Source: Woeseiaceae bacterium (lineage in GTDB: Bacteria > Pseudomonadota > Gammaproteobacteria > Steroidobacterales > Woeseiaceae). From it: 64,000 nucleotides of DNA. The DNA is taken from positions 20,151-84,150 of the forward strand of contig JAJFKV010000044.1 of NCBI GenBank assembly GCA_021773055.1, written 5' to 3'. How positions within the stretch are numbered: the first letter of the stretch is position 1; each line of letters begins with the position of its first letter. Below, piece after piece: positions 1 through 64,000 of this stretch. Position numbers and translations under genes: made by a program. The notes beneath the pieces were generated by a model. That model was not told where the DNA came from. It worked only from the letters and a program-made list of their open reading frames with translations, and did no database searches.

Positions 1-159
1 AACAACAGCGGTCCGAATACGATCGAAAGGCACGCTGACAGTTGCGTTGGCCCAGCGTTTTACCCACGGAGCGGCAAACAGAATAGACGTAATGACGGCT
101 ACACCTATGCCCGCAAATATCAGTTGATTACGGCGCGGATCTCGCGGTGCCAATCGCAC
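1..159 (-). CDS. 5' end of a gene running off the window: short N-terminus plus one TM helix (possibly a HlyD/membrane-fusion-type adaptor)
   Basis: Minus-strand frame from GTG (159-157) reads VRLAPRDPRRNQLIFAGIGVAVITSILFAAPWVKRWANATVSVPFDRIRTAVV with no stop down to position 1. It is absent from the ORF track because it is truncated. The family guess rests only on the N-terminal anchor pattern. Confidence 0.3.
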   Translation of the reverse strand, partial: MRLAPRDPRRNQLIFAGIGVAVITSILFAAPWVKRWANATVSVPFDRIRTAVV

Positions 160-310
160 ATCCTGCGCCGAAGTGTCGGCAATTTTCAGTTTTCTGGCCC
201 CCGGCCTCAAGTCACTTCAACAAATAACGCTTTCCTGACTACTTAGATGCGCCAAAGACGGTTTTGGTTTAATCGGGGGCCATATTGAGACGAAACGTGC
301 GGGGGCGGTG

Positions 311-1423
311 ATGAGCCGTGTGTATTTGGCCCATTTGATCCCTATAATCTCAGTCTTGAAACTTGATTCCCTGGTCCGGAACAGGAGCCGCCTGTTCTGG
401 ATTCTTAATATTGGCGGCTGGTCGGGGTACACGCTTACAGCGTGGCTGGGCGCGTTCGCCCATGAAAAGCCGGAATCGTATTTCGCCGTTATCGCCGCAA
501 CAGCGGTCGCCGGTTTTCTCATTACGGTCCCAATGCGCTATTTGTTCAGGCACTTCTGGACGCGCTCCCCGGTAGTTCTTGCCAGCGTGATGATGTTTTC
601 ATGCTATGTCTTCGGCCTTGGCTGGCGCTGGCTGCACAATGTCCTTTATTACGATTGGGTAAAGAACGATTGGCAGCCCGAGGAACTGATGGATTACGTC
701 GGTGGTGTCATGGGTTCTTTCTACATTCTGTTGTGCTGGAGCGGTCTGTATTTTGGTATCAAGTACTATCAGCAGTTGCAGGAACAAACCGAGCAGACAC
801 TGAAAGCCACCGCGGCCGCACATCAGGCTCAGCTGAAAATGCTGCGCTATCAATTGAACCCGCATTTTTTGTTCAATACGCTGAATGCAATATCAACGCT
901 GATACTTGACGGGTCCAACGACACGGCTAACAAGGCGGTTAGCCGGCTGAGTGACTTCCTGCGCTATACACTCGACAACGATCCATTGAGCCAAGTCACA
1001 TTGGGGTCCGAGTTGGCGGCGCTGGACTTGTATCTTGAGATCGAGAAGGTGCGCTTCGGTGACAGGCTGATTATCGAAAAAATCATCGAGAGCCCGGCCG
1101 AGAAGGCGTTGGTCCCAAGCCTGATACTGCAACCGTTAATCGAAAATGCCATCAAATACGCCATCTCACCCAGTGAGGCGGGAGGTACATTGCGCATATC
1201 AGCGCGGGTGCAACTTGGCGTGCTGGTCATGCAGTTGGCGGACACCGGGCCAGGCCTCGGCAATGGCAAGAGCGAACATAAATCGAGCGGTGTCGGGCTA
1301 AAAAACACCCGTGACAGATTGCTGCAGTTATACGGAGATGGTCAGGCATTCACGCTAGCCCCCAATCATCCGTCGGGCCTGACTATCACGATCAACCTGC
1401 CATTTGAGGATGGTGATGCTTAA
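311..1423 (+). CDS. Sensor histidine kinase, LytS/YehU-type (His_kinase + HATPase_c) with about 4 N-terminal TM helices
   Basis: Motifs LRYQLNPHFLFNTLN (LytS-type H-box region), LILQPLIENAIKYA (N-box), DTGPGL and GVGLKNTRDRL (G-boxes). The N-terminal half is hydrophobic. The start could be GTG 308 or ATG 311. Confidence 0.85.
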   Translation: MSRVYLAHLIPIISVLKLDSLVRNRSRLFWILNIGGWSGYTLTAWLGAFAHEKPESYFAVIAATAVAGFLITVPMRYLFRHFWTRSPVVLASVMMFSCYVFGLGWRWLHNVLYYDWVKNDWQPEELMDYVGGVMGSFYILLCWSGLYFGIKYYQQLQEQTEQTLKATAAAHQAQLKMLRYQLNPHFLFNTLNAISTLILDGSNDTANKAVSRLSDFLRYTLDNDPLSQVTLGSELAALDLYLEIEKVRFGDRLIIEKIIESPAEKALVPSLILQPLIENAIKYAISPSEAGGTLRISARVQLGVLVMQLADTGPGLGNGKSEHKSSGVGLKNTRDRLLQLYGDGQAFTLAPNHPSGLTITINLPFEDGDA

Positions 1424-2225
1424 GGCGCTCATAGTCGATGATGAGCAACTCGCAAGGCGCGGTCTTGAGATTCGCCTGCAGAAGTTCGCAGACATTGAGA
1501 TCTGCGCGCAAAGCCGCAATGGACGTGAGGCGCTGGCGGCAGTACGGGAGCATGCACCCGATATCATGTTTCTCGATGTGCAGATGCCCGGTATGGACGG
1601 CTTCGATGTGCTTCGCAATCTATCGACCAGCAATATGCCGGCCGTCATTTTCGTGACCGCCTATGACGAATTCGCTCTCAAGGCCTTTGATGCCAATGCT
1701 CTCGACTATCTCCTCAAACCGATCAACGATGACCGCCTGGCGGAGGCCATAGAGCGGGCACGTCACGATAGTGATGAGAAACAGGCTGATGAGCACCGCA
1801 CAAAACTCCTGAAGTTTGTCTGCGAGCTGACCGGTCAGGAATTGTCACTTGATGCAGCACTGCAGGCCGCGTCGGGCGATGGGCAGACCTACCCCAGGCG
1901 ACTGGCCATACGTGATGGCAGGGAGACGACCTGCGTCGATGTCGAAGCGATAGACTGGATCGATGCGGCTGGTGATTACATGTGCGTGCATGCGGAAGGC
2001 AATACGCACGTGTTACGGGGTACGATGAAACATCTCGAAGAGTTGCTGAATCCGGAAATCTTCATTCGTGTGCATCGTTCGGCGATAGTGAATCGCCACC
2101 GCGTCAAGTCGATGCGCCCGCATCGTAATGGCGAGTACTTCCTGAGCCTTGAGGGCAACACCGAACTCAAGCTCAGTCGCAAGTACAAATCCAATATTGA
2201 GCGTATCGCGCACCGTTCGTCCTGA
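1416..2225 (+). CDS. LytTR-family response regulator (receiver + LytTR DNA-binding domain)
   Basis: MLKALIVDDE...FLDVQMPGMDG receiver motifs and a C-terminal LytTR-like segment (IRVHRSAIVNRHRV). It overlaps the kinase stop by 8 nt; alternative starts are at 1404 and 1410. Confidence 0.9.
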   Translation: MLKALIVDDEQLARRGLEIRLQKFADIEICAQSRNGREALAAVREHAPDIMFLDVQMPGMDGFDVLRNLSTSNMPAVIFVTAYDEFALKAFDANALDYLLKPINDDRLAEAIERARHDSDEKQADEHRTKLLKFVCELTGQELSLDAALQAASGDGQTYPRRLAIRDGRETTCVDVEAIDWIDAAGDYMCVHAEGNTHVLRGTMKHLEELLNPEIFIRVHRSAIVNRHRVKSMRPHRNGEYFLSLEGNTELKLSRKYKSNIERIAHRSS

Positions 2226-2313
2226 TTTTTGCACGTTTCGTCGAACGCATTGCAACCAAAGGCATGTATCTCTCATCAAAGGAACATTACGTCAATGTTT
2301 TTGGGGAGACGAC

Positions 2314-4467
2314 ATGTCCCGCATTACACGAATTTCAATCGCGGCATTCTTGCTACTGTTGGCTACACCGTCCGTCGCCGCTTACACGGTTAACGGTGAG
2401 CGCAAGTCTTTTGAGATTCATCGCACGCAGTCAGCACCGGTCATTGACGGTCGTCTTGATGACAACGCGTGGAAAAATGCATCAGTCGTAGACGACTTCC
2501 AACAGACGTCACCGCTTGATGGCGCAGCCCCAACGGAATCGACTATCGTCAGGGTGACTTACGATGATGAGTTTCTGTACATCGCCGCGGACTTACGAGA
2601 CAGCAGCCCGGACCAGATCAGCGCCAAGCAGATGATCCAGGGAAAGCTGTTCTTTTCCGATGATCGCTTTTACGTGATGCTCGACAGCTTCAACAGCAAA
2701 CGAAACGACTATTTCTTCCAGGTAAACGCAAACGGTGTTCGTCGTGAGGCGTTAAGGGAAAACAATGCTCGTTTCATCGAAGAATGGGCAACGATTTGGG
2801 AGGCCGAATCAGCAATTCATGAAAATGGCTGGGCGACCGAGATAGCAATTCCGTTCAAGTCCATCTCATTTTCGCCCGACTCCGATACCTGGGGCATTAA
2901 CTTCGGGCGTGGCATTGTTCGCAAGCAGGAACACGTTCTGTGGTCTTCGCATGACCGGCAGGACTGGCCGGCATATAGCGGAGAAGTTAACGGCATCGAG
3001 AATATTGAACAGGGCCTGGGCCTTGACGTCGTACCGTCCATCAATCTCAGTCAGCAACGTGACCTGGTGTTAGGTGGGGACAGCTCGGGTTTTGAACCCT
3101 CTCTTGACGTGCGCTACCGCATTACGCCCTCTCTTAGCGCGACGTTTACGTTGAACACTGATTTTTCGACGGCGGAAGTCGATGAACAGCAGGTCGCACT
3201 CGATCGCTTTTCTCTGTTCTTTCCGGAAAAGCGAGACTTCTTTCTGCAAGACGCCGGCATATTCGAATTCGGCAATATCGACACCAACGGTCGTCCTTTC
3301 TTTTCGCGCCGTATCGGCCTGTCGGGGGACGGGGAAGCCGTTGGCGTTGATGGTGGCATCAAACTGACTGGCCGCGTTGGCGATTTCAGCGTCGGCGCGT
3401 TGGCGATACGCCAGGAAGCTATCGGGAATGTTGAGGCATCGGACCTGCTCGTCGCACGCGGGTCCTATAACGTGCTGGATGAGTCCGCGATTGGCTTCAT
3501 CATGACTCACGGCGATCCGACGTCAAATGACTCGAATTCGGTTATTGGACTGGATTTTCTCTATCGTGATAGCGATGGACCATTTGGCGAAATTTTGACC
3601 GGTAAATTTTGGGCGCAGCAGAGCCGTTCGTCGAACCTGGTTGGCGATGATCAGGCATTTGGCGCGCAGCTCGAGATTCCGAGTGACAAGCTGCAGGTTT
3701 ACGCCGGTGCACAGTTTATTGAAGAGAACTTTCACCCGGCGCTCGGATTCGTCAATCGTCCCGGTATTCGCCGTTTCGATACAGGTGCTCGATATCGCAT
3801 CCGTCCGGAAGAAGGCATGTGGCGTGCTTTGAATAGTCGCATCGACTTTACGCACATTACTGATATGAACGGCGACGTTTTGTCGCAAAAGACGAAAATT
3901 CGACCAATCAGCTTTTACTCTCACCGCGACGACTTCATTTTCATCGATTGGGAACGCAATACTGAGGTCGTACTGGATGAGTTCGATTTATTCGGACGCC
4001 TCAATGTGCCGGTTGGTGAATATAACTTCGACCGAGTGCGGGCCGAGATTGCCACCGGCATGCAACGGCCCTTGCGGGTAGTACTGTCGGTGCAGGACGG
4101 TGGTTTCTTCGGTGGTGACCGGCTTGAAAAATTCGTTGAACTTCAGTGGAATCAGTCCGCGCATTTCTCCATGGGGCTGGCGTTTACCGAGAACGTCGTT
4201 GACCTTCCCAGCGGTAGTTTCACATCGCATCTGGCAAGTTTGCGTACGGACGTAGCATTCGATTCCAAGTGGTCGTGGAGCAATTTCCTGCAATACGACA
4301 ATACGGGTGACGCCTTTGGTATCAACAGCCGATTACGGTATGAGCCCGAGGCTGGCCAGGAAATGATGCTCGTACTAAACCATGGAGGTGTTGTTGATGC
4401 GGCAAATCATCCTTCGAGTACGCAAAGCGATCTCAATCTGAAGGTGTCATACACCTTTCGCTATTAG
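2314..4467 (+). CDS. Secreted/outer-membrane-associated protein with an N-terminal CBM9-like domain (DUF5916-like)
   Basis: Signal peptide MSRITRISIAAFLLLLATPSVAA. The segment IDGRLDDNAWKNASVVDDFQQTSPLDGAAPTESTIVRVTYDDEFLYIAA resembles CBM9/DUF5916 N-termini, and the C-terminal about 500 aa is long and beta-rich. ATG 2314 is chosen over the ORF-track start at 2149 because the signal peptide begins there. Confidence 0.6.
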   Translation: MSRITRISIAAFLLLLATPSVAAYTVNGERKSFEIHRTQSAPVIDGRLDDNAWKNASVVDDFQQTSPLDGAAPTESTIVRVTYDDEFLYIAADLRDSSPDQISAKQMIQGKLFFSDDRFYVMLDSFNSKRNDYFFQVNANGVRREALRENNARFIEEWATIWEAESAIHENGWATEIAIPFKSISFSPDSDTWGINFGRGIVRKQEHVLWSSHDRQDWPAYSGEVNGIENIEQGLGLDVVPSINLSQQRDLVLGGDSSGFEPSLDVRYRITPSLSATFTLNTDFSTAEVDEQQVALDRFSLFFPEKRDFFLQDAGIFEFGNIDTNGRPFFSRRIGLSGDGEAVGVDGGIKLTGRVGDFSVGALAIRQEAIGNVEASDLLVARGSYNVLDESAIGFIMTHGDPTSNDSNSVIGLDFLYRDSDGPFGEILTGKFWAQQSRSSNLVGDDQAFGAQLEIPSDKLQVYAGAQFIEENFHPALGFVNRPGIRRFDTGARYRIRPEEGMWRALNSRIDFTHITDMNGDVLSQKTKIRPISFYSHRDDFIFIDWERNTEVVLDEFDLFGRLNVPVGEYNFDRVRAEIATGMQRPLRVVLSVQDGGFFGGDRLEKFVELQWNQSAHFSMGLAFTENVVDLPSGSFTSHLASLRTDVAFDSKWSWSNFLQYDNTGDAFGINSRLRYEPEAGQEMMLVLNHGGVVDAANHPSSTQSDLNLKVSYTFRY

Positions 4468-5450
4468 CTCCCCCAAAACCGCTCAGTCGGCAGGGTAACA
4501 ATGCCATGGTCATAGACGAGGCCGCCGTCGCGATCTTTCTTGATCAACAACGGGCCATCGATATCGACAAAGTCGCAGAGTTGCGCGATGACATGTGACG
4601 GGGCCATGGACAACGAGGTGCCGCCCATGCAGCCGATCATTACACCAAGATCTTTTTCTCTGGCTGCGCGGGCCAGCTCGAGGCCATGTGTCAGTCCGCC
4701 ACACTTGTCGAGTTTGATGTTAATCATCTGGTAACGGTCAGCTGCAGCGTCAAGTTCGCCAATATGCTGACAGGATTCGTCAGCGCAAAGTGGTGCCGTC
4801 GATTCATAACCCGCAAGCTCCTGGTCTTTACCGCGTGGCAAAGGCTGCTCGATCATGAGTACACCGAGTTCATGAAGCGCGGGAGCGAATTCCTGGAGCT
4901 CAGCGAAGCTCCAGCCCTGATTGGCGTCGACAACCATTCGCGAGTCCGGACGTGCCGTGCGAATGGCAGCGATGCGTTCCACCGGACGATCGTTACCGAG
5001 TTTGACTTTGAATAAGGACAGGTCGGACGCAGCAGTCGCTTTCGCCGCCATTTGCTCTGGCGTATCTTCGAGGCCGATCGTAAAAACAGTCTCGATCGGG
5101 CCCGCTTCAACACCGGCTGTTTGCCAGGCGCTGATACCCGATAATTGTGCCTCGAGATCCCAAAGCGCCGAGTCGGCAGCACAACGTGCTCCACCAGGCG
5201 GCAACAATTCGAGCAAAGCTTGGCGATCGGCACCGTCCGACATTGCGGCCGATATGCTCCGTAGTTGCTCTGCCATCGACTCAAGCGTCTCATTCAAGTA
5301 GTTCACGCCGAGGGCCTCGCCGCGGCCGACGACTCCGTCCTGCTCGATTTCATATACGAGGCATGGGAAGTCGTACCAAACATTAGTCGAAATGCGAAAC
5401 GGGATAATGCTGGGCCACGACTCGACCTGTATTGATAATTTTCGATTCAT
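4464..5450 (-). CDS. dgcA: Enolase-superfamily (MR/MLE) racemase/epimerase of the dipeptide-epimerase family; N-acetyl-D-Glu racemase DgcA-like by context
   Basis: 328 aa with MR/MLE landmarks KVKLG, VVDANQGW, MIEQPL and CADES. It has a 4-nt overlap with the upstream DUF1611 gene. Confidence 0.7.
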   Translation of the reverse strand: MNRKLSIQVESWPSIIPFRISTNVWYDFPCLVYEIEQDGVVGRGEALGVNYLNETLESMAEQLRSISAAMSDGADRQALLELLPPGGARCAADSALWDLEAQLSGISAWQTAGVEAGPIETVFTIGLEDTPEQMAAKATAASDLSLFKVKLGNDRPVERIAAIRTARPDSRMVVDANQGWSFAELQEFAPALHELGVLMIEQPLPRGKDQELAGYESTAPLCADESCQHIGELDAAADRYQMINIKLDKCGGLTHGLELARAAREKDLGVMIGCMGGTSLSMAPSHVIAQLCDFVDIDGPLLIKKDRDGGLVYDHGIVTLPTERFWGS

Positions 5451-6475
5451 GAGGCGTACTTCAAAAGAAAATTCGCAATAGGTGACATCCCGATTGCAAG
5501 TGGATCGACGCAGGGAAGCCCAAGCTCGCTTTGTAATTTTGACAAGTAATTGTCGCGGTCAAAGTCACTCAAAGAGGAGGTGTTCACACTTACTCCGGCA
5601 CAAAAACACTTCGGGTTGGTTCGGCGAGCCATGCGCAAGGCATCGTCAATGACTTCGTCGAGCTCGGGAGTCGGATAGTGACCCACGACGCCCTCGGTTT
5701 CAACGCGTTCGACGTCATGGCAAAGAATAATGGCGTCTGGCTGTGAGCCGTGAAGTAATCCGAGGCTGACACCAGCGTAACTCGGATTAAGCAACGAGCC
5801 CTGACCTTCGATTACATCCCAGTGATCATCGTCATTGTCGGGTGACAATATCTCTGCGGCCCCTGAAATGAAGTCGGCGACAACGGAATCGATCGGCAGG
5901 CCCTCGCCGGCGATCATGATGCCGGTTTGCCCGGAGGCTCTGAAGCTTGCTTTTACTCCTCGGCGCTGGAGTTCGCGATGTAAGGCGAGCGCACTGTACT
6001 TCTTGCCGACGGCACAATCGGTGCCTACCGTCAAAATCCGCTTTCCGGTTCGCGGGCGACCGTCTGCAATGGGAAGATCGGCAGGCGGCATCCGCACGTC
6101 GATCAGCCTGGCGCCGCTTTCGTTGGCAGCGGTAACCAATTCTGCTGTGTCGGAAAGCTTGGTGTGCAGGCCTGCGGCAATGTCGAAACCGGCGGCCGCA
6201 AGTTTGGCAAGCTGTGGGATCCAGTTTTTCGGGATCTGTCCACCCTTCGGTGCGACGCCGACTATGATTGTATTCACGCCGGCATCCTTTGCGCCTTGTA
6301 CCGTCATTTCGGGTAGATCAAGATCGACCGGACAGTCAGGCAAACGCATCTGTCCGATACAGTTTTCCGGCCGCCAGTAGGCGACTCCCGCACCCGTCTT
6401 GGCGTGGTGCATATCCGGGACATCGCCCAGGTAAATCAGGTAAGGCGGTTCAAGGCTGATCTTGGTAATTTTCAT
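5447..6475 (-). CDS. dgcN: DUF1611-family protein (N-acetyltransferase DgcN-like)
   Basis: 342 aa with the BioD-like P-loop variant ILTVGTDCAVGKKYSALAL typical of DUF1611. It is paired and translationally coupled with the enolase-family gene. Confidence 0.65.
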   Translation of the reverse strand: MKITKISLEPPYLIYLGDVPDMHHAKTGAGVAYWRPENCIGQMRLPDCPVDLDLPEMTVQGAKDAGVNTIIVGVAPKGGQIPKNWIPQLAKLAAAGFDIAAGLHTKLSDTAELVTAANESGARLIDVRMPPADLPIADGRPRTGKRILTVGTDCAVGKKYSALALHRELQRRGVKASFRASGQTGIMIAGEGLPIDSVVADFISGAAEILSPDNDDDHWDVIEGQGSLLNPSYAGVSLGLLHGSQPDAIILCHDVERVETEGVVGHYPTPELDEVIDDALRMARRTNPKCFCAGVSVNTSSLSDFDRDNYLSKLQSELGLPCVDPLAIGMSPIANFLLKYAS

Positions 6476-6513
6476 CCAGACTGATCATAAATCACTCGTC
6501 GATGAATAGTCGA

Positions 6514-7737
6514 TCAATCGGTCAGGAATATTGTTGCAGGATGCTCCAGCATTTCCCTGATGCGCTGAATCATTGCCGCCGCGTCGTAGCCATCAACAAA
6601 ACGGTGGTCAAACGACGAAGACAGATTCATCATCAGACGCACGGCGATTTGACCATTAAAAACCATGGGTCGTTCAACAGCCCGGTTAACGCCGATAATA
6701 CCGACCTCTGGCAGGTTGATGACGGGTGTTGATGCGATACCGCCGAGTTTGCCGAGGCTGGTGATCGTGATTGTGCCGCCAGTGAGCTCACTCTTCGTTG
6801 CGCTGTTATCTCGCGCCGCCTGCGTTACGCGTCGGATCTCGGCAGCGAGGCCGTCGATGTCTCTCATCTCGGCATGCCTGACTACAGGAACCTTGAGGCC
6901 ATCCGGCGTTTGCGTTGCTACACCCATATGTACCGCGGCATGTTGCAGCAACACGTTCCGGTCCTTGTCGTAGGTCGAATTACACTGCGGGAATTCCTTT
7001 ATCGCGCGTATCAAAGCGAGTCCCAGGAAAGGTAGCAGCGTTAATCGTTCTGTCGCATCGTTGCGTCGGCTGTTGAGGTGCTTGCGCAGCGCCTCAAGTT
7101 CGGTGATGTCGATTTCCTCAACGTAAGCGAAGTGCGGAATTTCCTGTTTCGCTTTCGTCATGCGCTCGGCAATGATGCGGCGCAGACCGATAACTTTGAT
7201 TTCCTTCACGTCAGTCGATGGTGTTGCCGCTTGCGCGACTGCAATGCCCATCGCCTGCGATTTCAGGAAATTATCGAAGTCCTTGCGTTGGATGCGGCCA
7301 CCCGGACCACTACCCGGTACGAGGCCAAGGTCGATACCCGCTTCTTTGGCGCGCCGGCGAACTGCTGGCGACGTAATAACGCGGCCGCGCGATTCGTCGT
7401 CAGCTGTTGCGGTGGCAACGGGTTCAGCCGCCCGGACTGGCTTTGGCTTTGATTTCTGTTCTTCTACTTTCTTCTCGGCAACCGCCGCCGCTGCACCGTC
7501 GGTTTCAAAAACAACCAGTGCGGCGCCAACTGCAACGATGTCACCTGGCTCACCAGCAAGTTTGACGACGGTACCGCTGATCGGTGAGGCCAGCTCAACC
7601 GCCGCTTTGTCTGTCATCATCGTGCTGACAATCGTTTCTTCCTCGACGAATTCGCCGACCTTTATGAACCATTCACCGATTTCGGATTCAACCGTGCCCT
7701 CACCGAGGTCCGGTAGTTTGAAAATATGTTCGCTCAT
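6514..7737 (-). CDS. bkdB: Branched-chain alpha-keto acid dehydrogenase E2 (dihydrolipoyl transacylase)
   Basis: Lipoyl domain (MMTDKAAVELASP), subunit-binding domain (SPAVRRRAKEAGIDL) and catalytic SSFDHRFVDG. The start at 7737 gives an ATGA overlap with the E1-beta stop. Confidence 0.92.
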   Translation of the reverse strand: MSEHIFKLPDLGEGTVESEIGEWFIKVGEFVEEETIVSTMMTDKAAVELASPISGTVVKLAGEPGDIVAVGAALVVFETDGAAAAVAEKKVEEQKSKPKPVRAAEPVATATADDESRGRVITSPAVRRRAKEAGIDLGLVPGSGPGGRIQRKDFDNFLKSQAMGIAVAQAATPSTDVKEIKVIGLRRIIAERMTKAKQEIPHFAYVEEIDITELEALRKHLNSRRNDATERLTLLPFLGLALIRAIKEFPQCNSTYDKDRNVLLQHAAVHMGVATQTPDGLKVPVVRHAEMRDIDGLAAEIRRVTQAARDNSATKSELTGGTITITSLGKLGGIASTPVINLPEVGIIGVNRAVERPMVFNGQIAVRLMMNLSSSFDHRFVDGYDAAAMIQRIREMLEHPATIFLTD

Positions 7738-8750
7738 TCTGTCTCCATTAATCTTTGGATACCTGCTGACATACGTTTCAGTCCGGGGAAATACTGCCAC
7801 TCGAACGCGTGCGGGTAAGGGGTGTCCCAGCCGGCAACACGAGAGATGGGTGCTTCAAGATGGTAAAAACATTCCTTCTGTAGCGTTGCAGCAAGCTCGG
7901 CCCCGTAGCCGCCGAAGCGAGTGGCTTCATGTGCAATCAGACAGCGACCGGTTTTTTTCACCGAATCAGCGAGCGTCGCGACATCCAATGGTGCCAGCGT
8001 ACGAACATCAATGACTTCGCAGTCAACGCCAGTCTCTTTTGCGGCCGCAATCGCCACATGCACGAGTGTGCCATAGGTGACTATGGTCAATTCGTCACCG
8101 CTGCGCGCGATGTCTGCCTGACCAAGCGGTACTGTGTAATAGCCCTCCGGAACCTCACCTTTCGGATGTGAATTCCAGGAGACCGCCGGTTTTTCGGGGT
8201 CGCCGTCAAACGGACCGTTATAAATGCGCTTGGGTTCGAAGAATATTATCGGATCATCAGATTCGATCGCACTGATGAGCAGCCCCTTGGCGTCGTACGG
8301 GTTGGAAGGCATTACAACCTTGATGCCACTGACGTGGGTGAAAATACCTTCTGGCGATTGCGAGTGCGTCTGGCCACCACGAATACCGCCACCGCAAGGC
8401 GTGCGAATCGTAACGGGCGAGAAAAACTCACCGCCGGTTCGATACCGTATTTTCGCGAGTTCGCTGACGATCTGGTCGAATCCCGGGTAAATGTAATCAG
8501 CAAACTGGATCTCGGCAACGGGTCGCAGACCGTTCACGCCCATGCCAATCGCCGTGCCGATAATGCCGCCCTCGGAGATGGGTGCGTCAATAACGCGATG
8601 TTCACCGTACTTGCGCTGCAGTCCATCCGTACAACGGAAAACACCACCGAAGTAGCCAACGTCTTCACCCAGTACAACCACGGTCGGATCTTTGTCCATG
8701 ACAACGTCATGGGCGGAGCGAATCGCCTCGATCATATTCATGCGCGCCAT
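7734..8750 (-). CDS. bkdA2: Branched-chain alpha-keto acid dehydrogenase E1 beta subunit
   Basis: 338 aa with a typical transketolase-like E1-beta sequence (VVLGEDVGYFGGVFRCTDGLQRKYG; IFFEPKRIY). Confidence 0.92.
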   Translation of the reverse strand: MARMNMIEAIRSAHDVVMDKDPTVVVLGEDVGYFGGVFRCTDGLQRKYGEHRVIDAPISEGGIIGTAIGMGVNGLRPVAEIQFADYIYPGFDQIVSELAKIRYRTGGEFFSPVTIRTPCGGGIRGGQTHSQSPEGIFTHVSGIKVVMPSNPYDAKGLLISAIESDDPIIFFEPKRIYNGPFDGDPEKPAVSWNSHPKGEVPEGYYTVPLGQADIARSGDELTIVTYGTLVHVAIAAAKETGVDCEVIDVRTLAPLDVATLADSVKKTGRCLIAHEATRFGGYGAELAATLQKECFYHLEAPISRVAGWDTPYPHAFEWQYFPGLKRMSAGIQRLMETE

Positions 8751-9991
8751 TACTCGCCCGCCTCGACTTCAAGCATGCGGCGGCGTTGCGACACGAGGTT
8801 CCTCGGCATTTCAGCATAGACGTCGTCGAACATTGTTGCCGGATCGAGCCAGGGACCTTCAGTCATCGTGCCGTGTTTCTGCGCTTCCTTCCACGCGGCA
8901 GTCACCTCAGTTCGCAGTTCATCGACGAGGCTCTCATGCTTTGCATCAGACCAATGGCCTTCGGCAATCATGTACTGTTTCAGCCGCTCAACAGGGTCGC
9001 CCAGTGGGAAGGAGTCCCATTCGTCTTTCGGACGGTACTTCGATGGGTCGTCGCTCGTCGAGTGCGCACCGCCGCGATAGGTCACCAGTTCGATGAGCGT
9101 CGGGCCGGCACCACGGCGTGCGCGATCGGCGGCCCAGAGAGTCGCAGAATACACTGCCAGGAAATCATTACCGTCAACGCGCAGACCAGGAATGCCGAGG
9201 CCAAGTCCGCGGGCGGCAAAGGCTCGCCGTTGTCCTGCTGCTGTGCCCTGAAATGTCGAGATAGCCCATTGATTGTTGACGATGTTTAGAATTACGGGCG
9301 CCTGATAAATGGCTGCAAACGTCAGCGCGTGATGGAAGTCTGCCTCAGAGGTTGTGCCGTCACCCACCCAGGACGCCGCAATATGATCTTCGCCTTTGAT
9401 CGCCGATGCCATCGCCCAGCCCACAGCGTGCGGATACTGCGTGCCAAGGTTGCCGGAGATCGAAAACATGTTGCCGCTCTTGCTGTGATACATGATCGGC
9501 AGCTGCCGGCCCTGGCACATATCGCGAGTATTCGACAGGCACTGGCACATCATTTCGACCAGGTTCATGCCGCGATACATATACAGACCCTGATTTCGAT
9601 AAGAGGGGAAACACATGTCGCCCGAACGCAATGCCATGCCTTGTGCGATTGAAATAGCTTCCTCACCCAACGCCTGCATGTAAAATGAGATTCGACCCTG
9701 GCGCTGGATTTGCCACATGCGCTCATCGAAAACGCGGTTCAACAGCATCCAGCGCAAACCAACCTGCAATTGAGCTTTGTCGAACCCCGGGTCCCATGAA
9801 CCCTTAGCCGTGTGGTCGTCATCCAGTACACGAATAAGGCCGCTACTCAGGTGGTGGATATCCCGGTTGCGGGCGTCGAGCGGTGGTTTTTCGACACTAC
9901 CGGCCGGCGAGAGATCGAGGTAACTGAAGTCTGGTTCCTCGCCCGGTCTCGCGGTGGGTCTCGGGATTTGCAGTCGTGATTTAGTAATCAT
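8750..9991 (-). CDS. bkdA1: Branched-chain alpha-keto acid dehydrogenase E1 alpha subunit (TPP-dependent)
   Basis: 413 aa with TPP motif WVGDGTTSEADFHHALTFAAIYQAPVILNIVNNQWAIST. It has a 1-nt overlap with E1 beta. Confidence 0.92.
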   Translation of the reverse strand: MITKSRLQIPRPTARPGEEPDFSYLDLSPAGSVEKPPLDARNRDIHHLSSGLIRVLDDDHTAKGSWDPGFDKAQLQVGLRWMLLNRVFDERMWQIQRQGRISFYMQALGEEAISIAQGMALRSGDMCFPSYRNQGLYMYRGMNLVEMMCQCLSNTRDMCQGRQLPIMYHSKSGNMFSISGNLGTQYPHAVGWAMASAIKGEDHIAASWVGDGTTSEADFHHALTFAAIYQAPVILNIVNNQWAISTFQGTAAGQRRAFAARGLGLGIPGLRVDGNDFLAVYSATLWAADRARRGAGPTLIELVTYRGGAHSTSDDPSKYRPKDEWDSFPLGDPVERLKQYMIAEGHWSDAKHESLVDELRTEVTAAWKEAQKHGTMTEGPWLDPATMFDDVYAEMPRNLVSQRRRMLEVEAGE

Positions 9992-10003
9992 GCGTGCTTC
10001 CTG

Positions 10004-11056
10004 TTATTTCCTGCCGGCGGCAATTAAACGACGCGCGTATTCGTCCGCAAGTTCGTTGGTCGGCCGGCCGGTTTCGATTGCCTCGGCGAATAGCGTCTGT
10101 AGTCGCGCAGGAATTCTCTCTACATCAGCGCGCACCTTGTCTTCCGAGCTACCGCCATAATACTCGTGCGACACGCTGATAATACCGCCAGCGTTGATGA
10201 CATAATCGGGCGCATACAGAATATCGCGTGCCGAAAGCCTTGCGCCATCTTCCAGAGTGGACAGCTGGTTGTTGGCAGCGCCGGCGATGATTTTCGCTTT
10301 GATTTTAGGAATCGTCGCCGAAGTCAGGATGTTGCCGAGTGCGCAAGGCGCAAGTATCTCAGCATTGGCATACAGAATTTCGGCGGGTGCGACGACCTCA
10401 ACCGGAATACTTTCGCCCAATGCCTTTAAGTTGTAGCCATTCACGTCCGCGACAATGAGTTTGGCACCCGCTTCGTGCAGCAACTTGCAAAGGTAAACGC
10501 CGACATGGCCAACTCCCTGAACGGCGACCGTTAATCCGGCCAGCGAGTCCTTATCAAGTCGTGCTTTGACGGCGGCTTCGATTCCCAGGAATACACCAAG
10601 CGCCGTCCATGGCGACGGGTCACCGCCAGCATTTTGTCCGCTTTGCGGCAGACCGGACACATACTCTGTCTGTTGCTGTACGTGTCGCATATCTTCAACT
10701 GACATGCCCACATCTTCGGCTGTTATGTAACGGCCACTCAAAGAATTAACGGCGCGCCCGAACGCTGCCAGCAACTCCGGGGTTTTCGGCACAGCGTCAT
10801 CACCAATAATGACAGCCTTGCCACCGCCGAATGGAAGTTCCGCCACGGCATTCTTGTAGGTCATGCCGCGGGATAAGCGCAGTGCATCGGTTAACGCGTC
10901 TGCGTCGCTCACGTAGGACCAGCGTCGACAACCGCCGGCTGCCGGACCAAGAGCCGTTGAATGCACTGCAACGATGGTGCGTAGCCCGGTTGGCTCATCG
11001 TTTATGAAGTGCAGCGATTCATGGTTGTCGAATTCGGTGTGATCAAAGACGGCCAT
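10004..11056 (-). CDS. ldh: Leucine (Leu/Val/Phe-type) dehydrogenase
   Basis: Glu/Leu/Phe/Val dehydrogenase motifs ELPFGGGKAVII and VAVQGVGHVGVYL. The start MAVFDHTEF at 11056 is preferred over the ORF-track start at 11149. Confidence 0.88.
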   Translation of the reverse strand: MAVFDHTEFDNHESLHFINDEPTGLRTIVAVHSTALGPAAGGCRRWSYVSDADALTDALRLSRGMTYKNAVAELPFGGGKAVIIGDDAVPKTPELLAAFGRAVNSLSGRYITAEDVGMSVEDMRHVQQQTEYVSGLPQSGQNAGGDPSPWTALGVFLGIEAAVKARLDKDSLAGLTVAVQGVGHVGVYLCKLLHEAGAKLIVADVNGYNLKALGESIPVEVVAPAEILYANAEILAPCALGNILTSATIPKIKAKIIAGAANNQLSTLEDGARLSARDILYAPDYVINAGGIISVSHEYYGGSSEDKVRADVERIPARLQTLFAEAIETGRPTNELADEYARRLIAAGRK

Positions 11057-11194
11057 GCGTCTCCCCTGTGAGTGTGAGCTAGGCATAGATTGACTAATAT
11101 ATCGCGGAATAAGGCTATAAAGCTTGCAAAACCTTTTACGTAAGTTCAAAACAGCGCATAATCAATGTGATTATCTATTACTGGCGACTAAATC

Positions 11195-11662
11195 ATGCAA
11201 AACGTTTCGCTCGACCATACCGACCGCAAGATTCTTGATTTGCTGCAGACCAATCCCGGCATCAATGCGACCGCGATTGGTGAGCGGATCGGGCTGTCGC
11301 AGTCTGCATGCTGGCGCCGCATTCAGCGTATGCGAGAGGAAGGCGTAATTCGCGATCAAGCCGTCATCCTGGATCGTGAGAAGGTCGGGTTGACGACGAT
11401 GGTATTTGCACACGTCAAGCTGACGTCACACGGCCGCAGTAATTTGTCTACATTTGCCGAAGACGTGAAACGCTATCCGGAAGTGATGGATTGCTACGTT
11501 GTGCTCGGCAATGTTGACTTCTTGCTGCGCATCGTCACTGAGGACATCAAGGCCTACGAACAGTTTTTCTTCGAAAAACTATCGCAGCTGCCGGGTATTC
11601 AAGAGGTTAATTCGAGCATTGTGCTTTCTGATATCAAGCACACAACGGCGCTCCCAATCTAG
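11195..11662 (+). CDS. bkdR: Lrp/AsnC-family transcriptional regulator, divergent from the ldh-bkd operon (BkdR-like)
   Basis: 155 aa with an N-terminal HTH (LDHTDRKILDLLQTNPGINATAIGERIGLSQSACWRRIQRMREEGVI) and a C-terminal AsnC/RAM domain. The divergent arrangement matches the Pseudomonas bkdR-bkd layout. Confidence 0.85.
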   Translation: MQNVSLDHTDRKILDLLQTNPGINATAIGERIGLSQSACWRRIQRMREEGVIRDQAVILDREKVGLTTMVFAHVKLTSHGRSNLSTFAEDVKRYPEVMDCYVVLGNVDFLLRIVTEDIKAYEQFFFEKLSQLPGIQEVNSSIVLSDIKHTTALPI

Positions 11663-11712
11663 CTGCGGTGACAGTGACCATAACTCCATCATGCCGGGCG
11701 AAATCATATTGA

Positions 11713-13062
11713 TTACTCGATTGGCTCATCTTCAATTTCCAGCTCCGTATCAGGCTCGGGCTCAGGCTCCGAGAGGGTTGCGAGCATTGCGGCAAACTGG
11801 GCGGGGCGATAGCGCTCATCGTTATTTAGTGTGTCCGCAATCCGGTCCAGCTGATCTTCGAGCCGGGGGTCATCAATTTCGATAACCAGCATTTGCACCG
11901 CCATGAATGCCTGCTCGGCGCTGATGTAATCAATGTAGTTACCTTCCGCTCCGGTGCCGAGAATTTCGCGCAACAACCGCATTTCATGACCGCTTGGATT
12001 TCGAGGAGACAGCTGACCTTGCAAGCGGGCCAGGACGACGTCGAGTATTGCTGCGGCCTCCCGGATGGCGTCGATATTGTCGCTGCCTGCACGATGCAAC
12101 GCGACGAGGCCGGACTCCATCGCCTCCCCATCGGACGGGGACAGGGCGCGCGCCAATGCCATCGACATTACGAGCGTACCGTCGTGTACAAACGGCACAC
12201 CGGGTCCGGCACCGCCGTGCCGCGGTAGTGGTCGCCACTGCACAGTCTTCATTGAGCGGTGACAAGCGTGGCAGTCATAAAGCCCGAGCTCCGGAAACAT
12301 TCCTTCGCCGTCGAAAAGTGGTCCATCAATCAAGCTCAGGCGATGCCGGCTTTCGGCGAGTAGTCCGGCAGCCCAGCTGTAGCTGTGGCTTACCGAGCCT
12401 TTGCGCTCGCGATAATCTGCATCGATCCGATAGTGAGGTTGGCGACCAAAAGTACGCCATAACTCCGTAAATGTATCGAGTTCAAACGCGAGGCGGGGGT
12501 GTCCTGCCGCCATGATGCGATGCGTTGCAAACTTGTCCTTTGTACCGAGATGACAAGAGAGACAAAGGTCGCCACGCTTCGATACGGATTCGGTTGGATA
12601 CAGGCCGGCCTCGAGATTCGCCGCATGCGTGACGGTCGGTTGGTTGTAATGTGTCGCCAACCAGTTTTCCGCACCACCGTGGCAGGATTCGCAGCCAACA
12701 CCATCGGAAAGGTGAAATCGCTCACCGCGCTGCTGGAGCGGGACATTATCCGCGTGGCAGTCTAGGCATATTTTCGCCGTAATTGCCGATCCCAACCCGA
12801 GTCGTGCGGCGATACCCTTCGATCGGCTATTGCTGAGAACTTCGTAGGCCAGAGAGTGTGGGTCGTCCTGCGTCCAAGTGACGTACTCATTCTGCAAGAC
12901 GTTGGAACCCTCGCGCGGTACCGCTGAGCCATGGCATTGAGAAGCAGCGCAAGTAGCAACGCCCATGTGAACATAGCCATCGTTCTCGGGTAACTCGGCA
13001 GAGGTCACGCCAGCCAGCAAGATGCCAAGCGCAGCAAGCGACGTTCTATTCATCTTCGACAT
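11713..13062 (-). CDS. Secreted multihaem c-type cytochrome (4 CXXCH + 1 CX4CH) with an acidic C-terminal tail
   Basis: Signal peptide MSKMNRTSLAALGILLAGVTSA. Haem motifs are CAASQCH, CLDCH, CESCH, CLSCH and CHACH. The tail is EPEPEPDTELEIEDEPIE. The start is 13062 or 13053, overlapping the upstream stop by 17 or 8 nt. Confidence 0.85.
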   Translation of the reverse strand: MSKMNRTSLAALGILLAGVTSAELPENDGYVHMGVATCAASQCHGSAVPREGSNVLQNEYVTWTQDDPHSLAYEVLSNSRSKGIAARLGLGSAITAKICLDCHADNVPLQQRGERFHLSDGVGCESCHGGAENWLATHYNQPTVTHAANLEAGLYPTESVSKRGDLCLSCHLGTKDKFATHRIMAAGHPRLAFELDTFTELWRTFGRQPHYRIDADYRERKGSVSHSYSWAAGLLAESRHRLSLIDGPLFDGEGMFPELGLYDCHACHRSMKTVQWRPLPRHGGAGPGVPFVHDGTLVMSMALARALSPSDGEAMESGLVALHRAGSDNIDAIREAAAILDVVLARLQGQLSPRNPSGHEMRLLREILGTGAEGNYIDYISAEQAFMAVQMLVIEIDDPRLEDQLDRIADTLNNDERYRPAQFAAMLATLSEPEPEPDTELEIEDEPIE

Positions 13063-16000
13063 ACCAGGGATTCCCCTCTGCATCGAGATACAGTTTCTGC
13101 ATCTCTTCATGAGTAAGTGGACGCGAGCCCTTGCGGCCGAATACCGCGATCTGACCGCCTGTTTCGTCGACACCGCGATCGCGATCAAGCCCTTTCGAAA
13201 GCGACAACACCGGACTTTGCGTTGGATAACTTGCGATCAGTTCGGGTTTCGGCAACGGGCTGAAGCCGTAAAAGTTTGGTTGTGAGCTCGGCGACGTCAG
13301 TTGCACAATCTTCAGGCCGTCGAAGCCATCAGCGACATAGGCGTAAAGAGATGCGTTGGTTGAGCCAACAACGACATCCCGCGAATCGCGGATCCGCCCG
13401 TTCGCATTGAAAAACTCAATGAGCTTCGGTTCTTCAGGGTTCCAGACATCGATGACAGCCAGCCCTTGTGAGCGTGCAGCTACGTAGGCATAGGTTCGAG
13501 CAACATATATGCGTTCGGCATCGTCAATCGGAACATGTGCGCCACTCATCCGTGGAGCGTCCGGGTTCGTTACATCAACAACGCGCAGCCCCGAATCGTC
13601 TGTGACAAACAGATAGCGAAATTGCAGCGCTGACGCACGACCGTTATCGAGCGGTACAATGGCCGTGATATACGGAATCATCGGCCGGTTCACATTGACG
13701 ATGATGAGTCCCCGATCCGCGACGATGTACAAATAGTGGCCGCCGATCGTGATGTGACGCGCACCGGCCAGTACGCCACCGGGGTTCCACGTCAAAGCTC
13801 GCTCGATGAAATTGTTATTCAGATCACCGTCAGAGAAGGTCGTTACATCAACCAGGATCAGCCCTTCCGTGCTGTCGGTTACAAATGCGTAGTCATAGAT
13901 CGGATGAAACGCCTGTTCCTGATTATCGATCCGCATCAGATCACCAGTATTTCGTGGCGGATGAATAGGTTGATTGGTGGGCAGTGCTACGCAGGTGGCG
14001 TACTTTGAGTTAACGTCTGAGTCGTGCCCCATTTTGCTAAAGGGCAACTCGACGATGCGCTGACTGAAGCCCTTGTTCGCAATGTTCGCAATGTCATAGA
14101 CCTGCAAACCCTTTTCGCCTTCCGCCGAATACAGATACTCTCCGCGCACTTGCACGCAACGTGCCGGTCCACCGCTATGTGTTGCGGCGGTCTGCAGAAC
14201 GCTGCCATCGTCCAGATGCTGCTGGAAATTATCCGGGTAGGCGTAACGGTGCAAATAGCTGCCGATTACCGCTTGTGGTTCGTCCCATTCGGTAACTTGC
14301 GTGCCGAGAATGCCGTCTTCCAGACCGGCCCAGGCATTGAAGCCGACAAAATTGACGAAGTTGGTACCGAACAGCAACAGTTGAGCCATCCACGCATTGT
14401 TATCACCCGCGGCGCTCAGGTGGCAATTGCTGCAGGTCTTGGTTTCAGTTTTTCGCGTCGTGTGCGGAAAGTGCGGATTCATTGCCTGTGAGCTGAAGCC
14501 ACTGGCCGCAACCGGTGCCTGTTGAACGTAGATGTGTTCGCGGTTCGCATTGGTCGACGACAAGACCAGAGCTGAAGAAGAACGTACTGGTGCAATCTTG
14601 CTATCGTTCAGTGGTCCGCGCCGACCGAGCATGAACATTTGATCGCGTGCTACCTGCGGGTTGTAGGTGGCGAAGTTACGAGATTCACCGCCGTCATAAT
14701 GATGACTCTCGGTTTTCCAGTTAGCCTCGATAGGCAAATGGCAGCCGGCACAACTTGTTATCCACGATGTGTGGCAGGTGTAGCACTCAATCTCTTCGTT
14801 TTGATGAGCGAGGTCTTCCGTCGCTACGCCCAATCCCCAGTCCTGGCTTTGTACGTCATCGCTCATCAACTTGGCGCGTGCTGCTTTTTCGTTGTACTCG
14901 GCGTGCTCGGGATTGACGCTGTCCTTGACCAGGCTCAACGCCCACTCGACGTCGGGGTCCAGTATTGATCGCTGGATGAGTTTGTCGCCTTGCCACTCGA
15001 AGCGGCGCTTGCCATTCTCATTGCGATACAGACGCATGTCTGTGCCACCCGGTGGTGCAGCGGGGCCTGATGTTCTCAAGTCCGGATACGACTGCGCTGT
15101 ACCGTGGCAATCCTTGCATTCGACTTCGACAGCACTCGCCACTTCGCCGTAAATATGCCCGTTGCCGTGATTGTCTTGCGTGAAGTGACAATCCACGCAG
15201 TGCATGCCTTTATCAACATGGATAGATGACATGTGTACAGCTTTGTCAAACTTGTCCGGATCATCGTTGGCGACGATGTTGCCATCGGCATCCAGAAGGT
15301 TGCCTCGCAAGTCGCGTTTTTGAATGGCGCGAAAATTCCAGCCGTGGCCGTGGTAATCCGCGAACTGCGTATCGTTTAGTTCGGGATTGAGATCGGTCAC
15401 GTTGCGCAGGAAATCGATGTCCGCCCACTTGCCACGAATGACCGCTCCTTCAGGGTTTCGGTCCTGGACCTCTCGCTGCTCGGCAATGCTCAGATTTTGT
15501 TGTTCCTCTGGCCACATGAAGGGCGCGTCGGACTCGTAATCCCACATCGTGTAGCCAAGATAGGAATTCATAAACATGTTGGGCTGGTGCATGTGACAAA
15601 CCATGCACTGGCTCGTCGGTATGGCGCGCGAAAACTCGTGTCGCAATGGGTGGCCTGATTCGCCTTTGGGAATAGTTGGATCAAGTGATGTTGATTCACC
15701 GTCACGGCCGAACGCAGCATAAGGGCCCGAGTGCCTCTCGTCACGGTCATTCGCGTAGACGACGTGGCAACTCGCACAGCCCGAAGATCGATAGTCGCCC
15801 GGCTGATCATTGGTGCCCATGAACCAGGTGAACGGATCGTTCAGACGAGTCTTGTGAATATTGATCAATGGCACGGCTATACGGCCGCCGGTACCAGGAC
15901 CACGATTGGACTGTCGCGTATCGGGCTTGCCCGGCTCTTCGAGTCGCTGTATTTGCCCCAGCGTATTCGGCAAACCGGTTTCCGGAAACAGGTTGGTCAG

Positions 16001-16711
16001 GTTTCTGCCGCCGTCCTCAAACACACGGAACACATCGGCTGGCTTGACACTTTCCCAGGTAGGCAATGGAAACAAGCCGGCGATGACGCCGTGTTGTTTC
16101 GCCACTTCGGGGTCGAGGTCGGACCCCGTAATTTTGGCGGGTTCGCCGTCTGCCGTATAGCCTTCACCGAGTATGTAGTTCTTGAACGGCAGTATGCCGT
16201 TATTGTATGCGGCACCACCCCAGAGCATGACGCCAGTTGCCATCATGCTGCGAATATTCGCATCGATAATTTTCTGATGGCATGCGCCGCAGGCCGTTTC
16301 AGCCACCCGATAGTCGGATGGATTGACGAAGCGGATGAACTCGGAGCTTTCGTGGTTGAGGAGCGTGTACGAGCGTTCCGGGTTGGCGCTTGACGGGAAA
16401 TGCCAGGTCTCCGGATAAAGCGGACTAACGTGCGCGCGATCAAGCGCAGATTCGTCATCCTTCTCGATCGTCGAGTCGCCGCCGTGACAATCGGTGCAAC
16501 CGAGCACCACAGACGGACTGTCATGCATGCTGCTGGCGTCGGTGGACGTGTGACAGCTTACGCAGCCGAAGCTTTTGAGCGCGGCCATTTGCTGTGACTG
16601 TCCTTCAGGCGCGGGCGGGTAGACAGGATATTCAACGTGCTGCGGTGCCTCGCCCTCCGAGGCCATCAGCATGAGCGGCAGTAGCAACAATAACGATGTC
16701 AGTTTCTTCAT
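13046..16711 (-). CDS. 1221-aa secreted decahaem c-type cytochrome fused to a C-terminal LVIVD-repeat beta-propeller
   Basis: Signal peptide MKKLTSLLLLLPLMLMASEG. There are ten CXXCH motifs in the first ~770 aa (CVSCH, CTDCH, CGACH, CASCH, CMVCH, CVDCH, CKDCH, CYTCH, CAGCH, CSNCH). The C-terminal ~400 aa carries six LVIVD-like repeats (GLQVYDIAN, GLILVDVTT, GLIIVNVNR, GLRVVDVTN, GLAVIDVWN, GLKIVQLTS). Confidence 0.85.
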   Translation of the reverse strand: MKKLTSLLLLLPLMLMASEGEAPQHVEYPVYPPAPEGQSQQMAALKSFGCVSCHTSTDASSMHDSPSVVLGCTDCHGGDSTIEKDDESALDRAHVSPLYPETWHFPSSANPERSYTLLNHESSEFIRFVNPSDYRVAETACGACHQKIIDANIRSMMATGVMLWGGAAYNNGILPFKNYILGEGYTADGEPAKITGSDLDPEVAKQHGVIAGLFPLPTWESVKPADVFRVFEDGGRNLTNLFPETGLPNTLGQIQRLEEPGKPDTRQSNRGPGTGGRIAVPLINIHKTRLNDPFTWFMGTNDQPGDYRSSGCASCHVVYANDRDERHSGPYAAFGRDGESTSLDPTIPKGESGHPLRHEFSRAIPTSQCMVCHMHQPNMFMNSYLGYTMWDYESDAPFMWPEEQQNLSIAEQREVQDRNPEGAVIRGKWADIDFLRNVTDLNPELNDTQFADYHGHGWNFRAIQKRDLRGNLLDADGNIVANDDPDKFDKAVHMSSIHVDKGMHCVDCHFTQDNHGNGHIYGEVASAVEVECKDCHGTAQSYPDLRTSGPAAPPGGTDMRLYRNENGKRRFEWQGDKLIQRSILDPDVEWALSLVKDSVNPEHAEYNEKAARAKLMSDDVQSQDWGLGVATEDLAHQNEEIECYTCHTSWITSCAGCHLPIEANWKTESHHYDGGESRNFATYNPQVARDQMFMLGRRGPLNDSKIAPVRSSSALVLSSTNANREHIYVQQAPVAASGFSSQAMNPHFPHTTRKTETKTCSNCHLSAAGDNNAWMAQLLLFGTNFVNFVGFNAWAGLEDGILGTQVTEWDEPQAVIGSYLHRYAYPDNFQQHLDDGSVLQTAATHSGGPARCVQVRGEYLYSAEGEKGLQVYDIANIANKGFSQRIVELPFSKMGHDSDVNSKYATCVALPTNQPIHPPRNTGDLMRIDNQEQAFHPIYDYAFVTDSTEGLILVDVTTFSDGDLNNNFIERALTWNPGGVLAGARHITIGGHYLYIVADRGLIIVNVNRPMIPYITAIVPLDNGRASALQFRYLFVTDDSGLRVVDVTNPDAPRMSGAHVPIDDAERIYVARTYAYVAARSQGLAVIDVWNPEEPKLIEFFNANGRIRDSRDVVVGSTNASLYAYVADGFDGLKIVQLTSPSSQPNFYGFSPLPKPELIASYPTQSPVLSLSKGLDRDRGVDETGGQIAVFGRKGSRPLTHEEMQKLYLDAEGNPWYVEDE

Positions 16712-18501
16712 CAGTACGCCAGAATCAGGTTTGCGAGTACGGAGTAGGCCGTGTCCGAGCCGAAAAGTTGTTTATAGCCATCGGCCGGGACGAGCGCGGA
16801 ACCCGCTACACGCAGAATAACGTTCTGCGATATCAGCGGCCGATAGGTAATCGCGAGCGACAGGTCCTGACCAATACTCTTGTCAATGTTGCCCTGATTG
16901 CGGGCGACTTCGAGTACTGCCGTATCGTCGAACCACAGCTGGTTTGCATTTATGGACGCGCGAATCTTCGGTGTGATTTCCATATCGACACCCACACCCG
17001 CCAGCAACAGCCCCGGGTTTGTGAAATTCGATTGCCCGTGCGCCTTGCTTGAACGCAACGAATTGAGCAGGCCGTTCTGTGACGAGAGCGTGACCCGGCC
17101 GCCACCGAGCAACGGCACCGCCTGACGAATCCAGAAACTAGTGTCGGCACCGGCGATCAGCGGATTCTCAAAAATCGCGTCGAAGCCCGTGGACTTGTCA
17201 TCATAGGGATCGTCATCTCCACTGCCATAGATGAGCGTTGCCCGGAGACGTAACCAGTCGAAATCTCGCGAGACCTCGACGGCTGCAAATGCGGCGCTGA
17301 TATCGCTCTCAAGGCCGGTAAATGTTGCGGGCTTTTCTGTGCCAAACGCGTAGTAAGCCGAAGCTGTCAGGTTCCAGCGACCGATGTGACCGTCGCCGTT
17401 ATAACCGACATATGTGACCTCATACTCGCGATTTCTCTGCACGCCGATAGCGGCAGGTCGAGCGAGAAATCCATTTGCGTCTACGAAAGGATCATCAATT
17501 TCGGAATTACGGTTGTGAACCAGCGCGATCTGTGAGGTGAAACCCAGTATCGGAAAGTCCTGTCGATAGAGATTAAAAAGTAATACGTCGTCCTCACGGA
17601 GGTCGGCGGAAATGTCGTTCAGTCCGCTGTTCGAGTCTTTCTCAAGACGGCGGAATACACCGATGTTGTATTGCCAGCGATTGTTGTTCCGCGTGCCGAA
17701 CAAGCGGATGCCCACCGGGCTGTCTTGAAACAGGAAACCCCGAAAGTCGGCCGTTATCGGCTGTATTCCGATCCTCAGACTATCGAAGTCAAAGCGATCG
17801 GAGACGTTGCGCAAATGCTTGTCGAGAAACAAGCCCTGGATGCCGACAAAGTTGTCACTTCGAGTTGTGCCCGCGGTTGGGTCGGCTCGCAAGATACCGG
17901 CTTCGCCGACTTCGACGCGTGTGAAATTAAGAACTGGCAGAATACGCAGCTCATAGTCAGGCGGCCTGAATATGGTCTCGCCTTTATAGAGCACCGCCTC
18001 AAGGAGGACGTTTTGAGTAAATGCTGTCTGATCGACGTCGCCAGGAACGTCGAGCTCACCCGGATCGGGTGATGTTGCGATCCCGACGGGTGTCGGCAGA
18101 CGGCGACCCTCAAAAGTCGAGTCCGAAATCAGATTGAAGGCGACAAACCAGTCGTTACCGAATGCGGGGCGATCACCTTTTAGAACGTTGTTGCCATGAT
18201 ACGGATCCCAAAGGCGCTCGGGATAACCGACAGCATTAACGATGCGCCAGCGATCCGGTATGGCTGCGAAATAGGGCAGGTCGCCCCAAACAGCTGGTGA
18301 AAGTCCGGGCTCATCACAGCGATGTGCTTCACGTGGCGGGTCACCAGGCCGGCGACGTAAGCGATCGAAATACTCGACGCAATCAGCACGTATGCCGGGA
18401 GCCTCCGCTTGCACAGCGTTTGACACGGACATCGCATAACACGCGACCAGTGTGGCAAGGCAAAGATGTCTATTTATTTTCACAGACATTCTGCTCGTCA
18501 C
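16711..18501 (-). CDS. Putative outer-membrane beta-barrel protein (family not recognised)
   Basis: About 590 aa with signal peptide (MSVKINRHLCLATLVACYAMSVSNAVQA-EAP). The sequence has alternating amphipathic, Gly/aromatic-rich segments throughout and a C-terminal ...SVLANLILAY ending in an aromatic residue. Its stop overlaps the next gene's ATG by 1 nt (TGATG). The start is 18501 or 18489. Confidence 0.6.
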   Translation of the reverse strand: MTSRMSVKINRHLCLATLVACYAMSVSNAVQAEAPGIRADCVEYFDRLRRRPGDPPREAHRCDEPGLSPAVWGDLPYFAAIPDRWRIVNAVGYPERLWDPYHGNNVLKGDRPAFGNDWFVAFNLISDSTFEGRRLPTPVGIATSPDPGELDVPGDVDQTAFTQNVLLEAVLYKGETIFRPPDYELRILPVLNFTRVEVGEAGILRADPTAGTTRSDNFVGIQGLFLDKHLRNVSDRFDFDSLRIGIQPITADFRGFLFQDSPVGIRLFGTRNNNRWQYNIGVFRRLEKDSNSGLNDISADLREDDVLLFNLYRQDFPILGFTSQIALVHNRNSEIDDPFVDANGFLARPAAIGVQRNREYEVTYVGYNGDGHIGRWNLTASAYYAFGTEKPATFTGLESDISAAFAAVEVSRDFDWLRLRATLIYGSGDDDPYDDKSTGFDAIFENPLIAGADTSFWIRQAVPLLGGGRVTLSSQNGLLNSLRSSKAHGQSNFTNPGLLLAGVGVDMEITPKIRASINANQLWFDDTAVLEVARNQGNIDKSIGQDLSLAITYRPLISQNVILRVAGSALVPADGYKQLFGSDTAYSVLANLILAY

Positions 18502-20443
18502 TGTTGATATAGGGAGTGGCAGGGCAATTCACATAGCGCAGGCGTGTTCCTTGCGGTACCAGCGTGTCCGCTCGCACTGCTGTCGCCGCATTGCTGAAAG
18601 TGCCGCCTTGTGCAGACTCATGTACGCCAAGGAACGCAATCATGTCGTCCTGATCGACGCCATCTCCGGAAACTCCGATGCCGCCAATGAGTTGTGAGCC
18701 ACGGTAGATCGGTACGCTGCCCGGAAAAATCTGGGTGCCGTTGGCAAGCGCCGGAATGACGCCTGCGGATACAAAGTTGTTGTCGAAGCCATCCACACCC
18801 GTGCAATTTGCAGGCACATCGGGGACCAGGCCCGCGACGAAGCCGACGTGTTGCACCAGCGCGTTATAAACGAGGTCCAGCTGCAGGCCGGTTGAAAAAG
18901 GACTCCATTGTCCGGCGGGTTTACTGAATGGACCCGGTGGATTGCCCGTCACGCCATCCGGGAAAAAAGGACGAGAGAGATTGCCACCCGCGCGGTCAGA
19001 AAACGCGATTGCGCCGTCGGTCAGTGCGTTGGGCAAGCCAAGGAAAGATTGTGCTGCGATGACGTACTGTGACAGTGGCTCTTTGCGTAGAAGAACAAGA
19101 CCGCCGTTTAAATAGGTCGCCGCCGGAACGCCATTTAGCGAGGCGGCCGCCGCGGCAGAAGAAAAGAAAGCCGCTGTTCGTGCTTTCTGCAGCGATACAT
19201 CCGTACCAAAAACCGGTGCATCTCGTGTTCTTACTATGCCGAGAATTACTCCGTTGGAGTCAACAACGGAAATCGTTACTCGGGCCTGGGTGCCACCGGG
19301 CTGGCGAATTTGTGCGCGTGAACGATTGGCCACCACCAAAGCCTGACTGAGGATGGCCTGAACTTCCGCTGCCGTTAAGGCCGAAGCGCCATCGGTGCCG
19401 GCGATCGGGCGATAGCGTTCAAGGTTGGCATTGTCGACAAGGACGAATGCGTCGAGACCGGCGTAATCGAGGGTGTCGGGACGAATGCCCGATGCGGGTT
19501 GTCCGAACGCTACGCCAGCGTTGGTTGTCGCCGCGACGTACCCGGGTACAGCGAGCAGCATTCCAGCGACGTTGTTGATGCTGGCAAATGTCGCTGCGCT
19601 GTTGGGGTCGGTAAGTAGCCCCGCTTGTGTTGCGTCTGAGAAGCGCAGGCTGCGACCGTCTACGGCGATGCGGTGAGCGCGTCGGTCATCAGGAGCCGCG
19701 AACCCGGATGCGGCAGCCAGTGCGATGAATTCATCGTTATCCTGGTCGAGGTCGGAAATATCGGGATCAAAGGAGTACAGCGCATCACTGATGACGCCAA
19801 CACCGCCGACGGGAGTGCCACCTTTATATAAAGGAAAGCCGCCAGAATCTGCGGCCAGGCCCAGTGGTGACCGGTGCGGGCCGGCGTCCGGCACGCCGCC
19901 CGCGTAGCGAGTTATGAGGTCGGAGCAGGCCAGCTGACTGAATTGCACACCGAATAACGGGCCAGCCGGCTGCAAATTATCTTGCGGATTGAAATGGTCC
20001 TGCACGATCTGGCTGGCAGTTCGTGTGCTGAACGCATTGCCTTCGGTCGAGAGGTAGGCCGCGGTTACGGCTTTGGAAATAGCGGCCATGCTGCCGGGAA
20101 TTATATTCACGCCTTCGAGGCCACCGTCTATGTTTCCGCCCGGTGATGTGATCGTTATGGCCACCGCAGCTGCGTTCATCTGAAAAACGGCGAGCACATT
20201 ACCCACACGATCAACAACAGCAATGGTACCGTCGACGTTGCGCGCTTGCGCTTCGCTGACCGCACGAGCTATGACGCTTTCGACATCTACAACACTCAGT
20301 TGCGTCGGTGTGTTCGCACAGAATCCATCGCAGCCGACTGCCGGCGTACTAACGTCAACATCTGTAGATTGCGGCCGGGAGCCACCACCGCATGCAGTGA
20401 TGAGCAGCAGAGCTGCGATCAAAAGTGGTGTGCGATGAATCAC
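18470..20443 (-). CDS. Lipoprotein with two GlcG/HbpS-like (DUF336, haem-binding/degrading fold) regions
   Basis: Lipobox LLITAC-GGG. GlcG-like segments are VESVIARAVSEAQARNVDGTIAVVDRVGNVLAVFQM, VTISVVDSNGVILGIVRTRDAPVFGTDVSLQKARTAAFF and PIYRGSQLIGGIGVSGDGVDQDDMIA. The GTG start forms a 4-nt overlap with the upstream stop. Confidence 0.65.
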   Translation of the reverse strand: MIHRTPLLIAALLLITACGGGSRPQSTDVDVSTPAVGCDGFCANTPTQLSVVDVESVIARAVSEAQARNVDGTIAVVDRVGNVLAVFQMNAAAVAITITSPGGNIDGGLEGVNIIPGSMAAISKAVTAAYLSTEGNAFSTRTASQIVQDHFNPQDNLQPAGPLFGVQFSQLACSDLITRYAGGVPDAGPHRSPLGLAADSGGFPLYKGGTPVGGVGVISDALYSFDPDISDLDQDNDEFIALAAASGFAAPDDRRAHRIAVDGRSLRFSDATQAGLLTDPNSAATFASINNVAGMLLAVPGYVAATTNAGVAFGQPASGIRPDTLDYAGLDAFVLVDNANLERYRPIAGTDGASALTAAEVQAILSQALVVANRSRAQIRQPGGTQARVTISVVDSNGVILGIVRTRDAPVFGTDVSLQKARTAAFFSSAAAAASLNGVPAATYLNGGLVLLRKEPLSQYVIAAQSFLGLPNALTDGAIAFSDRAGGNLSRPFFPDGVTGNPPGPFSKPAGQWSPFSTGLQLDLVYNALVQHVGFVAGLVPDVPANCTGVDGFDNNFVSAGVIPALANGTQIFPGSVPIYRGSQLIGGIGVSGDGVDQDDMIAFLGVHESAQGGTFSNAATAVRADTLVPQGTRLRYVNCPATPYINSDEQNVCENK

Positions 20444-22044
20444 GGATATGAGTCCTTCGCCTCAAAGTGGAAACCGTGGCACATGACGCAAGTGCTCGAA
20501 ATTTGAGTTGCTGAATTACGTCCGGACTCACCGCTGCCATGGCAATCACGACACACGCTGATGCCCGGTATCAATAGATCAGTGGCAACTTCCGACTGCG
20601 TCGCAAAGTGGCAGCTATCGCAGCCGCTCACATCAGTATCGTGGGAGGCGTGCGAGAAAACCGCGTGCGGGAAAAATATTTCCGTCAGTTGTACCGGATC
20701 AATGTGCCAGGGAACGTCACCCTCGGTGTTCGTCACCGTGTGGCAATTGATACAAGCTCGCCTCTCAAACAGGTCCTCTGCGACATTTAAAGCTTCGGTG
20801 CGTGCCTCTGCCGCCACGCGGTCCCGGTCCGCCCGCGAGAGCCTTCTTCCCGGCCGTCGTACGCGTTGATCGACTACATCGGGATCTGCGCCTAACAGGC
20901 GTGCGCTGTAATACTCGATCAATGCCTGCACGACGGCATCAGCATCACCGTGTGGGACTGTGCGTGTCGGTTCATCCGGGTCAAATGCCAGGGTATGGCA
21001 GTCGCTGCAGTGTTTATCCATCGAGATCGCCTGCATGCGCGCGCCGCCGGGATCCGGCGTATGACATTCAGCGCACTCAATGACGCGCATGCCGTCGGGC
21101 GTGATGATGCCATTTGGGTCCAGGTGAATCAGGTGATTGAAATTTAGGTTCGATACATCGGCATGTGTGGCTGATGTCAGTTCAAGCTGATCGATCAACC
21201 ATTCCGTTTCGCCGTCAGGAGACTCTGTCGGTCGCTTGAGACTGACTTCGAAATTCGGATGGTCATCGAGAAAATCTGCCGCGTTTTGCAGTTCCACACC
21301 GCTTGGCAGGTTTGCGTGACAATCAGCACACAGATCCTGATGCTGGTTAACCAGTTGCGGTGGTTCGTTGTGCTCGAGGTGGCACAACGCGCAGCGCGTC
21401 TCCCCAAGTACTGCATGTTGACGTTCCGTTGCGTGGCGTTGCACGGCGTGGCATTCGACACAGGCATCATCCGGCACGCGCTTGAACAATGTGGTGTGGC
21501 AGCTGCCGCAGTCGCTTGCGATCGACGCATGCGCGCTATTCACCGGCCCGGCCAGTAAGAAATCGTGCATGACTAATGCTGGCATGGCGAAGCCGAGAAG
21601 CAGCACGACCGCGACGAGTGTCCATGCAATCTTGCGTTTGCTCCAGCCACCAATTCCGCTTGTTGGTGTACTCCACCGGGATATCAGGTGCTCGTCGTCG
21701 GCGTCTTCGCGGAGCTCAAAGCTAATTGCGAAGTTGAAGCCGTCGGGAGGGTCGATGACGCGAATGACGTTCGCACCAACCTCAATTACATCACCTGCAC
21801 TTAGCCTGGTGCTACGTTGTGATTTTCCGTTGACAGTAACGCCTGCCATCGCGTTCGTAGTGATGTGGATCGCCCCGTCTTTCGGTTCAATCACGGCGTG
21901 TTGTAATCGCGCCCGGCGATCTTTCAGGTGCAATACCTGGTCTGTGGAGCGGCCAATCGTGATCGCCGGTGCATCGACGGGGTGGTCATGCTGTTCAACG
22001 CCACCGGCTGCATTTCTTGTGATGAATCGAATCAGATAGGCCAT
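20440..22044 (-). CDS. FHA domain - single TM - periplasmic decahaem c-type cytochrome
   Basis: N-terminal FHA-like region (ITIGRSTDQVLHLKDRRARLQHAVIEPKDGAIHITTNAMAGVTVNGKS...GDVIEVGANVIRV) followed by the TM helix WTLVAVVLLLGFAMPALV. Ten CXXCH motifs follow (CGSCH, CVECH, CALCH, CADCH, CAECH, CSDCH, CINCH, CDSCH, CRDCH, CVMCH). Confidence 0.85.
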   Translation of the reverse strand: MAYLIRFITRNAAGGVEQHDHPVDAPAITIGRSTDQVLHLKDRRARLQHAVIEPKDGAIHITTNAMAGVTVNGKSQRSTRLSAGDVIEVGANVIRVIDPPDGFNFAISFELREDADDEHLISRWSTPTSGIGGWSKRKIAWTLVAVVLLLGFAMPALVMHDFLLAGPVNSAHASIASDCGSCHTTLFKRVPDDACVECHAVQRHATERQHAVLGETRCALCHLEHNEPPQLVNQHQDLCADCHANLPSGVELQNAADFLDDHPNFEVSLKRPTESPDGETEWLIDQLELTSATHADVSNLNFNHLIHLDPNGIITPDGMRVIECAECHTPDPGGARMQAISMDKHCSDCHTLAFDPDEPTRTVPHGDADAVVQALIEYYSARLLGADPDVVDQRVRRPGRRLSRADRDRVAAEARTEALNVAEDLFERRACINCHTVTNTEGDVPWHIDPVQLTEIFFPHAVFSHASHDTDVSGCDSCHFATQSEVATDLLIPGISVCRDCHGSGESGRNSATQISSTCVMCHGFHFEAKDSYP

Positions 22045-22048
22045 ATCG

Positions 22049-22918
22049 TCACCAGTACAGGAACACGGTTAGGATATGCGCAATCAGGGCCATAAGCAGA
22101 GCGGCCGTCAACGGGACATGGGCATAAAGCCAGATCTCAATGCCAGCCTGTAATTTCAGGTCTGCGCCGACCTGTCGCAAGAGTTTGCGCTTGTTGCGAA
22201 GCAGGGCGGACAACTCCGCGATCGTCGCGGCAGAATTCGCATCAGCACGCGATTGTTGCTCGGCGAGCCAGTCCATCGCAGCTTCCTGACCCGGGTTTAG
22301 AATGGTTTCCGCCTGATTCGGTATCTGAATACGGGACCGGTCTTCGTTACGCAATCGCTGCCACAAGGTACTGCCCAGCTCAGTACGCTGAATGCCACTG
22401 GTAACGAAGTCCTGATACTCATTTGGCAGATTTTCAGCAACCCGGCGGCTGCGCCGGTCAATGTCATCCAGCTGGTCGAGCAGCTCTGAACGACTCGAGC
22501 CATCACGATTTTCACTAAGCCGTTCCGGATACTTCAAATAGATGAAAACACCGTACATGCCGCTGACGATGACCAGTGTCATGAGCGCGAAAGCCAGCGT
22601 GTGAATATTCCATCCGACCTGGAACCCGGCATGCAGAAGAACGATGACAAACAACGCGATGCCGAAATAGACGTGCGCCGACAGCCAGCCCTGCAAGGTT
22701 CCCGCGGTCGAGCTGTAGCGTCGCTTTCGCACGCCAAACCACGTTAACCAGACAATCATTAACGCTCCGAATGTTCCCAGCGTGTAGCCAAGTACTGTGC
22801 CACCGTTGGGAGGCTCCTGTGGGTCATGAATCCAGTAGGCAAGCAGACAAACAATAGTCAGTGCCGTCGCCGCCCAAAGATAGCGGTACCTCCTGAAGAC
22901 GAGTATCGATTCGTGCAT
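22049..22918 (-). CDS. Integral membrane protein (4 TM + ~130-aa soluble insert + 1 TM) with two H-x13-H helices; putative di-haem b-type electron carrier
   Basis: TM3 is SAHVYFGIALFVIVLLHAGF and TM5 is YAHVPLTAALLMALIAHILTV, each with two His separated by exactly 13 residues. No other family motif was recognised. Confidence 0.55.
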   Translation of the reverse strand: MHESILVFRRYRYLWAATALTIVCLLAYWIHDPQEPPNGGTVLGYTLGTFGALMIVWLTWFGVRKRRYSSTAGTLQGWLSAHVYFGIALFVIVLLHAGFQVGWNIHTLAFALMTLVIVSGMYGVFIYLKYPERLSENRDGSSRSELLDQLDDIDRRSRRVAENLPNEYQDFVTSGIQRTELGSTLWQRLRNEDRSRIQIPNQAETILNPGQEAAMDWLAEQQSRADANSAATIAELSALLRNKRKLLRQVGADLKLQAGIEIWLYAHVPLTAALLMALIAHILTVFLYW

Positions 22919-22919
22919 C

Positions 22920-25301
22920 TCAGCTCGCCTTCTTGGTTAGATTGACGAACTCGGCAGGGCTCATTCGCAATGCCGCGCCGGTAGGGCACGCTCGTACGCA
23001 GGCCGGCCCGCCAGAAAGGTCTTTGCACATGTCGCATTTGACGGCTTTCTTGATGGCCGTCTTGCTGGCATCGGGACTACCTATGGCCTGACGTTCACCG
23101 GGCGCGGCGCCTTTGCCCGTCAGCAGCCAGTTCAACAGGCTCGGTGCCGCTTCTTTTTCGCTCGCCATTTGGATAACGCCATACGGGCAGTTGCGCTCGC
23201 AATTACCACAACCGATGCAACTGTCTTCAATATAAACTTCGCCATTGGGGGCGCGACGGATGGCGTCGGGCGGGCAGTCCTTCATGCAATGCGGATCTTC
23301 GCAGTGACGACACGAGGTCGGTACGTGAACCTGTGCATAGGACGGCCCGGCAGCGCGGTCGAGTCGTGATGTGCCGCCGTGGGTCTCCGCACAGGCTTTC
23401 TCGCAATTGTCGCAACCGACACACAAGGACTCGTCAATCAGCAGCACATCAGTTGCTTCACCCAGACCTTGTTGCATCAGGAATGAAATCAGGTCACCCG
23501 CATCCGGAGCGGCCTCCATGCGCAGGTTCTCACTGATGCGCTCTTTCACTTTTGTCTGGATGCGTTCACGCAGCCCGGTGTTGCGCAGCAGCATGGTCTG
23601 AAAAACGTCGGCGCGCAGGAAGACCGACTCTGTTGCCACAGTCGCCGTGACGGTCGCCGATCGACGCGTTTCTCCAACCAGGCCCATCTCGCCGACGTAG
23701 TTGCCCGCTGCCACGTAAGTCGTGACGATGTCGCGGCCACCGATATGGCGCGACACTGAAACCGAACCATTGCGTATCAGGTGCAATCCGTCTGCCTCAT
23801 CACCTTCTTTGAAGAGAACGTCATTAGCTCGAAATGAAATAAGCTCTGCCGTTGCAGCGACGGCTTCGAGCTCGCCCAGGGGTGAGTCCGGTACGAGATC
23901 AGCCTGCAAAGTGCGCACGATAAAGTGCTGATCGATGACCTGCCGCACCGGTTCGTAGCTGTTCATCAGCTTGATCATTTCGCGGCGCGGTGTTTCCAGT
24001 AACACGCAGTCCGCTGATGCACGCACAGTCGCTGAACGCCTGCGACCCGACAGTAAACTCATTTCGCCGAAGAACTGACCCTGACCCAGGCCGATAAACT
24101 GGCCATCATCCGTTTCGACCTCCACTTCGCCTTCGACGATGGATATGAACGAGTTGGTGTAATCATTCTTGTGGAAAATAACGTCGGCGCGCTTCGGCGT
24201 GAGCAATTCACTCGCGAGAACAAGTTCACGCAACACGAGACCATTAACGTTTTCAAACAGCGATACGTTGCCGCGAATCAACGCCAGTGTGTCATCGACA
24301 CCCTTGCCATACGGCAAGTGCCGGAACTTATCTTCGAGTATGCCGTGATCGGCCGGCAAAATATCGTTGCCCTTAATGAACTCAACGACTTCGTAGCCCT
24401 GGTTCATCGCCTGTTTGATAAGGGGGTAGCCCCCCAGTGCACCGATGACATACAGACCGGGCACATTGGATTCATAATGACCTGAAAGCTCGGGCAAGGT
24501 TGTTGGCTCATCACTCGGAAAAGTAATGCCAGTGGATTCCACGAAGCGACGCGGTGGGATGGCACCAACACGAGCGATCACGCGGTCGCACTCAACACGA
24601 GTCTCACCGGTCTCAGTGTTCAGGTTGATGGCTTTCGAGACTTCGATCGATGCGACACCTGTGTTGAAAAAACAGCTGATCGAACCATCTTCAATGGCGC
24701 GGGTAATCAGCGTCAGGTTGCCTTCTTTCGCGCGCGCAAACTCATCCCGGCGATTAACGATGACAACGGCGTTATTGCGCGCCAGCGCCACAGCATTTTC
24801 GATAGCCGCATCGCCAGCACCAACGATGGCGATAGTTTCATTCTTGTATTCATCGGGGTCGTCCAGCGTGTATTGCACACTTGAGTCACTCTCCCCGTCG
24901 ACGCCCATCTTGCGTGGATTACCCTGCAACCCTATGGAAAGAACGATTGTTTCCGCCTGTAAGGTTTCACCGTCGGCAAGTTGCAGTTCGAATTCAGGTC
25001 TGGAGCCCGTAATGGCGGTTACTTCCGCGTTGTAACGAATATTGACCTCAAGATCGTCGAGTCCGGATTGCCAGCTGCTGAGAATCGCCTCGCGCGTGCC
25101 TGCCGCAAATCCAAGATCACTTCGCAGTGGCACGACAGACGGTTCGGCCATGACGTGCTTGCCTTTCTGGTAGCGCTGGATCGTATTGGCGGGCGCGGCG
25201 CTGCTTTCCAGCAGCAGGTATTTCAGCCCGAGCACTTGCGCGCGTGCAGCCGCACTTAATCCCGCCGGCCCCGCACCGACGATGACGAGCTCAAGACTCA
25301 C
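22920..25301 (-). CDS. Cytoplasmic FAD/NAD(P)-dependent oxidoreductase (thioredoxin-reductase-like) fused to two cyclic-nucleotide-binding domains and a 4x[4Fe-4S]-motif ferredoxin domain
   Basis: Dinucleotide folds LVIVGAGPAGLSAA and IAIVGAGDAAIENA. cNMP phosphate-binding cassettes FGEMSLLSGRRRSATVRA and VGEMGLVGETRRSATVTA. Cys clusters CVGCDNCEKAC, CRHCEDPHCMKDCP, CIGCGNCERNCP and CDMCKDLSGGPACVRACP. There is no signal peptide and the start is GTG. Confidence 0.85.
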   Translation of the reverse strand: MSLELVIVGAGPAGLSAAARAQVLGLKYLLLESSAAPANTIQRYQKGKHVMAEPSVVPLRSDLGFAAGTREAILSSWQSGLDDLEVNIRYNAEVTAITGSRPEFELQLADGETLQAETIVLSIGLQGNPRKMGVDGESDSSVQYTLDDPDEYKNETIAIVGAGDAAIENAVALARNNAVVIVNRRDEFARAKEGNLTLITRAIEDGSISCFFNTGVASIEVSKAINLNTETGETRVECDRVIARVGAIPPRRFVESTGITFPSDEPTTLPELSGHYESNVPGLYVIGALGGYPLIKQAMNQGYEVVEFIKGNDILPADHGILEDKFRHLPYGKGVDDTLALIRGNVSLFENVNGLVLRELVLASELLTPKRADVIFHKNDYTNSFISIVEGEVEVETDDGQFIGLGQGQFFGEMSLLSGRRRSATVRASADCVLLETPRREMIKLMNSYEPVRQVIDQHFIVRTLQADLVPDSPLGELEAVAATAELISFRANDVLFKEGDEADGLHLIRNGSVSVSRHIGGRDIVTTYVAAGNYVGEMGLVGETRRSATVTATVATESVFLRADVFQTMLLRNTGLRERIQTKVKERISENLRMEAAPDAGDLISFLMQQGLGEATDVLLIDESLCVGCDNCEKACAETHGGTSRLDRAAGPSYAQVHVPTSCRHCEDPHCMKDCPPDAIRRAPNGEVYIEDSCIGCGNCERNCPYGVIQMASEKEAAPSLLNWLLTGKGAAPGERQAIGSPDASKTAIKKAVKCDMCKDLSGGPACVRACPTGAALRMSPAEFVNLTKKAS

Positions 25302-26932
25302 GGATTGCCGAATGCGGCTGCGCCGGAAACTGTTGTTCCGCTTTGCGGGTCCTGCAGGCTGTAGGTCATACCAACGCCCGCAGGAATCGCAGGATCCGAA
25401 GTGTCGCCGGGCTCACTGAAGAAACCGGAGAAAGTACCACTGCCACCCGTGGCCCCACCCACCACGACCGCGTTGTAGAAGCCTTCGAACAAGTGGGCCG
25501 GCAAGCCGATCTCCATTCCCATATCGCCGTTGCCTGAAGCGCTCCACGTTACACCGCCGATATCGATGACCAGTGTGCTGCTCACAGCAAGGTTGGTGAA
25601 GTCGGCCAGGAACGTTGCGCTGCCGAGTACGCCAGTATTACCCCGGTTGTCTGTCGGTGATGTTGCACCGATTAGTGAGTAGGAGGCTGTGCCTGTGATC
25701 GGCATGACCGGTGGCGCCTCTGCCGCACTGCTAATCCAGTGCAGGCTTTGACTGCCGAGGTCTTGGCTGACGTCGCTGCCATCACTAAGCAGCGTGCCGC
25801 TGGCAACCCCACCCGACCAACGCCCCCAACGCAACACGGTCATGGTATCGAAGCCCGTATCGGTATTGGTTGAGGTGCCGATGTTCCATGCCGCTGGCTC
25901 GCTGGCTACTCTGCCGGGGTATGGGCCGATAAAGCCTTCGAGATTGTTGCCGCCATCAAGTTGCAGCGACGCAGGATCATTAACTTGCATACCGCTGAAG
26001 GCTGTTCCAATAGCACCGAGCGGACCGGTTGAGTAACTAATCGTACGACCGGCCGTTGCTCGCGGTGATTCACCCGGCGTGATGTCGATCGGCGTGCCGT
26101 CCGGATCGATACCGATCACGGGTTGTCGCGGCGTTTCCGGATTAGCGCTGTCCTTCGGATCGGTTTCCTGAGAGTCCGGAGCACCCGAAGCCGGGTTGCG
26201 ACGAAGACCAAGTTTGTCGTCAAAGCCAGCCCTTACCGGTGTGCCATTGGCATCGAAGCGCAAGTCGTTGTCATCGATCAATACGGAAGGCGGTGCGTCG
26301 AGCCTTTCGGGAACGCGCGACGCCATCGGAATGAAGGCGTATTCGCCAGCGCGAACCACTATCTCACCACCCGGGGCGCGAAATACTATTACTCCTGCTG
26401 TTACTCCGATGTATAAACCGTCTTCAATGGGCTCGCCCGGATTCACATTAGGCGCCCAGTCGCAGTCACCACTACAAAGTAATATCGCGAAATTGGTGCC
26501 GCGAATACCGAGCGTCCCAACTGGTGTGCGGACCTCGTAGTTCGCACGGTTTTCCTCTCCAATGGCACCCGTGATGGTGCGTAAGCCGCCCTTCACCAGC
26601 GAGATGACGCTCTTGTCCTGTGATGTTTCAACAATCGTTGGCGACGCAGCCGCGTAAACATATTCGTCGATGCGTATTTCACTGTTTGGCCGAACAGCGA
26701 TTTTCGCACCATCGATCATCAGCAGTTGCGCACGAGATGCATCACCGGTGCTAATCGTATCGGTAGCCAGGACACCGTCGCCTTTCGCCAGTGCGACCAC
26801 GGCGTCACGCTGTGCGGTGACAGAACCTTTGCTGAATAACACCGAGCCGGCATCGTCAGCGCTCGCCTCAGCAACGAAAAAAAGTGCAACTACAAGCGAT
26901 GCCTGTGTGCATACTTTGAAAGAATTAATCAT
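25298..26932 (-). CDS. Secreted FecR-domain protein with a C-terminal TbpB/Slam-cargo-like 8-stranded barrel domain
   Basis: Signal peptide MINSFKVCTQASLVVALFFVAEASA with no lipobox. FecR-like region KGSVTAQRDAVVALAKGDGVLATDTISTGDASRAQLLMIDGAKIAVRPNSEIRIDEY. The C-terminus (MPITGTASYSLIGAT...GSATFLADFTNLAVSSTLVI...GSGTFSGFFSEPG...VGMTYSL...VSGAAAFGN) follows the TbpB-handle/HpuA/hemophilin barrel pattern. ATG 26932 forms ATGA with the upstream stop; GTG 26944 is an alternative start. Confidence 0.65.
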   Translation of the reverse strand: MINSFKVCTQASLVVALFFVAEASADDAGSVLFSKGSVTAQRDAVVALAKGDGVLATDTISTGDASRAQLLMIDGAKIAVRPNSEIRIDEYVYAAASPTIVETSQDKSVISLVKGGLRTITGAIGEENRANYEVRTPVGTLGIRGTNFAILLCSGDCDWAPNVNPGEPIEDGLYIGVTAGVIVFRAPGGEIVVRAGEYAFIPMASRVPERLDAPPSVLIDDNDLRFDANGTPVRAGFDDKLGLRRNPASGAPDSQETDPKDSANPETPRQPVIGIDPDGTPIDITPGESPRATAGRTISYSTGPLGAIGTAFSGMQVNDPASLQLDGGNNLEGFIGPYPGRVASEPAAWNIGTSTNTDTGFDTMTVLRWGRWSGGVASGTLLSDGSDVSQDLGSQSLHWISSAAEAPPVMPITGTASYSLIGATSPTDNRGNTGVLGSATFLADFTNLAVSSTLVIDIGGVTWSASGNGDMGMEIGLPAHLFEGFYNAVVVGGATGGSGTFSGFFSEPGDTSDPAIPAGVGMTYSLQDPQSGTTVSGAAAFGNP

Positions 26933-28278
26933 TGCGGCACCCACTGTAGCTGGAGACCGACTTCCGTGCGGTCATAGTCATAAAGTGCAATATTTGAATC
27001 GTTGTCTATGTAGCGAATTCTCGGCGTTAATGACAAACCGTCAGACCAGACATCGCTGAAGGTTACCTGCAATAGTGTTGAGACTTGTGTGTCCTCTCGT
27101 GATGTTCCGAAAAAGACACCGTCGTAGTCACTGGTCAGGCTACCTGCTGAGGCGAATAACTGTCCTTTGTTGCCAACCGCCATGTGCAGCGTGAGACGCC
27201 CGCCAATTTTCGAATTACCGTACGGAGAGCCGCTGTTACGTTCAGAGTCGTTGCCACCGATCACCTCAAAGCCGAGCTTGCCGGGAGATTCGAATTGATA
27301 GGTCAGGCCGCCGCTGTAAAGAATACGATCAACATCGAGCGTATCGATCAGGTCATCGTGTCGAATGGCACCACCGCGAAGGCTGAGCGTGATATCCCAG
27401 TTAGAAGCGATTCGACTTCCAAGTAATGCATCCAGTCCGAGATAGCTCTGATTCGGGTCTCCATCGCGTGTGGCCCAGTAACCATCGGCACCGGCCCGCC
27501 CAAAAAATGGGCCGCGCTGCCAGGTCACCCCGGTATTGCCGCTCAGGACACCAGAATCGACGAAACTGGCGTCCGGGTTGTGCCGGTAGCTGGCGCGGCC
27601 ACCGGTATACCAGCCAAATTGCGTGCTTTTCGGGTTATTCCAGTTAAAGCTGGCGCCGGCCTCGACGAACGATGTTTCAGTCTGCAGATTGTCCGGGCTG
27701 AGGATGAAGCCCATGAACTGCTGGTCGTCGGTCGAGCCGTTGGCGTTGTCATCGTAACCACCGGCCACATCGAACGAAAAGCGGAGACTACTCTTGGGAG
27801 GTGATGGTGTTGCGTCGATGGATGCAATGTAATCACTAATAATCGTGCGTACAGGCGCTGATGGCCCCTCATCCAGCAAACGTATGAACAACGGACGTGC
27901 CAGTGCTGCATTGCCGCTGTCGAAGTATGCGCGGGCGAGTTCCATTCGGGCCCCTGAAAATTCAGGGGAAACGGCCAGCGACCGGCGCAGGCTGAATATC
28001 GCATCACTGTGGTGTCCGGAATCCAGCGCGGCAACACCGAGGAGGTAGTCGAAATACGGATTACCGGCCAGTTCTACTTCACGCGTACTCAACAGGGTAA
28101 ATGCCGCGCCACTTTGGCCTGTGGCCAGCAACGACTCCGCATCTTGAAGAAACTGCCGTTGTTCAGCGCTGGCAGCGATTCGAAATGTGTCCTGAGCGAT
28201 GACCTCGGTTGTGAATACACAAAACCACACGGTGAGCGCCAGGATAGATACTTTCTTGATATTCGGTACGGGTAGCAT
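26929..28278 (-). CDS. TPR + C-terminal beta-barrel outer-membrane protein, Slam/DUF560 (type 11 secretion)-like
   Basis: Signal peptide MLPVPNIKKVSILALTVWFCVFTTEVIAQ. TPR-like N-terminal ~170 aa (GNPYFDYLLGVAALDSGHHSDAIFSLRRSLAVSPEFSGARMELARAYFDSGN) followed by a ~280-aa barrel-like region ending ...DSNIALYDYDRTEVGLQLQWVPQ. The size and architecture match Slam proteins. Confidence 0.6.
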   Translation of the reverse strand: MLPVPNIKKVSILALTVWFCVFTTEVIAQDTFRIAASAEQRQFLQDAESLLATGQSGAAFTLLSTREVELAGNPYFDYLLGVAALDSGHHSDAIFSLRRSLAVSPEFSGARMELARAYFDSGNAALARPLFIRLLDEGPSAPVRTIISDYIASIDATPSPPKSSLRFSFDVAGGYDDNANGSTDDQQFMGFILSPDNLQTETSFVEAGASFNWNNPKSTQFGWYTGGRASYRHNPDASFVDSGVLSGNTGVTWQRGPFFGRAGADGYWATRDGDPNQSYLGLDALLGSRIASNWDITLSLRGGAIRHDDLIDTLDVDRILYSGGLTYQFESPGKLGFEVIGGNDSERNSGSPYGNSKIGGRLTLHMAVGNKGQLFASAGSLTSDYDGVFFGTSREDTQVSTLLQVTFSDVWSDGLSLTPRIRYIDNDSNIALYDYDRTEVGLQLQWVPQ

Positions 28279-28325
28279 TTTTTTTATTTTCCCGCGATCC
28301 AAATCTTGAGCAGTGCTGTGCGGTA

Positions 28326-30467
28326 TTACTTGCTCAGGTGGTCGAAAACCCCATCCCAATCCGCCGGCGGTGGCTCTTGTTTGAACCGCTCTATCCGATC
28401 AAGGTACGCATTATATAGAAGCTCGCCCTTCTGTTCTGTCAATTTTTCGAACAACTGGCGTGAGATTTCCCAATCACAGCGCCGATACCCTGCCAGCGCT
28501 TTTTCATAATCTGCCAGCGTCGAAAGTTCTTTTTCGTCGAGCGTCCTTGTCTCACCTATTGGTTCGAATATTGCGACCGGTTTCGTCTTTCCTTTAACGC
28601 GAACGAGATCTAGCTCTCTAAACGTAAATTCAGGGATATCTGCCACGGTGCCTTCATTGACGATGATGTCGACACCGTATTGTTTGGTGAGCCCCTCAAG
28701 CCGCGAACCAAGGTTCACCGTATCGCCCATAACCGTATAGGCAATACGAAACTCTGAACCCATGTTGCCGACATTCATGTCGCCACTTGCGATGCCAACG
28801 CCAACACGAATGGGTGGCCAGCCTTTTGCTGCGAATGCCTCATCCAGTGATTCGACAGCTTGCAACATGCCGAACGCGGCGAGCAGGGCGTGCCTTGCGT
28901 GGTTTTCGTCCTGCAGCGGGGCGCCCCAAAACGCCATTACACAATCACCCATATACTTATCGATGGTGCCGCGGTGTTCTTGTATGACGCGAGTAAACGG
29001 CGTTAGAAACTCGTTCATCATTTGCGTCAGCTCACGTGCATCCAGCCCTTCCGAGATCGTAGTAAACCCTCGAACGTCCGAGAACAGTACCGACATTACC
29101 CGTGTTTCGCCTTCCAGAGACACTTCGGCGCCGCTGGCGTCGATTTCTTCTACAACGCCGGGTGGAATGTACTGACCAAAGATTTGTGACAAGTGCCGTT
29201 TGTTTCTTTGCTCGACAAAAAAACCATACGTGATTTGCAGTAACCCGGCGACCAGCGTGAATCCAATGATCGATGCGATTGGAATGACGAGATTGAATGA
29301 TGTCCAAAGCCAAAGGTTAGTTGTCATCGTCAGCGCAAGTATCGCCGCGACCATCAATAGTGATGACTGCGGTGAAAGTTTTGGCAACAATAGCGCAACG
29401 AGTGCGCCGATCAGGAATAACAAAGTGAACTCAAGGCCATTCGACCAGGCAGGTTGCCGGCGGATAGTTCCGTCGAGCAAACCCGCGACGAGATTCGCGT
29501 GCACCTCGACACCTATGTACCGCTGACCAACAGGGGTCGAGCGCAAGTCGAGCAGACCGGCTGCGCTTGCCCCGACCAGTACGATCTTGTCAGCCAGCCA
29601 TTCACGGGGTGCCGTCTTGTTGACGATGTCGCGAGCTGGAATGAAGCGGAAGCTTTCCTGCGGGCCGCGGAAGGGAATGAAAACAGCGGCTTGTTCGTTG
29701 ACGGGTATTTCTTTATCACCGATGCGGAACGACTCAAGATCGATTCCGCGTCGTTCGCTGCCGGCAAATTTGAAGCCAACAGGTGGCGCACCCATAGCCG
29801 AATGCGTTAGCGCCAGCGCCAGCGCCGGATAAAGGTCACCCCGGTAGCGTTGCACTAGTGGCGTGCGCCGGAATACCCCGTCGGAGTCAATTAATGGCGA
29901 GTCGAAAAAACCGCCACCAGATGCATTTTCCTGCAGCGCTTGCAGGCTGCCGGCATAGCCGGCCGCTGTGACAAAGGGCACGGAGATATCGGTGAGATCT
30001 GCGGCAGGAATGAATGCTGTGGGTAGTACGCCTGTGAATTCAGGTTCGTTTTGGCTGAGTGAGTCTTTGAATACGAAGCCTGTGACAATATTGCGGGCGA
30101 TAAACGACTCCGCAAAGGTTTCATTGCCACCGCCACGACCTGCTTCGGCGAACAATACATCAAAGCCCAACACATTGACGCCATAGTCATCAAACAGAAT
30201 ATCGAGAATGCCGGCGAGCGTTTCCCGTTCCCAGGGCCATTGCCCCAATTGCACCTGGCTGGCCTCGTCGATATCGACGATGACAATGCGATCATCGATA
30301 CCGCCCGGCATCGTAGTACGAACGCGTACGTCGTAAAGGTAGTTCTCCATGCGGTCGATCGCCTCGAACCGCGGCTTGCCGGCAACGTGCATAGAAAAAA
30401 TGATGAGCACGACCGTACTTATCAGGAGGCGTATCAGCAGTCGGGCCGTGCGAGTGGCGAGAGGCAT
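28326..30467 (-). CDS. CHASE2 sensor domain - TM region - class III adenylate/guanylate cyclase
   Basis: N-terminal TM plus a periplasmic CHASE2-like region (IVIVDIDEASQVQLGQWPWERETLAGILD), three further TM helices, then the cyclase core VLFSDVRGFTTISE, KYMGDCVMAFWGAP and YTVMGDTVNLGSRLE. Confidence 0.88.
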   Translation of the reverse strand: MPLATRTARLLIRLLISTVVLIIFSMHVAGKPRFEAIDRMENYLYDVRVRTTMPGGIDDRIVIVDIDEASQVQLGQWPWERETLAGILDILFDDYGVNVLGFDVLFAEAGRGGGNETFAESFIARNIVTGFVFKDSLSQNEPEFTGVLPTAFIPAADLTDISVPFVTAAGYAGSLQALQENASGGGFFDSPLIDSDGVFRRTPLVQRYRGDLYPALALALTHSAMGAPPVGFKFAGSERRGIDLESFRIGDKEIPVNEQAAVFIPFRGPQESFRFIPARDIVNKTAPREWLADKIVLVGASAAGLLDLRSTPVGQRYIGVEVHANLVAGLLDGTIRRQPAWSNGLEFTLLFLIGALVALLLPKLSPQSSLLMVAAILALTMTTNLWLWTSFNLVIPIASIIGFTLVAGLLQITYGFFVEQRNKRHLSQIFGQYIPPGVVEEIDASGAEVSLEGETRVMSVLFSDVRGFTTISEGLDARELTQMMNEFLTPFTRVIQEHRGTIDKYMGDCVMAFWGAPLQDENHARHALLAAFGMLQAVESLDEAFAAKGWPPIRVGVGIASGDMNVGNMGSEFRIAYTVMGDTVNLGSRLEGLTKQYGVDIIVNEGTVADIPEFTFRELDLVRVKGKTKPVAIFEPIGETRTLDEKELSTLADYEKALAGYRRCDWEISRQLFEKLTEQKGELLYNAYLDRIERFKQEPPPADWDGVFDHLSK

Positions 30468-30554
30468 GGCGCCAATTTACACGAATTCGCGCACGATACG
30501 GAATCAGCTTTCAACATGAAGCTGCTGCAGCGTCATTTCGACGCAGCGGCTCTC

Positions 30555-30647
30555 TTCGAAAAACTTTCGCAACTACCTGGCATCCAGGAGGTCACTTCTA
30601 GCATAGTGCTGTCCGACATCAAACACACGACGGCATTGCCTATTTAA
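30555..30647 (+). pseudogene. Orphan 3' fragment of an Lrp/AsnC-family gene (last 30 codons + stop)
   Basis: It translates to FEKLSQLPGIQEVTSSIVLSDIKHTTALPI*, which is 29/30 aa identical to the C-terminus of the intact regulator at 11570-11662. By hand alignment it is only 71/93 nt identical. There is no N-terminal HTH part. Upstream it lies opposite the start of the cyclase gene. Confidence 0.8.
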
Positions 30648-30696
30648 CTAACGCCGAAAGTCGCGACTTGCGGTTTATCGCAGAGGGAGAAATTAG

Positions 30697-31197
30697 ATGT
30701 CAAAGTTGATGACCAGAGAAACGAGCGCGTGCTTTGGGATACTTTTCGGCATAGGTCTTTTGTTCGTCGCGACATCGCTCCGTGCTGACGATGGAAATTG
30801 TGATGAGTTGCGTCGTTGTAGTCTGATCGAAGATTCAGCGGCGCGCCTGGCCTGCTACGACACCCAAAGTGGCCGGCAGCAATCAGGACCGATAGCGCCT
30901 GATAACGATCTTGAGTCGGCGACAAATGGCTCGCTCGATGACCTGGGGTCGGAGTCGGTAGAACGGGAAAAGGGTGAGGCGCCAACGCGACGGGCGACAG
31001 TAACGCGCTGCCGCAAGGACGGAAACGACAAGTATCACTTCTATTTTAAAAATGGACAGGTCTGGAAGCAAACCGACCGAAAGCGACTGAAGTACAAAGT
31101 CTGTGAGTTCGAAACTACAATCAGCAAGGATTTCTTCGGATACAAAATGAAACCCGATGGCGGTACAAGCCGTATTCGAATCACGCGCGTGAAATAG
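30697..31197 (+). CDS. Small secreted Cys-containing protein of unknown function (paralog of 43680-44177)
   Basis: Signal peptide (FGILFGIGLLFVATSLRADD), conserved Cys positions and the C-terminal block RC.KD...KY.FY...GQVWKQ...L.....C.F...I.KDFFGYKM shared with the second copy. Confidence 0.7.
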   Translation: MSKLMTRETSACFGILFGIGLLFVATSLRADDGNCDELRRCSLIEDSAARLACYDTQSGRQQSGPIAPDNDLESATNGSLDDLGSESVEREKGEAPTRRATVTRCRKDGNDKYHFYFKNGQVWKQTDRKRLKYKVCEFETTISKDFFGYKMKPDGGTSRIRITRVK

Positions 31198-31374
31198 CGG
31201 CTGATAAGCCCTTGGTTTTGAACATAATATAAATACTAATATTCTATTTGTTGTATTTTTAATACAAATAATTCGATATCTGCACACGGTCTCAACGCGC
31301 ACAGAATGGCTAAACTTAGCCGTTATAACCAGATGTTCCTAAACTTTTCTGTTTTCGCCAGTCGAAGCCCCCAC

Positions 31375-31398
31375 GCGTTGTGAGAAAAATACAACGTG
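31375..31398 (+). promoter_or_regulatory. Conserved inverted-repeat leader/operator motif upstream of TonB-dependent receptor 1
   Basis: gcgttgtgagaaaaatacaacgtg has arms CGTTGT-N9-ACAACG and ends 27 nt before the ATG. A 20/24-identical copy sits at the same relative position upstream of the second receptor. Confidence 0.5.
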
Positions 31399-31425
31399 TC
31401 ATTTTTCAATCAAGGGGATATTGCC

Positions 31426-34400
31426 ATGAACAGATACCAAGCAACACGCGGCATTCTGCGTTCAGCAATTATAGCGGGGACAATTTCAGCACTTTGTATG
31501 CCCGCTTTTGCGCAGGATACCGACGAGGACGAAGAGAGCCTCGAAGAGATCATCACTACTGGTACACGAATCCGTAATCAAAACGTGATTGCGGCGAGTC
31601 CGGTGACTTCAATAGGTATTGAAGAGATCGAAGCTAAGCAGACACCGAACATCGAGCGTATCTTCCGCGATTTGCCGATCACCATCCCAGGCGATGGTGA
31701 GAACGTAAATAACGGTACGTCTGGTCAGGCAACACTTGACCTTCGAGGTCTTGGACCCGAGCGTTCACTCATCATGATCGACGGCAAGCGTCTGGCTCCA
31801 TACGATATCAACGGTATCGTGACAACTGACGTTATTCCTATCAACATGCTTCAGCGCGTCGACGTTGTTACTGGTGGAGCTTCAGCGGTATATGGATCCG
31901 ATGCTATGTCCGGCGCGGTCAACTTTATACTCAAGCAAGGCTTTGAAGGCGTTGAACTTGACTTCGGTTATTCTGATACCGATTCAGGCAAAGCAATCTT
32001 AGGCGGCGGTGGTCACACCGAGTACATCGGTGCATTGTTCGGCGTTAACACAGGCGACGACCGAGGCAACATCACCCTCGGTGTGAGCAAAACCAGTCGC
32101 GGTAGCATCTTGCTTGCCGAGCGCCAATTCGGAGAGTTCGGTGTTTCGTCGGCTACTGGTTCAGGCCTGGGCTCAGCACCCGATACGCCTGCTGCAGGTT
32201 GTACCGGTGGCGAAGGCGCGTTCACCACGTCCTTTGCATCGGGTGTCGGTTCGACAACATCGATTCCGGGAACACTGGATCTTCGCAGCGGCAACTCCTA
32301 TCAGTTCCAGGATGACGGATCGCTGGGAACCACGCGATGTGCACGATTTAACTTCAACCCGTTCAACTATTATCAGACGCCTCAGGAGCGCTTTCAGGCA
32401 ACTACGGTCGCATCCTACGAAGCCAACGATAATATGGAGTTTTACGGTCGTGCAACATGGTCGTCCAACGAGTCAAACTTCCAGATCGCTCCGTCAGGAA
32501 CCTTCGGAACCGCATTCACGATTCCTGTTATGAATCCGTTCTTCGACACGGCTGCACGCACGACGATCATTGATGATCTGAATTTGGGTGCTGTTGCGTT
32601 TGTCGATGCGCAGAATCAGACGATCGCTGACTTGATGGCTCTGCCGAACCCAACTCAGGATGATCTGGATGCACTGACTGCAACTCAGGCAGCACTGGCG
32701 GCGGATCCGACTGGATTTAACTCAGTGGGTATTCAGGACTTCAATAGCGACGGAGTATTTGATGAGAATGACGCATTCACATCAACCGCTCGCCGTCGTA
32801 CGCTTGAGCTTGGACCGCGATCAGGTAGTTTCAAGACTGACTTTGCGCAGTATCTGGTTGGCCTTCGTGGCGAGCTTCCCGGTGCAATGGAAGGCTGGAA
32901 CTACGATGTCTCCTACCAGTTCGCGAAGTCTGACTTCATCGAAACCCGTGATGGCTTCACTAACGTCACCAATCTGGCTCTCGGTATTAACACCGTAAGC
33001 GCAACAGAATGTCGTGATTTGAATGGCAACGTCACTGCATCGCCGTGTTCGCCGATCAACGTCTTCGGACCGTTGGGATCGATCACCGAGCAGCAACGTG
33101 CAGATGGCTTCTTCATCGCCATTGCCAGCGACCTTCGCAGAACAACGCAGACGATTTGGGCCGCTTCTATCGACGGCACATTTGACGACGTTTCGCTGCC
33201 TTGGGCTGACGATGGTCTGTCTGTCGCGTTCGGTGCAGAGTTCGGTGAATTGACGGCAAGTTCGTCGCCGGATGAGTGCTTGAAACTGGCTCCGACCAGC
33301 TGTCAGGGTGGCGCTGGTGGTAACCGTCTGCCCGTCAATGGTAGCTACACGTCGGATGAGTATTTTGTAGAAGCAGTTCTGCCGTTGATTCAGGGCAAAA
33401 GCGGTGCTGAAAACGTCAGCCTCGAGTTAGGCTTCCGCGGATCAGACTTCGATCCGCAGGGCACAACCGAATCGTGGAAGTATGGACTCAGTTGGGAAGT
33501 GCTTGATGGCTTCCGACTTCGCGCTATGCAGCAACAGGCTGTTCGTGTCGCGAACATCGGCGAACTGTTCCGCCCGGTCACGACCGGACTGGACAATGCA
33601 ACTTCGGATCCATGCTCAATCGGCAATCCGAATCCGCCGGCCGCAGGTAGCACACTGTTCAATCTGTGTGTTCAGACCGGTCAGCTTCCGAGTCAGGTAG
33701 GTACGACCCAGGACATCATTTCGGGTCAGATCAATGTCTTTACGGGAACCAATCCGCTTGCCGCACCTACACCGGAAGAAGCGACAACACTGACGCTGGG
33801 CTTCGTTTGGGAACCAACATTCCTGGACAACTACCCAACGACGATCTCTGTTGACTACTACGATATCGATATCGAGAACTACATCGATACTCCGACGGGT
33901 CAGGAAGCACTTGATTTGTGTTACGTGCTTGAAGATCCAGTGGCTTGTGGCGGAATCGTTCGAATCGGTGGCGCGTTCACTGAAACAGGAACTGGCGTTC
34001 CGGCGTTCTTCACGAACTTCACGTCATTCCATGCTGAAGGTATTGACCTCGCAGTGAGCACGGCCGTTGATATTGGTGCCGCTGGCGATCTGTCTTTCGG
34101 ACTGGTCGCTCACAAGTACCTGACGAACGAGTTCCAGACGACAGCAGCATCCGCAGTTGTTGACTGTAACGGTTTCTACGGTACGTCTTGTGATCCGGTT
34201 CCTGAGTTCCGTTCAACATTGCGTGTTAACTGGGCTCGTAACGACTATGACGCATCATTGTTGTGGCGTCATATCGGCGAAATGGATGCACAGACCAACG
34301 AAGCAAGTCAGCTGTTCTCGGCGTTCCAAAGTGTTGATTCGTTCGACTACTTTGATTTGTCGTTCGGTTACACCTACAACGATTGGGCTCGCTTCTCACT

Positions 34401-34545
34401 TCTGTTGAGCAACGTCGCGGATGAAGATCCTCCGATTCTTGGTAACGAGACGGGTTCAACATCGTTCAACTCGGGTAATACATTCCCAAGCTTGTTCGAT
34501 ACCGTCGGCAGAATGTATGCTCTTAACGTGAAAATTAGCTTCTAA
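31426..34545 (+). CDS. TonB-dependent receptor
   Basis: Signal peptide ending CMPAFAQD. Plug motifs EEIITTGTRIR, DLRGLGPERSLIMIDGKR and VVTGGASAVYGSDAMSGAVNFILK. A long barrel ends ...YALNVKISF. Confidence 0.92.
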   Translation: MNRYQATRGILRSAIIAGTISALCMPAFAQDTDEDEESLEEIITTGTRIRNQNVIAASPVTSIGIEEIEAKQTPNIERIFRDLPITIPGDGENVNNGTSGQATLDLRGLGPERSLIMIDGKRLAPYDINGIVTTDVIPINMLQRVDVVTGGASAVYGSDAMSGAVNFILKQGFEGVELDFGYSDTDSGKAILGGGGHTEYIGALFGVNTGDDRGNITLGVSKTSRGSILLAERQFGEFGVSSATGSGLGSAPDTPAAGCTGGEGAFTTSFASGVGSTTSIPGTLDLRSGNSYQFQDDGSLGTTRCARFNFNPFNYYQTPQERFQATTVASYEANDNMEFYGRATWSSNESNFQIAPSGTFGTAFTIPVMNPFFDTAARTTIIDDLNLGAVAFVDAQNQTIADLMALPNPTQDDLDALTATQAALAADPTGFNSVGIQDFNSDGVFDENDAFTSTARRRTLELGPRSGSFKTDFAQYLVGLRGELPGAMEGWNYDVSYQFAKSDFIETRDGFTNVTNLALGINTVSATECRDLNGNVTASPCSPINVFGPLGSITEQQRADGFFIAIASDLRRTTQTIWAASIDGTFDDVSLPWADDGLSVAFGAEFGELTASSSPDECLKLAPTSCQGGAGGNRLPVNGSYTSDEYFVEAVLPLIQGKSGAENVSLELGFRGSDFDPQGTTESWKYGLSWEVLDGFRLRAMQQQAVRVANIGELFRPVTTGLDNATSDPCSIGNPNPPAAGSTLFNLCVQTGQLPSQVGTTQDIISGQINVFTGTNPLAAPTPEEATTLTLGFVWEPTFLDNYPTTISVDYYDIDIENYIDTPTGQEALDLCYVLEDPVACGGIVRIGGAFTETGTGVPAFFTNFTSFHAEGIDLAVSTAVDIGAAGDLSFGLVAHKYLTNEFQTTAASAVVDCNGFYGTSCDPVPEFRSTLRVNWARNDYDASLLWRHIGEMDAQTNEASQLFSAFQSVDSFDYFDLSFGYTYNDWARFSLLLSNVADEDPPILGNETGSTSFNSGNTFPSLFDTVGRMYALNVKISF

Positions 34546-34572
34546 GCTTTTCGCTTGGTATGCAACGAGAAC

Positions 34573-34599
34573 GGCGACCTTCGGGTCGCCGTTTTTTTT
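34573..34599 (+). terminator. Rho-independent terminator after TonB-dependent receptor 1
   Basis: GGCGACC-TTCG-GGTCGCC perfect 7-bp stem followed by GTTTTTTTT. Confidence 0.8.
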
Positions 34600-34606
34600 G
34601 CCACCT

Positions 34607-35506
34607 TCACTGCGTCTCGGTAAAAGTGGCGACTTGCAGAGATTGACGGCTCGAGACCGATGCTCGCTTCATGCCGTCGGAGTTATACAGCGTCGCGATT
34701 TCCGAATCCCGGGTAACCGCGATAACGCCTGCATCGCCGCCGAGGCGTTTTACTTCGTCGAGCATATCGTTGATGGCGGCATCGAGCGTCGTCCCGGACT
34801 TGTAAGCGCACGCGATGGTGATGGCGCCACCGGCGCGAATGATGTGTTCTCCGGTACCTGTACATGAGATCGCGATATCGTCGTCAGCCCAGGTCCCGGG
34901 CCCGATGAGCGGTGTGTCACCGACACGGCCCTCGAGTTTGCCGAAAGTACCACCCGTTGAAGTTGCTGCGGCGAGCGCACCGGACTGATCGCGTGCAACC
35001 GCACCGACTGTTCCGTGAGCGTTGCTGTCCATGAGTTCCTCTTTCGTAACGCCAACGGGCAACACGTAGTAATTTTCCGGTTCGTCGACTTCGGCAAAAC
35101 CGTTACCGCGCGCGAAGGCTCGCGCGCCAGCACCAGCGAGCAGGACATGGTGTGTTTTTTCCATGACCCCACGAGCGACTTGTATCGGGCTTTCAAAACC
35201 GGGCAAGGCCGCGACGGCACCAGCTTCACGAGACGGTCCGTGCATTATCGATGCGTCCAGCTCAACATAGCCTGCCGTATTGGGGGCTGATCCGCGGCCG
35301 GCAACATACATTCCAGATCTTTCCAGCTCTAGCACCGCGAATTCGACGGTGTCGAGAGCATGAGCACCCTTTGCGAGCAATGTTGCGCATTCCGCCGCCA
35401 GTTGCTGGAGGTGCTCTTCGACGGCGCTGTAATTGCGGCCTGCAACCGCACCGGCGCCACCGTGCAATGCAAACGCATAGTGAGTGTTCGTAGCTGTCAT
35501 CGTCAA
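34607..35506 (-). CDS. iaaA: Isoaspartyl peptidase / L-asparaginase (Ntn-hydrolase, plant-type asparaginase family)
   Basis: 299 aa with ALHGGAGAV and the autoprocessing site HGTVGAVARD (Thr nucleophile). Confidence 0.85.
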   Translation of the reverse strand: MTMTATNTHYAFALHGGAGAVAGRNYSAVEEHLQQLAAECATLLAKGAHALDTVEFAVLELERSGMYVAGRGSAPNTAGYVELDASIMHGPSREAGAVAALPGFESPIQVARGVMEKTHHVLLAGAGARAFARGNGFAEVDEPENYYVLPVGVTKEELMDSNAHGTVGAVARDQSGALAAATSTGGTFGKLEGRVGDTPLIGPGTWADDDIAISCTGTGEHIIRAGGAITIACAYKSGTTLDAAINDMLDEVKRLGGDAGVIAVTRDSEIATLYNSDGMKRASVSSRQSLQVATFTETQ

Positions 35507-35935
35507 ATTCCGGGTCAGGATTGGTCGTCTCGATCAATTGCGACAATCTACACCAATCAGAGACAAATTCTTGTCTGCGAGAATAACTAGCCCCGGGCGC
35601 AAATTTTTCCAGTCGCGCAATTGGCGCCCTTGTACCGGGTTGATTCCCAAAAGTTATAAGGCTGTTTGTTTTCTGCCTGTTTCGCTGCGTTTTGCCGACT
35701 TCAGTGGCTGGATAAGCAAGACTGATTGAAAAACGCTCATTTCGAGCGCGTGAAACTAAGTGATTTCACATGTTTTTAACATAATGCATGTATCATTTTC
35801 GCATCCGTTGTATTTATGACACAAGTCATCGGGCGATAAGGAAAACCAGGTATTAACGCTGTAGCCCTTATTCTGCGAGCATTTACGGTCCACCCATTTT
35901 ACTGTTCTGGGCATTGGTGGTATAAACCCCGGCAT

Positions 35936-35959
35936 GCGTTGTGCGATAAATGCAACGTT
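35936..35959 (+). promoter_or_regulatory. Second copy of the conserved inverted-repeat motif, upstream of TonB-dependent receptor 2
   Basis: gcgttgtgcgataaatgcaacgtt has arms CGTTGT-N9-GCAACG (one G-T/U wobble) and ends 29 nt before the ATG at 35989. Confidence 0.5.
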
Positions 35960-35988
35960 TCTTTAAAAACAGCATAAGGGGAACATCA

Positions 35989-38900
35989 ATGTTTTCGAAC
36001 CATAAACTGCAGACGGCAATTCGTCTTAGCCTAGGTATAGGCGCGGGCGCTTTTGCAGTCGGCTTTGCACCGGGTGCTTTGGCACAGGATGCAGGCGCAG
36101 ACGAGCCATTAGAAGAGATTATCACTACGGGTTCACGCATTAAGCGTGCTGACCTTGATAGTGCGAGCCCGGTAACAGTAATCGATCGAGAAGTACTTCT
36201 CGCTCAGGGTATTACTGATGTCGGTAGCCTTTTGCAGCGCATGCCTTCAATGTCTGGTTCGCCTATCGGCACCACGACAAATAACGGCGGTAACGGCTCT
36301 GTACAGATCGATCTGCGTGGCATGGGTGTTGACCGCACGTTAACGCTCGTAAACGGCAAACGTACCGTTGACGGTGGTGACTACCAGACGATTCCAGCCA
36401 ACATGATCGAACGTGTTGAAATCCTGAAAGATGGCGCATCTGCTGTCTACGGTGCTGATGCAGTTGCTGGTGTTGTAAACATCATCACACGTCGCGACTT
36501 TGAAGGCCTGGAATTCACGCTTCAAAACGCTGACTACTTCGACATGGACGACGGCGCGCAAAACGCTATTGGTGTGATCGCGGGTAAGACGTTTGAAGGC
36601 GGCAACGTTATGTTCGGCGCTGAGTTTGTAGATCAGAAACAAGCTTTCCAAAGCGATGCTCCATGGGACTTCTTCCAGAATGGTTTTTACATCTATCCTG
36701 AAGGTTGTGAGGCACAGACTGCTGCTGCGTATGATGGCACTGCGTCAGGTGGCTGCTATCCACTGGGTTCTTCACGTATTCCAGAAAGTCGTTTGCAGTT
36801 CTTCAGCGTCCGCGATATCAATGACAACGGCACACCGGCTGACACGACGGATGATTTCTCAAATCCTGGTGATCATCCCGGAAACGGCCGCTTCCTGATT
36901 GGCACGCCAGCAGGTCAGGCGTACGAAGTTGGTACGATGATCCCGCATGACAACCGTACTTATAACTACTCGCCTGTTAACTACATCCAGACGCCGTATG
37001 AGCGTACCAATTTGTTCATGGAAGCCAATTTCGAAATCACGGAAACGGTTCAGTTCAATGTTGGCCTGCGCGGTAACTTCCGCCAGTCGAAGCAGGAACT
37101 GGCGCCAATGCCATTCACTGGCGGCGACCCGATGCATGATGGTTTCTTCGTCAATCCGACCACAGGCGTAAATACGCCTTACACTGGATTGTCAGAGAAC
37201 AACTACTATCTGCGTCGAGCAATCGATTCGTACAATGTGGCTAACGGCACCACACTTGGTTATGAGCCACTTGTTGGGCCGCGTCGTCGTATGATTGAGA
37301 CGAAACGCGATTTCACGCAGGACATCACCCAGATCCAGGCGGTAGTTGGTTTTGAAGGAACCTTCAACGATCTGGATTGGGAAGTTAGCTACAACCGTGG
37401 CTATCGTTCTCGCGAAGACGTTGACGGCGGCCAGTTCTCTGGCGCGCGCCTGCACAATGCCATGGGCCCATCTGCGGACCTCGACGGCAACGGACAGCCT
37501 GAGTGCTACGCTAGTCCGGGAACCGACGCTGGCGGTGTAGATGCGTCAACCCTGATCACGGGCTGTGTACCGCTGAACTTCTTCGGTGGTGGTGTAGTTG
37601 ATCCGGTTACGAGTCAGCCAGTCACGGGCACTCTTACGCAGGACATGATCGACTACGTTGCTGTTGACCTGATCGACACTTTCCTGACGACCATGGATAC
37701 GGCAAGCGCCAGTATCGCCGGGTCGGCGATGGAATTGCCGGGCGGTGATATGCAGTGGGCAGCAGGCCTCGGTTACTGGGGACAGTCGTACACCTACAAC
37801 CCTGATTCGGGTAAGCAGACCGGAGCGGTTACAGGTAACGTCGGCGCTGGAACGGACGGTTCGCTGTACAACACCAGTGTCTTTGGTGAATTGTTGCTGC
37901 CGGTCATGGACAACGGTACTCAGGCTTTGGACCTCAAAGCTGGCGTTCGTTACGATGACTGGAATGCGTTTGACGGTGATACGACCTGGCAGGTTGGTGT
38001 AGAATTTCAGGCGTTAGATTCTCTGAAATTCCGTGCCACTTCCGGAACTATCTTCCGCGCGCCGACAGTTAGTGACCTCTTCGGCGGTCAGGTTGATAGC
38101 TTCCCGACCTTTGTGGATCCTTGCGCTGCAGGGCAGATCGCTAACTCACCAGGATGTGCACAGATTGCTCCGCAATTTGATACTCAGGTGAACTCAAAAG
38201 TTGGTGGCAACTCGAACCTGATTCCTGAGACCGGTGATACCTTCACTGCTGGTCTGGTCTGGAGTCCTGAGTTTGGTGATTCGACAACAACGGTTACGTT
38301 GGACTACTGGCAGGTTGATATCGAAGACGGTATTAGCTCGCTGGGCGTCGACTTCACGTTGAACGATTGCTACGTAAACCAGGTTGCTTCATCCTGTGCT
38401 TTGATTACACGTAACGCTGACTACACCATCAATAATATTATTGATGGCAGCATCAACGTTGCGGATCAAGGCGCGCAGGGTATCGATACGGAAGTCCGCT
38501 GGGCTGCTGATACTGACATGGGTCAGTTCGAAGCGGCATTGCTGTGGTCTCACCTGCTGGAACGCACGAAGACAGCACAGCCAGGCGCAGGCGAGATTGA
38601 CCTATCCGGTCGTCATACGGACCCGACAGCTGAAGACGGTGGCGCTTATGCAACCGACAAATTCAACTACTCTATTCAGTGGTCGAATAACAGCGGTCTA
38701 TCCGTCGGTTACCTGGGTGAGTTCATCAGTGAGCTGGATTCCGATACTTTCTGCAACTGTGGTGCCGGTAACCAACCTGATGGCTCGTACCTTCAGGCCA
38801 TCGATTCTGTCCTGTACCACGATATCGTCGTGAACTACTCGTTCGAAAATACGGGTACGAACATCGCGGCTGGCATTACCAATGTCACGGACGAAGAACC

Positions 38901-39000
38901 GCCGTTCATCGAAACTGGCTTCAACGCCGGTACCGATCCGTCGACCTATCGTCTGTTCGGCGTGGGCTACTACGTGCGATTCACGCAAACGTTCGAATAA
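35989..39000 (+). CDS. TonB-dependent receptor (paralog of 31426-34545)
   Basis: RBS-like aagggga upstream and a signal peptide ending APGALAQD. Plug motifs EEIITTGSRIKR, DLRGMGVDRTLTLVNGKR and ILKDGASAVYGADAVAGVVNIITR. ATG 35989 is preferred to the ORF-track start at 35950. Confidence 0.92.
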   Translation: MFSNHKLQTAIRLSLGIGAGAFAVGFAPGALAQDAGADEPLEEIITTGSRIKRADLDSASPVTVIDREVLLAQGITDVGSLLQRMPSMSGSPIGTTTNNGGNGSVQIDLRGMGVDRTLTLVNGKRTVDGGDYQTIPANMIERVEILKDGASAVYGADAVAGVVNIITRRDFEGLEFTLQNADYFDMDDGAQNAIGVIAGKTFEGGNVMFGAEFVDQKQAFQSDAPWDFFQNGFYIYPEGCEAQTAAAYDGTASGGCYPLGSSRIPESRLQFFSVRDINDNGTPADTTDDFSNPGDHPGNGRFLIGTPAGQAYEVGTMIPHDNRTYNYSPVNYIQTPYERTNLFMEANFEITETVQFNVGLRGNFRQSKQELAPMPFTGGDPMHDGFFVNPTTGVNTPYTGLSENNYYLRRAIDSYNVANGTTLGYEPLVGPRRRMIETKRDFTQDITQIQAVVGFEGTFNDLDWEVSYNRGYRSREDVDGGQFSGARLHNAMGPSADLDGNGQPECYASPGTDAGGVDASTLITGCVPLNFFGGGVVDPVTSQPVTGTLTQDMIDYVAVDLIDTFLTTMDTASASIAGSAMELPGGDMQWAAGLGYWGQSYTYNPDSGKQTGAVTGNVGAGTDGSLYNTSVFGELLLPVMDNGTQALDLKAGVRYDDWNAFDGDTTWQVGVEFQALDSLKFRATSGTIFRAPTVSDLFGGQVDSFPTFVDPCAAGQIANSPGCAQIAPQFDTQVNSKVGGNSNLIPETGDTFTAGLVWSPEFGDSTTTVTLDYWQVDIEDGISSLGVDFTLNDCYVNQVASSCALITRNADYTINNIIDGSINVADQGAQGIDTEVRWAADTDMGQFEAALLWSHLLERTKTAQPGAGEIDLSGRHTDPTAEDGGAYATDKFNYSIQWSNNSGLSVGYLGEFISELDSDTFCNCGAGNQPDGSYLQAIDSVLYHDIVVNYSFENTGTNIAAGITNVTDEEPPFIETGFNAGTDPSTYRLFGVGYYVRFTQTFE

Positions 39001-39028
39001 GTCAGACCTGGTCTGATAGCAGTAAATC

Positions 39029-39058
39029 GAAGGGCCGCGAAAGCGGCCCTTCTTTTTT
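39029..39058 (+). terminator. Rho-independent terminator after TonB-dependent receptor 2
   Basis: GAAGGGCCGC-GAAA-GCGGCCCTTC perfect 10-bp stem with a GNRA-like loop followed by TTTTTT. Confidence 0.85.
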
Positions 39059-39067
39059 GTCCGGATT

Positions 39068-39463
39068 TCAATCCGACCAGAAGCGGTCGTCTTCGCTCAG
39101 GTCATACAACAGCTCCGCTTTCTGAACTAAGCTCGCGGATTCGTCTGCCCCGGCCTGATCGGCGTCCAACTGCCACTTCATGGCGAAGTGTCGCAGGGCT
39201 TCACGCGGTGTTGCGGCAGCCGCAGACTGGATGTGGTCGAACGGCAGGTCGCCACAAATAAACCACCGATACGAAATTGGATCGCTTTGAGCTCTGGCCT
39301 TACCAAGCAGGATTTGCATCGGTAGTACCCAGGCGGGTTTGGATTCGATAAAGGCGTCTTCGAAGACCTGCAAATGATCTAACGTCTGCACTGCAAGGTC
39401 CAGCTGTTCACGAATCCACGGCTTAAGGTCAACATTGATCGTGTTGTTGTCATTACTTGACAT
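39068..39463 (-). CDS. Small cytoplasmic protein, possibly DUF4826 family
   Basis: 131 aa. The segment WFICGDLPFDHIQ...REALRHFAMKWQL resembles what I remember of DUF4826; this is unverified. Confidence 0.45.
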   Translation of the reverse strand: MSSNDNNTINVDLKPWIREQLDLAVQTLDHLQVFEDAFIESKPAWVLPMQILLGKARAQSDPISYRWFICGDLPFDHIQSAAAATPREALRHFAMKWQLDADQAGADESASLVQKAELLYDLSEDDRFWSD

Positions 39464-39465
39464 GC

Positions 39466-40440
39466 TTAGCCTCGTTGCTTGTTTGCGATGAGTACCCAGG
39501 CTAACGGCAGGTCCTGGTCATTTGGCGTTAGCGGACCAGCCCGCTGCACAGCGAAGCCATTTTTCTCCAGCCTGCGACAGACCTTCTCAAATGTATGTTG
39601 ATCTATAGCCGCATTGGTCATTGACGACATGCGTTCGGCATAGGCATCGAGCTCACCATTCATGGTGTCGAGCCAGCTCAGTACATCGGCTGGCTCGTAT
39701 CGCGGCATTGCGCTGTGGATACGACCGACATCATTGTACAGCCTCGCAATTGTATCGCCGGCAACGTGTTCCCCGTATTCCGTCATTATCGCTTCGGCTT
39801 CCTGTACAGCAGATGCAAGCTTCCGCCCTGCAGCGTCGTACGGGGCACGGTCGGCACCGCGAACAGCCGCGAAACCAGACTTGAATAACTCAATCGCGTG
39901 AGAAACGAAGCGAGCGTCTCGCAACCGGCGAATAGCGTTGAGGCTGTCATCACACTCTTTGAAGATGACGCCTCCTTCCACGTGCAACAACATCGCCAGT
40001 TGTCCGTCCGGAGCCAGCAGCCGGGCCGCCTCGTAAATCGCGTCGATACCGGCGTACTCGACGCCGAACTGACTGGTGGCGAGGTCGAATCCACTGTCTT
40101 TCAAGGGAACGGCGAGCGCGTCGGCGACGACGCCGCTGACGCCAGGGAATCGTAGCTCAACGTTCTCGATCGCCGCCGCGGAGATATCGACACAGGTGAT
40201 GGCGGTGCTCTCGATGCCCGGCACAGCAATCGCGGCTTCTACTACGGCGCCATTACCCGTGGCGAGATCGATCATCCCGGGCGCACCGGAACTTGTCGGG
40301 ATAGATGCAAAAAAATCTGTCCAGAACCCGGTTATTGTCGGATGGTTCACCCCGCCGCTGGAAAACGCCGCGACATCACCTGTGCCGCGCCAGTAGGCAT
40401 CCCAACTTTCGCCGCTCGATGGCAGATCGATTTTCGTCAT
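39466..40440 (-). CDS. Class I SAM-dependent methyltransferase
   Basis: Motif I is MIDLATGNGAVV within a Rossmann-like core. The start MTKIDLPSS at 40440 is chosen; the ORF-track extension to 40683 overlaps the divergent sulfotransferase gene start. Confidence 0.75.
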   Translation of the reverse strand: MTKIDLPSSGESWDAYWRGTGDVAAFSSGGVNHPTITGFWTDFFASIPTSSGAPGMIDLATGNGAVVEAAIAVPGIESTAITCVDISAAAIENVELRFPGVSGVVADALAVPLKDSGFDLATSQFGVEYAGIDAIYEAARLLAPDGQLAMLLHVEGGVIFKECDDSLNAIRRLRDARFVSHAIELFKSGFAAVRGADRAPYDAAGRKLASAVQEAEAIMTEYGEHVAGDTIARLYNDVGRIHSAMPRYEPADVLSWLDTMNGELDAYAERMSSMTNAAIDQHTFEKVCRRLEKNGFAVQRAGPLTPNDQDLPLAWVLIANKQRG

Positions 40441-40521
40441 GCAAATTCCGTAGAATGAGTGATGTTGCGCGGCAGTATAACGCCAATTGATTCGTGGGCC
40501 GAACAGTGTCAGATTAGCTGG

Positions 40522-42096
40522 ATGAATACAGAAATAACGAACCTGAGTACGGCGGGTAGAAAAGCTGCTGCAATGCAGGATTGGGCGACCGTACATCTTT
40601 GCGCCAACGGAATACTCAGCCGTGCGGCGGAAGAACCCGAAGGACTCTTTCTCCTCGGCCTCGTAGAAAAGGCCTCTGAGCATCCGAAGAAAGCGGTCGA
40701 GGCGTTCGAGTCTGTGCTGCGTCTGGATCCGGATCGCTACGATGCTGCTGTTGAGCTGGCCAGCCAGTATTCAATGGCACGCCGTAATGGCGAGGTCGAC
40801 GCTTTGCTAATGCGTTACGAAGAAGCGCTGGCCAACAGCCCGAAATATCTGGACATGGCCGGGACTGTCTATACCGAGATTGGCAGACCTGAGAAGGCCT
40901 GGCCGCTGTACAAGAAAGCCTGTGAGCTACAGCCGGAAATCAGTCTGTTTCAGGCCAACCTGGCGTCGTGTGCGGTTTATGTCGGCGAGATCGAAGTTGC
41001 CAGGAAAACCTATTCCAGCTTGCTTGAGCAAAATCCAGCGCATCAAAGAAACCATTATCAATTGGCGCGTCTTGAGCGGGCGAAAGATTCGCAGCATATC
41101 GAACAAATGGAAGCAGTTCTGCGCGAAGCGAAGCTGCCTGCGGACCGCAACATATTCTTGCATTATGGTTTAGGGAAAGAGTACGAAGACCTGCAACAGT
41201 GGGACAAGGCCTTCGAGCATTTCCGCCAGGCTGGCGACGCGGCGTACAGCATCGCGAATTATGATGTTGCCGACGACGTAGCGATCATCGATTCCATAAT
41301 CGAGACGTGTAGTAGCGACTGGTTGCAGTCAAGCCCTGTATCTCCTGCAGACGACAAGAAACCCCTCTTCATCGTCGGTTTGCCAAGAACAGGTACGACT
41401 CTGACAGAGCGAATTATTGCCAGCCACTCCAAAGTACACAGCGTTGGTGAGACAGAGTTTATCCAGATGGTGATGCGCCGCGAAAGTCAGGTGCCGGCCG
41501 TTGACAAGATGACACCGGCGATGATCCGCTCAATCGCCGGGAAAGATATTTCCCTGATAAGAAACGGTTACCTCGACACCATTCGTTATCGGCTACAGCA
41601 AGAACCTATATTCATCGACAAACTGCCATTCAATATTCTTTATCTTGGCTTCATCGCCAAGGCGTGGCCGGATGACCCGATCGTCTTGATGAAACGCAAT
41701 CCGATGGATGCCTGTTTTTCAATGTATAAGCAGGTATTTACCTGGGCTTACAAGTATTCCTACGACCTGGGAACACTGGCGAAATACTACATTGCGTACG
41801 ATCGCTTATGTCAGCACTGGCGTGAGGTCCTGGGTGAGCGCCTGGTTGAGGTTCAATACGAAGAACTGGTGTCCGACCAGGAGGCGCAAACGCGTAAACT
41901 TCTCGACGGGCTGGGACTTGAGTTTGAGGATGCCTGTCTTACGTTTGAGAAGAACGCGGCGCCGAGTGCGACCGCGAGTTCTGTTCAGGTCAGAGAAAAA
42001 GTTCATACAGGATCTGTTCACCGTTGGAAAAAATACGAAGAACAACTGGAGCCGTTGCGAGCGCAGCTTGAAGCTGCCGGTATAGCAACTGACTGA
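40522..42096 (+). CDS. TPR-repeat-containing sulfotransferase
   Basis: N-terminal ~270 aa of TPR-like repeats. The C-terminal sulfotransferase has the 5'-PSB loop FIVGLPRTGTTLTERIIASHS and the conserved block RNPMDACFSMYKQ. There is no signal peptide. Confidence 0.85.
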   Translation: MNTEITNLSTAGRKAAAMQDWATVHLCANGILSRAAEEPEGLFLLGLVEKASEHPKKAVEAFESVLRLDPDRYDAAVELASQYSMARRNGEVDALLMRYEEALANSPKYLDMAGTVYTEIGRPEKAWPLYKKACELQPEISLFQANLASCAVYVGEIEVARKTYSSLLEQNPAHQRNHYQLARLERAKDSQHIEQMEAVLREAKLPADRNIFLHYGLGKEYEDLQQWDKAFEHFRQAGDAAYSIANYDVADDVAIIDSIIETCSSDWLQSSPVSPADDKKPLFIVGLPRTGTTLTERIIASHSKVHSVGETEFIQMVMRRESQVPAVDKMTPAMIRSIAGKDISLIRNGYLDTIRYRLQQEPIFIDKLPFNILYLGFIAKAWPDDPIVLMKRNPMDACFSMYKQVFTWAYKYSYDLGTLAKYYIAYDRLCQHWREVLGERLVEVQYEELVSDQEAQTRKLLDGLGLEFEDACLTFEKNAAPSATASSVQVREKVHTGSVHRWKKYEEQLEPLRAQLEAAGIATD

Positions 42097-42103
42097 TACG
42101 CAC

Positions 42104-43666
42104 TTGGCCGCGGATACCCGACAACTCAGCAATTCCGCACGGCAGGCGGCGGCGGCCCAGGACTGGGCGCGTGTTGGTGCTTGTGCGATGGAAATTGGTC
42201 GTCAAGCACCCGCTGATGCGGAAGGTCCCTTTTTAATGGGCCTGGTACACAAGGCAGCGCGCAGAGCAGATGCCGCGATAGAGTCTTTTGAGCACGCACT
42301 AACTTTGGATGATCGGCGCTACGATGCAGCAATCGAGTTGGCCAGCCAGTGCATGTTGTTGAATCGTTATGACGAAGCACGCAGCCTGTTGCTGCAATAC
42401 CGGGGTCGCCTGGTCGACAACTCCCTGTATCTGGACATGGCCGGCCAGACATACTTCGACATGGGGCACTACGAAGAGGCATGGTCCCTGCTTGAGCAAG
42501 CCTGTCATCTGCAACCTGAAGTCGAGACCTACCAGGCACATTTGGCGTCCTGTGCCGTTTATCTCGGCAACGTAGATGCGGCAAAATCGATTTACGTGAA
42601 GCTCCTGAAAAGACATCCGCGGCACCAAAAGACCCATTATGAGCTGGCGCAACTTGGTCGCGCTCGCAATGACGGTCATATCAAGCAGATGCTGAAGGTT
42701 TTGAGAAAAGGTGACCTCAAGCCGGAGAGCAATGTTTATCTCTACTACGCGCTGGGTAAAGAGTACGAGGATCTCGGTAAGTGGAGCGAGTCATTCCGTT
42801 ACTACGAGATGGCGGGTAGTGCTGTCAAAACCGTCGCCAATTACGACGTCGTTAGCGACGTTGGTCTGATGGACAGGATCGTCGCGACATGTTCTGCATC
42901 ATGGTTGCAGGATTCGCCAGCGAAGATCATCACCGCCAGGACACCGATTTTTATCGTAGGCCTGCCGCGTACGGGAACCACGTTGACTGACCGCATAATA
43001 TCGAGCCACTCGCAGGTGCAGAGTGTGGGCGAGTCGCAATTGCTCCAGATGGTATTGCGTGACGGTTCACACGCCGGAAATCAGATTGGCATAACCCCCT
43101 CGCAGATTGAGGCAGCGTCGAGGCGAGATCCAAAATCTATCGCTGAAGCCTATAGCAACGCAGTCGCGCACCGACTTGGCGACGAGCCGTACTTCATCGA
43201 GAAATTTCCGGAGAATGTGCTGTACCTGGGCTTGATCGCCAAAGCGTGGCCGGATGCGAGGATAGTTCATTTGCGCAGACACCCGATGGACGCCTGTTTC
43301 GCCGTATTCAAGCAGTCGTTCTTTCGTTTCGCATACTCTCTCGATGATCTCGCCGAGTACTATCTGGCTTACGACCGCTTGAGCAGGCATTGGCGCGAAA
43401 CGCTTGGCCCACGCATGTTGGAGCTCAATTACGAAGATCTGGTCGCCAATCAGGAAACGCAAACACGGCAGCTTCTTCAAAATCTGGGACTGGAATTTGA
43501 GGAAGACTGCTTGCATTTCGAACAGAATGCCGCACCCGTCGCGACCGCCAGCTCAGTTCAGGTTCGGGAAAAAGTGCACACGCGTTCTGTTGGAAAGTGG
43601 AAAAAATTTGAAAAACAATTGCGACCTCTGAGGGAACGCCTTGAGCAAGGTGGGGTCACAATTTAA
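42104..43666 (+). CDS. TPR-repeat-containing sulfotransferase (tandem paralog)
   Basis: It is colinear with the upstream gene along its whole length (FIVGLPRTGTTLTDRIISSHS; RHPMDACFAVFKQ). The N-terminal alignment to the paralog supports the TTG start at 42104. Confidence 0.85.
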   Translation: MAADTRQLSNSARQAAAAQDWARVGACAMEIGRQAPADAEGPFLMGLVHKAARRADAAIESFEHALTLDDRRYDAAIELASQCMLLNRYDEARSLLLQYRGRLVDNSLYLDMAGQTYFDMGHYEEAWSLLEQACHLQPEVETYQAHLASCAVYLGNVDAAKSIYVKLLKRHPRHQKTHYELAQLGRARNDGHIKQMLKVLRKGDLKPESNVYLYYALGKEYEDLGKWSESFRYYEMAGSAVKTVANYDVVSDVGLMDRIVATCSASWLQDSPAKIITARTPIFIVGLPRTGTTLTDRIISSHSQVQSVGESQLLQMVLRDGSHAGNQIGITPSQIEAASRRDPKSIAEAYSNAVAHRLGDEPYFIEKFPENVLYLGLIAKAWPDARIVHLRRHPMDACFAVFKQSFFRFAYSLDDLAEYYLAYDRLSRHWRETLGPRMLELNYEDLVANQETQTRQLLQNLGLEFEEDCLHFEQNAAPVATASSVQVREKVHTRSVGKWKKFEKQLRPLRERLEQGGVTI

Positions 43667-43679
43667 GGGGGATAGAAAT

Positions 43680-44177
43680 ATGAATCAGTCAATCGAATCA
43701 GCAGCGCGACTACTCCGCGCCGTTCTGCTCGTTATGCTTGTGATCGGCGTGCCATCTTTATCATTTGCTGAGGACGATATTCACGACGAGATACGACGAT
43801 GTGCCGCTATCACTGAGGCATCCGAACGCCTTTCTTGCTACGACAAAATCAGCGTGCGCCAAAGCAAGGCGTCTGAACCCGCCAGCGAGCAGGCAGTCGC
43901 AATCAGTACGCCTCCGGTAGTCCCACCCGAAGACCTTGGCGCTAACAAGAAGGTCGAAGTGCCGTCAGTGAACGCGAGAGTCAATCGGTGCAGCAAGGAC
44001 TCGCGCAAGAAATACATTTTCTATCTCGACGGTGGCCAGGTATGGAAGCAAATAAGTGATAAGAAATTGAATTTTAAAGACTGCAACTTCAATGTTTCAA
44101 TTCGGAAAGATTTCTTCGGCTACAAAATGCAGGCAGAGGGTAGCAAGTCGAAATTCAGGGTTTCACGCGTTCGATAG
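43680..44177 (+). CDS. Small secreted Cys-containing protein of unknown function (paralog of 30697-31197)
   Basis: RBS aaggggg precedes ATG 43680 and the signal peptide is LLRAVLLVMLVIGVPSLSFAEDD. The C-terminal block RCSKDSRKKYIFYLDGGQVWKQISDKKLNFKDCNFNVSIRKDFFGYKM matches the other copy. Confidence 0.7.
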   Translation: MNQSIESAARLLRAVLLVMLVIGVPSLSFAEDDIHDEIRRCAAITEASERLSCYDKISVRQSKASEPASEQAVAISTPPVVPPEDLGANKKVEVPSVNARVNRCSKDSRKKYIFYLDGGQVWKQISDKKLNFKDCNFNVSIRKDFFGYKMQAEGSKSKFRVSRVR

Positions 44178-44200
44178 GCGTCGTCAAACGTGCGATCGCC

Positions 44201-45307
44201 CTAGCCATCCTTCGCTGCTACATCCGTCGTTGTCGAATCTGAAACCATAATTTTCACTGCGGTGCCCTCACTCAGATTCTCCGCGCCACGAACCGCAACA
44301 CGATCGCCCTCGTGCAATGGCCCTGTTACGGCGATGAGTTCGCCGGACGAATCCCCTAACTCAACTGCCACGCGCTCGGCGACATTATCGTCGTTAACTC
44401 GAAAGACGAAGGTGCCCTCGTTGCGGAGGACTAGCGCATCGCGTGGCACGGCCAAGGAAATCCTTCGCGCGCGGATCGGTACTGCTACGCTAACGAGTTG
44501 CCCTACAGTCCAATTCGCCGAGGCACTTTGCGGCAAGTCGATACGAGCCTCAAAGGTTTGCGAACGAATATCACCGGTCGGTATTAACGCTCTTATGCGA
44601 CCTTCAAACCGAGTGCCGGTCGCGAAAACCTCGATGGCGTCGCCCGCAGTGGTGCGTGACAAGTGTTTCAAAGGTACGAATGCACGAACCTCCATGTTTT
44701 GAATGTCGGTCATCTGCGCCAGGATTTCGCCACGCGCAACGTCTTCGCCGGCACGATGGACTCGGTTGATAACTACCCCGGAAAATGGAGCACGAATATT
44801 GGCACGTCGAATCTGGTCGTCGATTTGGCGAATACGGACTTTCGTAATAGTCGTATCGCTGATGGCCAGATCACGGTTTGCTTCAGTTTGCTCGAGCTCA
44901 AACTCCGAAACAAGATTGGAGCCCTCCAATTCACGTTGACGACTTAGCTGGCTTTCAAGTTGCCGCACGTTAATTTCCGCACGTTTTAAAAGCGCTTCCT
45001 GCTCGGCCCGCTGCAATTGCAATGGGCCGCTGTCGATTCGAGCAATGGAGTCACCTTTTTCAATAAAGGTACCGGGTTCTGCGACCCCGATTAACTGGCC
45101 AGTAACGCCCGCGGTTACCTGAACATCATTGCGACTGTAAATCGTTCCGGGGACTGCCACTGTCGGCGCCAGTTCTGTCCTTGAGACGCTGGCGACCTGC
45201 ACAACACTCGCGGGAGCTTGCTGCTGTGCGAGAACGGGCGTTGCCAATAACAGTGGCAATAATAGTAGCCGTAAACGGAGTGCCAGATAATCGGAATTAT
45301 GCATCAA
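44201..45307 (-). CDS. Efflux RND transporter periplasmic adaptor (membrane fusion protein)
   Basis: 368 aa with a signal/anchor, lipoyl-hairpin-barrel organisation (coiled-coil segment LQLQRAEQEALLKRAEINVRQLESQLSRQREL), and an overlap with the upstream RND permease gene. Confidence 0.85.
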   Translation of the reverse strand: MMHNSDYLALRLRLLLLPLLLATPVLAQQQAPASVVQVASVSRTELAPTVAVPGTIYSRNDVQVTAGVTGQLIGVAEPGTFIEKGDSIARIDSGPLQLQRAEQEALLKRAEINVRQLESQLSRQRELEGSNLVSEFELEQTEANRDLAISDTTITKVRIRQIDDQIRRANIRAPFSGVVINRVHRAGEDVARGEILAQMTDIQNMEVRAFVPLKHLSRTTAGDAIEVFATGTRFEGRIRALIPTGDIRSQTFEARIDLPQSASANWTVGQLVSVAVPIRARRISLAVPRDALVLRNEGTFVFRVNDDNVAERVAVELGDSSGELIAVTGPLHEGDRVAVRGAENLSEGTAVKIMVSDSTTTDVAAKDG

Positions 45308-48300
45308 CAGTTGCTCCCTGAACTTTGTTTGATGGCGATCGCCTGCCGAGCAATTGCGCTAGAGATAGCGGCGCCAATCGCAAGATGGCAGGCATCAGAA
45401 TAAGTGTGAACACGGCGCTGACAAACATGCCACCAATAATGACGGTCGCGAGGCCCCGATAAATTTGTGAGCCGACGCCTGGTACCAGCATCAGCGGCAA
45501 CATGCCGAAAATACTGGTCAGCGTACTCATATAGATGGGCCGTGCTCGTACACGTACCGCTGCGGCGACCGCCTGACTGCGTTCGAGTCCATTTCTTTGC
45601 CCAACGCGTGTTTGCATGACCAGCAAGATCGCATTATTGACGACCAGGCCCAGCAAGATGAGAAAGCCAATTGTGGTCAGGAGGTCCATGGCCTGTGCTG
45701 TAAACAGGTTGAGTACGCGCAGAGCAATTACGCCACCCGCGATTGCCAGTGGCATAGAAAGCATGACAAGGAACGCGTCCCAGATCGAGCGGAACATCGC
45801 TGCCAGAATTAGTAGCAAGACAATGGCGGCAATGCCGAGATTGGTTTGCATGGTACTAAATGCACCTTCGAGTCGATCTGCCGTACCACTATAAGCGACG
45901 CTAACCTCGTCCGGCATGATGTCATTTAATTTCGGTCCAGCGACATCGCGCAATTGCTCAAGCGCTTCCTGAACCGTCATATCGGGCGGTGGGGTCACCG
46001 ACAGCGTTAGTGTTCGCTGACCGTTGACGCGGCGTAGCTGTGATGGTCCGACGGTGCGCCGTATATCGGTCAGTTCGCCAATACTCTGAATTCCTGCCAA
46101 CGGTGTTGCGACAGGAATCGCCGCGAGCGCTTCAGGTGAGTCCCACGTCGGGCCACGCAGAATCATATCCATACGGTCATTACCGTCAAAATACTCACCG
46201 ACAAATGTGCCACTGGTCATTGCTCGAACGATGTTTGCGACGGTAGCGCGATCCAGTCCAGCAGCCGTGATACGCCGGTCATTCGGAACCAGTTGTAGCT
46301 CTGGCTCGGCGATCGCGAGTCCGGGAATCGGACGAACCTGCGCGCCGGGTACAGCCTCGTCAATAATTCCCATCGCAGAGGTGGCGACCTCTGACAGGAC
46401 ATAAATATCCGGACCCTGGAGATCAACATTGATGCTGCGCCCGCCATCGAATCCGAAATTCAGTAGTGATGACCGCTGTACAAATGCGCGTGTGTCCGGC
46501 AGGTCCACAAGCACCTCATCTCGAACGATACCCATCATTTCGTCAATGCGAGCAGGGTTTTGTGGGTACAGGAATAACATGTTAAATGCGCCAAAAGCAG
46601 AGAGGTTGTAGCCACGAATGAACGGTTCTTTCTCGTGATCCATATAGGGTTTCAGACGCTCAACGATTGTCCCGGCGATTTCCGTTTCCATCAGTTCGAC
46701 GGTGCCGCCCGGCGGCATGCTGAAAAAGGCATTTAGCGAGTCGGATGGTGCCTGCGGTAACAAATTAGCTTTGGGTACGAGCAGCATAACGGTGAGTATT
46801 GAAGCGCCCAGAATGCCGACGATCCAGGCAACGCAAAGTGCGGGCGTTCGGGTAGCCTTCATGATGAAACTGGAGATATTCGTCCACCAGTGTTCACAAG
46901 GGTCGCTTTCTTCTTTCTTCAGCAAGAAGGAGGCCGCGACAGGTAATACCGTTATGGCGATGAAGAAAGATGCAGAGACGGCAACAGCGATAGTTAACGC
47001 CAGGTCCTGAAACAACTGACCCTCCATACCATCCATAAACAGAACAGGTACGAAAATAGCGACGCTGGTTACCGTGGACGCGAACAAAGCTCCGGTAATC
47101 TGACGAGTGCCAGTTGCCACCGATTCGCTTAATCCCGCCCCGTTCTGGCGGCACCTGACAATATTCTCCAGAGTGACAATCGCCGCGTCCATGACAAGGC
47201 CGACCGAAAATGCGAGCCCCGCAAGCGAGATAACATTGAGTGACTTGTCGAACATACGCAATGCGACAAAGGCAACGAGTACTGACAGAGGCACTGTAGC
47301 GGTGACCAGGAATGTCGCCATACGGCTGCGCATCAGGAAATAGAGAACGGCTACCGCGAGCAGCAAGCCGATACCCAGGTTACCCTGAACGAGCGATATC
47401 GCGCGTCGAATATGAATCGATGCGTCGAAACTCAGGTCGATCGCCAGACCGGCGTCCGCCAGTGGGCCCTCATTTAACTCAACGACCACTTTATTGATTT
47501 CGTCAAGAATGGTTACCGTGTTGGCATCGAACTCGCGTTGAACCGTAATGTAGTAGGACGGAAAACCGTTACGCAGAGTGAAGCCATCTTGCTTGCGCGG
47601 TACGATTTCGACGTCAGCGACTTCGCTCAAATAGATGGGCCGATCGTTGCTCCAGCCCACAATGAGTTCGTTGAGTTGCTCGGGTTCGAATTGCCCGACG
47701 AAGCGCACAGTGTACTGGCGCCGGCCTACGTCAGCAAAACCACCCGACGAATCTGTGGCGCGGGAAACGGTGGAGATGATGTCGTTGATCTGTATGCCCA
47801 GTGCTGCAGCGCGGTAGGAGTCGAATGTAATATGGAGTTCTCGTGGCTGTTCGCCGGCGAGAAAAACCTGTGAAACGCCCGGAATTCGAGCGAGACGCGG
47901 CTGTACTTCGTCTTCAATGAGCTTCTGATAGCTCGCGAGCTCTCTGACCGGGTTATCGGGCAAGACCCGCACCAGCAATGATGCCGCGCCGGGCGTTTGC
48001 GGTCCGCCACCGGCACGCACTTGTGGCTCGATCGCATCATTGGGGCGCGGCGGCGCCTGCGTCAGGTTATTGATAACATCGAGCTTCGCGGTCTGCATGT
48101 CAGTACCGACAGCAAATGTCAGATTAACAAAGCCTTGCCCGCGCCCAATAAAGGAGTTGATATCGGTAAGTCCAGGCGTGTTTCGTAACACGTTTTCCTG
48201 TGGCTCGACGATATTGGCTTCCATTTCCTCGGGGGCCGCAGCGCGCCAGAAGTTGGCGACCGAGATCTGTGGCTGCTCGATGTTCGGCAGCAACTGTATC

Positions 48301-48398
48301 GGTAACGAGGAGATAGAAGTCAGGCCAAATAACGCAACCAACGCCACCGCGACAGCAACCGAAGGCCACTGTCGGGTACTGAGTTCTGTGAGATTCAT
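45297..48398 (-). CDS. Efflux RND transporter permease (AcrB/AcrD/AcrF family)
   Basis: 1033 aa with 12-TM RND architecture and two large periplasmic loops. The N-terminus is the typical MNLTELSTRQWPSVAVAVALV. Confidence 0.9.
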   Translation of the reverse strand: MNLTELSTRQWPSVAVAVALVALFGLTSISSLPIQLLPNIEQPQISVANFWRAAAPEEMEANIVEPQENVLRNTPGLTDINSFIGRGQGFVNLTFAVGTDMQTAKLDVINNLTQAPPRPNDAIEPQVRAGGGPQTPGAASLLVRVLPDNPVRELASYQKLIEDEVQPRLARIPGVSQVFLAGEQPRELHITFDSYRAAALGIQINDIISTVSRATDSSGGFADVGRRQYTVRFVGQFEPEQLNELIVGWSNDRPIYLSEVADVEIVPRKQDGFTLRNGFPSYYITVQREFDANTVTILDEINKVVVELNEGPLADAGLAIDLSFDASIHIRRAISLVQGNLGIGLLLAVAVLYFLMRSRMATFLVTATVPLSVLVAFVALRMFDKSLNVISLAGLAFSVGLVMDAAIVTLENIVRCRQNGAGLSESVATGTRQITGALFASTVTSVAIFVPVLFMDGMEGQLFQDLALTIAVAVSASFFIAITVLPVAASFLLKKEESDPCEHWWTNISSFIMKATRTPALCVAWIVGILGASILTVMLLVPKANLLPQAPSDSLNAFFSMPPGGTVELMETEIAGTIVERLKPYMDHEKEPFIRGYNLSAFGAFNMLFLYPQNPARIDEMMGIVRDEVLVDLPDTRAFVQRSSLLNFGFDGGRSINVDLQGPDIYVLSEVATSAMGIIDEAVPGAQVRPIPGLAIAEPELQLVPNDRRITAAGLDRATVANIVRAMTSGTFVGEYFDGNDRMDMILRGPTWDSPEALAAIPVATPLAGIQSIGELTDIRRTVGPSQLRRVNGQRTLTLSVTPPPDMTVQEALEQLRDVAGPKLNDIMPDEVSVAYSGTADRLEGAFSTMQTNLGIAAIVLLLILAAMFRSIWDAFLVMLSMPLAIAGGVIALRVLNLFTAQAMDLLTTIGFLILLGLVVNNAILLVMQTRVGQRNGLERSQAVAAAVRVRARPIYMSTLTSIFGMLPLMLVPGVGSQIYRGLATVIIGGMFVSAVFTLILMPAILRLAPLSLAQLLGRRSPSNKVQGATVDA

Positions 48399-48511
48399 GC
48401 ATCGTTAGATGCAGTAGCGCCGGATTTAGTTGCGCTGCTTGCGTCCGTTGTGGTCCTTTACTTATGCCACATTAGAATATGGGTGACCGTCAGTCAGGGT
48501 CGGACGCAGCG

Positions 48512-50281
48512 CTAGTCTCCTTGCCGTGGAATGGCCTCGTTAAGCATCAGCGCACGCACGTACCGGACAGGCGGTGAACCGTAGGACAGTGCCTGATCGT
48601 GGTAACGACGAAGCGTGAATTCATCACCCCATGCCTTCTCTACGGCAGCACGCAGTTCAATGTGTTCCTGGTAGCCAACGAAGTAGGTCGAGAGCTGCGC
48701 GGAGCTGAGCTGCGCGCGCACCCACTTGAGTGCAGCCTCTCTTTCTTCCTGAAATCCGCCTTCGATCATCAGGTTCATCGCGGAATCTCGTGTCATCCCG
48801 TCAACATGAATGGCCGAATCGATAATTGCGTTCGTAATGCCGCGCAAATACCACTTCAGGTTGATGAGTTTCATGAGCGGATCGTGATCGAGGTACCCTG
48901 CGGCGATCATCATTTGCTCAGCATAAACACCCCAGCCCTCGACGAACGGTCCCGACCACAGCACCGAGCGCAAAGCGGAGGGGTATCGATTGCTCAAAGC
49001 GAGTTGCAGATAATGTCCGGGAACACCTTCGTGGATGGTCAGGTCCTGAATCGAATACAGATTGTATTCGCGAAGAAATGACTGAACTTGCTCCTCTGAC
49101 CAGTCTTCTGGCAACGGGGCGACCGCATAGAACGCAGGCTGATCACGGTCAAGAGGTCCCGGCGGGTCGAGATAGGCAATGCTTACGCCACGCTGGAACT
49201 CGGGCATGATGATAATCTCAACCGGCACATCCGGCATCGTGACGATATTATTCTCAATGACGAAGTCTGTCGCTTGCTGTAGCTGTTGTTTCGCGACCGC
49301 TACGATACCGTCACGGGGCGGCAATACCGCGTATGCCTCCTCAAGCGCCGAGCGGATAATTGACTGTTTGTACGCCTCGTCCGGGTTGTCCGGGAATGCT
49401 GTGAACGGATGTTTGCCGAGGTATACCGTTTTTGCGACGGTGTACATCTCATTGCGTACGACCGCATATTCCTGCTCGGCCCGGGCGGTGATTTCCTTGC
49501 GACTCAGAGGCGAGTTGAGGGCAAACGCGAGCTTCGTGTCATAGAGTTCTGCGCCTACTCGAAAGTTGCCGGTGGCACGAGGTAGCAGGTCTTCTTCGAG
49601 CCAGGTTTGGTGATCGGCGACAGCATCTTTGGCTAATTCAATCGCAGCGGTCAGCTGCACCTGCTCCTTAGCCGACAAAACACCCATCTGAGGAACGATC
49701 AAGGTATCGATGATCGACGCCAGGCCCGGGTTCTGTTTGATCGCAGTCTCGCCGTGAATTTTCGGCACACGTTCGGGTTGCAGCGCTGCCCGTGACTGTT
49801 CGAGAAAGCGTGGTATCTGCCGGAGTCGTGCGGCGGCACTTGCAAGGCGAGTTTCAATGGGCGCGAAATCTCGCGCAAGCAGTGAGTAAATCGAGCTACC
49901 CGATATCTCGATGTAGTACAGCGGATTCCAGGCCCACTCTTGTAGCTCATCCAGGGACCATAGATCGGACTTGAGCTTATTCATTAGAATCTCAGCATCA
50001 ATCTGATTGGCACGAGCGAGATCATCAAAATCCAGCGCGTCCAGCGCCGCAATGTAGTCGAGGAGTAACTCGCGACGATCTGCACGCGCCGCAGCGCCAA
50101 CATCATCAAGCTTGTGATCGGCGCTGTGGTCGCCAATGTAGGTCGCAAAAACGGGCGAAAAACTACTCAGATCACTGACGTATTCGTCGGCGAGATTCTG
50201 AAATGCCTCGTCGGTATTACTGGCGGCGAATGCGGTCACGCCCGGAAATAGAAGTACGACTAGAAGGAAAGCTCGTTTCAC
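48512..50281 (-). CDS. DUF885-family secreted protein (putative metallopeptidase-like)
   Basis: Signal peptide MKRAFLLVVLLFPGVTAFAA. The HEGVPGHYLQ motif and overall length are typical of DUF885. Confidence 0.7.
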   Translation of the reverse strand: MKRAFLLVVLLFPGVTAFAASNTDEAFQNLADEYVSDLSSFSPVFATYIGDHSADHKLDDVGAAARADRRELLLDYIAALDALDFDDLARANQIDAEILMNKLKSDLWSLDELQEWAWNPLYYIEISGSSIYSLLARDFAPIETRLASAAARLRQIPRFLEQSRAALQPERVPKIHGETAIKQNPGLASIIDTLIVPQMGVLSAKEQVQLTAAIELAKDAVADHQTWLEEDLLPRATGNFRVGAELYDTKLAFALNSPLSRKEITARAEQEYAVVRNEMYTVAKTVYLGKHPFTAFPDNPDEAYKQSIIRSALEEAYAVLPPRDGIVAVAKQQLQQATDFVIENNIVTMPDVPVEIIIMPEFQRGVSIAYLDPPGPLDRDQPAFYAVAPLPEDWSEEQVQSFLREYNLYSIQDLTIHEGVPGHYLQLALSNRYPSALRSVLWSGPFVEGWGVYAEQMMIAAGYLDHDPLMKLINLKWYLRGITNAIIDSAIHVDGMTRDSAMNLMIEGGFQEEREAALKWVRAQLSSAQLSTYFVGYQEHIELRAAVEKAWGDEFTLRRYHDQALSYGSPPVRYVRALMLNEAIPRQGD

Positions 50282-50352
50282 AGTGGCGCCCTGAGCGTTA
50301 TTGATATGCGCAAGACCTTAGCATGGCTGCGGCATCGCTGTAATATCCTCCT

Positions 50353-51258
50353 ATGCCCCGAGTCCTGCGAATGTTACTAATGGCAACCGCACTTGCTGCG
50401 CCGCCGATGTCGCTGGCGGACATGGCTCTCCCGTTGTCGCTTGTTCGAGTTCCGGAGTCGGTCAAAACGGTGTTCGTAGCGGAAACTTCGACTTCCAGGT
50501 TCCATCGCTTCCTGCGGTCGGACACTGGCATGGTTCACAGTGGCAGTTTTTACATGTCGATCGGTGAGGACGGACCGGGAAAGGAGAGCTCGGGCGACAA
50601 ACGCACGCCTCTAGGGGTGTATTTCATTACCGAGCAACTCGATACCACCAAGCTGCATGAAAAGTACGGCGCCACCGCATTTCCTCTCGATTACCCCAAT
50701 GCCTGGGATCAGCGAGCCGAGCGTGATGGTGACGGTATCTGGGTACACGGCGTTCACCCGGAGGGTGGGCAGCGTCCTGCAAGGGATACAGACGGCTGCA
50801 TAGCGCTTGGCAATGAAGACCTGATCATGTTGACGCCCGAGTTCGTGGACAATGTGACGCCGGTGCTGGTTACGAGAGAGGTCGACTGGGATGAAACCGC
50901 GACCAATGACGAATTGCGGATCGAACTGGAAAGCCGCGTCGCCGAGTGGGCAAGCAGCAAAGCAAGCGGCGACCTCTTTGGGTTCCTGTCGCTCTACGCC
51001 GATGACTTCGGGCGCTGGGGAATGGATAAGACACAATGGTCGTCTGTTTATCTGAGTGCCGCCCGCGAGCAACCGATAAGCGCGGTAGCACTTGATGATC
51101 TGCTATTGCTGGCTTACCCGGGCGAAGATAATCTGTACCTCAGTCGGTTTCGACAAACAGTCAAAAACGATGAGCGCGAAATTGTTTCTACAACCAGACT
51201 GTACTGGCGCCGAAATAGTCACGGCGCCTTGAAAATCATTGCCGAAGATGAGGGCTAA
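50353..51258 (+). CDS. L,D-transpeptidase (YkuD) family protein
   Basis: Signal peptide plus the catalytic region WVHGVHPEGGQRPARDTDGCIALGNEDL (His...Cys of the YkuD fold). Confidence 0.75.
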   Translation: MPRVLRMLLMATALAAPPMSLADMALPLSLVRVPESVKTVFVAETSTSRFHRFLRSDTGMVHSGSFYMSIGEDGPGKESSGDKRTPLGVYFITEQLDTTKLHEKYGATAFPLDYPNAWDQRAERDGDGIWVHGVHPEGGQRPARDTDGCIALGNEDLIMLTPEFVDNVTPVLVTREVDWDETATNDELRIELESRVAEWASSKASGDLFGFLSLYADDFGRWGMDKTQWSSVYLSAAREQPISAVALDDLLLLAYPGEDNLYLSRFRQTVKNDEREIVSTTRLYWRRNSHGALKIIAEDEG

Positions 51259-51279
51259 GCCTCTTTAGCAGTGAGGCAA

Positions 51280-52134
51280 CTAGCGCAGCCCTTCACGAAC
51301 AGTGAGCTCGTCAATCAATTCGATTAACTTCGGATAACTGCCGGCTGAGCCCGCGTCGGTGCGGTACTTGCCGTTGACGACGATCATCGGAACACTGGCA
51401 ACGCCGTAACGACGGGCAAGATCCTGAGCGACGCGCAGCGCCTGATTGACCTCGAAAGAGCTCCAGGTTCGCTGGAAATCGTCTTCGCTTACACCCGCAC
51501 GAACAAATAGCCGCTGGATAGCTGCTTCTGACGTTAATCGGTTGCCGCGGCGATGAAATTCCTCAAACACCATGTTGCGAAATGCGATTTGATCCTTGAG
51601 CTTGCCCGACTCGGTCAGGTAATACTCGGTGTAATAGAGCTGGCCGTGCAGCACCGCCAGCTGATTGAACATTGCAGGGATTCGAACCAGGCGGACATTA
51701 GGATCTTTGCTTTCCGCCCATCGATTTATGAAGCCCTCGAGATCGTAACAATGCGGGCAGCTGTACATGAATATTTCAGCGACCTCGATCTTGTCGGCGC
51801 CGCCAACAGTCCCCTGCGTCGGAATCAGGCGGGTGAAGTTCTGACCCTCCTTGTACTGCCAGGTCCTCGGGGGTGTGGCAGTATCAGCTTGCGCCAGGAC
51901 GATAGCCCGGTCTTCGGGCTCGGCTTCGGCCGCCGATTCCTCGACAACTTCAAGAGGAACCGAGGCGGGGGCCGGGCTTTCAGCGGTTTCGGCCTCCGGT
52001 GCAGTGGTTTCAGCCGCCACGACTGCAGTGTCTGCTGTCGGCGGCTCGCTTACTTCTTCTTTGCTGCAACCTGCGAAAAAGAGGCCCAGTATGGCCAGTG
52101 CGGCTAATGCCGCAACGCGATTTAGTTTTTTCAT
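51280..52134 (-). CDS. dsbA: Thiol:disulfide interchange protein DsbA-like, lipoprotein form with a low-complexity linker
   Basis: Lipobox LFFAGC-SKEE, an acidic Ala/Glu/Pro-rich linker, and a thioredoxin fold with active site YSCPHCY. Confidence 0.85.
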   Translation of the reverse strand: MKKLNRVAALAALAILGLFFAGCSKEEVSEPPTADTAVVAAETTAPEAETAESPAPASVPLEVVEESAAEAEPEDRAIVLAQADTATPPRTWQYKEGQNFTRLIPTQGTVGGADKIEVAEIFMYSCPHCYDLEGFINRWAESKDPNVRLVRIPAMFNQLAVLHGQLYYTEYYLTESGKLKDQIAFRNMVFEEFHRRGNRLTSEAAIQRLFVRAGVSEDDFQRTWSSFEVNQALRVAQDLARRYGVASVPMIVVNGKYRTDAGSAGSYPKLIELIDELTVREGLR

Positions 52135-52136
52135 GC

Positions 52137-52766
52137 TTACTTGAGACCCTGCATATAGGAAGAAAGTGCCGCAATATCGTCTTTATCGAGATTTGCCGCA
52201 ATGTCTCTCATGATACGGGTCTTGCCGTCGGTAGTACGTGCAGCGTTCGCATAATCATTTAATTGCTTGGAAGTATAAGCAGCGTGTTGCCCGTTCAGGG
52301 CCGGATACTTCGCCGCAGGATTGCCGCGCCCAGTGGGACCATGGCAAGCAAGGCAAGCGGCAGCCTCTTCTTCCAAGTTGCCGCCGCGGTACAGTGCTTC
52401 ACCGCGATCAAGCAGGCTTTCATCAGCAACAGCCTGCGCCGCGGCCGGAAGGCTCTCGAAGTAGACCGCGAGGTTCGCCATATCGGTGTCAGACAGCATC
52501 ATCGCTTGTCCGGTCATCAAAGGGTCCGAACGCTCGCCATTCTTAAAGGCCTGTAACTGGGCCAAAATATACGGCGCGTTTTGCCCTGCGAGATTCGGCC
52601 ACATCGGGCTTGCACTGTTGCCGTCAGCACCGTGGCAGGCGCTACACGTCAGTGCTCGTGCCTTGCCGGCGTCAGCCGACCCGTCGACGAGACTTTCTGC
52701 ATGAATTTGGGTATTTGCCAGCGCGAGGCCGACCAGTGCGAATAGCGATGAGAGCTTCATTTTCAT
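52137..52766 (-). CDS. Dihaem cytochrome c4
   Basis: Signal peptide and two class I haem sites, CSACHG and CLACHG, each followed by a distal Met region. It sits beside dsbA and engB, as in pseudomonads. Confidence 0.88.
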   Translation of the reverse strand: MKMKLSSLFALVGLALANTQIHAESLVDGSADAGKARALTCSACHGADGNSASPMWPNLAGQNAPYILAQLQAFKNGERSDPLMTGQAMMLSDTDMANLAVYFESLPAAAQAVADESLLDRGEALYRGGNLEEEAAACLACHGPTGRGNPAAKYPALNGQHAAYTSKQLNDYANAARTTDGKTRIMRDIAANLDKDDIAALSSYMQGLK

Positions 52767-52838
52767 ATCGTGTAACCGTTACTTCCCTGCGTTGGGTATT
52801 ATCCTAAAATTATACACGTTATCCGCAGGGCATACCCC

Positions 52839-53435
52839 ATGTCGCAATACCCAGAAGCCCATTTCATAAAGAGCGCTAATGCGCTGCGCCAGTTCGTCCC
52901 GGATACGGGTGCGGAGGTGGCCGTTGCCGGGCGATCGAATGCCGGCAAGTCGAGCGCAATCAATATTATTGTCAATCGCCGCCAGTTTGCTCGTACCAGC
53001 AAAACGCCGGGCCGCACGCAGCTCGTGAACTTTTTTGGTCTTCGGGATGAGCAGCGGCTGGTTGATCTGCCGGGCTACGGCTTCGCAAAGGTCTCTACAA
53101 AATTGCGTGCGCACTGGCGTGATTTGATGGCCGACTATTTCGAGGCGCGGAAGAGCCTGCAAGGACTGTTCCTGATTGTCGACATAAGGCGCCAGATCAC
53201 GGAATTTGACAAGCAAATGCTGGCATTTGCGGAACAGGTTTCACTGCCAACTCACGTGTTGCTGACGAAAACGGACAAACTGAAGCGCGGTCAGGCTGCG
53301 ACGGCATTGCTCGAAGTGCGTCGTGACCTCGGCGAAATTGCCAGCGTGCAACACTTCTCAGCCCTGACACGCCTGGGAGAAGACGAGGCCCGCGCAAAGC
53401 TCGATGAGTTTCTGTCGCTGGAGGGTCGGGAATAA
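52839..53435 (+). CDS. engB: Ribosome biogenesis GTP-binding protein YihA/YsxC (EngB)
   Basis: G1 motif VAVAGRSNAGKSSAIN, G3 motif DLPGYG and G4 motif LTKTDK. Confidence 0.92.
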   Translation: MSQYPEAHFIKSANALRQFVPDTGAEVAVAGRSNAGKSSAINIIVNRRQFARTSKTPGRTQLVNFFGLRDEQRLVDLPGYGFAKVSTKLRAHWRDLMADYFEARKSLQGLFLIVDIRRQITEFDKQMLAFAEQVSLPTHVLLTKTDKLKRGQAATALLEVRRDLGEIASVQHFSALTRLGEDEARAKLDEFLSLEGRE

Positions 53436-53630
53436 AATGACCCCGAAGCATCAGTTGTAGCCGATACCCCGGGGCCAGAAGAAGCAAGCGACTTGGGGTT
53501 GTCGCGTTGCACGCCTGTTTAGGGAGGTAAACAGGCGAGTGACTATTGCACTCAAAAGATTAGAGTAAACAATTTGTATTCGGTTCAAAAAAAATACAAG
53601 CTATTGAATAATAAGATTTAATTTCTTCAA

Positions 53631-56321
53631 TTAATGTGCTTCGTCCCAATTTTCTCCAACACCCGCATCGACGCGAAGGGGCACAGAGAGGGTTGCGGCG
53701 GCGTTCATCAATTCGATAACGCGCTCGCGAACAGCGTCGATGTTGTCCTGCTCGACCTCGAAGACCAGTTCATCGTGGACCTGCATGATCATGCGGGCGC
53801 CGGGGCGTTCTTCGTTCAACCAGTGGTGCACCGAAATCATCGCTCTCTTGATAATGTCAGCGGCCGTTCCCTGCATCGGCGCGTTGATGGCGGTGCGTTC
53901 CGCGTATTGGCGTCGATTGGCGTTGCGAGCATTTATCTCTGGCAAATACAGGCGCCGACCAAACACTGTTTCAACAAAGCCATTTGCACTGGCTTGCTCG
54001 CGAATATCATCCATATACGCTTTGACGCCAGGATAGCGGTCGAAGTAGAGATTGACGTATTCCTGCGCTTCACCACGAGCGATACCGAGCTGCTTGGCAA
54101 GCCCGAAGGCGGACATGCCATACATCAAGCCGAAGTTGATCGCCTTGGCTGAGCGTCGTTGGTCGTCAGTCACTTCGTCCAGCGCCATGCCGAACACTTC
54201 AGCCGCGGTGGCGCGATGCACGTCCTGCTCCTCGGCAAACGCTTTCATGAGTCCCGGGTCGGCAGACAGGTGAGCCATGATGCGCAATTCAATCTGGGAA
54301 TAGTCGGCCGCGAGCAGTACCTGGCCTGCTGGTGCCACGAACGCCTGCCGAATGCGGCGGCCTTCCGGCGTGCGGATCGGAATGTTCTGCAAGTTGGGGT
54401 CTGTAGACGACAGTCGCCCGGTTGCCGCTACCGCCTGATGATAGGAGGTATGAATGCGTCCGGTGCTGGACGCGATCTGTAGCGGCAACTTGTCGGTGTA
54501 GGTGCTCTTGAGCTTGCTAACACTGCGGTAGTCAATGATTACGGCCGGCAACTCGTAATCGCCCGCAAGCTCCGCCAGCACGTCCTCGGCGGTTGACGGC
54601 TGGCCCTTTGGGGTCTTGCGGATAATGGGCAGGCCGAGTTGCTCGAACAAGATTTGTTGAAGCTGCTTGGGCGAACCAAGGTTGAACGGGCCGCCAGCCA
54701 GCTCGTGCGCCCTGGCTTCCAGCTCGATCATCTTCCTGGCGAGTTCGCCACTTTGCGTCAAGAGCATGTTGCGATCGACAAGGACGCCGGTCTCTTCCAT
54801 TTCGAGCAAGATGGGAACCAGCGGTTGCTCGATATCTTCGTAGATACTTTTCAGTGTCGCTATCTCGCCTAACTGTTGCCACAGCGTCTGATGTAACTGC
54901 AGCGTAACGTCGGCATCTTCGGCGGCGTAGGGTGCCGCGACTTCGAGATCTATCTGATTGAACGTCAGCTGCTTGGCACCCTTGCCCGCGACATCAGTGT
55001 AGTGAATGGTCTCTCTACCAAGGTACTGGCGCGCAACCGAATCCATGTCATGCCGGGTAGCCACGCTGTTTAAGACATAAGACTCGAGCATCGAATCGAA
55101 CTGTATGCCGGCCAGTGAAATGTCGTAACGGGCCAGTATGTGGGCGTCGTATTTGAGGTGGTGGCCGACTTTCTTTTTGTCGTCGTCTTCCAGCCAGCCA
55201 CGCAGCTTCTGTAATACCTCGTCACGCGGTAGCTGCTCTGGTGCGCCCATGTAGTCATGCGTGAGCGGTATGTAGGCAGCCTCATTTGCGCTAACACAAA
55301 GCGACAGGCCGACGATTTCAGCTTGCATGTAGTTGATGCTGGTTGTCTCGGTATCGAATGCTGTGAGCTCAGCGGTATCGATTTTTTCAAACCAGCGATC
55401 GAAGGCGTCCCAGGTCAGGACGGTTTCATAATCTGATTCTTCAGTAGCCGTTGCCGGCGCGGCAGGCTGCTCATTTTCCTCGTCGAGCTGGCCGAGCAAA
55501 GAGCGCAGTTCGAAATGGCCATAGAGCTCTCGCAATCGATCAGTATCGGCCGCTGTCGGGGACAGCTCGGCGATACCGGCGTCGAGCTTGAGATTCCTGC
55601 GGATGGTCGCCAGCTCCTGCGACAGTCGTAACTGTTCTATATTTTCACGCAGACTGTCGCCTACCTTGCCCGCGATCTCGTCTACGTTCTCGACAATACC
55701 CTCGGCGCTGTCGTAGAGGTTTAACCACTTGGCCGCTGTCTTGGCACCGACTTTGGGCACACCAGGAATGTTGTCCGAGGTGTCACCGACAAGAGCAAGG
55801 TAGTCAACGATCTGCTCGGGATATACATCGAACTTGGCCTTCACACCATCACGATCCATTCTTGAGTCGTTCATGGTATTGATCAACGTGACCCTGTCAT
55901 TAACCAGTTGCGCCAGATCCTTGTCGCCGGTCGATACAAGCACGTTAAGACCCGCATCCGCAGCTACGTCGCACAAGGTGCCAATTACGTCGTCGGCCTC
56001 AACTCCCGCCACTCGCAGGAGCGGCAATCCCATCGCTTCTACAGCGTCCAGAATGGGCTGCACCTGCGAGCGCAGTTCGTCAGGCATAGGCGGACGGTTA
56101 GCTTTGTATTCCGAATAAAGGTCGTCACGAAAGGTCTTGCCCGGCGCATCGAACACGACCGCAACATGTTGCGGTTGTTCTTCACGAAGCAATTTCTGGA
56201 TCATCGACAGAACACCGTGCAGCGCTCCGGTTGGCTCACCGTTTGAATTGGTGAGCGGCGGCAACGCGTGAAAGGCGCGGTAAAGATACGATGACCCGTC
56301 GATCAGGACGAGGTCGGTCAT
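53631..56321 (-). CDS. polA: DNA polymerase I
   Basis: 896 aa with a 5'-3' exonuclease N-terminus (LIDGSSYLYRAFHA), a 3'-5' exonuclease domain and polymerase motifs (LLAADYSQIELRIMAHLS; QVHDELVFE). Confidence 0.97.
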   Translation of the reverse strand: MTDLVLIDGSSYLYRAFHALPPLTNSNGEPTGALHGVLSMIQKLLREEQPQHVAVVFDAPGKTFRDDLYSEYKANRPPMPDELRSQVQPILDAVEAMGLPLLRVAGVEADDVIGTLCDVAADAGLNVLVSTGDKDLAQLVNDRVTLINTMNDSRMDRDGVKAKFDVYPEQIVDYLALVGDTSDNIPGVPKVGAKTAAKWLNLYDSAEGIVENVDEIAGKVGDSLRENIEQLRLSQELATIRRNLKLDAGIAELSPTAADTDRLRELYGHFELRSLLGQLDEENEQPAAPATATEESDYETVLTWDAFDRWFEKIDTAELTAFDTETTSINYMQAEIVGLSLCVSANEAAYIPLTHDYMGAPEQLPRDEVLQKLRGWLEDDDKKKVGHHLKYDAHILARYDISLAGIQFDSMLESYVLNSVATRHDMDSVARQYLGRETIHYTDVAGKGAKQLTFNQIDLEVAAPYAAEDADVTLQLHQTLWQQLGEIATLKSIYEDIEQPLVPILLEMEETGVLVDRNMLLTQSGELARKMIELEARAHELAGGPFNLGSPKQLQQILFEQLGLPIIRKTPKGQPSTAEDVLAELAGDYELPAVIIDYRSVSKLKSTYTDKLPLQIASSTGRIHTSYHQAVAATGRLSSTDPNLQNIPIRTPEGRRIRQAFVAPAGQVLLAADYSQIELRIMAHLSADPGLMKAFAEEQDVHRATAAEVFGMALDEVTDDQRRSAKAINFGLMYGMSAFGLAKQLGIARGEAQEYVNLYFDRYPGVKAYMDDIREQASANGFVETVFGRRLYLPEINARNANRRQYAERTAINAPMQGTAADIIKRAMISVHHWLNEERPGARMIMQVHDELVFEVEQDNIDAVRERVIELMNAAATLSVPLRVDAGVGENWDEAH

Positions 56322-56323
56322 TA

Positions 56324-56512
56324 TTATTCAGTCTCGGATGAATCGCTGCTGCCGTCTTGTTCTTCCTGGTCTTCCTCGCTGGCGGTGTCACGGGATGGTG
56401 GAACAGCCATCTGGCTTGGATTGCCGGGAACGTACAGTGGGCCGCTTTGGCCGCAACCGGAAAAAGGAACTGTGAATGCGATTACGGAGATTAAGAACGT
56501 CAGGCGTTTCAT
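56324..56512 (-). CDS. lptM: Small lipoprotein, LptM (YifL)-like
   Basis: 62 aa with lipobox FSGC followed by GQSGPLYVP, the LptM/YifL signature, and an acidic tail. Confidence 0.6.
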   Translation of the reverse strand: MKRLTFLISVIAFTVPFSGCGQSGPLYVPGNPSQMAVPPSRDTASEEDQEEQDGSSDSSETE

Positions 56513-56580
56513 GTGATTGACCTTTGAATTGCGTCTTTGGCGAGCGATTGATTATAGAGACACGGCGCCGGAAAAGGGCA

Positions 56581-57765
56581 TCATTTTGCGTATCGTTTCG
56601 CGACCTGTCGGTACGCATCACGAAACGGAATGCCATCTTCGCGGACCAATCGATAAGCTTCGGAGGTAGCGAAAATACCGTCGTCGAGAGTGATGTTGGC
56701 GGGTTGAAACTGAAGGCCCTCGAGGACGTAGGCCATGATGTCGACGCTGTCGATGGCGAGATCGATGGAGCGAAACAGTGGCGACTTCAAGCGCTGCAGA
56801 TCGCGGTGGTAGCCGGACGGCAATTTGGCGGTGATCATCAAGGACTCATCAAGACAGGCTTGTGACGTTGCAGAGGACGCACGCAATAATTCCAGCACAT
56901 CCGGATTACGCTTTTGCGGCATGATCGATGAACCGGTAGTGACGTCTGCAGCCAGTGAAATGTAGGCGAACTCCTGCGTGTAGAACATCAAGAGATCGCT
57001 GGCCATGCGACTCAGGTCCTGCAACAACAGCGTTATCTCAAATAGCAGGGCGCTCTCAGCCTTGCCACGCGACAATTGCGCTGCAGTCACCGGGTTTTGC
57101 GTCGAGTCGAAATCGAGTTTTGCCGTAGTCGAGTCGCGGTCCAGTGGCAGACCGGGCGTGCCATAGCCGGCCGCACTGCCCAGCGGGTTCTTGTTAATGC
57201 GTTTTTGCACGAGGTGCAAGCCGTCGCAAGCATCGGCGAAGCCCTCATCGAATCCGCCGCACCATAGCGCAACCGACGAGGGCATCGCATGTTGCATGTG
57301 GGTGTAACCCGGGAGCTCAACCTCGCCCTGGCGATCGCTTAAGGAGCTGATCGAGCCGCGCAATTCGGTGACTCGCGACGCCAGGTCGCTGGCCGCGTCG
57401 CGAAGATACATTCTGAGCGCGGTAAGAACCTGATCGTTTCTGGAGCGACCAAGATGCAGACGCCCACCGGCCGGGCCGATAGCGTCCGTCAACCGGGTTT
57501 CGAGCGCCGTGTGAGCGTCTTCGTCCTCAAGGCTGATGTGCCAGTCGCCGGCGGCGAAGCTGTCATTGAGCGTGCTCAGGCCGTCGCAGATCGCGTCGCA
57601 GTCTTCATTGCTGATCAAATCTTGCTCGGCGAGCATTTGTGCGTGTGCGATTGAGCCGCGCACATCATAAGAGACGAGCCTGGCATCGAGCAGGTGGTCC
57701 TCACCAGCCGTGTAGCGCAATACTCGTTCATCGAGTGGCAGGCCTTTTTCCCAAAGCCGGTTCAT
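56581..57765 (-). CDS. argH: Argininosuccinate lyase (short form)
   Basis: Fumarate-lyase signature GSSIMPQKRNPDVLE and an ArgH-like N-terminus (LWEKGLPLDERVLRYTAGEDHLLD). At 394 aa it is shorter than the ~460-aa enteric enzyme. Confidence 0.88.
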   Translation of the reverse strand: MNRLWEKGLPLDERVLRYTAGEDHLLDARLVSYDVRGSIAHAQMLAEQDLISNEDCDAICDGLSTLNDSFAAGDWHISLEDEDAHTALETRLTDAIGPAGGRLHLGRSRNDQVLTALRMYLRDAASDLASRVTELRGSISSLSDRQGEVELPGYTHMQHAMPSSVALWCGGFDEGFADACDGLHLVQKRINKNPLGSAAGYGTPGLPLDRDSTTAKLDFDSTQNPVTAAQLSRGKAESALLFEITLLLQDLSRMASDLLMFYTQEFAYISLAADVTTGSSIMPQKRNPDVLELLRASSATSQACLDESLMITAKLPSGYHRDLQRLKSPLFRSIDLAIDSVDIMAYVLEGLQFQPANITLDDGIFATSEAYRLVREDGIPFRDAYRQVAKRYAK

Positions 57766-58691
57766 GACGCGGTACTTTGCTCGGCCGGCGTCAGGCCGCC
57801 GATATCGTCAACGACGAGTGTGCCGGTACCTTCATTGGTGAAGACCTCGAGCAGAATGCTGTCGGGAAGTTTGCTGGATATGACGTGTACGCGTTGCACC
57901 CCATTCGCAATGGCTGCGTCGATAGCAGCAGCCTTTGGCAACATGCCGTCCGCCAGGCTCCCGGACTCACGCAACTTCCTGAGCGCGGCTCGGTCGATGT
58001 AACTGATCAATGAGCCAGGATCATTGACGTCCTCGAGGATGCCTGGCGCGCCAGTTGCGAGCAGCAGCTTTTCCGCATTGAGTTCGGCTGCAATTGCGGC
58101 GGCGACCGTGTCGGCATTGATATTCAATATCGTGCCGGACTCATCGCAGGACAGGGGGCTGACGACAGGCATGAGTCCATTGTCGAGCTGTTTCTTCAGG
58201 ATGTCCGTGTCGACAGAATCGATATCACCAACAAATCCATAATCCACTGCTGACTCGCCGGCCCGCTCAACTGGCGGTCTTTTGTGCGCTCGAATCAGGC
58301 CTGCATCAACGCCGCTGATACCAACGGCCGGAATTTGCAGGTCGCGACAGGTTGCAAGAATGCGGGTATTGACTTGACCGTTCAAAACCATCGTTGCGAC
58401 GTCCAGCGATTCACTATTTGTGACGCGGCGGCCATCGACAAAAGTTGTATTCAGCCCGAGAGCGGAGGCCAGTTCCGTCGACTGTGGTCCACCACCGTGG
58501 ACCAGAACCACGCGAATTCCGACCTGGTACAAAATGCCGACCTGCTCCATCAAAGCGGTGGTCTTCTCACGGTCTGCGAAGACCTCACCGCCCGCTTTAA
58601 TTACAAAAACCTTGCCCTTGAAAAGCCGAATGTACGGTGCGGCGTGTTTTAGTGCCGACACCACAATCGCACGATCTTTTTTTACGCTCAT
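57762..58691 (-). CDS. argB: Acetylglutamate kinase
   Basis: Motifs FVIKAGGEVF and VLVHGGGPQ. At 309 aa it has no fused acetyltransferase domain. Confidence 0.9.
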   Translation of the reverse strand: MSVKKDRAIVVSALKHAAPYIRLFKGKVFVIKAGGEVFADREKTTALMEQVGILYQVGIRVVLVHGGGPQSTELASALGLNTTFVDGRRVTNSESLDVATMVLNGQVNTRILATCRDLQIPAVGISGVDAGLIRAHKRPPVERAGESAVDYGFVGDIDSVDTDILKKQLDNGLMPVVSPLSCDESGTILNINADTVAAAIAAELNAEKLLLATGAPGILEDVNDPGSLISYIDRAALRKLRESGSLADGMLPKAAAIDAAIANGVQRVHVISSKLPDSILLEVFTNEGTGTLVVDDIGGLTPAEQSTAS

Positions 58692-59695
58692 GTCTGGCCA
58701 CCGAGCATCTGGTGCAGTACAGCCATCTGCGCCAGCATGCGATTGCGCGCCTCTGGAATCACCACGCTCCGTGGTCCGTCGAGGATGTCATCTGCAACAA
58801 CAACGCCGCGGCGTACCGGCAAACAATGCATGAAACGACAGTCGTTTTTCGCATTAGCAAACCAGGGCTCGTCCACACACCAGTCCAGATGTTGCTCGCG
58901 CAGCTTCTGGTCATTGATCTTGTCGCCATAGTGCCGGGTAGATGACCACGACTTCGCATAAATAATATGGGCGTCTTCCATCGCTTCACTGCGCTGGTCG
59001 GTTTGGGTAACCGACCCACCAGCCGTTTCTGCTGCGGTCGCAGCCTTCTGCATTATCGCTTCCGGCAACTCAAACCCTTCGGGTCGCAATACCGTCACAT
59101 CCATGCCGCGCTTAGCTGCCATGTGCAGCGTCGACGCCGGCACCGCCAACGGCAATGCGCGTGGATGATAGGCCCAGCTCAGGACAAATTTGCCACCATT
59201 GGCTGGCACACCAAGATCATCCATGGTCTTCCAGTCCGCGAGGTTCTGGCAGGGATGGTTCATCGCAGACTCCATATTGATGTACGGCGTGTCGATGAGA
59301 TCAATGAGTGACGAAAATTCTTTTTCCCGCATATCGGAAGCAATGTCTTTTCGCTCCGCGAAGGCGCGTATGCCGATAGCGTCGCCGTAAGAGGCGATCA
59401 CGGGAACGGCTTCGCGTATGTGTTCCGCTGCTACACCGTCCATTACGATACCGGGCCGGGTTTCAAGTCCGTGGATGGACATGTCCGGAGAGATGACGAA
59501 CGAGCCACCGCCAAGACGTACCATCGCCGCCTGAAATGAGGCGAGCGTTCTGAGGGACGGGCTCAGGAATAAAAGTGATAGCACTTTTCCCTTAAGGGCT
59601 TCAGGCTCGGGATTTGAGTCGAGGCGGCTGGCCAGCTCAACAAGTGACCGGATTTCTTCGTTCGAAAAGTCTGCGAGATCGTTAAACGCTTTCAT
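58688..59695 (-). CDS. argF: N-acetylornithine carbamoyltransferase-type transcarbamylase (argF')
   Basis: The carbamoyl-phosphate site reads SPSLRT rather than the canonical OTC STRTR, together with HCLPVRRG. Arginine-operon context supports the call. The acetyl versus succinyl specificity cannot be decided from sequence. Confidence 0.7.
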   Translation of the reverse strand: MKAFNDLADFSNEEIRSLVELASRLDSNPEPEALKGKVLSLLFLSPSLRTLASFQAAMVRLGGGSFVISPDMSIHGLETRPGIVMDGVAAEHIREAVPVIASYGDAIGIRAFAERKDIASDMREKEFSSLIDLIDTPYINMESAMNHPCQNLADWKTMDDLGVPANGGKFVLSWAYHPRALPLAVPASTLHMAAKRGMDVTVLRPEGFELPEAIMQKAATAAETAGGSVTQTDQRSEAMEDAHIIYAKSWSSTRHYGDKINDQKLREQHLDWCVDEPWFANAKNDCRFMHCLPVRRGVVVADDILDGPRSVVIPEARNRMLAQMAVLHQMLGGQT

Positions 59696-59706
59696 TCATT
59701 TGTCCT

Positions 59707-60897
59707 TCAGTTTGTTGAGGGCGCAATATCTCTTAGCGCCTCAGCAAGGTGATCAATGTGACCGGGTTCGAGTACCAGCGGCGCAAGTATGCGGAGTATC
59801 TCCGGGTCGCTACTGGTTCCCGTCAAGATATCGTGATCGAGTAGCGCGTCGCGTACTTCAACAGCGGGGCGATCGCATATGAGTCCAAGCAAAAGGCCCA
59901 TGCCCTGAATTTTTTTGATCGGCCCGACCACGCACTGCTCACGGATCGCTGCCTCGGCACGACGAACATTCATAAGCAGGCCTTCGGTTTCGATGGCATC
60001 GATTGTGGCGGTGATAGCGGCTGCCGCGATGGGGCCACCGCCGAATGTTGAGCCGAGGTCACCCGAACCGAATTTCGCTGCGGTCGCATGGCTGCACAAT
60101 ACTGCTCCACAGGGAATACCGCCGCCGAGCGCTTTTGCGCTGGTCAGGATATCAGGCCGGGTCTCATGCGCCTGAATTGCGAAAAACTGTCCACAGCGTC
60201 CAACGCCGGATTGCACCTCGTCGGCAATCAACACGACACCGTGTTTTTCAGTTGCGGTGCGCAATGCGTGAATAAATTCAGTCGACAGATCGTAGGCGCC
60301 TGCGATGCCCTGCACCGGCTCGAAAATAATCGCGGCGATATCGTCACCGATCATCCTATGGGCTGCTGCGATGTCATCGCGTGGAATGAAGTCAACCTCG
60401 AAAGGCCTGCTCGGGAAGCCGTACCAGCGACCGGAGTTCCAGGTCACGGCGGCGGCAGCGGCGGTGCGCCCATGAAAGCCCCCGGTGAGGGCTAGAATTT
60501 TCTTACGGCCAGTCGTTATGCAGGCCATCCGCAAGGCATTCTCGTTCGCTTCAGCGCCCGAATTAACGAAAAACACCCGATCCAGACCGTCTGGCGCAAC
60601 ATTGACTAGCTTCTCGGCGGCTTCGGCACGAATATCCAGAGCAACGGCATTGCTTTGGAACAGCAATTTGTTGCTTTGCTCTGTTATGGCTTTGACCAGC
60701 CGGGGATGTCCGTAACCGAGTGCGGCAACCGCGTGACCGCCGTAGAGATCGAGTATACGCCGGCCATCCTTAGTGAAAATGTCGCAGCCGCTGGCTCGCT
60801 CCGGCACGAACGGCAACTGGCCATATACTGGAATAGTGACGCTGGCTTCGCGAATTCGCGGGTCGGACATGACCATCTGATCATTAATCGTCGGCAT
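59707..60897 (-). CDS. argD: Acetylornithine aminotransferase (class III PLP aminotransferase)
   Basis: Motifs LIADEVQSGVGRCG and PDILTSAKALGGG (PLP Lys). The start at 60897 gives an ATGA overlap with the argC stop, and the ORF-track extension to 61059 is rejected. Confidence 0.88.
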   Translation of the reverse strand: MPTINDQMVMSDPRIREASVTIPVYGQLPFVPERASGCDIFTKDGRRILDLYGGHAVAALGYGHPRLVKAITEQSNKLLFQSNAVALDIRAEAAEKLVNVAPDGLDRVFFVNSGAEANENALRMACITTGRKKILALTGGFHGRTAAAAAVTWNSGRWYGFPSRPFEVDFIPRDDIAAAHRMIGDDIAAIIFEPVQGIAGAYDLSTEFIHALRTATEKHGVVLIADEVQSGVGRCGQFFAIQAHETRPDILTSAKALGGGIPCGAVLCSHATAAKFGSGDLGSTFGGGPIAAAAITATIDAIETEGLLMNVRRAEAAIREQCVVGPIKKIQGMGLLLGLICDRPAVEVRDALLDHDILTGTSSDPEILRILAPLVLEPGHIDHLAEALRDIAPSTN

Positions 60898-61958
60898 CAG
60901 GTCCACCCCGGCGTGGCGGCGGTAAGGCCAGTAGTTTCCGGGAGGTCCCAGAGCCGGTTCATCCACTGTATAGCGCCACCGGCAGCGCCTTTGACTAGAT
61001 TGTCGATGGCGCTCATTACCACGACCGACTCGCCATCCGTCGCAACGCCCAGATGACACATGTTGCTGGCGACTACATTCTTGATTTTGGGCGTACCGCC
61101 GACGACTTCGACAAATGGCGAGTCCGCATAGGCTTTGGCGAAAACATCGCGTAGTTGATCATCGCTAACCGGGGCATTCACTTTCGCCTGCAATGTAACG
61201 TGTATACCTCTCGAGAAGGGACCCGAATGAGGTACGAAATGAACTCTTGTATCGCGGCCACTTGCCACGCTTGCAAGCCCGGCGATCTCCGGTGAATGAC
61301 GGTGTGCGAGAGGCTTGTACGCATACATATTACTATTGCGTTCCGGGTGATGCGTGCCGACCTGCGGATTTCTCCCGGAGCCAGTGCTGCCCGTAACTCC
61401 AGAAATATATATTTCGCTTTCCGTTAATCCTGATTGCATCAGAGGTACGGCGGCCAGCAACGACGCCGTCGCAAAGCAACCGGGATGTCCTACATGTGGC
61501 GTTGTGATCGTATCTGCATGCTCCGGGACAGCGCAGGTGAAATCCTGCAACAGCTCCGGTGCTCCGTGCTCGCCTCCGTAGACAGCCTCCCAGGAAGATT
61601 GCTCGGCGTAGCGAAAGTCAGCGGATGAATCGACGACGTGAATGTTGAGGTCCTTATCGTCAGCGACGCTCAATGCCGCTTTGATGATTTCAGCCGAAGC
61701 ACCGTGCGGTGCGGCCGAGAACAACGCGACGTTGCTGCCATTGCCGACGACATTCAGCCATTCATCATGCGCAATGAAGGACTTGCCGGCCAGCATTTGT
61801 GACAGATGAGGAAACGTATCGCCAATCATAAGATGCGCGCGGCTAGCGGACACAGCAGCCGCCATATCGAAGTTCGGATGAGCTGCGAGCAGTCGCAACA
61901 ACTCTCCGCCGACGTAACCGCCGGCACCAAGGACGACGGCCTGTATTTGTGAGCTCAT
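60897..61958 (-). CDS. argC: N-acetyl-gamma-glutamyl-phosphate reductase
   Basis: NAD fold VLGAGGYVGGELLRLL and catalytic Cys region GHPGCFATAS. Confidence 0.9.
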   Translation of the reverse strand: MSSQIQAVVLGAGGYVGGELLRLLAAHPNFDMAAAVSASRAHLMIGDTFPHLSQMLAGKSFIAHDEWLNVVGNGSNVALFSAAPHGASAEIIKAALSVADDKDLNIHVVDSSADFRYAEQSSWEAVYGGEHGAPELLQDFTCAVPEHADTITTPHVGHPGCFATASLLAAVPLMQSGLTESEIYISGVTGSTGSGRNPQVGTHHPERNSNMYAYKPLAHRHSPEIAGLASVASGRDTRVHFVPHSGPFSRGIHVTLQAKVNAPVSDDQLRDVFAKAYADSPFVEVVGGTPKIKNVVASNMCHLGVATDGESVVVMSAIDNLVKGAAGGAIQWMNRLWDLPETTGLTAATPGWT

Positions 61959-63010
61959 GCAGCCCCCTTGTCGAGCAGGTCAGCGATCTTGTCGCCGAGC
62001 GCGACACCGCTGGACAGCGCATTGATTGCGGGCAATGCAGTGCGCTCTCCTATCTGTTGTACGCCGACATCGTTATCCGTTGCAGGCCCCGTGACTACGG
62101 CCGGTTCGATGCCGTACTCGTCGCGCAATATTTTCGCACCGCCCCAGGCGGAGACCGGATCATTCGCACACAACACAACCGCAGTGAAGGCGTCGCGAAT
62201 CTGTTCATCGCCGAGTATGGCGGCAACGCCGTAAGCACCAAGCAATCCATCGCCGAGCTCGAGTACGATGACATCCGGTTTATTGGCACCGAGACCGGTC
62301 AGCAACGACCGGGTTAATGCCGGACCGTTTTCAGCGGTCGTTGTAACAATGCCGAGGTCGGAAAAAATCATGGTATCGATTGCGCCGGCGTCCTCCATCG
62401 CCAATACGTCACGTCGCAAGGAAACGCCGGTCGCCTTGCACGCTGCTACATTCAATCCCAGGTGCCGTAATCGCCCGACGATCGCGCAGGCCGCTGCGGT
62501 TTTGCCGGAATCCATGCAGGTTCCAGCCATCGCGACTACAGGTACGCCGTTCATTTTCAGTGGGGCATCCGGGTCCAAAGTTGCGGAGCCAACGCGGGCG
62601 GGCACCCCGATACGCTCGCCCAGGTAGGGGAACTCGAGAACCGTACCCAGTACCTCACAGTCGAACGGCGCCCCAACGTCCGGGTTCGCAGAGTCACATA
62701 TTCCAATGACGCCACCGATATTCAGAATCTGCACTTTGTCTCCCTGGCCTAACTCGGTCGGCAGGTGTCCGGAATAACCGCGCAGGGCGTTGCGATGTCC
62801 AAGCGCGCCGACGACGATGTCGCCCATTGTGACCGTCGCCATGCGACCCGATGTCAGCTCGAGCTGGTTATAACGAGATTTGTTATTTAGAACCCGTACC
62901 GCAATGAGTACACCTTCCTCACAGGGAATGTCCGGAGACAGTCGCAGTTCGGAAGCAAGGTCATTGTGTTGTGCAACCGAGGCGACTTTATCGACAACGA
63001 CATTCTTCAT
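61955..63010 (-). CDS. Uncharacterised protein with a BioD/DUF1611-like P-loop, embedded in the arginine operon
   Basis: About 351 aa from MKNVVVDK (ATG 63010, 1 nt after the argG stop), with a 4-nt overlap with the argC start. The P-loop-like VVAMAGTCMDSGKTAAACAIVGRL resembles the dethiobiotin-synthase GTDT.VGKT motif and the DUF1611 VGTDCAVGKK motif. I recognise no other family. Confidence 0.6.
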   Translation of the reverse strand: MKNVVVDKVASVAQHNDLASELRLSPDIPCEEGVLIAVRVLNNKSRYNQLELTSGRMATVTMGDIVVGALGHRNALRGYSGHLPTELGQGDKVQILNIGGVIGICDSANPDVGAPFDCEVLGTVLEFPYLGERIGVPARVGSATLDPDAPLKMNGVPVVAMAGTCMDSGKTAAACAIVGRLRHLGLNVAACKATGVSLRRDVLAMEDAGAIDTMIFSDLGIVTTTAENGPALTRSLLTGLGANKPDVIVLELGDGLLGAYGVAAILGDEQIRDAFTAVVLCANDPVSAWGGAKILRDEYGIEPAVVTGPATDNDVGVQQIGERTALPAINALSSGVALGDKIADLLDKGAA

Positions 63011-63011
63011 C

Positions 63012-64000
63012 TCAATCTCCCGCCGCCCGGGTTTGCAGTGAACCCGGCAATGAAAGGATTCGCGCGTAACCGAGGGCGTCGCCCGCTGTCCACTCTCCTG
63101 CGGCTTCACCGTAGATACCTTTGGTGGCGGCCAGTAGAGAGTGTGGTGAGCTTGTGCCTTCGATGAATAGCTGTCCGGGACGCAGACGGAATTTAACCGA
63201 ACCGGTGACGCGTTTTTGCGATGAGGCGAGCAACGCTTCCATATCGTCGCAGGCCAGGTCCAGCTGCTTGCCTTCGTGTACGAGATCGCCATACACCGCA
63301 GACACACTATCCTTAATTCGAATTTGCTGTCCGCTGAGGACCAGCTTCTCAAGTTCACGGTGCGCTGTAATCAAGGTTATCGCTGCAGGTGCTTCAAAGG
63401 CAACGCGGCCCTTGGTGCCAAGTACCGTATCGCCGAGGTGGATGCCGCGACCGATTCCGTAGCTGCCCGCGAGTTGCTCGAGCTCTTCGATCAGTTTGAC
63501 CGGCGCAAGCGCTTTTCCATCCAGCGCAACCGGCACACCTGCCTCGAACTGCAGCGTATGGGTGGAGGAAGGTAGCGGTTTTGAGAATGCATCGGCCGAC
63601 AATACCCAGGCCTCGTCAGGGATCGAGCTATCAGATGTCAGTGTTTCCTGTCCACCAATCGTGATTCCCCACAGGCCACGATTAATTGAGTAGGTCGAAC
63701 CTTGCGATGGCAGCGGCAATCCGTGCTTCTCAAGGTAGGCAAGCTGTTCGTCGCGCACCCAGTTGTTATCGCGTACTGGCGCCAACACTTCGAGTCCGGG
63801 GTTCAACGTCCGCAGAGCAACCTCGAAACGAACCTGGTCGTTTCCTGCTGCGGTGCAACCATGAGCGACCGTCGTAGCGCCGCGTTGTGTTGCGATCTCA
63901 GCCAGTCGCTCAGCCTGAAGCCCGCGCTCAGCACCAACGCAGAGCGGATACGCCTGGCCTCGAAGTACATTGCCGGCGATCAGGTGTTTGATGACGGAGT
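63012..64000 (-). CDS. argG: Argininosuccinate synthase (3' part; the gene continues beyond the window)
   Basis: The minus-strand frame is open to position 64000. It contains VAHGCTAAGNDQVRFE (63830-63880) and an ArgG-like C-terminal oligomerisation region. The ORF-track M at 63806 is an internal TTG. Confidence 0.9.
   Translation of the reverse strand, partial: SVIKHLIAGNVLRGQAYPLCVGAERGLQAERLAEIATQRGATTVAHGCTAAGNDQVRFEVALRTLNPGLEVLAPVRDNNWVRDEQLAYLEKHGLPLPSQGSTYSINRGLWGITIGGQETLTSDSSIPDEAWVLSADAFSKPLPSSTHTLQFEAGVPVALDGKALAPVKLIEELEQLAGSYGIGRGIHLGDTVLGTKGRVAFEAPAAITLITAHRELEKLVLSGQQIRIKDSVSAVYGDLVHEGKQLDLACDDMEALLASSQKRVTGSVKFRLRPGQLFIEGTSSPHSLLAATKGIYGEAAGEWTAGDALGYARILSLPGSLQTRAAGD

What the first reader, a model, noticed from the sequence alone, without database searches (positions are those of the whole stretch)
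22049..22918. Membrane protein with two H-x13-H transmembrane helices: a possible novel di-haem b electron shuttle
Seen: five predicted TM helices. TM3 (SAHVYFGIALFVIVLLHAGF) and TM5 (YAHVPLTAALLMALIAHILTV) each carry two histidines separated by exactly 13 residues. A hydrophilic insert of about 130 aa, rich in Arg/Glu/Gln, separates TM4 and TM5. Known: the pair of H-x13-H helices is the bis-His ligation pattern of the two stacked b haems in cytochrome b of bc1/b6f. It is nearly the same (x13/x12) in ferric-reductase/NOX domains. Inference: this protein could carry electrons across the inner membrane, from the cytoplasmic flavo-FeS protein 1 nt upstream to the periplasmic decahaem cytochrome 4 nt downstream. 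I could not place it in a named family.
Basis: partly seen in the sequence, partly recalled or inferred. Interest (0 to 1): 0.6.

Follow-up and report, generated by a model that had tools for sequence, protein, structure and literature searches.

The report
Putative two-haem membrane electron carrier
This gene encodes a widespread but biochemically untested inner-membrane protein whose four invariant histidines probably hold two haems and pass electrons between a cytoplasmic iron-sulfur flavoprotein and a periplasmic ten-haem cytochrome; the motif and this idea were already published in 2017.

Summary
The minus-strand ORF 22049-22918 encodes a 289-aa protein with five TM helices. It carries H82-x13-H96 on TM3 and H267-x13-H281 on TM5, and a folded 134-aa cytoplasmic insert between TM4 and TM5.

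The four His are 95-100% conserved in 121 cluster representatives (clusters at 50% identity). They are the only His invariant across three diverged subfamilies.

The gene sits in a conserved three-gene core. An FeS protein abuts it upstream in 60/64 loci. A decahaem cytochrome follows it in 56/57. In Magnetococcales the FeS flavoprotein and this protein are fused.

It is not new as a kind. He et al. 2017 described this "IMP" of PCC3/PCC4 porin-cytochrome clusters: 5 TM, WX3HX13H on TM3 and TM5, SGXXG on TM4, two b haems proposed. Elbon et al. 2024 named the equivalent gene PtdF. P0001 matches every motif and is 25% identical to a ptd-type IMP.

No test placed it in Pfam Ferric_reduct, Ni_hydr_CYTB or cytochrome b. 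This covers HMM, profile-profile and Foldseek searches. Only helix numbering and membrane orientation resemble NOX/FRD.

Haem binding, partners and electron direction remain untested. His-His distances could not be measured.

The earlier scan notes used here are on this same window, not other DNA.

The parts
22049..22918 (-). Whole gene: 289-aa inner-membrane protein (P0001), the 'IMP'/PtdF-like putative di-haem b carrier
   Evidence: ORF and translation. 1516 homologues in clusters at 90% identity and 2299 representatives at 50% identity. AF2 pLDDT 96.2, pTM 0.89.
22829..22885 (-). TM1 (res 12-30), running in to out. It follows a basic N-terminus (3 K+R in 13 residues).
   Evidence: Hydropathy and DSSP. 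Positive-inside count. N-terminal fusions to a cytoplasmic flavo-FeS protein.
22733..22795 (-). TM2 (res 42-62) with conserved G44, G48 (invariant across subfamilies) and G62. G48 and G62 are spaced x13.
22721..22729 (-). Cytoplasmic TM2-TM3 loop motif R64-K65-R66. K65 is invariant across subfamilies. Candidate docking site for the FeS protein (inferred).
   Evidence: Conservation 92-98%. K65 present in 26/26 sequences.
22625..22693 (-). TM3 (res 76-98) carrying W78-x3-H82-x13-H96 and G86. H82 is the proposed ligand of the cytoplasm-side haem and H96 of the periplasm-side haem.
   Evidence: Codons read.
22601..22609 (-). N104-I-H106 at the periplasmic start of TM4. Conserved 98% within this subfamily only; absent from PCC3- and ptd-type relatives.
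22535..22606 (-). TM4 (res 105-128) with S119-G120-x-x-G123 (SGXXG, 22550-22564) and Y127.
   Evidence: Motif as defined in PMC5566968.
22136..22534 (-). Folded cytoplasmic insert (res 129-261). It consists of helical extensions of TM4 and TM5, three further helices and a small beta-hairpin. Proposed docking platform (inferred).
   Evidence: AF2 pLDDT 95-98 and DSSP. Charge content. Present in all subfamilies.
22058..22135 (-). TM5 (res 262-287) carrying W263-x3-H267-x13-H281 and P269. H267 is the proposed ligand of the cytoplasm-side haem and H281 of the periplasm-side haem. The C-terminus is periplasmic.
   Evidence: Weak Ni_hydr_CYTB hit on residues 252-288.
22920..25301 (-). Upstream partner (P0003): TrxR-like FAD/NAD(P)H domain, two cNMP-binding domains and a four-cluster ferredoxin module. 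No TM helix.
   Evidence: Pfam and NCBIfam. Cys clusters at residues 627, 664, 695 and 756, and no TM helix. An FeS ORF abuts the IMP in 60/64 loci.
20440..22044 (-). Downstream partner (P0002): cytoplasmic FHA domain, one TM helix (139-159) and a periplasmic decahaem c-type cytochrome.
   Evidence: Pfam FHA and cytochrome c7/c3. 10 CXXCH motifs and one TM helix. An ORF with 9 or more haem motifs is adjacent in 56/57 loci.

Best explanation
P0001 is a member of the uncharacterised 'IMP'/PtdF family of inner-membrane proteins found in multihaem-cytochrome gene clusters.

It most likely binds two b-type haems by bis-His ligation. One sits near the cytoplasmic face (H82 on TM3 with H267 on TM5). 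The other sits near the periplasmic face (H96 with H281). Invariant Gly residues on TM2 and TM4 (G48, G120, G123) would make room for the porphyrins.

The protein lies N-in/C-out. Its basic TM2-TM3 loop (R-K-R) and the folded 134-aa TM4-TM5 insert face the cytoplasm. There they probably dock the four-cluster FeS module of the NAD(P)H flavoprotein encoded 1 nt upstream.

Electrons would run NAD(P)H -> FAD -> [4Fe-4S]x4 -> haem b (inner) -> haem b (outer) -> the membrane-anchored decahaem encoded 4 nt downstream, and on to the outer-membrane module. Functionally this would be a split, NOX-like trans-membrane electron exporter.

Shown: motifs, conservation, topology signals, gene adjacency, fusions.
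Inferred: haem binding, docking surfaces, direction of flow.
For: (1) The four His are 95-100% conserved in 121 representatives. They are the only His invariant across own-type, PCC3-type and ptd-type proteins. Also invariant are W78, G86, S119, G120, G123, W263, G48 and K65.

(2) Both His of each pair lie on the conserved face of their helix. The Gly of TM2 and TM4 also lie on the conserved faces.

(3) Topology: K+R counts are 3, 4 and 20 in the N-terminus, the TM2-3 loop and the insert, against 0, 0 and 0 in the other loops and the C-terminus. TM3 and TM5 therefore both run in to out and the His pairs lie at matching depths.

(4) Three diverged natural fusions join a flavo-cNMP-FeS protein to the N-terminus of an IMP: P0226 (Magnetococcus sp. 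YQC-9), P0274 and P0275. They are 48-63% identical in the IMP part.

(5) Synteny in species-representative genomes: FeS ORF abutting upstream in 60/64 loci, decahaem adjacent downstream in 56/57, and a second large decahaem 4-10 kb downstream in 36/41.

(6) The FeS protein has no TM helix or signal peptide, and its N-terminus is a Rossmann fold. The decahaem has one TM anchor.

(7) Confident fold: pLDDT 96.2, pTM 0.89, with a structured insert.

(8) Sub-threshold hits of family members go only to di-haem cytochrome families: Ni_hydr_CYTB 51/121, DUF4405 14/121, Ferric_reduct 6/121.

(9) The same inference was published independently (PMC5566968).

(10) Precedent for a membrane haem protein fed by a separate cytosolic NAD(P)H flavoreductase: MsrQ-Fre-MsrP (PMC12525009).
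Against: No member has been purified, so haem content is unknown.

Foldseek found no solved structure with E < 0.1, and none with probability above 0.51, for either model. That includes NOX, STEAP, cytochrome b561 and cytochrome b. This held for the whole model and for TM1-TM4 alone.

Profile searches found no PDB relative.

Hhalign against MsrQ-type FRD gave E = 0.3-0.5.

Most PCC3-type relatives lack an adjacent FeS gene, so an FeS donor is not universal in the wider family.

The direction of flow rests only on thermodynamic reasoning.

No RNA run holding the gene was listed.
Confidence: 0.62

Rival explanations
1. It is a quinone-coupled cytochrome b. The two haems connect the periplasmic multihaem cytochromes to the membrane quinone pool, as a quinol dehydrogenase or quinone reductase. 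This is the model He et al. 2017 drew for electron uptake from Fe(II). The neighbouring FeS flavoprotein would then be a regulator or a parallel route.
For: Proposed in PMC5566968.

PCC3-type relatives usually have no FeS gene within 1.5 kb (10 of 12 loci), so they need another redox partner.

The periplasm-side pair N104/H106, conserved in this subfamily only, could belong to a quinol site.

MsrQ, another small membrane haem protein, was found to carry ubiquinone (PMC12525009).
Against: In this subfamily the FeS flavoprotein abuts the gene in 60/64 loci and is fused to it in three diverged proteins.

The most conserved non-membrane features (RKR loop, folded insert) face the cytoplasm.

No known quinone-site motif was identified.
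Confidence: 0.2
2. It is the same di-haem carrier but works inward. Electrons taken up from extracellular donors (Fe(II), minerals, cathodes) by the outer-membrane module are delivered through the decahaem and the b haems to the cytoplasmic FeS flavoprotein. That protein then reduces NAD(P)+ or a disulfide.
For: PCC3/PCC4 clusters were first found in Fe(II) oxidisers, and the PCC3 inner-membrane gene is up-regulated when Sideroxydans CL21 oxidises iron.

The flavoprotein domain resembles YpdA/TrxR-type disulfide reductases.
Against: Moving electrons from the positive to the negative side of the membrane, and up to the NAD(P)H potential, is doubly uphill. No energy-coupling subunit is present in the operon. 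This is an inference from general bioenergetics, not a test.
Confidence: 0.1
3. It is not a redox cofactor protein. The conserved His, Trp and Gly serve another role: a membrane scaffold for the FHA-anchored cytochrome, a haem-handling or chaperone function for cytochrome c maturation, or a metal-ion site.
For: No haem has been demonstrated.

Foldseek and profile searches fail to tie the fold to any solved cytochrome.

A CcmH/CycH-like gene neighbours the PCC3-type paralogue in this genome and in G023.
Against: There is no WWD or Cys motif of haem-handling proteins, and the periplasmic loops are only 8-10 residues long.

Two H-x13-H pairs on parallel helices, with facing Gly, form the classical bis-haem arrangement.

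The only Pfam families weakly hit are di-haem cytochromes.
Confidence: 0.06

Closest known systems
Conserved inner-membrane protein (IMP) of the 'PCC3' and 'PCC4' porin-cytochrome gene clusters (He et al. 2017, Front Microbiol 8:1584, PMC5566968)
   Same: About 300 aa, five TM helices, WX3HX13H on TM3 and on TM5, and SGXXG on TM4. It lies in a cluster with multihaem cytochromes and an outer-membrane barrel. In PCC4 subgroup II an Fe-S gene sits directly upstream. All of these are present here.

The window's genome also carries a PCC3-type copy (P0273).
   Different: This gene belongs to a third, very large subfamily.
- Its FeS partner has an N-terminal NAD(P)H flavoprotein domain.
- Its decahaem has an FHA domain and a TM anchor.
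- The outer module is a barrel plus a decahaem-LVIVD propeller, not the 4- and 5-haem set.
- It has an extra conserved N104/H106.

He et al. reported no significant homology between PCC3 and PCC4 IMPs. Here the profile of this subfamily finds both types at E 1e-19 to 1e-28.
PtdF of the ptdABCDEFG operon (Elbon, Stewart & Glass, bioRxiv 10.1101/2023.11.21.568154)
   Same: The gene order matches: cNMP-binding 4Fe-4S protein (PtdE), membrane 'ferric reductase-like' protein (PtdF), decahaem (PtdG).

A ptd-type locus found here (L173) runs tetrahaem, cNMP+Fer4, IMP, decahaem, pentahaem. Its IMP aligns with P0001 over 263 residues at 25% identity, E 5e-10.
   Different: They are a sister subfamily, not orthologues (profile E about 1e-21 against about 1e-110 within the subfamily).

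The published accessions themselves could not be fetched for a direct comparison.

The function of Ptd is stated to be completely unknown.
Ferric reductase domain superfamily (NOX, FRE, STEAP, MsrQ/YedZ; Pfam PF01794; Zhang et al. 2013, PMC3591440)
   Same: The His pairs sit on TM3 and TM5. Both helices run from cytoplasm to outside. The inner haem uses the first His of each helix and the outer haem the second. The N-terminus is cytoplasmic and the electron donor is on the cytoplasmic side.

MsrQ takes electrons from a separate cytosolic flavoreductase and hands them to a periplasmic partner.

UniRef names one member 'Ferric reductase like transmembrane component'.
   Different: Five TM helices, not six. 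The TM5 spacing is x13, not the x12 of NOX2. A 134-aa insert replaces the short TM4-TM5 loop.

The PF01794 HMM does not find it: no hit for P0001, and only 6/121 members at sub-threshold scores.

Hhalign against MsrQ-type sequences gives E 0.3-0.5. No NOX or STEAP structure appears in the Foldseek lists.
Prokaryotic cytochrome b561 / Ni_hydr_CYTB (Pfam PF01292: CybB, FdnI, HyaC)
   Same: This is the best, though weak, sequence signal.
- P0001 residues 252-288 score 17.5 bits.
- 51/121 members hit, best E 3.8e-8.
- The insert-deleted profile aligns over 116 columns at E 0.0017, probability 15%.
- An Atlas model of a family member superposes on a PF01292 cluster with TM 0.59 over 125 residues.

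The last helix of both carries W..H-x13-H.
   Different: The score is below the gathering threshold of 30.1 bits.

PF01292 proteins have four TM helices with ligands spread over TM1, TM2 and TM4. Their H-x13-H helix runs from periplasm to cytoplasm (my recollection of FdnI, Jormakka et al. 2002). The aligned helices therefore have opposite membrane orientation, and the likeness may be convergent.
Cytochrome b of bc1/b6f complexes
   Same: Two H-x13-H helices separated by one helix, with conserved Gly on the flanking helices. This gives two stacked b haems across the membrane (established knowledge; cited in PMC5566968).
   Different: No Pfam cytochrome b hit at E <= 1. The His-bearing helices are TM2 and TM4 and run the opposite way. 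There are no quinone-site motifs, no Rieske or c1 partners, and the protein is much smaller.
Tmc/Hmc/DsrMKJOP-type transmembrane redox complexes of sulfate reducers
   Same: The logic is the same (my knowledge of these systems). A periplasmic multihaem cytochrome c, a membrane di-haem cytochrome b and a cytoplasmic FeS protein form one trans-membrane electron path.

Weak NCBIfam echoes appear in the neighbours: TmcA, HmcB and DsrO.
   Different: Their membrane subunits are NarI- or NrfD-type with other His spacings. Their cytoplasmic subunits are CCG/HdrD-like, not NAD(P)H flavoproteins. No homology to P0001 was detected.

Membership tests
IMP of PCC3/PCC4 clusters (He et al. 2017) | About 300 aa with five predicted TM helices | tested here: met
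   289 aa. Helices at 12-30, 42-66, 75-97, 105-128 and 262-287.
IMP of PCC3/PCC4 clusters (He et al. 2017) | WX3HX13H on TM3 and on TM5 | tested here: met
   W78-x3-H82-x13-H96 and W263-x3-H267-x13-H281. Both motifs are present in 346 of 394 family proteins fetched; many of the rest are fragments.
IMP of PCC3/PCC4 clusters (He et al. 2017) | SGXXG on TM4 | tested here: met
   S119-G-M-Y-G123. S119, G120 and G123 are invariant in 26/26 sequences across subfamilies.
IMP of PCC3/PCC4 clusters (He et al. 2017) | Encoded in a cluster with multihaem cytochromes c and a porin; Fe-S gene directly upstream (PCC4 subgroup II) | tested here: met
The operon content is shown. FeS upstream in 60/64 loci and decahaem downstream in 56/57.
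PtdF (ptdABCDEFG) | Membrane protein encoded between the cNMP-binding 4Fe-4S protein and the decahaem | tested here: met
   Same order in the ptd-type locus L173.
PtdF (ptdABCDEFG) | Sequence homology to the published PtdF accessions (e.g. MBT5131323, SMF72604) | not testable with these tools
   The accessions are listed in Table S7 but the sequences could not be fetched. As a proxy, the IMP of the ptd-type locus L173 is 25% identical, E 5e-10.
Pfam PF01794 Ferric_reduct / FRD superfamily | HMM score above the curated cut-off | tested here: not met
   No PF01794 hit for P0001 at E <= 1. The PF01794 search of the own genome finds only an MsrQ-like gene on contig C6. 6/121 members hit at sub-threshold scores.
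Pfam PF01794 Ferric_reduct / FRD superfamily | Six TM helices | tested here: not met
   Five TM helices; the protein ends 2 residues after TM5.
Pfam PF01794 Ferric_reduct / FRD superfamily | Four haem-ligand His: two on TM3 and two on TM5, with the first of each at the cytoplasmic side | tested here: met
   His positions and N-in topology. Definition taken from PMC3591440.
Pfam PF01794 Ferric_reduct / FRD superfamily | Profile-profile or structural similarity to known members | tested here: inconclusive
   Hhalign E 0.3-0.5, but the comparator was MsrQ/YedZ-type, which lacks the first His. There is no NOX or STEAP among the 50 matches listed for each Foldseek search. Helical membrane folds score poorly in Foldseek.
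Pfam PF01292 Ni_hydr_CYTB (prokaryotic cytochrome b561) | HMM score above the curated cut-off (30.1 bits) | tested here: not met
   17.5 bits, covering residues 252-288 only. Not found by PF01292 in the own genome at E <= 1e-10.
Pfam PF01292 Ni_hydr_CYTB (prokaryotic cytochrome b561) | Four-TM bundle with ligands on TM1, TM2 and TM4, and the H-x13-H helix running from periplasm to cytoplasm | tested here: not met
   Here the ligand pairs are on two helices that run from cytoplasm to periplasm. The PF01292 topology is from memory (the FdnI structure), not tested.
Cytochrome b (bc1/b6f; PF00033/PF13631) | HMM match | tested here: not met
   No hit at E <= 1 in Pfam. No PDB relative by sequence or profile.
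Any b-type di-haem cytochrome | Two non-covalent haems bound by bis-His ligation | not testable with these tools
   This needs purified protein, or a cofactor-aware model with coordinates. The AF2 tool returned no coordinates.

The most novel reading that the evidence does not exclude
This subfamily, together with its fused NAD(P)H-flavo/cNMP/four-cluster partner, may be a bacterial 'split NADPH oxidase-like' electron exporter with two features. First, its membrane haem domain would be an independent family, not FRD, b561 or cytochrome b. Second, its throughput would be switched directly by a cyclic nucleotide made by the CHASE2 cyclase that heads the operon. That would be a second-messenger-gated wire from cytoplasmic NAD(P)H to the cell surface, present in hundreds of species.
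Probability: 0.3. Interest if true: 0.75.

Novelty: new member of a known kind. Interest (0 to 1): 0.4.

Why it matters
How electrons cross the inner membrane is the least understood step of most porin-cytochrome extracellular electron-transfer systems outside Shewanella and Geobacter.

This family is very large.
- 2299 cluster representatives at 50% identity.
- At least 586 of about 185,000 species-representative genomes matched by two exact peptide patterns alone.
- It occurs in marine sediment Woeseiaceae, Lysobacterales, Steroidobacteraceae, Alphaproteobacteria, Magnetococcales and Planctomycetota.

If the protein is a di-haem carrier fed by an NAD(P)H flavoprotein, these bacteria would have a quinone-independent, probably non-energy-conserving route to dump or deliver reducing power outside the cell. 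That would bear on metal cycling in sediments and on bioelectrochemistry.

The family has been predicted since 2017 but never purified. Cultured hosts found here (Oceanibacterium hippocampi CECT 7691, Alcanivorax sp. 1008, Pseudoteredinibacter isoporae) make the test practical.

Tried and rejected
(1) Foldseek of the full AF2 model against the PDB gave nothing below E 0.29. The top hits were TRP channels, F-BAR and TorS helical bundles, driven by the long helical insert.

(2) A second AF2 model of TM1-TM4 only (pLDDT 91) also gave nothing in Foldseek, with best E 0.36.

(3) phmmer and a 121-sequence profile against PDB sequences found no relative.

(4) Hhalign of the family profile against alignments I built from genomes:
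- MsrQ-type PF01794: E 0.5.
- CybB-type PF01292: E 0.004 over 21 columns.
- With the insert columns deleted: E 0.3 and 0.0017 (probability 15%).
This is too weak to claim homology. The PF01292 alignment also implies inverted topology.

(5) The search for related loci with the 121-sequence alignment failed because no stretch was conserved enough. It was repeated with 20 closer sequences.

(6) I tried to tie the gene to the published PtdF accessions through supplement tables and cluster look-ups. No organism or accession overlapped among the proteins listed.

(7) A search for transcription found no RNA run listed, only DNA runs from biofilm and marine-sediment metagenomes.

(8) I considered a CcsBA/CcmF-like haem-handling role and rejected it. 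There is no WWD motif, the periplasmic loops are tiny, and there are no Cys motifs.

(9) I considered NarI-type cytochrome b and rejected it on His spacing (from memory) and the lack of any HMM hit.

(10) His-His distances in the model could not be computed because coordinates are not exposed. A helical-wheel conservation analysis was used instead.
Full report
**The observation.** The finding's coordinates hold a minus-strand ORF (ATG at 22918, stop at 22049-22051) encoding a 289-aa protein, P0001. No plus-strand ORF of 80 aa or more competes inside it.
- His residues are at 2, 31, 82, 96, 106, 267 and 281. H82/H96 and H267/H281 are two exact H-x13-H pairs.
- Hydropathy and the AlphaFold2 secondary structure agree on five membrane helices: 12-30, 42-66, 75-97, 105-128 and 262-287. 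TM4 and TM5 continue as long helices into a 134-residue insert with 20 K+R and 22 D+E.
- The upstream flavo-FeS gene ends 1 nt before the ATG, and an AAGGCGAG Shine-Dalgarno-like stretch lies inside its 3' end. The decahaem gene starts 4 nt after the stop.
- Two such His pairs arise in 0.7% of shuffles of this protein. Conservation is what makes the pattern more than chance.

**Conservation.** The family is large.
- 1516 hits in the 90%-clustered collection.
- 2299 representatives at 50% clustering, 612 of them with E <= 1e-10.
- At least 7775 proteins with E <= 1e-20 when an alphaproteobacterial member is the query.

In 121 near-full-length representatives that are 31-62% identical to P0001, conservation is as follows:
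- H96 and G120: 100%.
- H82 and H106: 98%.
- H267 and H281: 95%.
- Above 90%: W78, W263, G48, G62, G86, G123, R64-K65-R66, N104, Y127 and P131.

I then aligned this subfamily with two more distant ones found in genome searches (24 distinct sequences). The columns invariant in all are G48, K65, W78, H82, G86, H96, S119, G120, G123, W263, H267, H281 and V285. H106 and N104 are confined to the query's own subfamily.

The four His of the finding are therefore the only universally kept His. They sit with Trp four residues before the first His of each pair, and with Gly on the two neighbouring helices. On helical wheels both His of each pair, and the Gly of TM2 and TM4, fall on the conserved face of their helix.

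**Topology.**
- Basic residues are concentrated in the N-terminus (3), the TM2-TM3 loop (4, the RKRR stretch) and the insert (20). The two short loops 31-40 and 99-106 and the C-terminus have none. This gives N-in/C-out.
- Independent support comes from three natural fusion proteins. In each, a flavo-cNMP-FeS protein like the upstream neighbour is joined by a short linker to the N-terminus of an IMP. They are P0226 (1110 aa, Magnetococcus sp. YQC-9, MEO5345780.1), P0274 (1118 aa, Magnetococcales) and P0275 (1136 aa). They are 48-63% identical to each other in the IMP part, so the fusion is maintained and is not a sequencing slip.
- TM3 and TM5 therefore both run from cytoplasm to periplasm. 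H82 and H267 lie near the cytoplasmic face, and H96 and H281 near the periplasmic face.

**Surroundings.** The upstream protein, P0003, has these parts:
- a TrxR/YpdA-like FAD/NAD(P)H domain;
- two cNMP-binding domains;
- four Cys clusters of the Fer4_11 type;
- no TM helix.

The downstream protein, P0002, has an FHA domain, one TM helix (139-159) and ten CXXCH motifs.

The rest of the operon encodes a CHASE2 cyclase, TPR/SlipAM-like and FecR-like proteins, an HbpS-like protein, a 596-aa protein without Pfam hits, a decahaem-LVIVD protein and a c554-like cytochrome.

I examined 80 loci from species-representative genomes. At least 586 species matched two exact peptide patterns. Among the 80 loci:
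- an ORF with two or more CxxCxxCxxxC motifs abuts the IMP upstream in 60 of 64 assessable loci;
- an ORF with nine or more CXXCH motifs is adjacent downstream in 56 of 57, and within 3.3 kb in the remaining one;
- a second decahaem of more than 1000 aa lies 4-10 kb downstream in 36 of 41.

In a sample of 400 Gammaproteobacteria, 17 genomes carry a close orthologue (E < 1e-90) and 64 carry some relative. One of these genomes (G039, locus L012) is unpublished.

**What is already known.** [quoted passage not shown] The function is described as completely unknown.

A literature search then found He et al. 2017 (PMC5566968). They describe a conserved ~300-aa inner-membrane protein in 'PCC3' and 'PCC4' porin-cytochrome clusters:
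- five TM helices;
- SGXXG on TM4;
- WX3HX13H on TM3 and TM5;
- an explicit proposal of two b haems, by analogy with FRD and cytochrome b;
- in PCC4 subgroup II, an Fe-S gene directly upstream.

P0001 carries every one of these motifs.

I found a ptd/PCC4-type locus (L173), ordered tetrahaem, cNMP+Fer4 protein, IMP, decahaem, pentahaem. Its IMP aligns with P0001 over 263 residues at 25% identity, E 5e-10.

The window's own genome also has a PCC3-type copy, P0273. It lies next to 522-aa and 991-aa multihaem cytochromes, a CycH-like protein, a cyclophilin and a divergent Fer4+Pyr_redox_3 flavoprotein.

Later papers on PCC3 report expression and AlphaFold models of the cytochromes but no biochemistry of the membrane protein.

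This gene is a new member, in a distinct and very populous subfamily, of a family known only from bioinformatics.

**Which named family?** None by any test I could run.
- Pfam gives only a sub-threshold Ni_hydr_CYTB hit on TM5 (17.5 bits against a cut-off of 30.1). NCBIfam gives nothing.
- Across the 121 representatives, the only recurrent weak hits are three di-haem cytochrome families: Ni_hydr_CYTB in 51 (best E 3.8e-8), DUF4405 in 14 and Ferric_reduct in 6.
- The PF01794 and PF01292 models do not pick up this gene in its own genome.
- Profile-profile comparison with alignments I built gave E 0.5 against MsrQ-type FRD and E 0.004 against CybB-type b561. With the insert columns removed the values were E 0.3 and E 0.0017 (116 columns, probability 15%).
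- Sequence and profile searches of the PDB found no relative.
- The AF2 model is very confident (pLDDT 96.2, pTM 0.89). Foldseek against the PDB found nothing below E 0.29 for the whole model and nothing below E 0.36 for a separate TM1-TM4 model.
- The ESM Atlas gave two leads. A family member's model superposes on a PF01292 cluster with TM 0.59 over 125 residues. Family clusters are auto-named 'Ferric reductase like transmembrane component', a name UniRef also gives to the Oceanibacterium hippocampi member.

Two caveats apply.
- My FRD comparator was YedZ/MsrQ-type, which lacks the first canonical His (PMC3591440). That negative result is therefore weak.
- The b561 alignment pairs helices of opposite membrane orientation, if my recollection of FdnI topology is right. 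It may reflect convergence on a haem-binding helix.

What the protein does share with NOX/FRD is the architecture defined by Zhang et al. There are two His on TM3 and two on TM5. The first of each serves the cytoplasm-side haem and the second the outer haem, and the N-terminus is cytoplasmic. It differs in having five rather than six helices, x13 rather than x12 spacing on TM5, and a large TM4-TM5 insert.

**Mechanism.** The best-supported reading is a trans-membrane two-haem wire. The four-cluster module of the NAD(P)H flavoprotein docks on the cytoplasmic RKR loop and the folded insert. The inner haem (H82/H267) accepts electrons. The outer haem (H96/H281) passes them to the decahaem anchored beside it by one TM helix.

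- Shown: motif, conservation, topology signals, synteny, fusions.
- Inferred: haem binding, docking surfaces, direction.

The outward direction is favoured for two reasons. NAD(P)H is the strongest reductant in the chain, and moving electrons outward goes with the membrane potential. This is general bioenergetics, not a test.

The main rival is the quinone-coupled model of He et al. It remains plausible, especially for PCC3-type relatives, which mostly lack an adjacent FeS gene. However, Fer4+TrxR-like flavoproteins do turn up next to PCC3-type IMPs in this genome and in G252.

The MsrQ-Fre-MsrP system is a precedent for a small membrane haem protein fed by a separate cytosolic flavoreductase.

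**Limits.**
- No RNA run holding the gene was listed. DNA matches come from biofilm and marine-sediment metagenomes.
- The published PtdF and PCC4 accessions could not be compared directly.

**Verdict.** It is a new member of a known, biochemically uncharacterised kind.

Points added here:
- homology linking the PCC3-type, ptd/PCC4-type and this third subfamily;
- the Magnetococcales fusions;
- the cross-subfamily invariant set;
- the subfamily-specific N104/H106;
- the failure of every test to place the family inside FRD, b561 or cytochrome b.

Noticed in passing
Own genome contig C50:58251-78000 = L003 (IMP paralogue at L003:9899-10804): The genome holds a second, PCC3-like cluster. In order: cyclophilin, a divergent Fer4+Pyr_redox_3 flavoprotein (438 aa), a CycH/CcmH-like protein, the IMP paralogue P0273 (which keeps WX3HX13H twice and SGLIG), a 522-aa multihaem cytochrome, a 991-aa multihaem cytochrome and an 820-aa TPR protein.
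   Followed up: partly
P0226, P0274, P0275 (Magnetococcales; not in the window): Natural single-ORF fusions of the flavo-cNMP-FeS protein with the IMP, 1110-1136 aa long. They are 48-63% identical to each other in the IMP part, and P0226 is 47% identical to P0003 in the FeS part. NCBI annotates them only as 'cyclic nucleotide-binding domain-containing protein'.
   Followed up: partly
window 22601-22609 (minus strand; N104-I-H106): A fifth His (H106) and N104 at the periplasmic mouth of TM4 are 98% conserved in this subfamily but absent from PCC3- and ptd-type relatives. In the weak hhalign alignment with CybB-type b561, H106 falls on a conserved His at the start of b561 TM3. Their role is unexplained. 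Candidates are a contact with the decahaem, a propionate partner or a quinol site.
   Followed up: partly
ESM Atlas result, row 4 (no sequence id available): A cluster of 738-aa proteins from Thermodesulfobacteriota carries Cytochrome_C554 domains. It aligns structurally with a family member over 233 residues (TM 0.62 by the IMP-like model). This may be a natural fusion of an IMP-like domain with a multihaem cytochrome c. The sequences could not be retrieved.
   Followed up: no
L023 (G252:C126) 2440-3768, minus strand of the locus: A 443-aa Fer4 + Pyr_redox_3 flavoprotein lies directly upstream of a PCC3-type IMP on the same strand. It has the same domain pair as the divergent gene beside the PCC3-like cluster of the window's genome. 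PCC3 descriptions in the literature list only four genes and do not mention it.
   Followed up: partly
L173 (G058:C35) 6382-12966: A compact ptd/PCC4-type locus in a gammaproteobacterial genome: c554-like tetrahaem, a cNMP+Fer4 protein (580 aa, without the flavoprotein domain), the IMP (280 aa), a decahaem (613 aa, with no Pfam FHA hit) and a pentahaem cut off by the contig end. The flavoprotein fusion and the FHA anchor of the window's operon therefore appear specific to its subfamily.
   Followed up: partly
L112, L127, L167: Three loci with this cluster come from MAG records titled 'Klebsiella pneumoniae' (two) and 'Rhizobium sp. Q54'. Their IMPs are 45-47% identical to the query and their neighbours look like those of Steroidobacteraceae and Lysobacterales loci. 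The organism labels of these bins look doubtful.
   Followed up: no
window 20440-25301: Near-identical DNA (88-95% of sampled words) is held by four runs of one biofilm-metagenome study. Weaker shares are held by several marine-sediment metagenomes. No RNA run was listed.
   Followed up: partly

Follow-up and report, generated by a model that had tools for sequence, protein, structure and literature searches.

The closest described systems come from two preprints. In the ptdABCDEFG operon a cNMP-binding iron-sulfur (FeS) protein (PtdE), a "ferric reductase-like" transmembrane protein and an inner-membrane-anchored multihaem cytochrome form a gene triad that is transcribed in Alphaproteobacteria of oxygen-deficient zones (10.1101/2023.11.21.568154), and the NHC cluster of Ferrigenium straubiae combines a [4Fe-4S] protein, a 5-TM protein and an FHA-nonahaem protein (10.64898/2026.01.22.701106). 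The function is called unknown in both reports (10.1101/2023.11.21.568154; 10.64898/2026.01.22.701106). A further precedent is ATII-TrxR, in which one N-terminal cyclic-nucleotide-binding (CNB) domain is fused to a true thioredoxin reductase (TrxR) and an FeS module is absent (PMC6544261).

We analysed a 64,000-nucleotide stretch of a Woeseiaceae genome (contig JAJFKV010000044.1; hereafter the window), in which a run of ten genes, here named A to J, surrounds a PtdE-like protein, D (Table 1). D has 793 residues and a GTG start codon, and the open reading frame that an earlier note had reported without a strand lies on the minus strand, the plus-strand frame over the same interval being full of stops. 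The motifs quoted in that note recur in the translation, with GAGPAG at aa 9-14, GAGDAA at aa 161-166, and both nucleotide cassettes and all four Cys groups in place, except that the fourth group is spaced Cx2Cx8Cx3CP rather than with seven intervening residues. Pfam likewise bears out the proposed make-up of flavoprotein, two cNMP-binding domains and four-cluster ferredoxin, with matches that exceed chance by far (cNMP_binding twice, E 3.5e-39; Pyr_redox_3, 1.8e-33; Pyr_redox_2, 7.9e-28; several Fer4 models, 1e-12 to 1e-9). As had also been claimed, D lacks an export signal and is cytoplasmic: its N-terminus leads directly into a Rossmann beta-strand, and it has no TM segments.

Table 1. Features of the D locus, with positions counted in the window
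Feature	Positions	Strand	Evidence
Gene A, CHASE2-sensor class IIIb adenylyl cyclase (predicted)	28326..30467	-	Pfam CHASE2 1.3e-51, Guanylate_cyc 1.8e-20
Gene B, TPR protein with possible Slam-like outer-membrane barrel	26929..28359	-	TPR_16/TPR_19; SlipAM E 0.00098, below its cut-off
Gene C, secreted FecR-domain protein	25298..26944	-	PF04773 E 9e-11, signal-like N-terminus
Gene D, PtdE-like cytoplasmic flavo-iron-sulfur protein with tandem cNMP-binding domains	22920..25301	-	ORF and translation, Pfam, NCBIfam
TrxR-fold FAD/NAD(P)H domain, D aa 1-312	24366..25301	-	Pyr_redox_3/2 Pfam, Foldseek, motif conservation
cNMP-binding domain A, D aa 335-468	23898..24299	-	PF00027, conservation, AF2 model
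Phosphate-binding cassette (PBC) A, D aa 411-428	24018-24071	-	FGEMSLLSGRRRSATVRA
cNMP-binding domain B, D aa 469-597	23511..23897	-	PF00027 best stretch 488-574, conservation
PBC B, D aa 536-553	23643-23696	-	VGEMGLVGETRRSATVTA
Four-cluster ferredoxin module (4 x Cys4 groups), D aa 620-789	22935..23444	-	Fer4_11, Fer4_7, other Fer4 models; PDB match
Gene E, PtdF-like 289-aa 5-TM protein	22049..22918	-	conservation, AF2 model
Gene F, PtdG / Ferrigenium NHC-like: cytoplasmic FHA, one TM helix, periplasmic decahaem cytochrome c	20440..22044	-	Pfam FHA and cytochrome c models
Gene G, lipoprotein (LLITAC lipobox) with HbpS/GlcG-like domains	18470..20443	-	PF03928 E 8e-20, N-terminus
Gene H, 596-aa secreted protein, putative porin	16711..18501	-	C-terminal aromatic
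Gene I, 1221-aa secreted decahaem cytochrome with LVIVD beta-propeller repeats	13046..16711	-	PF08309 E 7.8e-24
Gene J, PtdD-like tetrahaem c554-like cytochrome, last gene of the operon	11713..13188	-	PF13435, 4 CxxCH

The D-type protein is real, widespread and uncharacterised in bacteria. Its relatives occur in at least 598 GTDB species; clustered at 90% identity they form over 6,000 groups (E <= 1e-10), and at 50% identity 963 (E <= 1e-30). Most carriers are heterotrophs, such as Lysobacterales, Alcanivorax, Cognaticolwellia, Woeseiaceae and similar groups, and full-length orthologues are also found at the marine alphaproteobacterial loci L077 and L059. Among the relatives are split forms that comprise just the two cNMP domains and the FeS module, and deep branches, such as P0291, with a single detectable cNMP domain. 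Across a conservation set of 80 orthologues from Alpha-, Beta- and Gammaproteobacteria (54-78% identity), the FAD and NAD(P)H motifs, the 16 FeS cysteines and the Gly-Glu...Arg contacts of both PBCs are invariant.

The N-terminal domain carries the motifs GxGPxG, GAGDAxxENA and NRxxEFxRxK, conserved among the orthologues, the last as N183-R184-x-x-E187-F188-x-R190-x-K192. Foldseek places it closest to YpdA/Bdr (7a7b; E 1e-23, TMt 0.82) and to the TrxR-type ferredoxin:NADP+ reductase (FNR) 3ab1, which with 3lzw, 6gar and 5ygq matches at E 1e-19 to 1e-22. The domain thus shows the combination that marks TrxR-type ferredoxin:NADP+ oxidoreductases, namely the TrxR fold, a GxGxxG motif for FAD, GxGxxA...(H/N)RRxxFxR for NADPH, and no CxxC. 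That D might be a thioredoxin or bacillithiol-disulfide reductase with accessory domains draws on its best NCBIfam matches, YpdA (TIGR04018) and TrxR (TIGR01292), and on its best fold matches, YpdA/Bdr and the TrxRs; yet the scores of 130.3 and 75.5 bits fall far under the respective cut-offs of 339.9 and 343.45, and the redox cysteines are missing. The CATC-type CxxC of TIGR01292 has no counterpart in the NADPH domain, there being no Cys within aa 100-200; the residue at the YpdA active-site position (GGGPCG in the FAD loop; aa 13 of D) is G, A or S in 78/80 orthologues; and the only cysteines of D outside the FeS module (210, 238 and 432) are neither invariant nor paired. Because these redox cysteines are absent, we reject a disulfide reductase, a reading that the sequence already refutes and that we consider scarcely credible; the flavoprotein, for which the earlier note drew on thioredoxin-reductase-like enzymes, is not a thioredoxin reductase. 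A Cys does stand at the aa 13 position in the orthologue at L077.

The two PKA-R-like cNMP domains follow the flavin domain in tandem and precede the FeS module; they align contiguously with CNB-A/B of PKG and PKA-R. Both show the features of ligand-competent PF00027 domains, a Gly-Glu pair and an Arg-[Ser/Thr]-Ala cassette on an eight-stranded beta-barrel, and the AF2 model of D has the beta-barrel and PBC helices at a pLDDT of about 70-90. In domain A the residues F410, F411, G412 and E413, together with G419, R420, R421 and R422, are invariant or nearly so, with G412, E413 and R422 entirely invariant; in domain B this holds for G537, E538 and R547, and A549 is kept in 79 of the 80 sequences. 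The two complete cassettes previously noted are canonical and under strong purifying selection. Invariant Gly-Glu and Arg-[ST]-Ala contacts are a hallmark of true cNMP binders, unlike domains of the CooA, FNR and CprK type. The PBC sequences resemble those of MloK1 and PKA-R, and they align as well with the cGMP-binding PKG as with PKA-R, giving no preference for cAMP over cGMP. The invariant R420-R421-R422 triplet of PBC-A is atypical, and a simple cNMP site leaves it unexplained.

The C-terminal module contains the Cys groups C627/630/633/637, C664/667/672/676, C695/698/701/705 and C756/759/768/772, spaced as in the four-cluster ferredoxins of the Fer4_11, DmsB/NrfC superfamily (Cx2Cx2Cx3C; Cx2Cx4Cx3CP; Cx2Cx2Cx3CP; Cx2CxnCx3CP), with all 16 cysteines retained in 80/80 orthologues. 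It had been likened to DmsB and NrfC, which are exported; its closest relatives prove instead to be cytoplasmic four-cluster ferredoxins of the HycB/HydN/AegA type. The best PDB match, to HycB of FHL (7z0s_B), spans the whole of aa 620-789 at E 1.8e-20 and the N-terminus of AegA matches at E 2.7e-19, while the NCBIfam scores are 60.7 against a cut-off of 214 for DmsB and 45.4 against 378 for NrfC. We likewise reject an exported DmsB/NrfC-type subunit, as D has no signal peptide and the NAD(P)H and cNMP domains that precede its FeS module are cytoplasmic, and a membrane pairing of the NrfD/DmsC kind, as the partner E has no Pfam match to NrfD. Taken together, D resembles a HycB/HydN-like ferredoxin to which a TrxR-type ferredoxin:NADP+ reductase has been joined. 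In the AF2 model the FeS module has a pLDDT below 50, too low for reading either the flavin-to-cluster distance or any occlusion of the flavin-to-FeS path by the cNMP domains.

The membrane and cytochrome arm that the earlier note placed next to D is borne out: tightly packed downstream at 13046-22918, on the same strand, are the genes for a membrane protein and for multihaem cytochromes, which are conserved beside D in about 50-60 of the 80 species. The order D-E-F-G-H-I spans three proteobacterial classes, and in Betaproteobacteria the order is F-G-H-I-J-D, with J directly 5' of D. The D stop and E start are joined as TGA-G-ATG, the C stop overlaps the D start as GTGA, and the operon genes around D are translationally coupled.

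E, found directly 3' of D in about 60/80 loci, has a cytoplasmic helical insert of ~125 aa and two His pairs, His82/His96 and His267/His281, both spaced i/i+14 and invariant in 43-61 sequences. Both pairs fall within stretches predicted to span the membrane as helices, at 75-97 and about 258-288, and in the positive-inside topology each pair has one His near each membrane face, an arrangement of two pairs on two TM helices, reaching opposite faces, that is seen in dihaem membrane proteins of the ferric-reductase-domain and cytochrome b561 types. From this we infer that E is a dihaem b transmembrane electron carrier. The putative haem content is read from the His pattern; neither Pfam (none above cut-off; best sub-threshold Ni_hydr_CYTB, 17.5 bits vs 30.1; no Ferric_reduct match) nor searches of the PDB by profile (best E 1.3) or, with the AF2 model (pLDDT 77), by Foldseek (best E 0.8) matched E to a haem-protein family in sequence or fold.

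Gene F has its TM helix at aa 139-157 and 10 CxxCH motifs, a number kept in 52/52 orthologues. In the relative P0254 two FHA domains are fused directly to a D-type protein, which links the cytoplasmic FHA of F to D. G is syntenic with D in 53-55 loci. H has no Pfam or NCBIfam match and ends in Y or F in 49/50 orthologues; outer-membrane barrels end in an aromatic residue at the C-terminus. I, which has no sequence match in the PDB, has 10 CxxCH motifs, kept in 39/40 orthologues.

Upstream, B and C separate D from A, all closely packed on the minus strand. The catalytic residues of A can be read from the sequence as D464, K504, D508, R554, T578, N584 and R588, comprising the metal-binding Asp pair (D464, D508), the substrate-specifying K504 with T578, a Thr where Asp could stand, and the transition-state pair N584 and R588 of class IIIb enzymes. 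They align with Pseudomonas aeruginosa CyaB (3r5g; KfvGD / YTiiG..VN..SR), in contrast to the guanylyl cyclase Cya2 (E / G), and this complete set with its Lys/Thr pair supports the assignment of A as a probable adenylyl cyclase. B is syntenic with A and C in 7-8 loci. D does stand between a cyclase and a membrane/cytochrome arm as had been proposed, but the cyclase arm is outside the conserved D system: of the 61 loci with enough upstream sequence, only 9 have a cyclase on the strand of D within about 4 kb on its 5' side, and 52 are without one. The CHASE2 cyclase is linked to D only in relatives within Woeseiaceae/Steroidobacteraceae, and cyclases of other types stand upstream of D in two further lineages, so that class III cyclases of three architectures (CHASE2; GAF-GAF-PAS; cyclase-AAA-TPR) occur a short way upstream of D according to lineage.

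In light of this anatomy we propose, at what we judge to be an even chance of being right, that D, as a cAMP-regulated donor that oxidises NAD(P)H, is the cytoplasmic subunit through which electrons enter a conserved outward conduit across the membrane and probably across the whole envelope. Judging from motifs and fold, NAD(P)H, probably NADPH, would reduce the FAD of the TrxR-fold domain, and electrons would then pass down four clusters, whose ligands are invariant and whose [4Fe-4S] type and order are presumed. From the FeS module they could reach a cytoplasmic-side haem of E, where the His spacing and topology suggest two bis-His pairs holding two stacked b haems, and thence, as synteny suggests, the periplasmic decahaem domain of F and then G, H, I and J. 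Net flow would thus be outward, from the cytoplasm to the periplasm or cell surface, bypassing the quinone pool, with a logic resembling that of an NADPH-oxidase or ferric-reductase system. We further infer allosteric gating of D by nucleotide, in which cAMP binding may alter donor/acceptor geometry or docking and thereby act as an on/off switch for the NAD(P)H drain; the adjacent cyclase A could be the source of cAMP in this organism. Known cAMP control of respiration is transcriptional, via CRP, and neither cAMP nor cGMP is known to gate a bacterial electron-transfer enzyme directly, our literature search having found no report of a cNMP effect on a redox enzyme. Since D lies at the cytoplasmic end of a conserved multihaem-cytochrome pathway, an electron wire may here be under the direct control of a second messenger.

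The most plausible departure from this model, still an unlikely one, is that the cNMP domains are structural or serve another ligand (cGMP or another anionic nucleotide), with D constitutive or differently regulated and the cyclase coincidental or acting via another receptor. The scarcity of cyclases near D, the equally good match of the PBCs to PKG, the atypical Arg triplet and the single cNMP domain of some deep relatives would all fit such a reading, but the contacts have stayed invariant in both domains across a large divergence, and three unrelated cyclase architectures have been recruited beside D. It is improbable, moreover, that D acts mainly in signalling, its flavin and FeS clusters sensing redox state or O2 and modulating cAMP binding or FHA signalling to F rather than carrying bulk flux: although FHA is a signalling module that in P0254 is fused to a D-type protein, and tandem cNMP domains are typical of regulatory subunits, a four-cluster wire with every ligand invariant and an NAD(P)H/FAD domain, set beside the putative dihaem E and the 24 c-haems of F, I and J, has the anatomy of electron transfer.

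Nor do we favour, at a fairly low probability, a conduit running in reverse, in which electrons given up in the periplasm or outside the cell, for instance by Fe(II), would be imported and D would generate reductant by reducing NAD(P)+. FNRs of the TrxR type work reversibly, and the homologous triad is present and expressed in the Fe(II) oxidiser F. straubiae, for whose NHC cluster inward flow was proposed, though to the quinone pool (10.64898/2026.01.22.701106). Inward movement would, however, oppose the membrane potential and have to lift electrons energetically from c-type haems up to NAD(P)+ (about -320 mV), a proton-coupling module is not apparent in E, and the carriers of D are mostly heterotrophs.

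Returning to the outward, cAMP-regulated conduit, we advance its fullest form tentatively, as something we would not bet on as a whole: cAMP on the CNB tandem of D would act as the gate, opening or closing, of an export that is driven by NADPH, is independent of quinone and leads through FAD, four FeS clusters, the new-fold dihaem E, an FHA-anchored decahaem protein and an outer-membrane porin/cytochrome. The whole would be an extracellular reductase of bacteria that is "NADPH oxidase-like" and that surface sensing, via the CHASE2 cyclase, switches post-translationally; it would be found in hundreds of proteobacterial species, the cosmopolitan Woeseiaceae of sediments among them. Should the model prove right, it would add a new cytoplasmic entry to extracellular or periplasmic electron transfer that uses NADPH and not quinol, a new class of cAMP effector, and, in E, a new family of dihaem membrane proteins. 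NAD(P)H oxidation with and without cAMP would then also offer an easily assayed way into an abundant gene cluster of marine sediments that is otherwise hard to interpret.

Compared by published description rather than by sequence, the D locus matches the context of PtdE (D-E-F with J and the putative porin H), and it shares with the ptd and Ferrigenium clusters the gene triad and a nearby tetrahaem cytochrome and porin; unmentioned in those descriptions are a TrxR-fold flavoprotein as part of the fusion, the number of clusters as four and not two, conserved cNMP contacts and any link to a cyclase. The ptd operon differs in that its FAD/NAD(P) oxidoreductase is a protein of its own, PtdC, and in the presence of a pentahaem PtdA (10.1101/2023.11.21.568154), and the D locus in having the HbpS-like lipoprotein G and the decahaem/LVIVD protein I. 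The FNRs YumC of Bacillus subtilis (3lzw) and that of Chlorobaculum tepidum (3ab1) share with D the two-Rossmann TrxR fold, the FAD and NADPH motifs and the absence of CxxC, whereas D has a four-cluster ferredoxin partner fused in cis and two cNMP domains between enzyme and ferredoxin; YpdA/Bdr (7a7b) has the same fold and motifs, with Foldseek values for it and the FNRs ranging from 1e-19 to 1e-23, but D lacks its catalytic Cys. HycB, HydN and the N-terminal domains of AegA and YgfT have four Cys groups of the same spacing type, the DmsB/NrfC family being a more distant likeness, and AegA and YgfT also couple the module to a pyridine-nucleotide flavoprotein; D reverses their domain order, with the flavoprotein N-terminal, and interposes the cNMP domains. 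Its partner is the His-rich 5-TM protein E in place of NrfD/DmsC or a hydrogenase. ATII-TrxR likewise pairs a CNB domain with a TrxR-fold flavoprotein (PMC6544261). The acetyltransferase Mt-Pat and the channels MloK1 and SthK, like D, fuse a canonical cNMP-binding domain to an effector. The predicted D-E path, finally, parallels NADPH oxidases, ferric reductases and MsrQ-type systems, which run from NAD(P)H through flavin and two stacked bis-His haems to an outside acceptor, and whose membrane domains carry His pairs at i/i+14 on two helices, as E does; D-E departs from them in its interposed FeS wire, its decahaem acceptor and an E that is a detectable member of no such family.

The earlier note described D as an open reading frame of 793 codons, and this frame is indeed present on the minus strand, the plus-strand reading of 22920..25301 being full of stops. 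All motifs quoted there occur in its translation, with the correction that the fourth cysteine group is spaced Cx2Cx8Cx3CP rather than with the x7 then given. The gene is a member of a tightly packed one-strand array: its GTG start shares bases with the stop codon of the FecR-domain gene lying upstream (GTGA), and its TGA stop is separated by one base from the ATG of the downstream gene. Pfam assigns the domains of D far beyond chance, with Pyr_redox_3 on residues 6-287 (E 1.8e-33), Pyr_redox_2 on residues 5-302 (E 7.9e-28), cNMP_binding on two stretches (E 3.5e-39) and 4Fe-4S models covering approximately residues 620-780. As the sequence contains no hydrophobic segment and the chain starts directly at the Rossmann strand VIVGAGPAG, we place D in the cytoplasm.

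Among curated families, the flavoprotein domain scores best against YpdA, at 130 bits, and thioredoxin reductase, at 75 bits; their cut-offs are about 340 bits. In an alignment of 80 D orthologues from GTDB genomes (54-78% identity), the FAD loop GxGPxG and the NAD(P)H site GAGDAxxENA...N183-R184-x-x-E187-F188-x-R190-x-K192 are essentially invariant, and the resemblance of the Arg-rich motif to the 2'-phosphate site of TrxRs suggests a preference for NADPH. Identity as a thioredoxin reductase or a YpdA was rejected on scores far under the cut-offs and on missing catalytic cysteines. Because CxxC is absent from the flavoprotein throughout this alignment and 78 of the 80 orthologues have Gly, Ala or Ser where YpdA has its catalytic Cys, D is not a disulfide reductase. 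One marine alphaproteobacterial orthologue (L077:2169-4571) has the FAD loop GSGPCG, with a Cys at the YpdA catalytic position. We further built an AlphaFold2 model of D from 94 homologues (mean pLDDT 72.6, pTM 0.63; confident over residues 1-600). The best Foldseek match to its first ~320 residues is YpdA/Bdr (E 1e-23, TMt 0.82), with TrxR-type ferredoxin:NADP+ reductases also among the best; Foldseek matches were confined to this N-terminal TrxR fold, and no multidomain analogue of D was retrieved. By exclusion and on the basis of the fold, the flavoprotein is predicted to work like a TrxR-type FNR.

The best solved relative of the FeS module is HycB of formate hydrogenlyase (E 1.8e-20, residues 620-789), which is likewise a cytoplasmic four-cluster ferredoxin, followed among curated relatives by the N-terminus of AegA. 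More distant still are DmsB and NrfC, which are exported whereas the D module is not; identification of D with these proteins was ruled out by both location and scores. Each of the 16 FeS cysteine positions is invariant in 80/80 orthologues. Both phosphate-binding cassettes (PBCs) keep their ligand contacts across the 80 orthologues, namely F410-F411-G412-E413 ... G419-R420-R421-R422-[S/T]-A in cassette A and G537-E538-M539 ... R547-[S/T]-A549 in cassette B, and the two domains together give one continuous alignment with the CNB-A/B tandem of PKG and that of the yeast PKA regulatory subunit. Two beta-barrels, both bearing a short PBC helix, are seen in the model. When it was inspected for occlusion of the flavin/FeS path by the cNMP domains, the flavoprotein and CNB domains were acceptable and the FeS module had pLDDT <50. 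The PBC sequence is compatible with cAMP or cGMP and alone does not discriminate between them. The Arg triplet of cassette A (G-R-R-R-[S/T]-A, residues 420-422, window 24036-24044, minus strand) is invariant in 80/80 orthologues, where a canonical cassette has only one Arg, and the extra positive charges might serve a more anionic ligand or an interdomain contact.

The fused architecture is common: clustering at 90% identity gives more than 6,000 clusters, 963 clusters match D with E <= 1e-30 when 50% identity is used, and a relative is encoded in at least 598 GTDB species. Cultured carriers include Cognaticolwellia sediminilitoris KCTC 52213, Alcanivorax sp. 1008, Pseudomarimonas arenosa CAU 1598, Oceanibacterium hippocampi CECT 7691 and Tahibacter amnicola. 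Full-length proteins of this type (~790-830 aa) extend down to ~35% identity, the closest relatives (85-91%) being from Woeseiaceae MAGs, and carry only the source name 'cyclic nucleotide-binding domain-containing protein'. These closest relatives make an origin of the window in Woeseiaceae probable. Variant architectures include stand-alone proteins with two cNMP domains and the FeS module (P0368, P0372, P0378 and P0381; 460-511 aa) and an FeS plus Pyr_redox protein without cNMP domains (P0373). A distant 1134-aa relative, P0254, has two FHA domains N-terminal to a complete flavo-FeS-cNMP protein of the D type, which suggests that the cytoplasmic FHA domain of F contacts D.

We then examined the genes accompanying D. 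The order D-E-F-G-H-I is kept across Gamma- and Alphaproteobacteria, and the 10-kb flanks of D in Burkholderiales and Usitatibacter relatives have the order F-G-H-I-J-D. The model of E contains five TM helices and a cytoplasmic helical insert of ~125 residues. TM3 carries one invariant His pair, His82/His96, and TM5 another, His267/His281, each with i/i+14 spacing; His106 is also invariant. With the orientation set by the positive-inside loop R64-K65-R66, each pair then has one His near each membrane face, the arrangement to be expected if two b haems were stacked across the membrane. No significant relative of E emerged from a PDB profile search or from Foldseek, whose best hit had E 0.8; 'ferric-reductase-like' thus stays an analogy, and E may represent a new family of dihaem membrane proteins. 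The ten CxxCH motifs of F are conserved in 52/52 orthologues, and G31-R32 are the only FHA residues invariant among orthologues; no Ser/Thr kinase was seen in the operon. The C-terminal Tyr or Phe found in 49 of 50 H orthologues is like an outer-membrane-barrel signature, in keeping with a putative porin. The cytochrome I has no match among PDB sequences; a stretch of 52 residues matches ExtM, a cytochrome of the Geobacter selenite/tellurite operon, and a lead from its LVIVD repeats to the Tenderiales 'uet' cluster turned out to concern an unrelated protein. In promoter and terminator scans of the operon, the counts did not exceed shuffle expectation.

Genes in and around the D operon (window coordinates)
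Gene	Coordinates	Strand	Description
Divergent from A	30697-34545	+	166-aa Cys-rich secreted protein; 1049-aa TonB-dependent receptor (Plug domain)
A	28326-30467		CHASE2-sensor class III cyclase
B, C	25298-28359	-	TPR protein; secreted FecR-domain protein
D	22920-25301	-	flavoprotein, two cNMP-binding domains, four-cluster ferredoxin
E	22049-22918	-	289 aa; large family, 'hypothetical' everywhere, no Pfam domain
F	20440-22044	-	cytoplasmic FHA domain, one TM helix, ten CxxCH motifs
G	13046-20443 (G, H and I together)	-	lipoprotein with HbpS/GlcG-like domains
H		-	596-aa family-less secreted protein
I		-	1221-aa decahaem cytochrome with LVIVD propeller repeats
J			tetrahaem c554-like cytochrome
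Downstream of operon	4464-11149	-	Leu/Glu-type amino-acid dehydrogenase, then branched-chain 2-oxoacid dehydrogenase E1alpha, E1beta and E2, DUF1611 protein, enolase-superfamily protein

The catalytic set of the cyclase A is complete and includes a Lys504/Thr578 pair. The best alignment of A is with CyaB, an adenylyl cyclase of class IIIb, and A departs from Cya2, a guanylyl cyclase of the Glu/Gly type; this points to cAMP as the most likely messenger made at this locus. A-B-C-D synteny is seen in Woeseiaceae, Steroidobacteraceae and related MAGs, with A, B and C kept together in 7-8 related loci. B and C separate the cyclase from D; B has a weak, sub-threshold match to the barrels of Slam (surface lipoprotein assembly modifier), and the C-terminal half of C is Gly/Thr-rich. 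Together with the CHASE2 cyclase, the two may constitute a surface-sensing module. In two other lineages, D is preceded by a GAF-GAF-PAS-cyclase (L011) or directly by a cyclase-AAA-TPR protein (L064), and in L018 a divergent CHASE2 cyclase is present while B and C are missing. This recruitment of different cyclase architectures beside D supports a functional link between cNMP and D. Of 61 loci with enough upstream sequence, 9 have a same-strand cyclase within ~4 kb upstream of D; the cyclase is a lineage-specific add-on outside the conserved core.

Beyond the operon, the amino-acid dehydrogenase gene set begins after a gap of ~560 nt, and a Glu/Leu dehydrogenase is found upstream of D in L018, L019, L036 and L054. 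The Cys-rich secreted protein encoded divergently from A has no family match; TonB-dependent receptors also occur upstream of D in a Cognaticolwellia locus (L026), and L020 has an ORF of similar size. An ApbC/Mrp-type FeS-cluster carrier (L080:713-1801) and a CcmH/CycH cytochrome c maturation protein (L055:1724-2992) are each encoded just upstream of D, which fits a gene cluster so rich in cofactors.

Based on this anatomy and context, we propose that NAD(P)H would reduce the FAD of D, from which electrons would pass to its four [4Fe-4S] clusters, thence to the two putative haems of E and across the membrane, and from E via the decahaem of F to G, H, I and J. Flow would probably be outward, the direction that thermodynamics favours; inward flow would oppose the membrane potential. 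In D the FeS module is separated from the flavin domain by the cNMP domains, which remain with the FeS module in the split relatives; on the simplest reading, nucleotide binding would control either electron transfer from flavin to clusters or how the FeS module docks, making D a putatively nucleotide-gated protein. The earlier interpretation of D as a nucleotide-gated electron-input module between a cyclase arm and a membrane/cytochrome arm finds partial support: an NAD(P)H-fed electron input carrying functional cNMP sensors fits the anatomy and context, gating by the nucleotide is predicted, and a cyclase arm is present at some loci only.

Neither later papers on ptd nor a report of a cNMP-regulated redox enzyme was found by literature search, and a Woeseiaceae comparative-genomics paper does not mention the gene cluster of D. 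A CNB-TrxR fusion, ATII-TrxR, has already been expressed, its architecture differing from that of D (PMC6544261). D is a variant combining a TrxR-type FNR, a four-cluster ferredoxin and a CNB effector, and its gene cluster is one previously flagged as enigmatic, the gene set having been noticed in two preprints (10.1101/2023.11.21.568154, 10.64898/2026.01.22.701106). The former, on the ptd operon, calls the function 'completely unknown', and no sequences of its cNMP-binding FeS protein PtdE were found in the supplements; the latter describes in Ferrigenium straubiae an FHA-bearing nonahaem cytochrome adjoining a 5-TM protein and a [4Fe-4S] protein, of unknown function. A flavoprotein fusion, a count of four clusters, conservation of the cNMP contacts and a link to a cyclase are reported in neither.

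Follow-up and report, generated by a model that had tools for sequence, protein, structure and literature searches.

The window, a stretch of 64,000 nucleotides from a Woeseiaceae bacterium, contains an operon that opens with the gene of a CHASE2 sensor coupled to a class III nucleotide cyclase, presumably the receiver of a signal. The gene of an outer-membrane protein (OMP) begins 47 nucleotides after the end of the cyclase gene, so that CHASE2 is indeed encoded immediately upstream, as the earlier note on this DNA had it. It is followed by the gene of a partner protein headed by a FecR domain, and the ATGA coupling first seen between the two corresponds to an overlap of the OMP stop codon TGA (26929-26931) with the ATG of the partner (26930-26932). 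The stop codon of the FecR gene in turn overlaps, as GTGA, the start of a gene that codes for a flavoprotein binding cyclic nucleotides (cNMP), which is likely the reader of the cyclase product. Genes for an HbpS-like lipoprotein and for a decahaem cytochrome lie downstream in the same tightly coupled operon, which was kept at two of the loci sampled in other genomes, L001 and L082, with the flavoprotein in the same gene order. The succession of cyclase, OMP and FecR genes is found at both of these and at a further locus, L007. A Plug domain, without the signalling extension, is present in an adjacent TonB-dependent receptor, and the operon neighbours that were scanned gave no match to a sigma-factor family and comprise no gene for an ECF sigma factor. 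All features were found on the minus strand, where the earlier note had placed them (Table 1).

Table 1. Genes of the operon and features of their products; positions are those of the window, residues those of each protein.
Feature	Position	Strand	Basis
CHASE2 sensor/class III nucleotide cyclase, 713 aa	28326..30467	minus	Pfam CHASE2 1.3e-51, Guanylate_cyc 1.8e-20
Slam-like OMP gene, 449 aa	26929..28278	minus	divergent DUF560/SlipAM
OMP, periplasmic TPR region, residues 38-155	27814..28167	minus	AF2 helices 38-155; TPR_16, TPR_19 and weak TPR_Slam matches
OMP, 14-strand beta-barrel, residues 164-446	26941..27789	minus	AF2, mean pLDDT 84.7
FecR-headed partner gene, 544 aa	25298..26932	minus	signal peptide, FecR head, linker, handle and 8-strand barrel
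Partner, signal peptide of Sec type with cleavage after AEASA, residues 1-25	26858..26932	minus	read from sequence; without lipobox
Partner, FecR-fold head, residues 28-205 (Pfam match 58-150)	26318..26851	minus	Pfam FecR 9e-11; block conserved in A1
Partner, low-complexity Pro/Asp-rich linker, residues 206-295	26048..26317	minus	P 15%, D 14%
Partner, handle ('pedestal') beta domain with WGRW motif, residues 296-404	25721..26047	minus	AF2, eight strands, pLDDT >90
Partner, TbpB_B_D-type barrel of eight strands at the C-terminus (...AAAFGNP), residues 405-544	25301..25720	minus	AF2, Foldseek, hhalign
Flavoprotein, two cNMP-binding domains and 4Fe-4S clusters	22920..25301	minus	Pfam; GTGA overlap

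The OMP had been described as a protein of 450 residues with a signal peptide, a TPR region and a barrel-like C-terminus. The architecture holds, while the length is 449 residues when counted from the ATG; its homologues are likewise 449 residues long, with alignments that cover 100% of the query. The N-terminus is hydrophobic, the chain ends in ...LQLQWVPQ, and the Pfam TPR matches fall at residues 78-142. Kinship with the Slam (DUF560) family escapes a search with the single sequence, which scores 19.4 bits with Pfam SlipAM, just below the cut-off of 22, but it emerges when profiles are compared: the OMP family aligned with ten canonical SlipAM proteins at hhalign 99.7% (E 7e-27), and the barrel taken alone at 97.5% (E 6e-12), as against 0.4% for the reversed control. 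Among 51 homologues of the OMP, 28 match SlipAM and 42 match TPR_Slam; orthologous partner OMPs of other genera exceed the Pfam cut-off (38.9 bits, for example), and the Atlas look-alikes of the protein are all SlipAM. The number of strands in the barrel separates the OMPs of type 11 secretion systems (T11SS), with 14, from PgaA and BcsC, with 16 (PMC8406197). We could therefore reject a BcsC- or PgaA-like protein, on the basis of the 14 strands and of the homology to SlipAM, and keep the Slam/DUF560 assignment of the earlier note, as a divergent member of the family. In the tree, the OMPs partnered with FecR proteins form a clade of their own (support 98/96), separate from the canonical Slams (98/94). 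That we are dealing with a DUF560-family protein endowed with a dedicated FecR/TbpB-like partner is very probable.

The partner starts with a signal peptide, as read from the sequence, in which a hydrophobic N-terminus leads to AEASA and then DDAG, a junction of the form A-x-A / (D,E)-x-AG that is conserved in its family. There is no lipobox, because the only cysteine of the protein, residue 8, comes before the hydrophobic core, and the non-lipidated nature of the protein, together with the AEASA end of its signal peptide, was correctly recognized at the outset; lipobox-like strings occur in 4 of 119 close homologues, mostly within the h-region. Once the signal peptide is cleaved, the mature protein begins directly with the FecR fold (42.5 bits with Pfam FecR, for a cut-off of 24), which is present in 64 of the 70 members sampled from a family of 503 clusters at 50% identity. 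While the FecR-like N-terminus had been rightly identified, the middle of the protein, then described as rich in Gly, Pro and Thr, is rich in Pro and Asp, the richness in Gly, Ser and Thr sitting in the C-terminal module and not in residues 206-295. Over 70 representatives of the family, this linker is at least 44 residues long, with a median of 96.

The 8-strand barrel of the tail is confirmed. The AF2 model of residues 291-544 (pLDDT 95.2, pTM 0.92) has eight strands in the handle and eight in the barrel, in keeping with the TbpB-type handle and 8-stranded barrel first discerned in the sequence, and Foldseek retrieves TbpB, HpuA and fHbp as the closest solved folds of known function, with a probability of 0.99-1.0. 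The TM-scores are modest (0.37-0.48 over TbpB, HpuA and fHbp; 0.40-0.48 to TbpB), and double-barrel proteins that are not cargo, BFA1 and kievitone hydratase, reach similar Foldseek scores. When compared with 13 true TbpB_B_D domains, the tail aligned in register from end to end (hhalign 61%, P 8e-5), whereas the controls, a reversed template and 20 column shuffles, gave P values of 0.17-0.97, those of the shuffles being no lower than 0.18. A direct search with Pfam TbpB_B_D found no match in the partner and marginal ones in 3 of 73 relatives, and NCBIfam slam_lipo scored the partner at 17 bits for a cut-off of 80. The resemblance to TbpB_B_D is weak at the level of the sequence, so that to write, as was done, that Slam recognizes exactly this barrel was an overstatement. 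The named Atlas look-alikes of the tail are all TbpB_B_D, FHBP_C, HpuA or HphA; TbpB, HpuA and fHbp are type 11 cargo (PMC8406197, PMC12282271), as are the named Atlas families. Handle and barrel together resemble a single lobe of TbpB, the element on which type 11 systems act. Highly conserved in the family, the tail module is repeated as a whole 2-7 times in some relatives, and the number of modules per protein varies from 1 to 4 within one type of operon.

We sampled 400 genomes from the class of the source organism and found the tail at 30 loci, in 24 genomes and 21 further genera. At 28 of these loci the tail-bearing gene is preceded by that of the OMP on the same strand, a pairing that, in other genera, is far beyond chance. 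A CHASE2 gene is present within 5 kb at 13 of the 30, besides the window itself, for a chance expectation below 1; a majority of the sampled loci have no adjacent CHASE2 gene. The linkage of CHASE2 with the pair, for which the earlier note had suggested a survey of co-occurrence, is supported by these counts. We may take it as probable that the pair constitutes an outer-membrane input arm of CHASE2-type signalling; it turns up in many bacteria, frequently next to a CHASE2 cyclase, of which it is probably an undescribed input.

Among known systems, the T11SS (PF04575, DUF560/SlipAM) include Slam1/Slam2 with TbpB, LbpB, fHbp and HpuA, HrpB-HrpC and the Hpl hemophilins, and TepS-Pls (PMC8406197, PMC12282271). 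They share with the present pair a homologous OMP, in which a signal peptide precedes a TPR domain in the periplasm and a barrel of 14 strands, and an adjoining gene for a partner whose Sec signal is followed by an N-terminal domain that varies, then by a pedestal and, at the C-terminus, by a barrel of eight strands. However, the OMP studied here falls in a clade of its own, with scores close to the Pfam cut-off or below it, where some partners lack the barrel altogether; its gene precedes that of the partner; the FecR head has no counterpart among the roughly ten cargo architectures that have been published; and the neighbour that recurs is a CHASE2 cyclase instead of genes for TonB-dependent metal uptake. 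The searchable literature on type 11 secretion mentions neither a FecR cargo nor such a pair, in line with the view that this type of cargo had not been described.

Several signalling systems associate FecR domains with CHASE2. NsrA, a protein associated with the outer membrane, is needed in Sinorhizobium meliloti for the transfer of an outside signal to the CHASE2 cyclases CyaK and CyaD1/D2 (Garnerone 2018, as cited in PMC7529298 and PMC13001267). On pSymB, an ORF of 1219 residues, in which FecR and TPR domains are accompanied by a large beta region at the C-terminus, abuts the gene of a CHASE2 cyclase, and its size and the published domain range suggest that it is NsrA. The same FecR, TPR and barrel elements stand beside a CHASE2 cyclase in the window, but they are split over two genes, whereas NsrA is a single FecR-TPR-barrel chain without a TbpB-like tail. 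Aligned by hhalign with the pSymB ORF, the OMP family matches over the TPR region alone. Because the NsrA-type barrel (in gammaproteobacterial look-alikes) matches a TonB-receptor model and not DUF560, we see the likeness as an analogy and not as a fusion of the OMP and partner genes: the system may work like NsrA, though it is not a member of the NsrA family. A coupling of a FecR-family periplasmic domain to an outer-membrane barrel that carries a signal inward is also what is found in FecA-FecR-FecI, but the partner has neither the inner-membrane anchor nor the anti-sigma domain, and the signal would end in a cyclic nucleotide instead of a sigma factor. A FecIRA-type anti-sigma regulator was rejected on these grounds in spite of the FecR domain, with neither a transducer extension nor a sigma-factor match in the operon neighbours.

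LysM-FecR proteins, which act in the periplasm, are encoded with CHASE2 histidine kinases in the BiofilmReg operon of Burkholderia and as PA4035/PA4036 in P. aeruginosa (PMC5192318). Here again the gene of a CHASE2 receptor adjoins that of a secreted protein with a FecR domain; in contrast to the present system, this protein is held to peptidoglycan by LysM, has no outer-membrane partner or TbpB-like tail, and leads to the output of a two-component kinase. In Campylobacterota, a cAMP cluster combines a CHASE2 adenylate cyclase, a FecR-domain 'outer membrane' protein, a TPR protein and a phosphodiesterase, from which the authors inferred one pathway (PMC9239204). Compared by description only, it contains the same trio of gene types; it was reported as a gene neighbourhood, in which the TPR protein was not recognized as Slam-like (DUF560), nor the FecR protein as the carrier of a TbpB module (PMC9239204). 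The CHASE2/FecR/TPR cluster was already known in Campylobacterota, though not its connection to Slam.

We can now ask on which side of the outer membrane the FecR head resides. The proposal that it is displayed at the cell surface or released finds no support in the comparisons made. OMPs of the same clade also have FecR partners that are about 254 residues long and devoid of the barrel: the constant partner of the clade is the head, which is always present, and not the barrel, since the tail is sometimes missing. Because NsrA-type FecR-TPR-barrel fusions adjoin CHASE2 cyclases, both in two of the sampled genomes (G145 and G361) and on pSymB of S. meliloti, we would place the head in the periplasm, as for the LysM-FecR proteins. 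A tail outside with a head inside is an arrangement that we put forward tentatively. In the corresponding scenario, the non-lipidated partner would be exported by Sec, and the OMP would engage its tail as Slam engages cargo, move it across the outer membrane and expose it on the cell surface, where it would serve as an antenna that binds a ligand. Meanwhile the head would be kept periplasmic, tethered via the flexible, acidic and Pro-rich linker, whose minimum length is about 45 residues, and would touch the CHASE2 domain that the cyclase, product of the gene just upstream, exposes in the periplasm. By way of this contact, the binding of a ligand outside would alter the synthesis of cAMP or cGMP inside, whose reader would be the downstream cNMP-binding flavoprotein, feeding a multihaem electron conduit. 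Taken as a whole, a dedicated OMP-partner pair that signals to the CHASE2 cyclase is the explanation that we hold to be the best, at slightly less than an even chance. It is possible, if rather doubtful, that a whole clade of T11SS proteins gave up export to become signal wires across the outer membrane, with the linker crossing the barrel, the TbpB-like lobes outside and the FecR head inside, switching the CHASE2 receptor. As hemophilins, which are known non-lipidated T11SS cargo, are released whole, the retained head would be a new behaviour. If true, this would provide the long-missing input route of CHASE2 domains and, in the source operon, let an outside cue gate an extracellular electron conduit under the control of cyclic nucleotides.

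This picture has to be weighed against plain type 11 secretion, the reading of the earlier note, where the whole FecR-headed protein would be displayed or released, like soluble cargo of the hemophilin type, for its head to act outside, in binding or scavenging for instance. Such a role would suit a DUF560 homologue associated with a tail that resembles known cargo, the more so as T11SS release non-lipidated cargo of the Sec type (PMC12282271) and as published cargo has the layout found here, with a variable N-terminal 'effector' followed by the pedestal and the barrel. We nevertheless find it unlikely, in view of the constancy of the FecR head in the OMP clade and of the partners of about 254 residues already cited; fusions of FecR to outer-membrane barrel proteins or to LysM point to the periplasmic side (PMC5192318), and a head set free outside would be out of reach of the periplasmic CHASE2 domain, with which the pair is genetically linked. 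An improbable account of similar standing supposes no translocation at all: the FecR protein would be wholly periplasmic, the DUF560-like OMP would be a surface receptor or a signal channel, as was proposed for the barrel of NsrA, and the tail would either dock to the OMP from the inside, on its TPR domain or at the mouth of its barrel, or bind a ligand that has entered. It is favoured by the fact that FecR domains are classically periplasmic partners of outer-membrane proteins, as in FecA-FecR. In NsrA-type proteins, where FecR, TPR and outer-membrane barrel form one chain, the barrel loops are the proposed sensing surface (PMC7529298). Partners without a tail still retain the OMP, but the tail that defines T11SS cargo was itself retained, highly conserved and in up to seven copies, which better fits an exposed binding array. 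We know of no DUF560 protein that is a receptor, and this also counts against the account.

It is, lastly, very improbable that the pair serves the downstream electron-transfer genes, for example by placing the HbpS-like lipoprotein or the decahaem cytochrome at the surface. Neither of these proteins has a TbpB-type barrel, and the source genome holds a single copy each of the OMP and of the tail module. To be sure, OMP, partner and those genes belong to one tightly coupled operon that was kept at L001 and L082, yet the pair comes without recognizable cytochrome genes at loci whose neighbours were read, such as L005 and L084. The recurrent neighbour, as tested across the sampled genera, is CHASE2, in place of which one relative has an adjoining Ser/Thr kinase.

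The outer-membrane protein of interest (hereafter OMP) and its FecR-headed partner are encoded by the second and third of nine large open reading frames that follow one another, nearly without gaps, on the minus strand of the window from 30467 to 16711 (see the table). This pair of genes, as it had been described in the earlier note, is indeed present, with the OMP counting 449 residues, not 450, and the middle of the partner being rich in Pro and Asp, not in Gly, Pro and Thr. A longer, TTG-initiated frame for the OMP was considered and set aside, its homologues being 449 residues long and aligned over 100% of the query. Further on, the stop of the partner gene overlaps the GTG start of the flavoprotein gene as GTGA. 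A scan for promoters and terminators gave counts not above those in shuffled sequence, and Pfam had no match for the 596-residue protein encoded downstream.

Genes of the minus-strand operon and its divergent neighbour in the window
Feature	Position	Strand	Remarks
Gene 1, CHASE2 / class III cyclase	28326-30467	-	Pfam 1.3e-51 and 1.8e-20
Gene 2, OMP, 449 aa	26929-28278	-	start 47 nt past the gene 1 stop, preceded by a purine-rich stretch
Gene 3, partner, 544 aa	25298-26932	-	ATG at 26930-26932, in ATGA overlap with the TGA of gene 2
Gene 4, flavoprotein with two cNMP-binding domains and Fe-S clusters		-	Pfam
Downstream genes of the operon: gene 4 as above, then 289-aa membrane protein, FHA-multihaem cytochrome, HbpS-like lipoprotein, 596-aa protein	16711-25301	-	
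TonB-dependent receptor, 1049 aa	31396-34545	+	divergently encoded; Plug domain present

In Pfam the OMP displays TPR matches, a weak TPR_Slam match and a SlipAM match over profile positions 88-286 of 288, which reaches 19.4 bits for a cut-off of 22. This is not noise, and the OMP is a divergent member of the DUF560 family, as witnessed by several convergent observations. Among 51 homologues at 54-92% identity, SlipAM is found in 28 (best E 7e-7) and TPR_Slam in 42; all ten nearest cluster types in the Atlas look-up carry SlipAM; and orthologous OMPs encoded beside FecR-tail genes in other genera exceed the Pfam cut-off, with 23-39 bits. In the AF2 model (pLDDT 84.7), residues 38-155 are helical and exactly 14 strands come after them, a topology that tells DUF560 from the 16-strand PgaA (PMC8406197). 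Ten canonical SlipAM open reading frames of the class-level genome sample (66-360 bits), several of which adjoin true TbpB_B_D genes, were taken as the reference for hhalign: the whole OMP profile aligned with them at 99.7% (E 7e-27, 387 columns) and the barrel alone, end to end, at 97.5% (E 6e-12), against 0.4% for a reversed control. The earlier note had pointed to BcsC or PgaA as the identity that would undo the proposal; neither barrel family is matched by any of the 51 homologues, and this candidate is rejected in view of the 14 strands instead of 16, of an NCBIfam BcsC match restricted to the TPR region at 16 bits, and of the full-length correspondence of the barrel with SlipAM. The fold search confirms a barrel, not the family, since it returned only generic 14- to 18-strand porins, OmpG, FadL and BcsC, with no solved Slam among the 50 best matches; when compared with PDB sequences, the OMP profile retrieved TPR proteins only, and no Slam.

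The partner is made of a signal peptide ending in AEASA, a mature start with a conserved (D/E)-x-AG that runs directly into the FecR domain, a low-complexity linker (residues 206-295) and a tail module of some 250 residues, tandemly duplicated in some close homologues. Few members of the family have a real lipobox. With residues 340-544 as query, 1.84 billion representatives yielded 503 clusters (50% identity) at E ≤ 0.001, of which 70 reached E ≤ 1e-30; a single protein carries from one to seven copies of the module, and FecR is the sole Pfam domain in 64 of the 70 module-bearing members sampled.

The tail has the fold of the cargo of type 11 secretion systems (T11SS). Built from an alignment of 73 modules, its AF2 model (pLDDT 95.2, pTM 0.92) consists of eight handle strands, then eight barrel strands at the very C-terminus. 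TbpB, HpuA and fHbp, the classic Slam substrates, are all found by Foldseek in the PDB with probabilities of 0.99-1.0, TbpB making up nine of the first 17 matches, at TM-scores of only 0.37-0.48, to which the unrelated double-barrel BFA1 and kievitone hydratase come alike. Sequence profiles are less generous: TbpB_B_D of Pfam does not match the partner, slam_lipo of NCBIfam gives it only 17 bits, Pfam matches to the 73 modules are marginal, and neither the sequence of the tail nor its profile retrieved anything from the PDB sequences. When the barrel half was aligned by hhalign with 13 genuine TbpB_B_D domains from canonical-Slam genomes, it scored 32.9 (P 8e-5), the register being kept all the way from P-x-x-G-x-A-x-Y at the start to A-F-G at the end, while controls (a reversed template and 20 column shuffles) gave P 0.17-0.97. 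All named neighbours of the module in the Atlas, FecR clusters excluded, are TbpB_B_D, FHBP_C, HpuA or HphA. Common ancestry of the tail with TbpB_B_D is thus likely, short of proof. The signal peptide, the pedestal and the C-terminal eight-strand barrel that define T11SS cargo structurally (PMC12282271) are all found in the partner; its FecR head, however, is not among the published architectures, and neither FecR, nor CHASE2, nor cyclases are mentioned in the T11SS papers PMC12282271 and PMC8406197.

A relative with FecR domains and an OmpA-like barrel led us to consider the C-terminal barrel as a membrane anchor of the OmpA/OmpX type. This was rejected because Foldseek gave about 0.1 for membrane barrels against 1.0 for TbpB, because register and C-terminal ...AFG are those of TbpB_B_D, and because the barrel half is rich in Gly, Ser and Thr. 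The relative in question (L089:4019-12872, G213:C12) is a protein of 1201 residues with two FecR domains and the OmpA-like membrane barrel at its C-terminus; its gene is followed by that of a DUF560-like OMP and by two more genes for proteins with FecR domains (592 and 560 aa).

The association of tail and channel is nearly constant. The module is found in 26 of the 400 genomes of the class-wide sample, belonging to 22 genera, the window's own included, and this latter genome contains a single module and a single DUF560-like gene. In the 25 module-positive genomes searched with the OMP profile, 28 of the 30 module loci have an OMP gene upstream in the same orientation, directly adjacent at 27 of these; the exceptions are a locus split by a contig end and a weak match with no OMP nearby. 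The same order, OMP then partner, is also seen in distant metagenome relatives. The patchy distribution of the module (22 of 320 genera) suggests gain by transfer. It is missing from G238 (99% complete), the only other sampled genome of the window's genus, and from two genomes of the window's order. At the other extreme, locus L005 (4537-17446) encodes, 3' of its DUF560-like OMP, a FecR protein of 3351 residues with seven modules.

FecR-partnered channels form a distinct branch of the DUF560 family, in which the pairing can survive the loss of the tail; this is seen in the groups of the OMP tree, in short partners and in canonical-Slam genomes devoid of FecR. In a tree of 35 OMPs inferred by maximum likelihood, a small sample with a midpoint root only, the ten canonical Slams make one group (support 98/94), and another assembles 20 OMPs, every one with a FecR neighbour (98/96). 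FecR had no match at all in the five canonical-Slam genomes tested. Many low-scoring SlipAM genes of module-less genomes are followed by a FecR gene (G164, G213, G368, G091, G252, G032, G391, G244 and G044), as are those of second loci in G098, G269 and G322. The partners of one genus (G032, G391, G244; loci L059, L060, L062) have about 254 residues, namely a signal peptide, FecR and some 97 further residues, and that of G044 has 268, with a low-complexity tail. These proteins are too small for handle and barrel, and the OMPs of short partners nest among those with tail-bearing partners. In the partners of about 254 residues, a Pro-rich stretch leads up to a short terminal motif that contains Cys.

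Of the 30 loci, 13 have a CHASE2 gene no more than 5 kb from the pair, as does the window itself. With one to eight CHASE2 genes in the 2-6 Mb of each module-positive genome, chance would give well under one such locus, though this estimate is rough and does not amount to a formal test. The succession of cyclase, OMP, FecR gene and cNMP-binding flavoprotein is met again at locus L001, at 60% identity, and at L082, where the partner has four modules; the operon is thus otherwise unchanged when the number of tails differs. CHASE2 is not always adjacent: at L005 its place is taken by a Ser/Thr kinase that has a cNMP-binding domain.

Previous work has met similar company. CHASE2 kinases are encoded with LysM-FecR proteins in Burkholderia and P. 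aeruginosa (PMC5192318), and in Campylobacterota the genes clustered with those of CHASE2 cyclases encode a FecR protein, a TPR protein and a phosphodiesterase, a neighbourhood noticed this once, without a link to Slam (PMC9239204). S. meliloti depends on the outer-membrane protein NsrA to relay signals from plants to its CHASE2 cyclases CyaK and CyaD1/D2 (PMC7529298, PMC13001267). While tblastn of the partner against the plasmids gave no match in S. meliloti, the locus could be reached through its cyclase: an open reading frame of 1219 residues on pSymB of strain 1021 (L081:4310-9918, record 1567228-1572836), which overlaps the start of the CHASE2-cyclase gene by one base, has FecR at 85-179, TPR repeats at 397-606 and some 600 further residues. 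This agrees with what has been published on NsrA, encoded beside cyaK; if the frame is NsrA, then NsrA has a FecR head, a feature that goes unmentioned in the NsrA papers covered here. Proteins of 1130-1260 residues combining FecR, TPR and a region that matches the barrel model of TonB-dependent receptors are a second, fused way to tie FecR to an outer-membrane barrel beside CHASE2: those of two gammaproteobacteria (L085:3881-9785 in G145; L088:5628-11419 in G361) directly adjoin CHASE2 cyclase genes, and a third of the same build (L086:1977-5375 in G169) is on a short contig without readable neighbours. With barrels from other families, these proteins are analogues, not fusions of OMP and partner; hhalign of the OMP family with the pSymB frame aligned the TPR region alone. 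FecR in such fusions, L089 included, being N-terminal to periplasmic TPRs or to a membrane barrel, must face the periplasm, and by analogy with them and with the literature, the head of the partner would also be placed on the periplasmic side.

We may therefore understand OMP and partner, most likely, as the outer-membrane arm of a CHASE2 pathway. Building on the homologies, folds and gene linkage just described, we infer translocation and topology as follows. The DUF560 channel would treat the TbpB-like tail in the way its relatives treat their cargo, exposing it, with its putative ligand, to the outside; the linker would pass the OMP barrel, and the FecR head would stay inside and act, presumably by contact, on CHASE2; the cNMP-binding flavoprotein encoded in this operon would in turn sense the nucleotide that the cyclase makes. 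Taken whole, from antenna outside to cyclase inside, this chain is nearly as likely as not. A linker of at least 44 residues (median 96 in 70 family representatives) fits threading through the barrel, and is not decisive.

Secretion of the entire partner, as proposed in the earlier note, would agree with the cargo fold of the tail and is at variance with a periplasmic head; we consider it unlikely. The other main rival, a partner that stays in the periplasm for good, would suit the head and is about as unlikely. Conservation computed domain by domain, alike for head, handle and barrel, does not separate these topologies. That the pair would help to place the cytochromes encoded downstream is suggested by the operon of the window, but it is unlikely, since the pair occurs without recognisable cytochrome genes at loci whose neighbours were read. 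As an outer-membrane arm, the pair may work like NsrA or like FecA-FecR, while being a member of neither system.

CHASE2 is among the commonest extracytoplasmic sensor domains of bacteria, and its signals are described as unknown (PMC5192318); NsrA to CyaK in S. meliloti is the one studied pathway, still without a mechanism. What is offered here is a defined outer-membrane module of two genes that are linked genetically to CHASE2 receptors and whose parts are of known behaviour, a Slam-type channel, a TbpB-type binding lobe and a FecR-type coupling domain, so that the question of CHASE2 input becomes directly testable. Within the type 11 secretion family, a large branch that is mostly environmental is also given a partner, where published searches of the marine branch gave few cargo-like partners (PMC12282271), and this raises the possibility that not all members of the family are simple exporters. 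In this organism, it suggests a multihaem electron-export operon switched by an outside cue via a cyclic nucleotide.

The TonB-dependent receptor encoded divergently from the operon is devoid of the FecA-type signalling extension. At L001 a receptor gene occupies the equivalent position, and the gene order downstream of the pair is kept there too.
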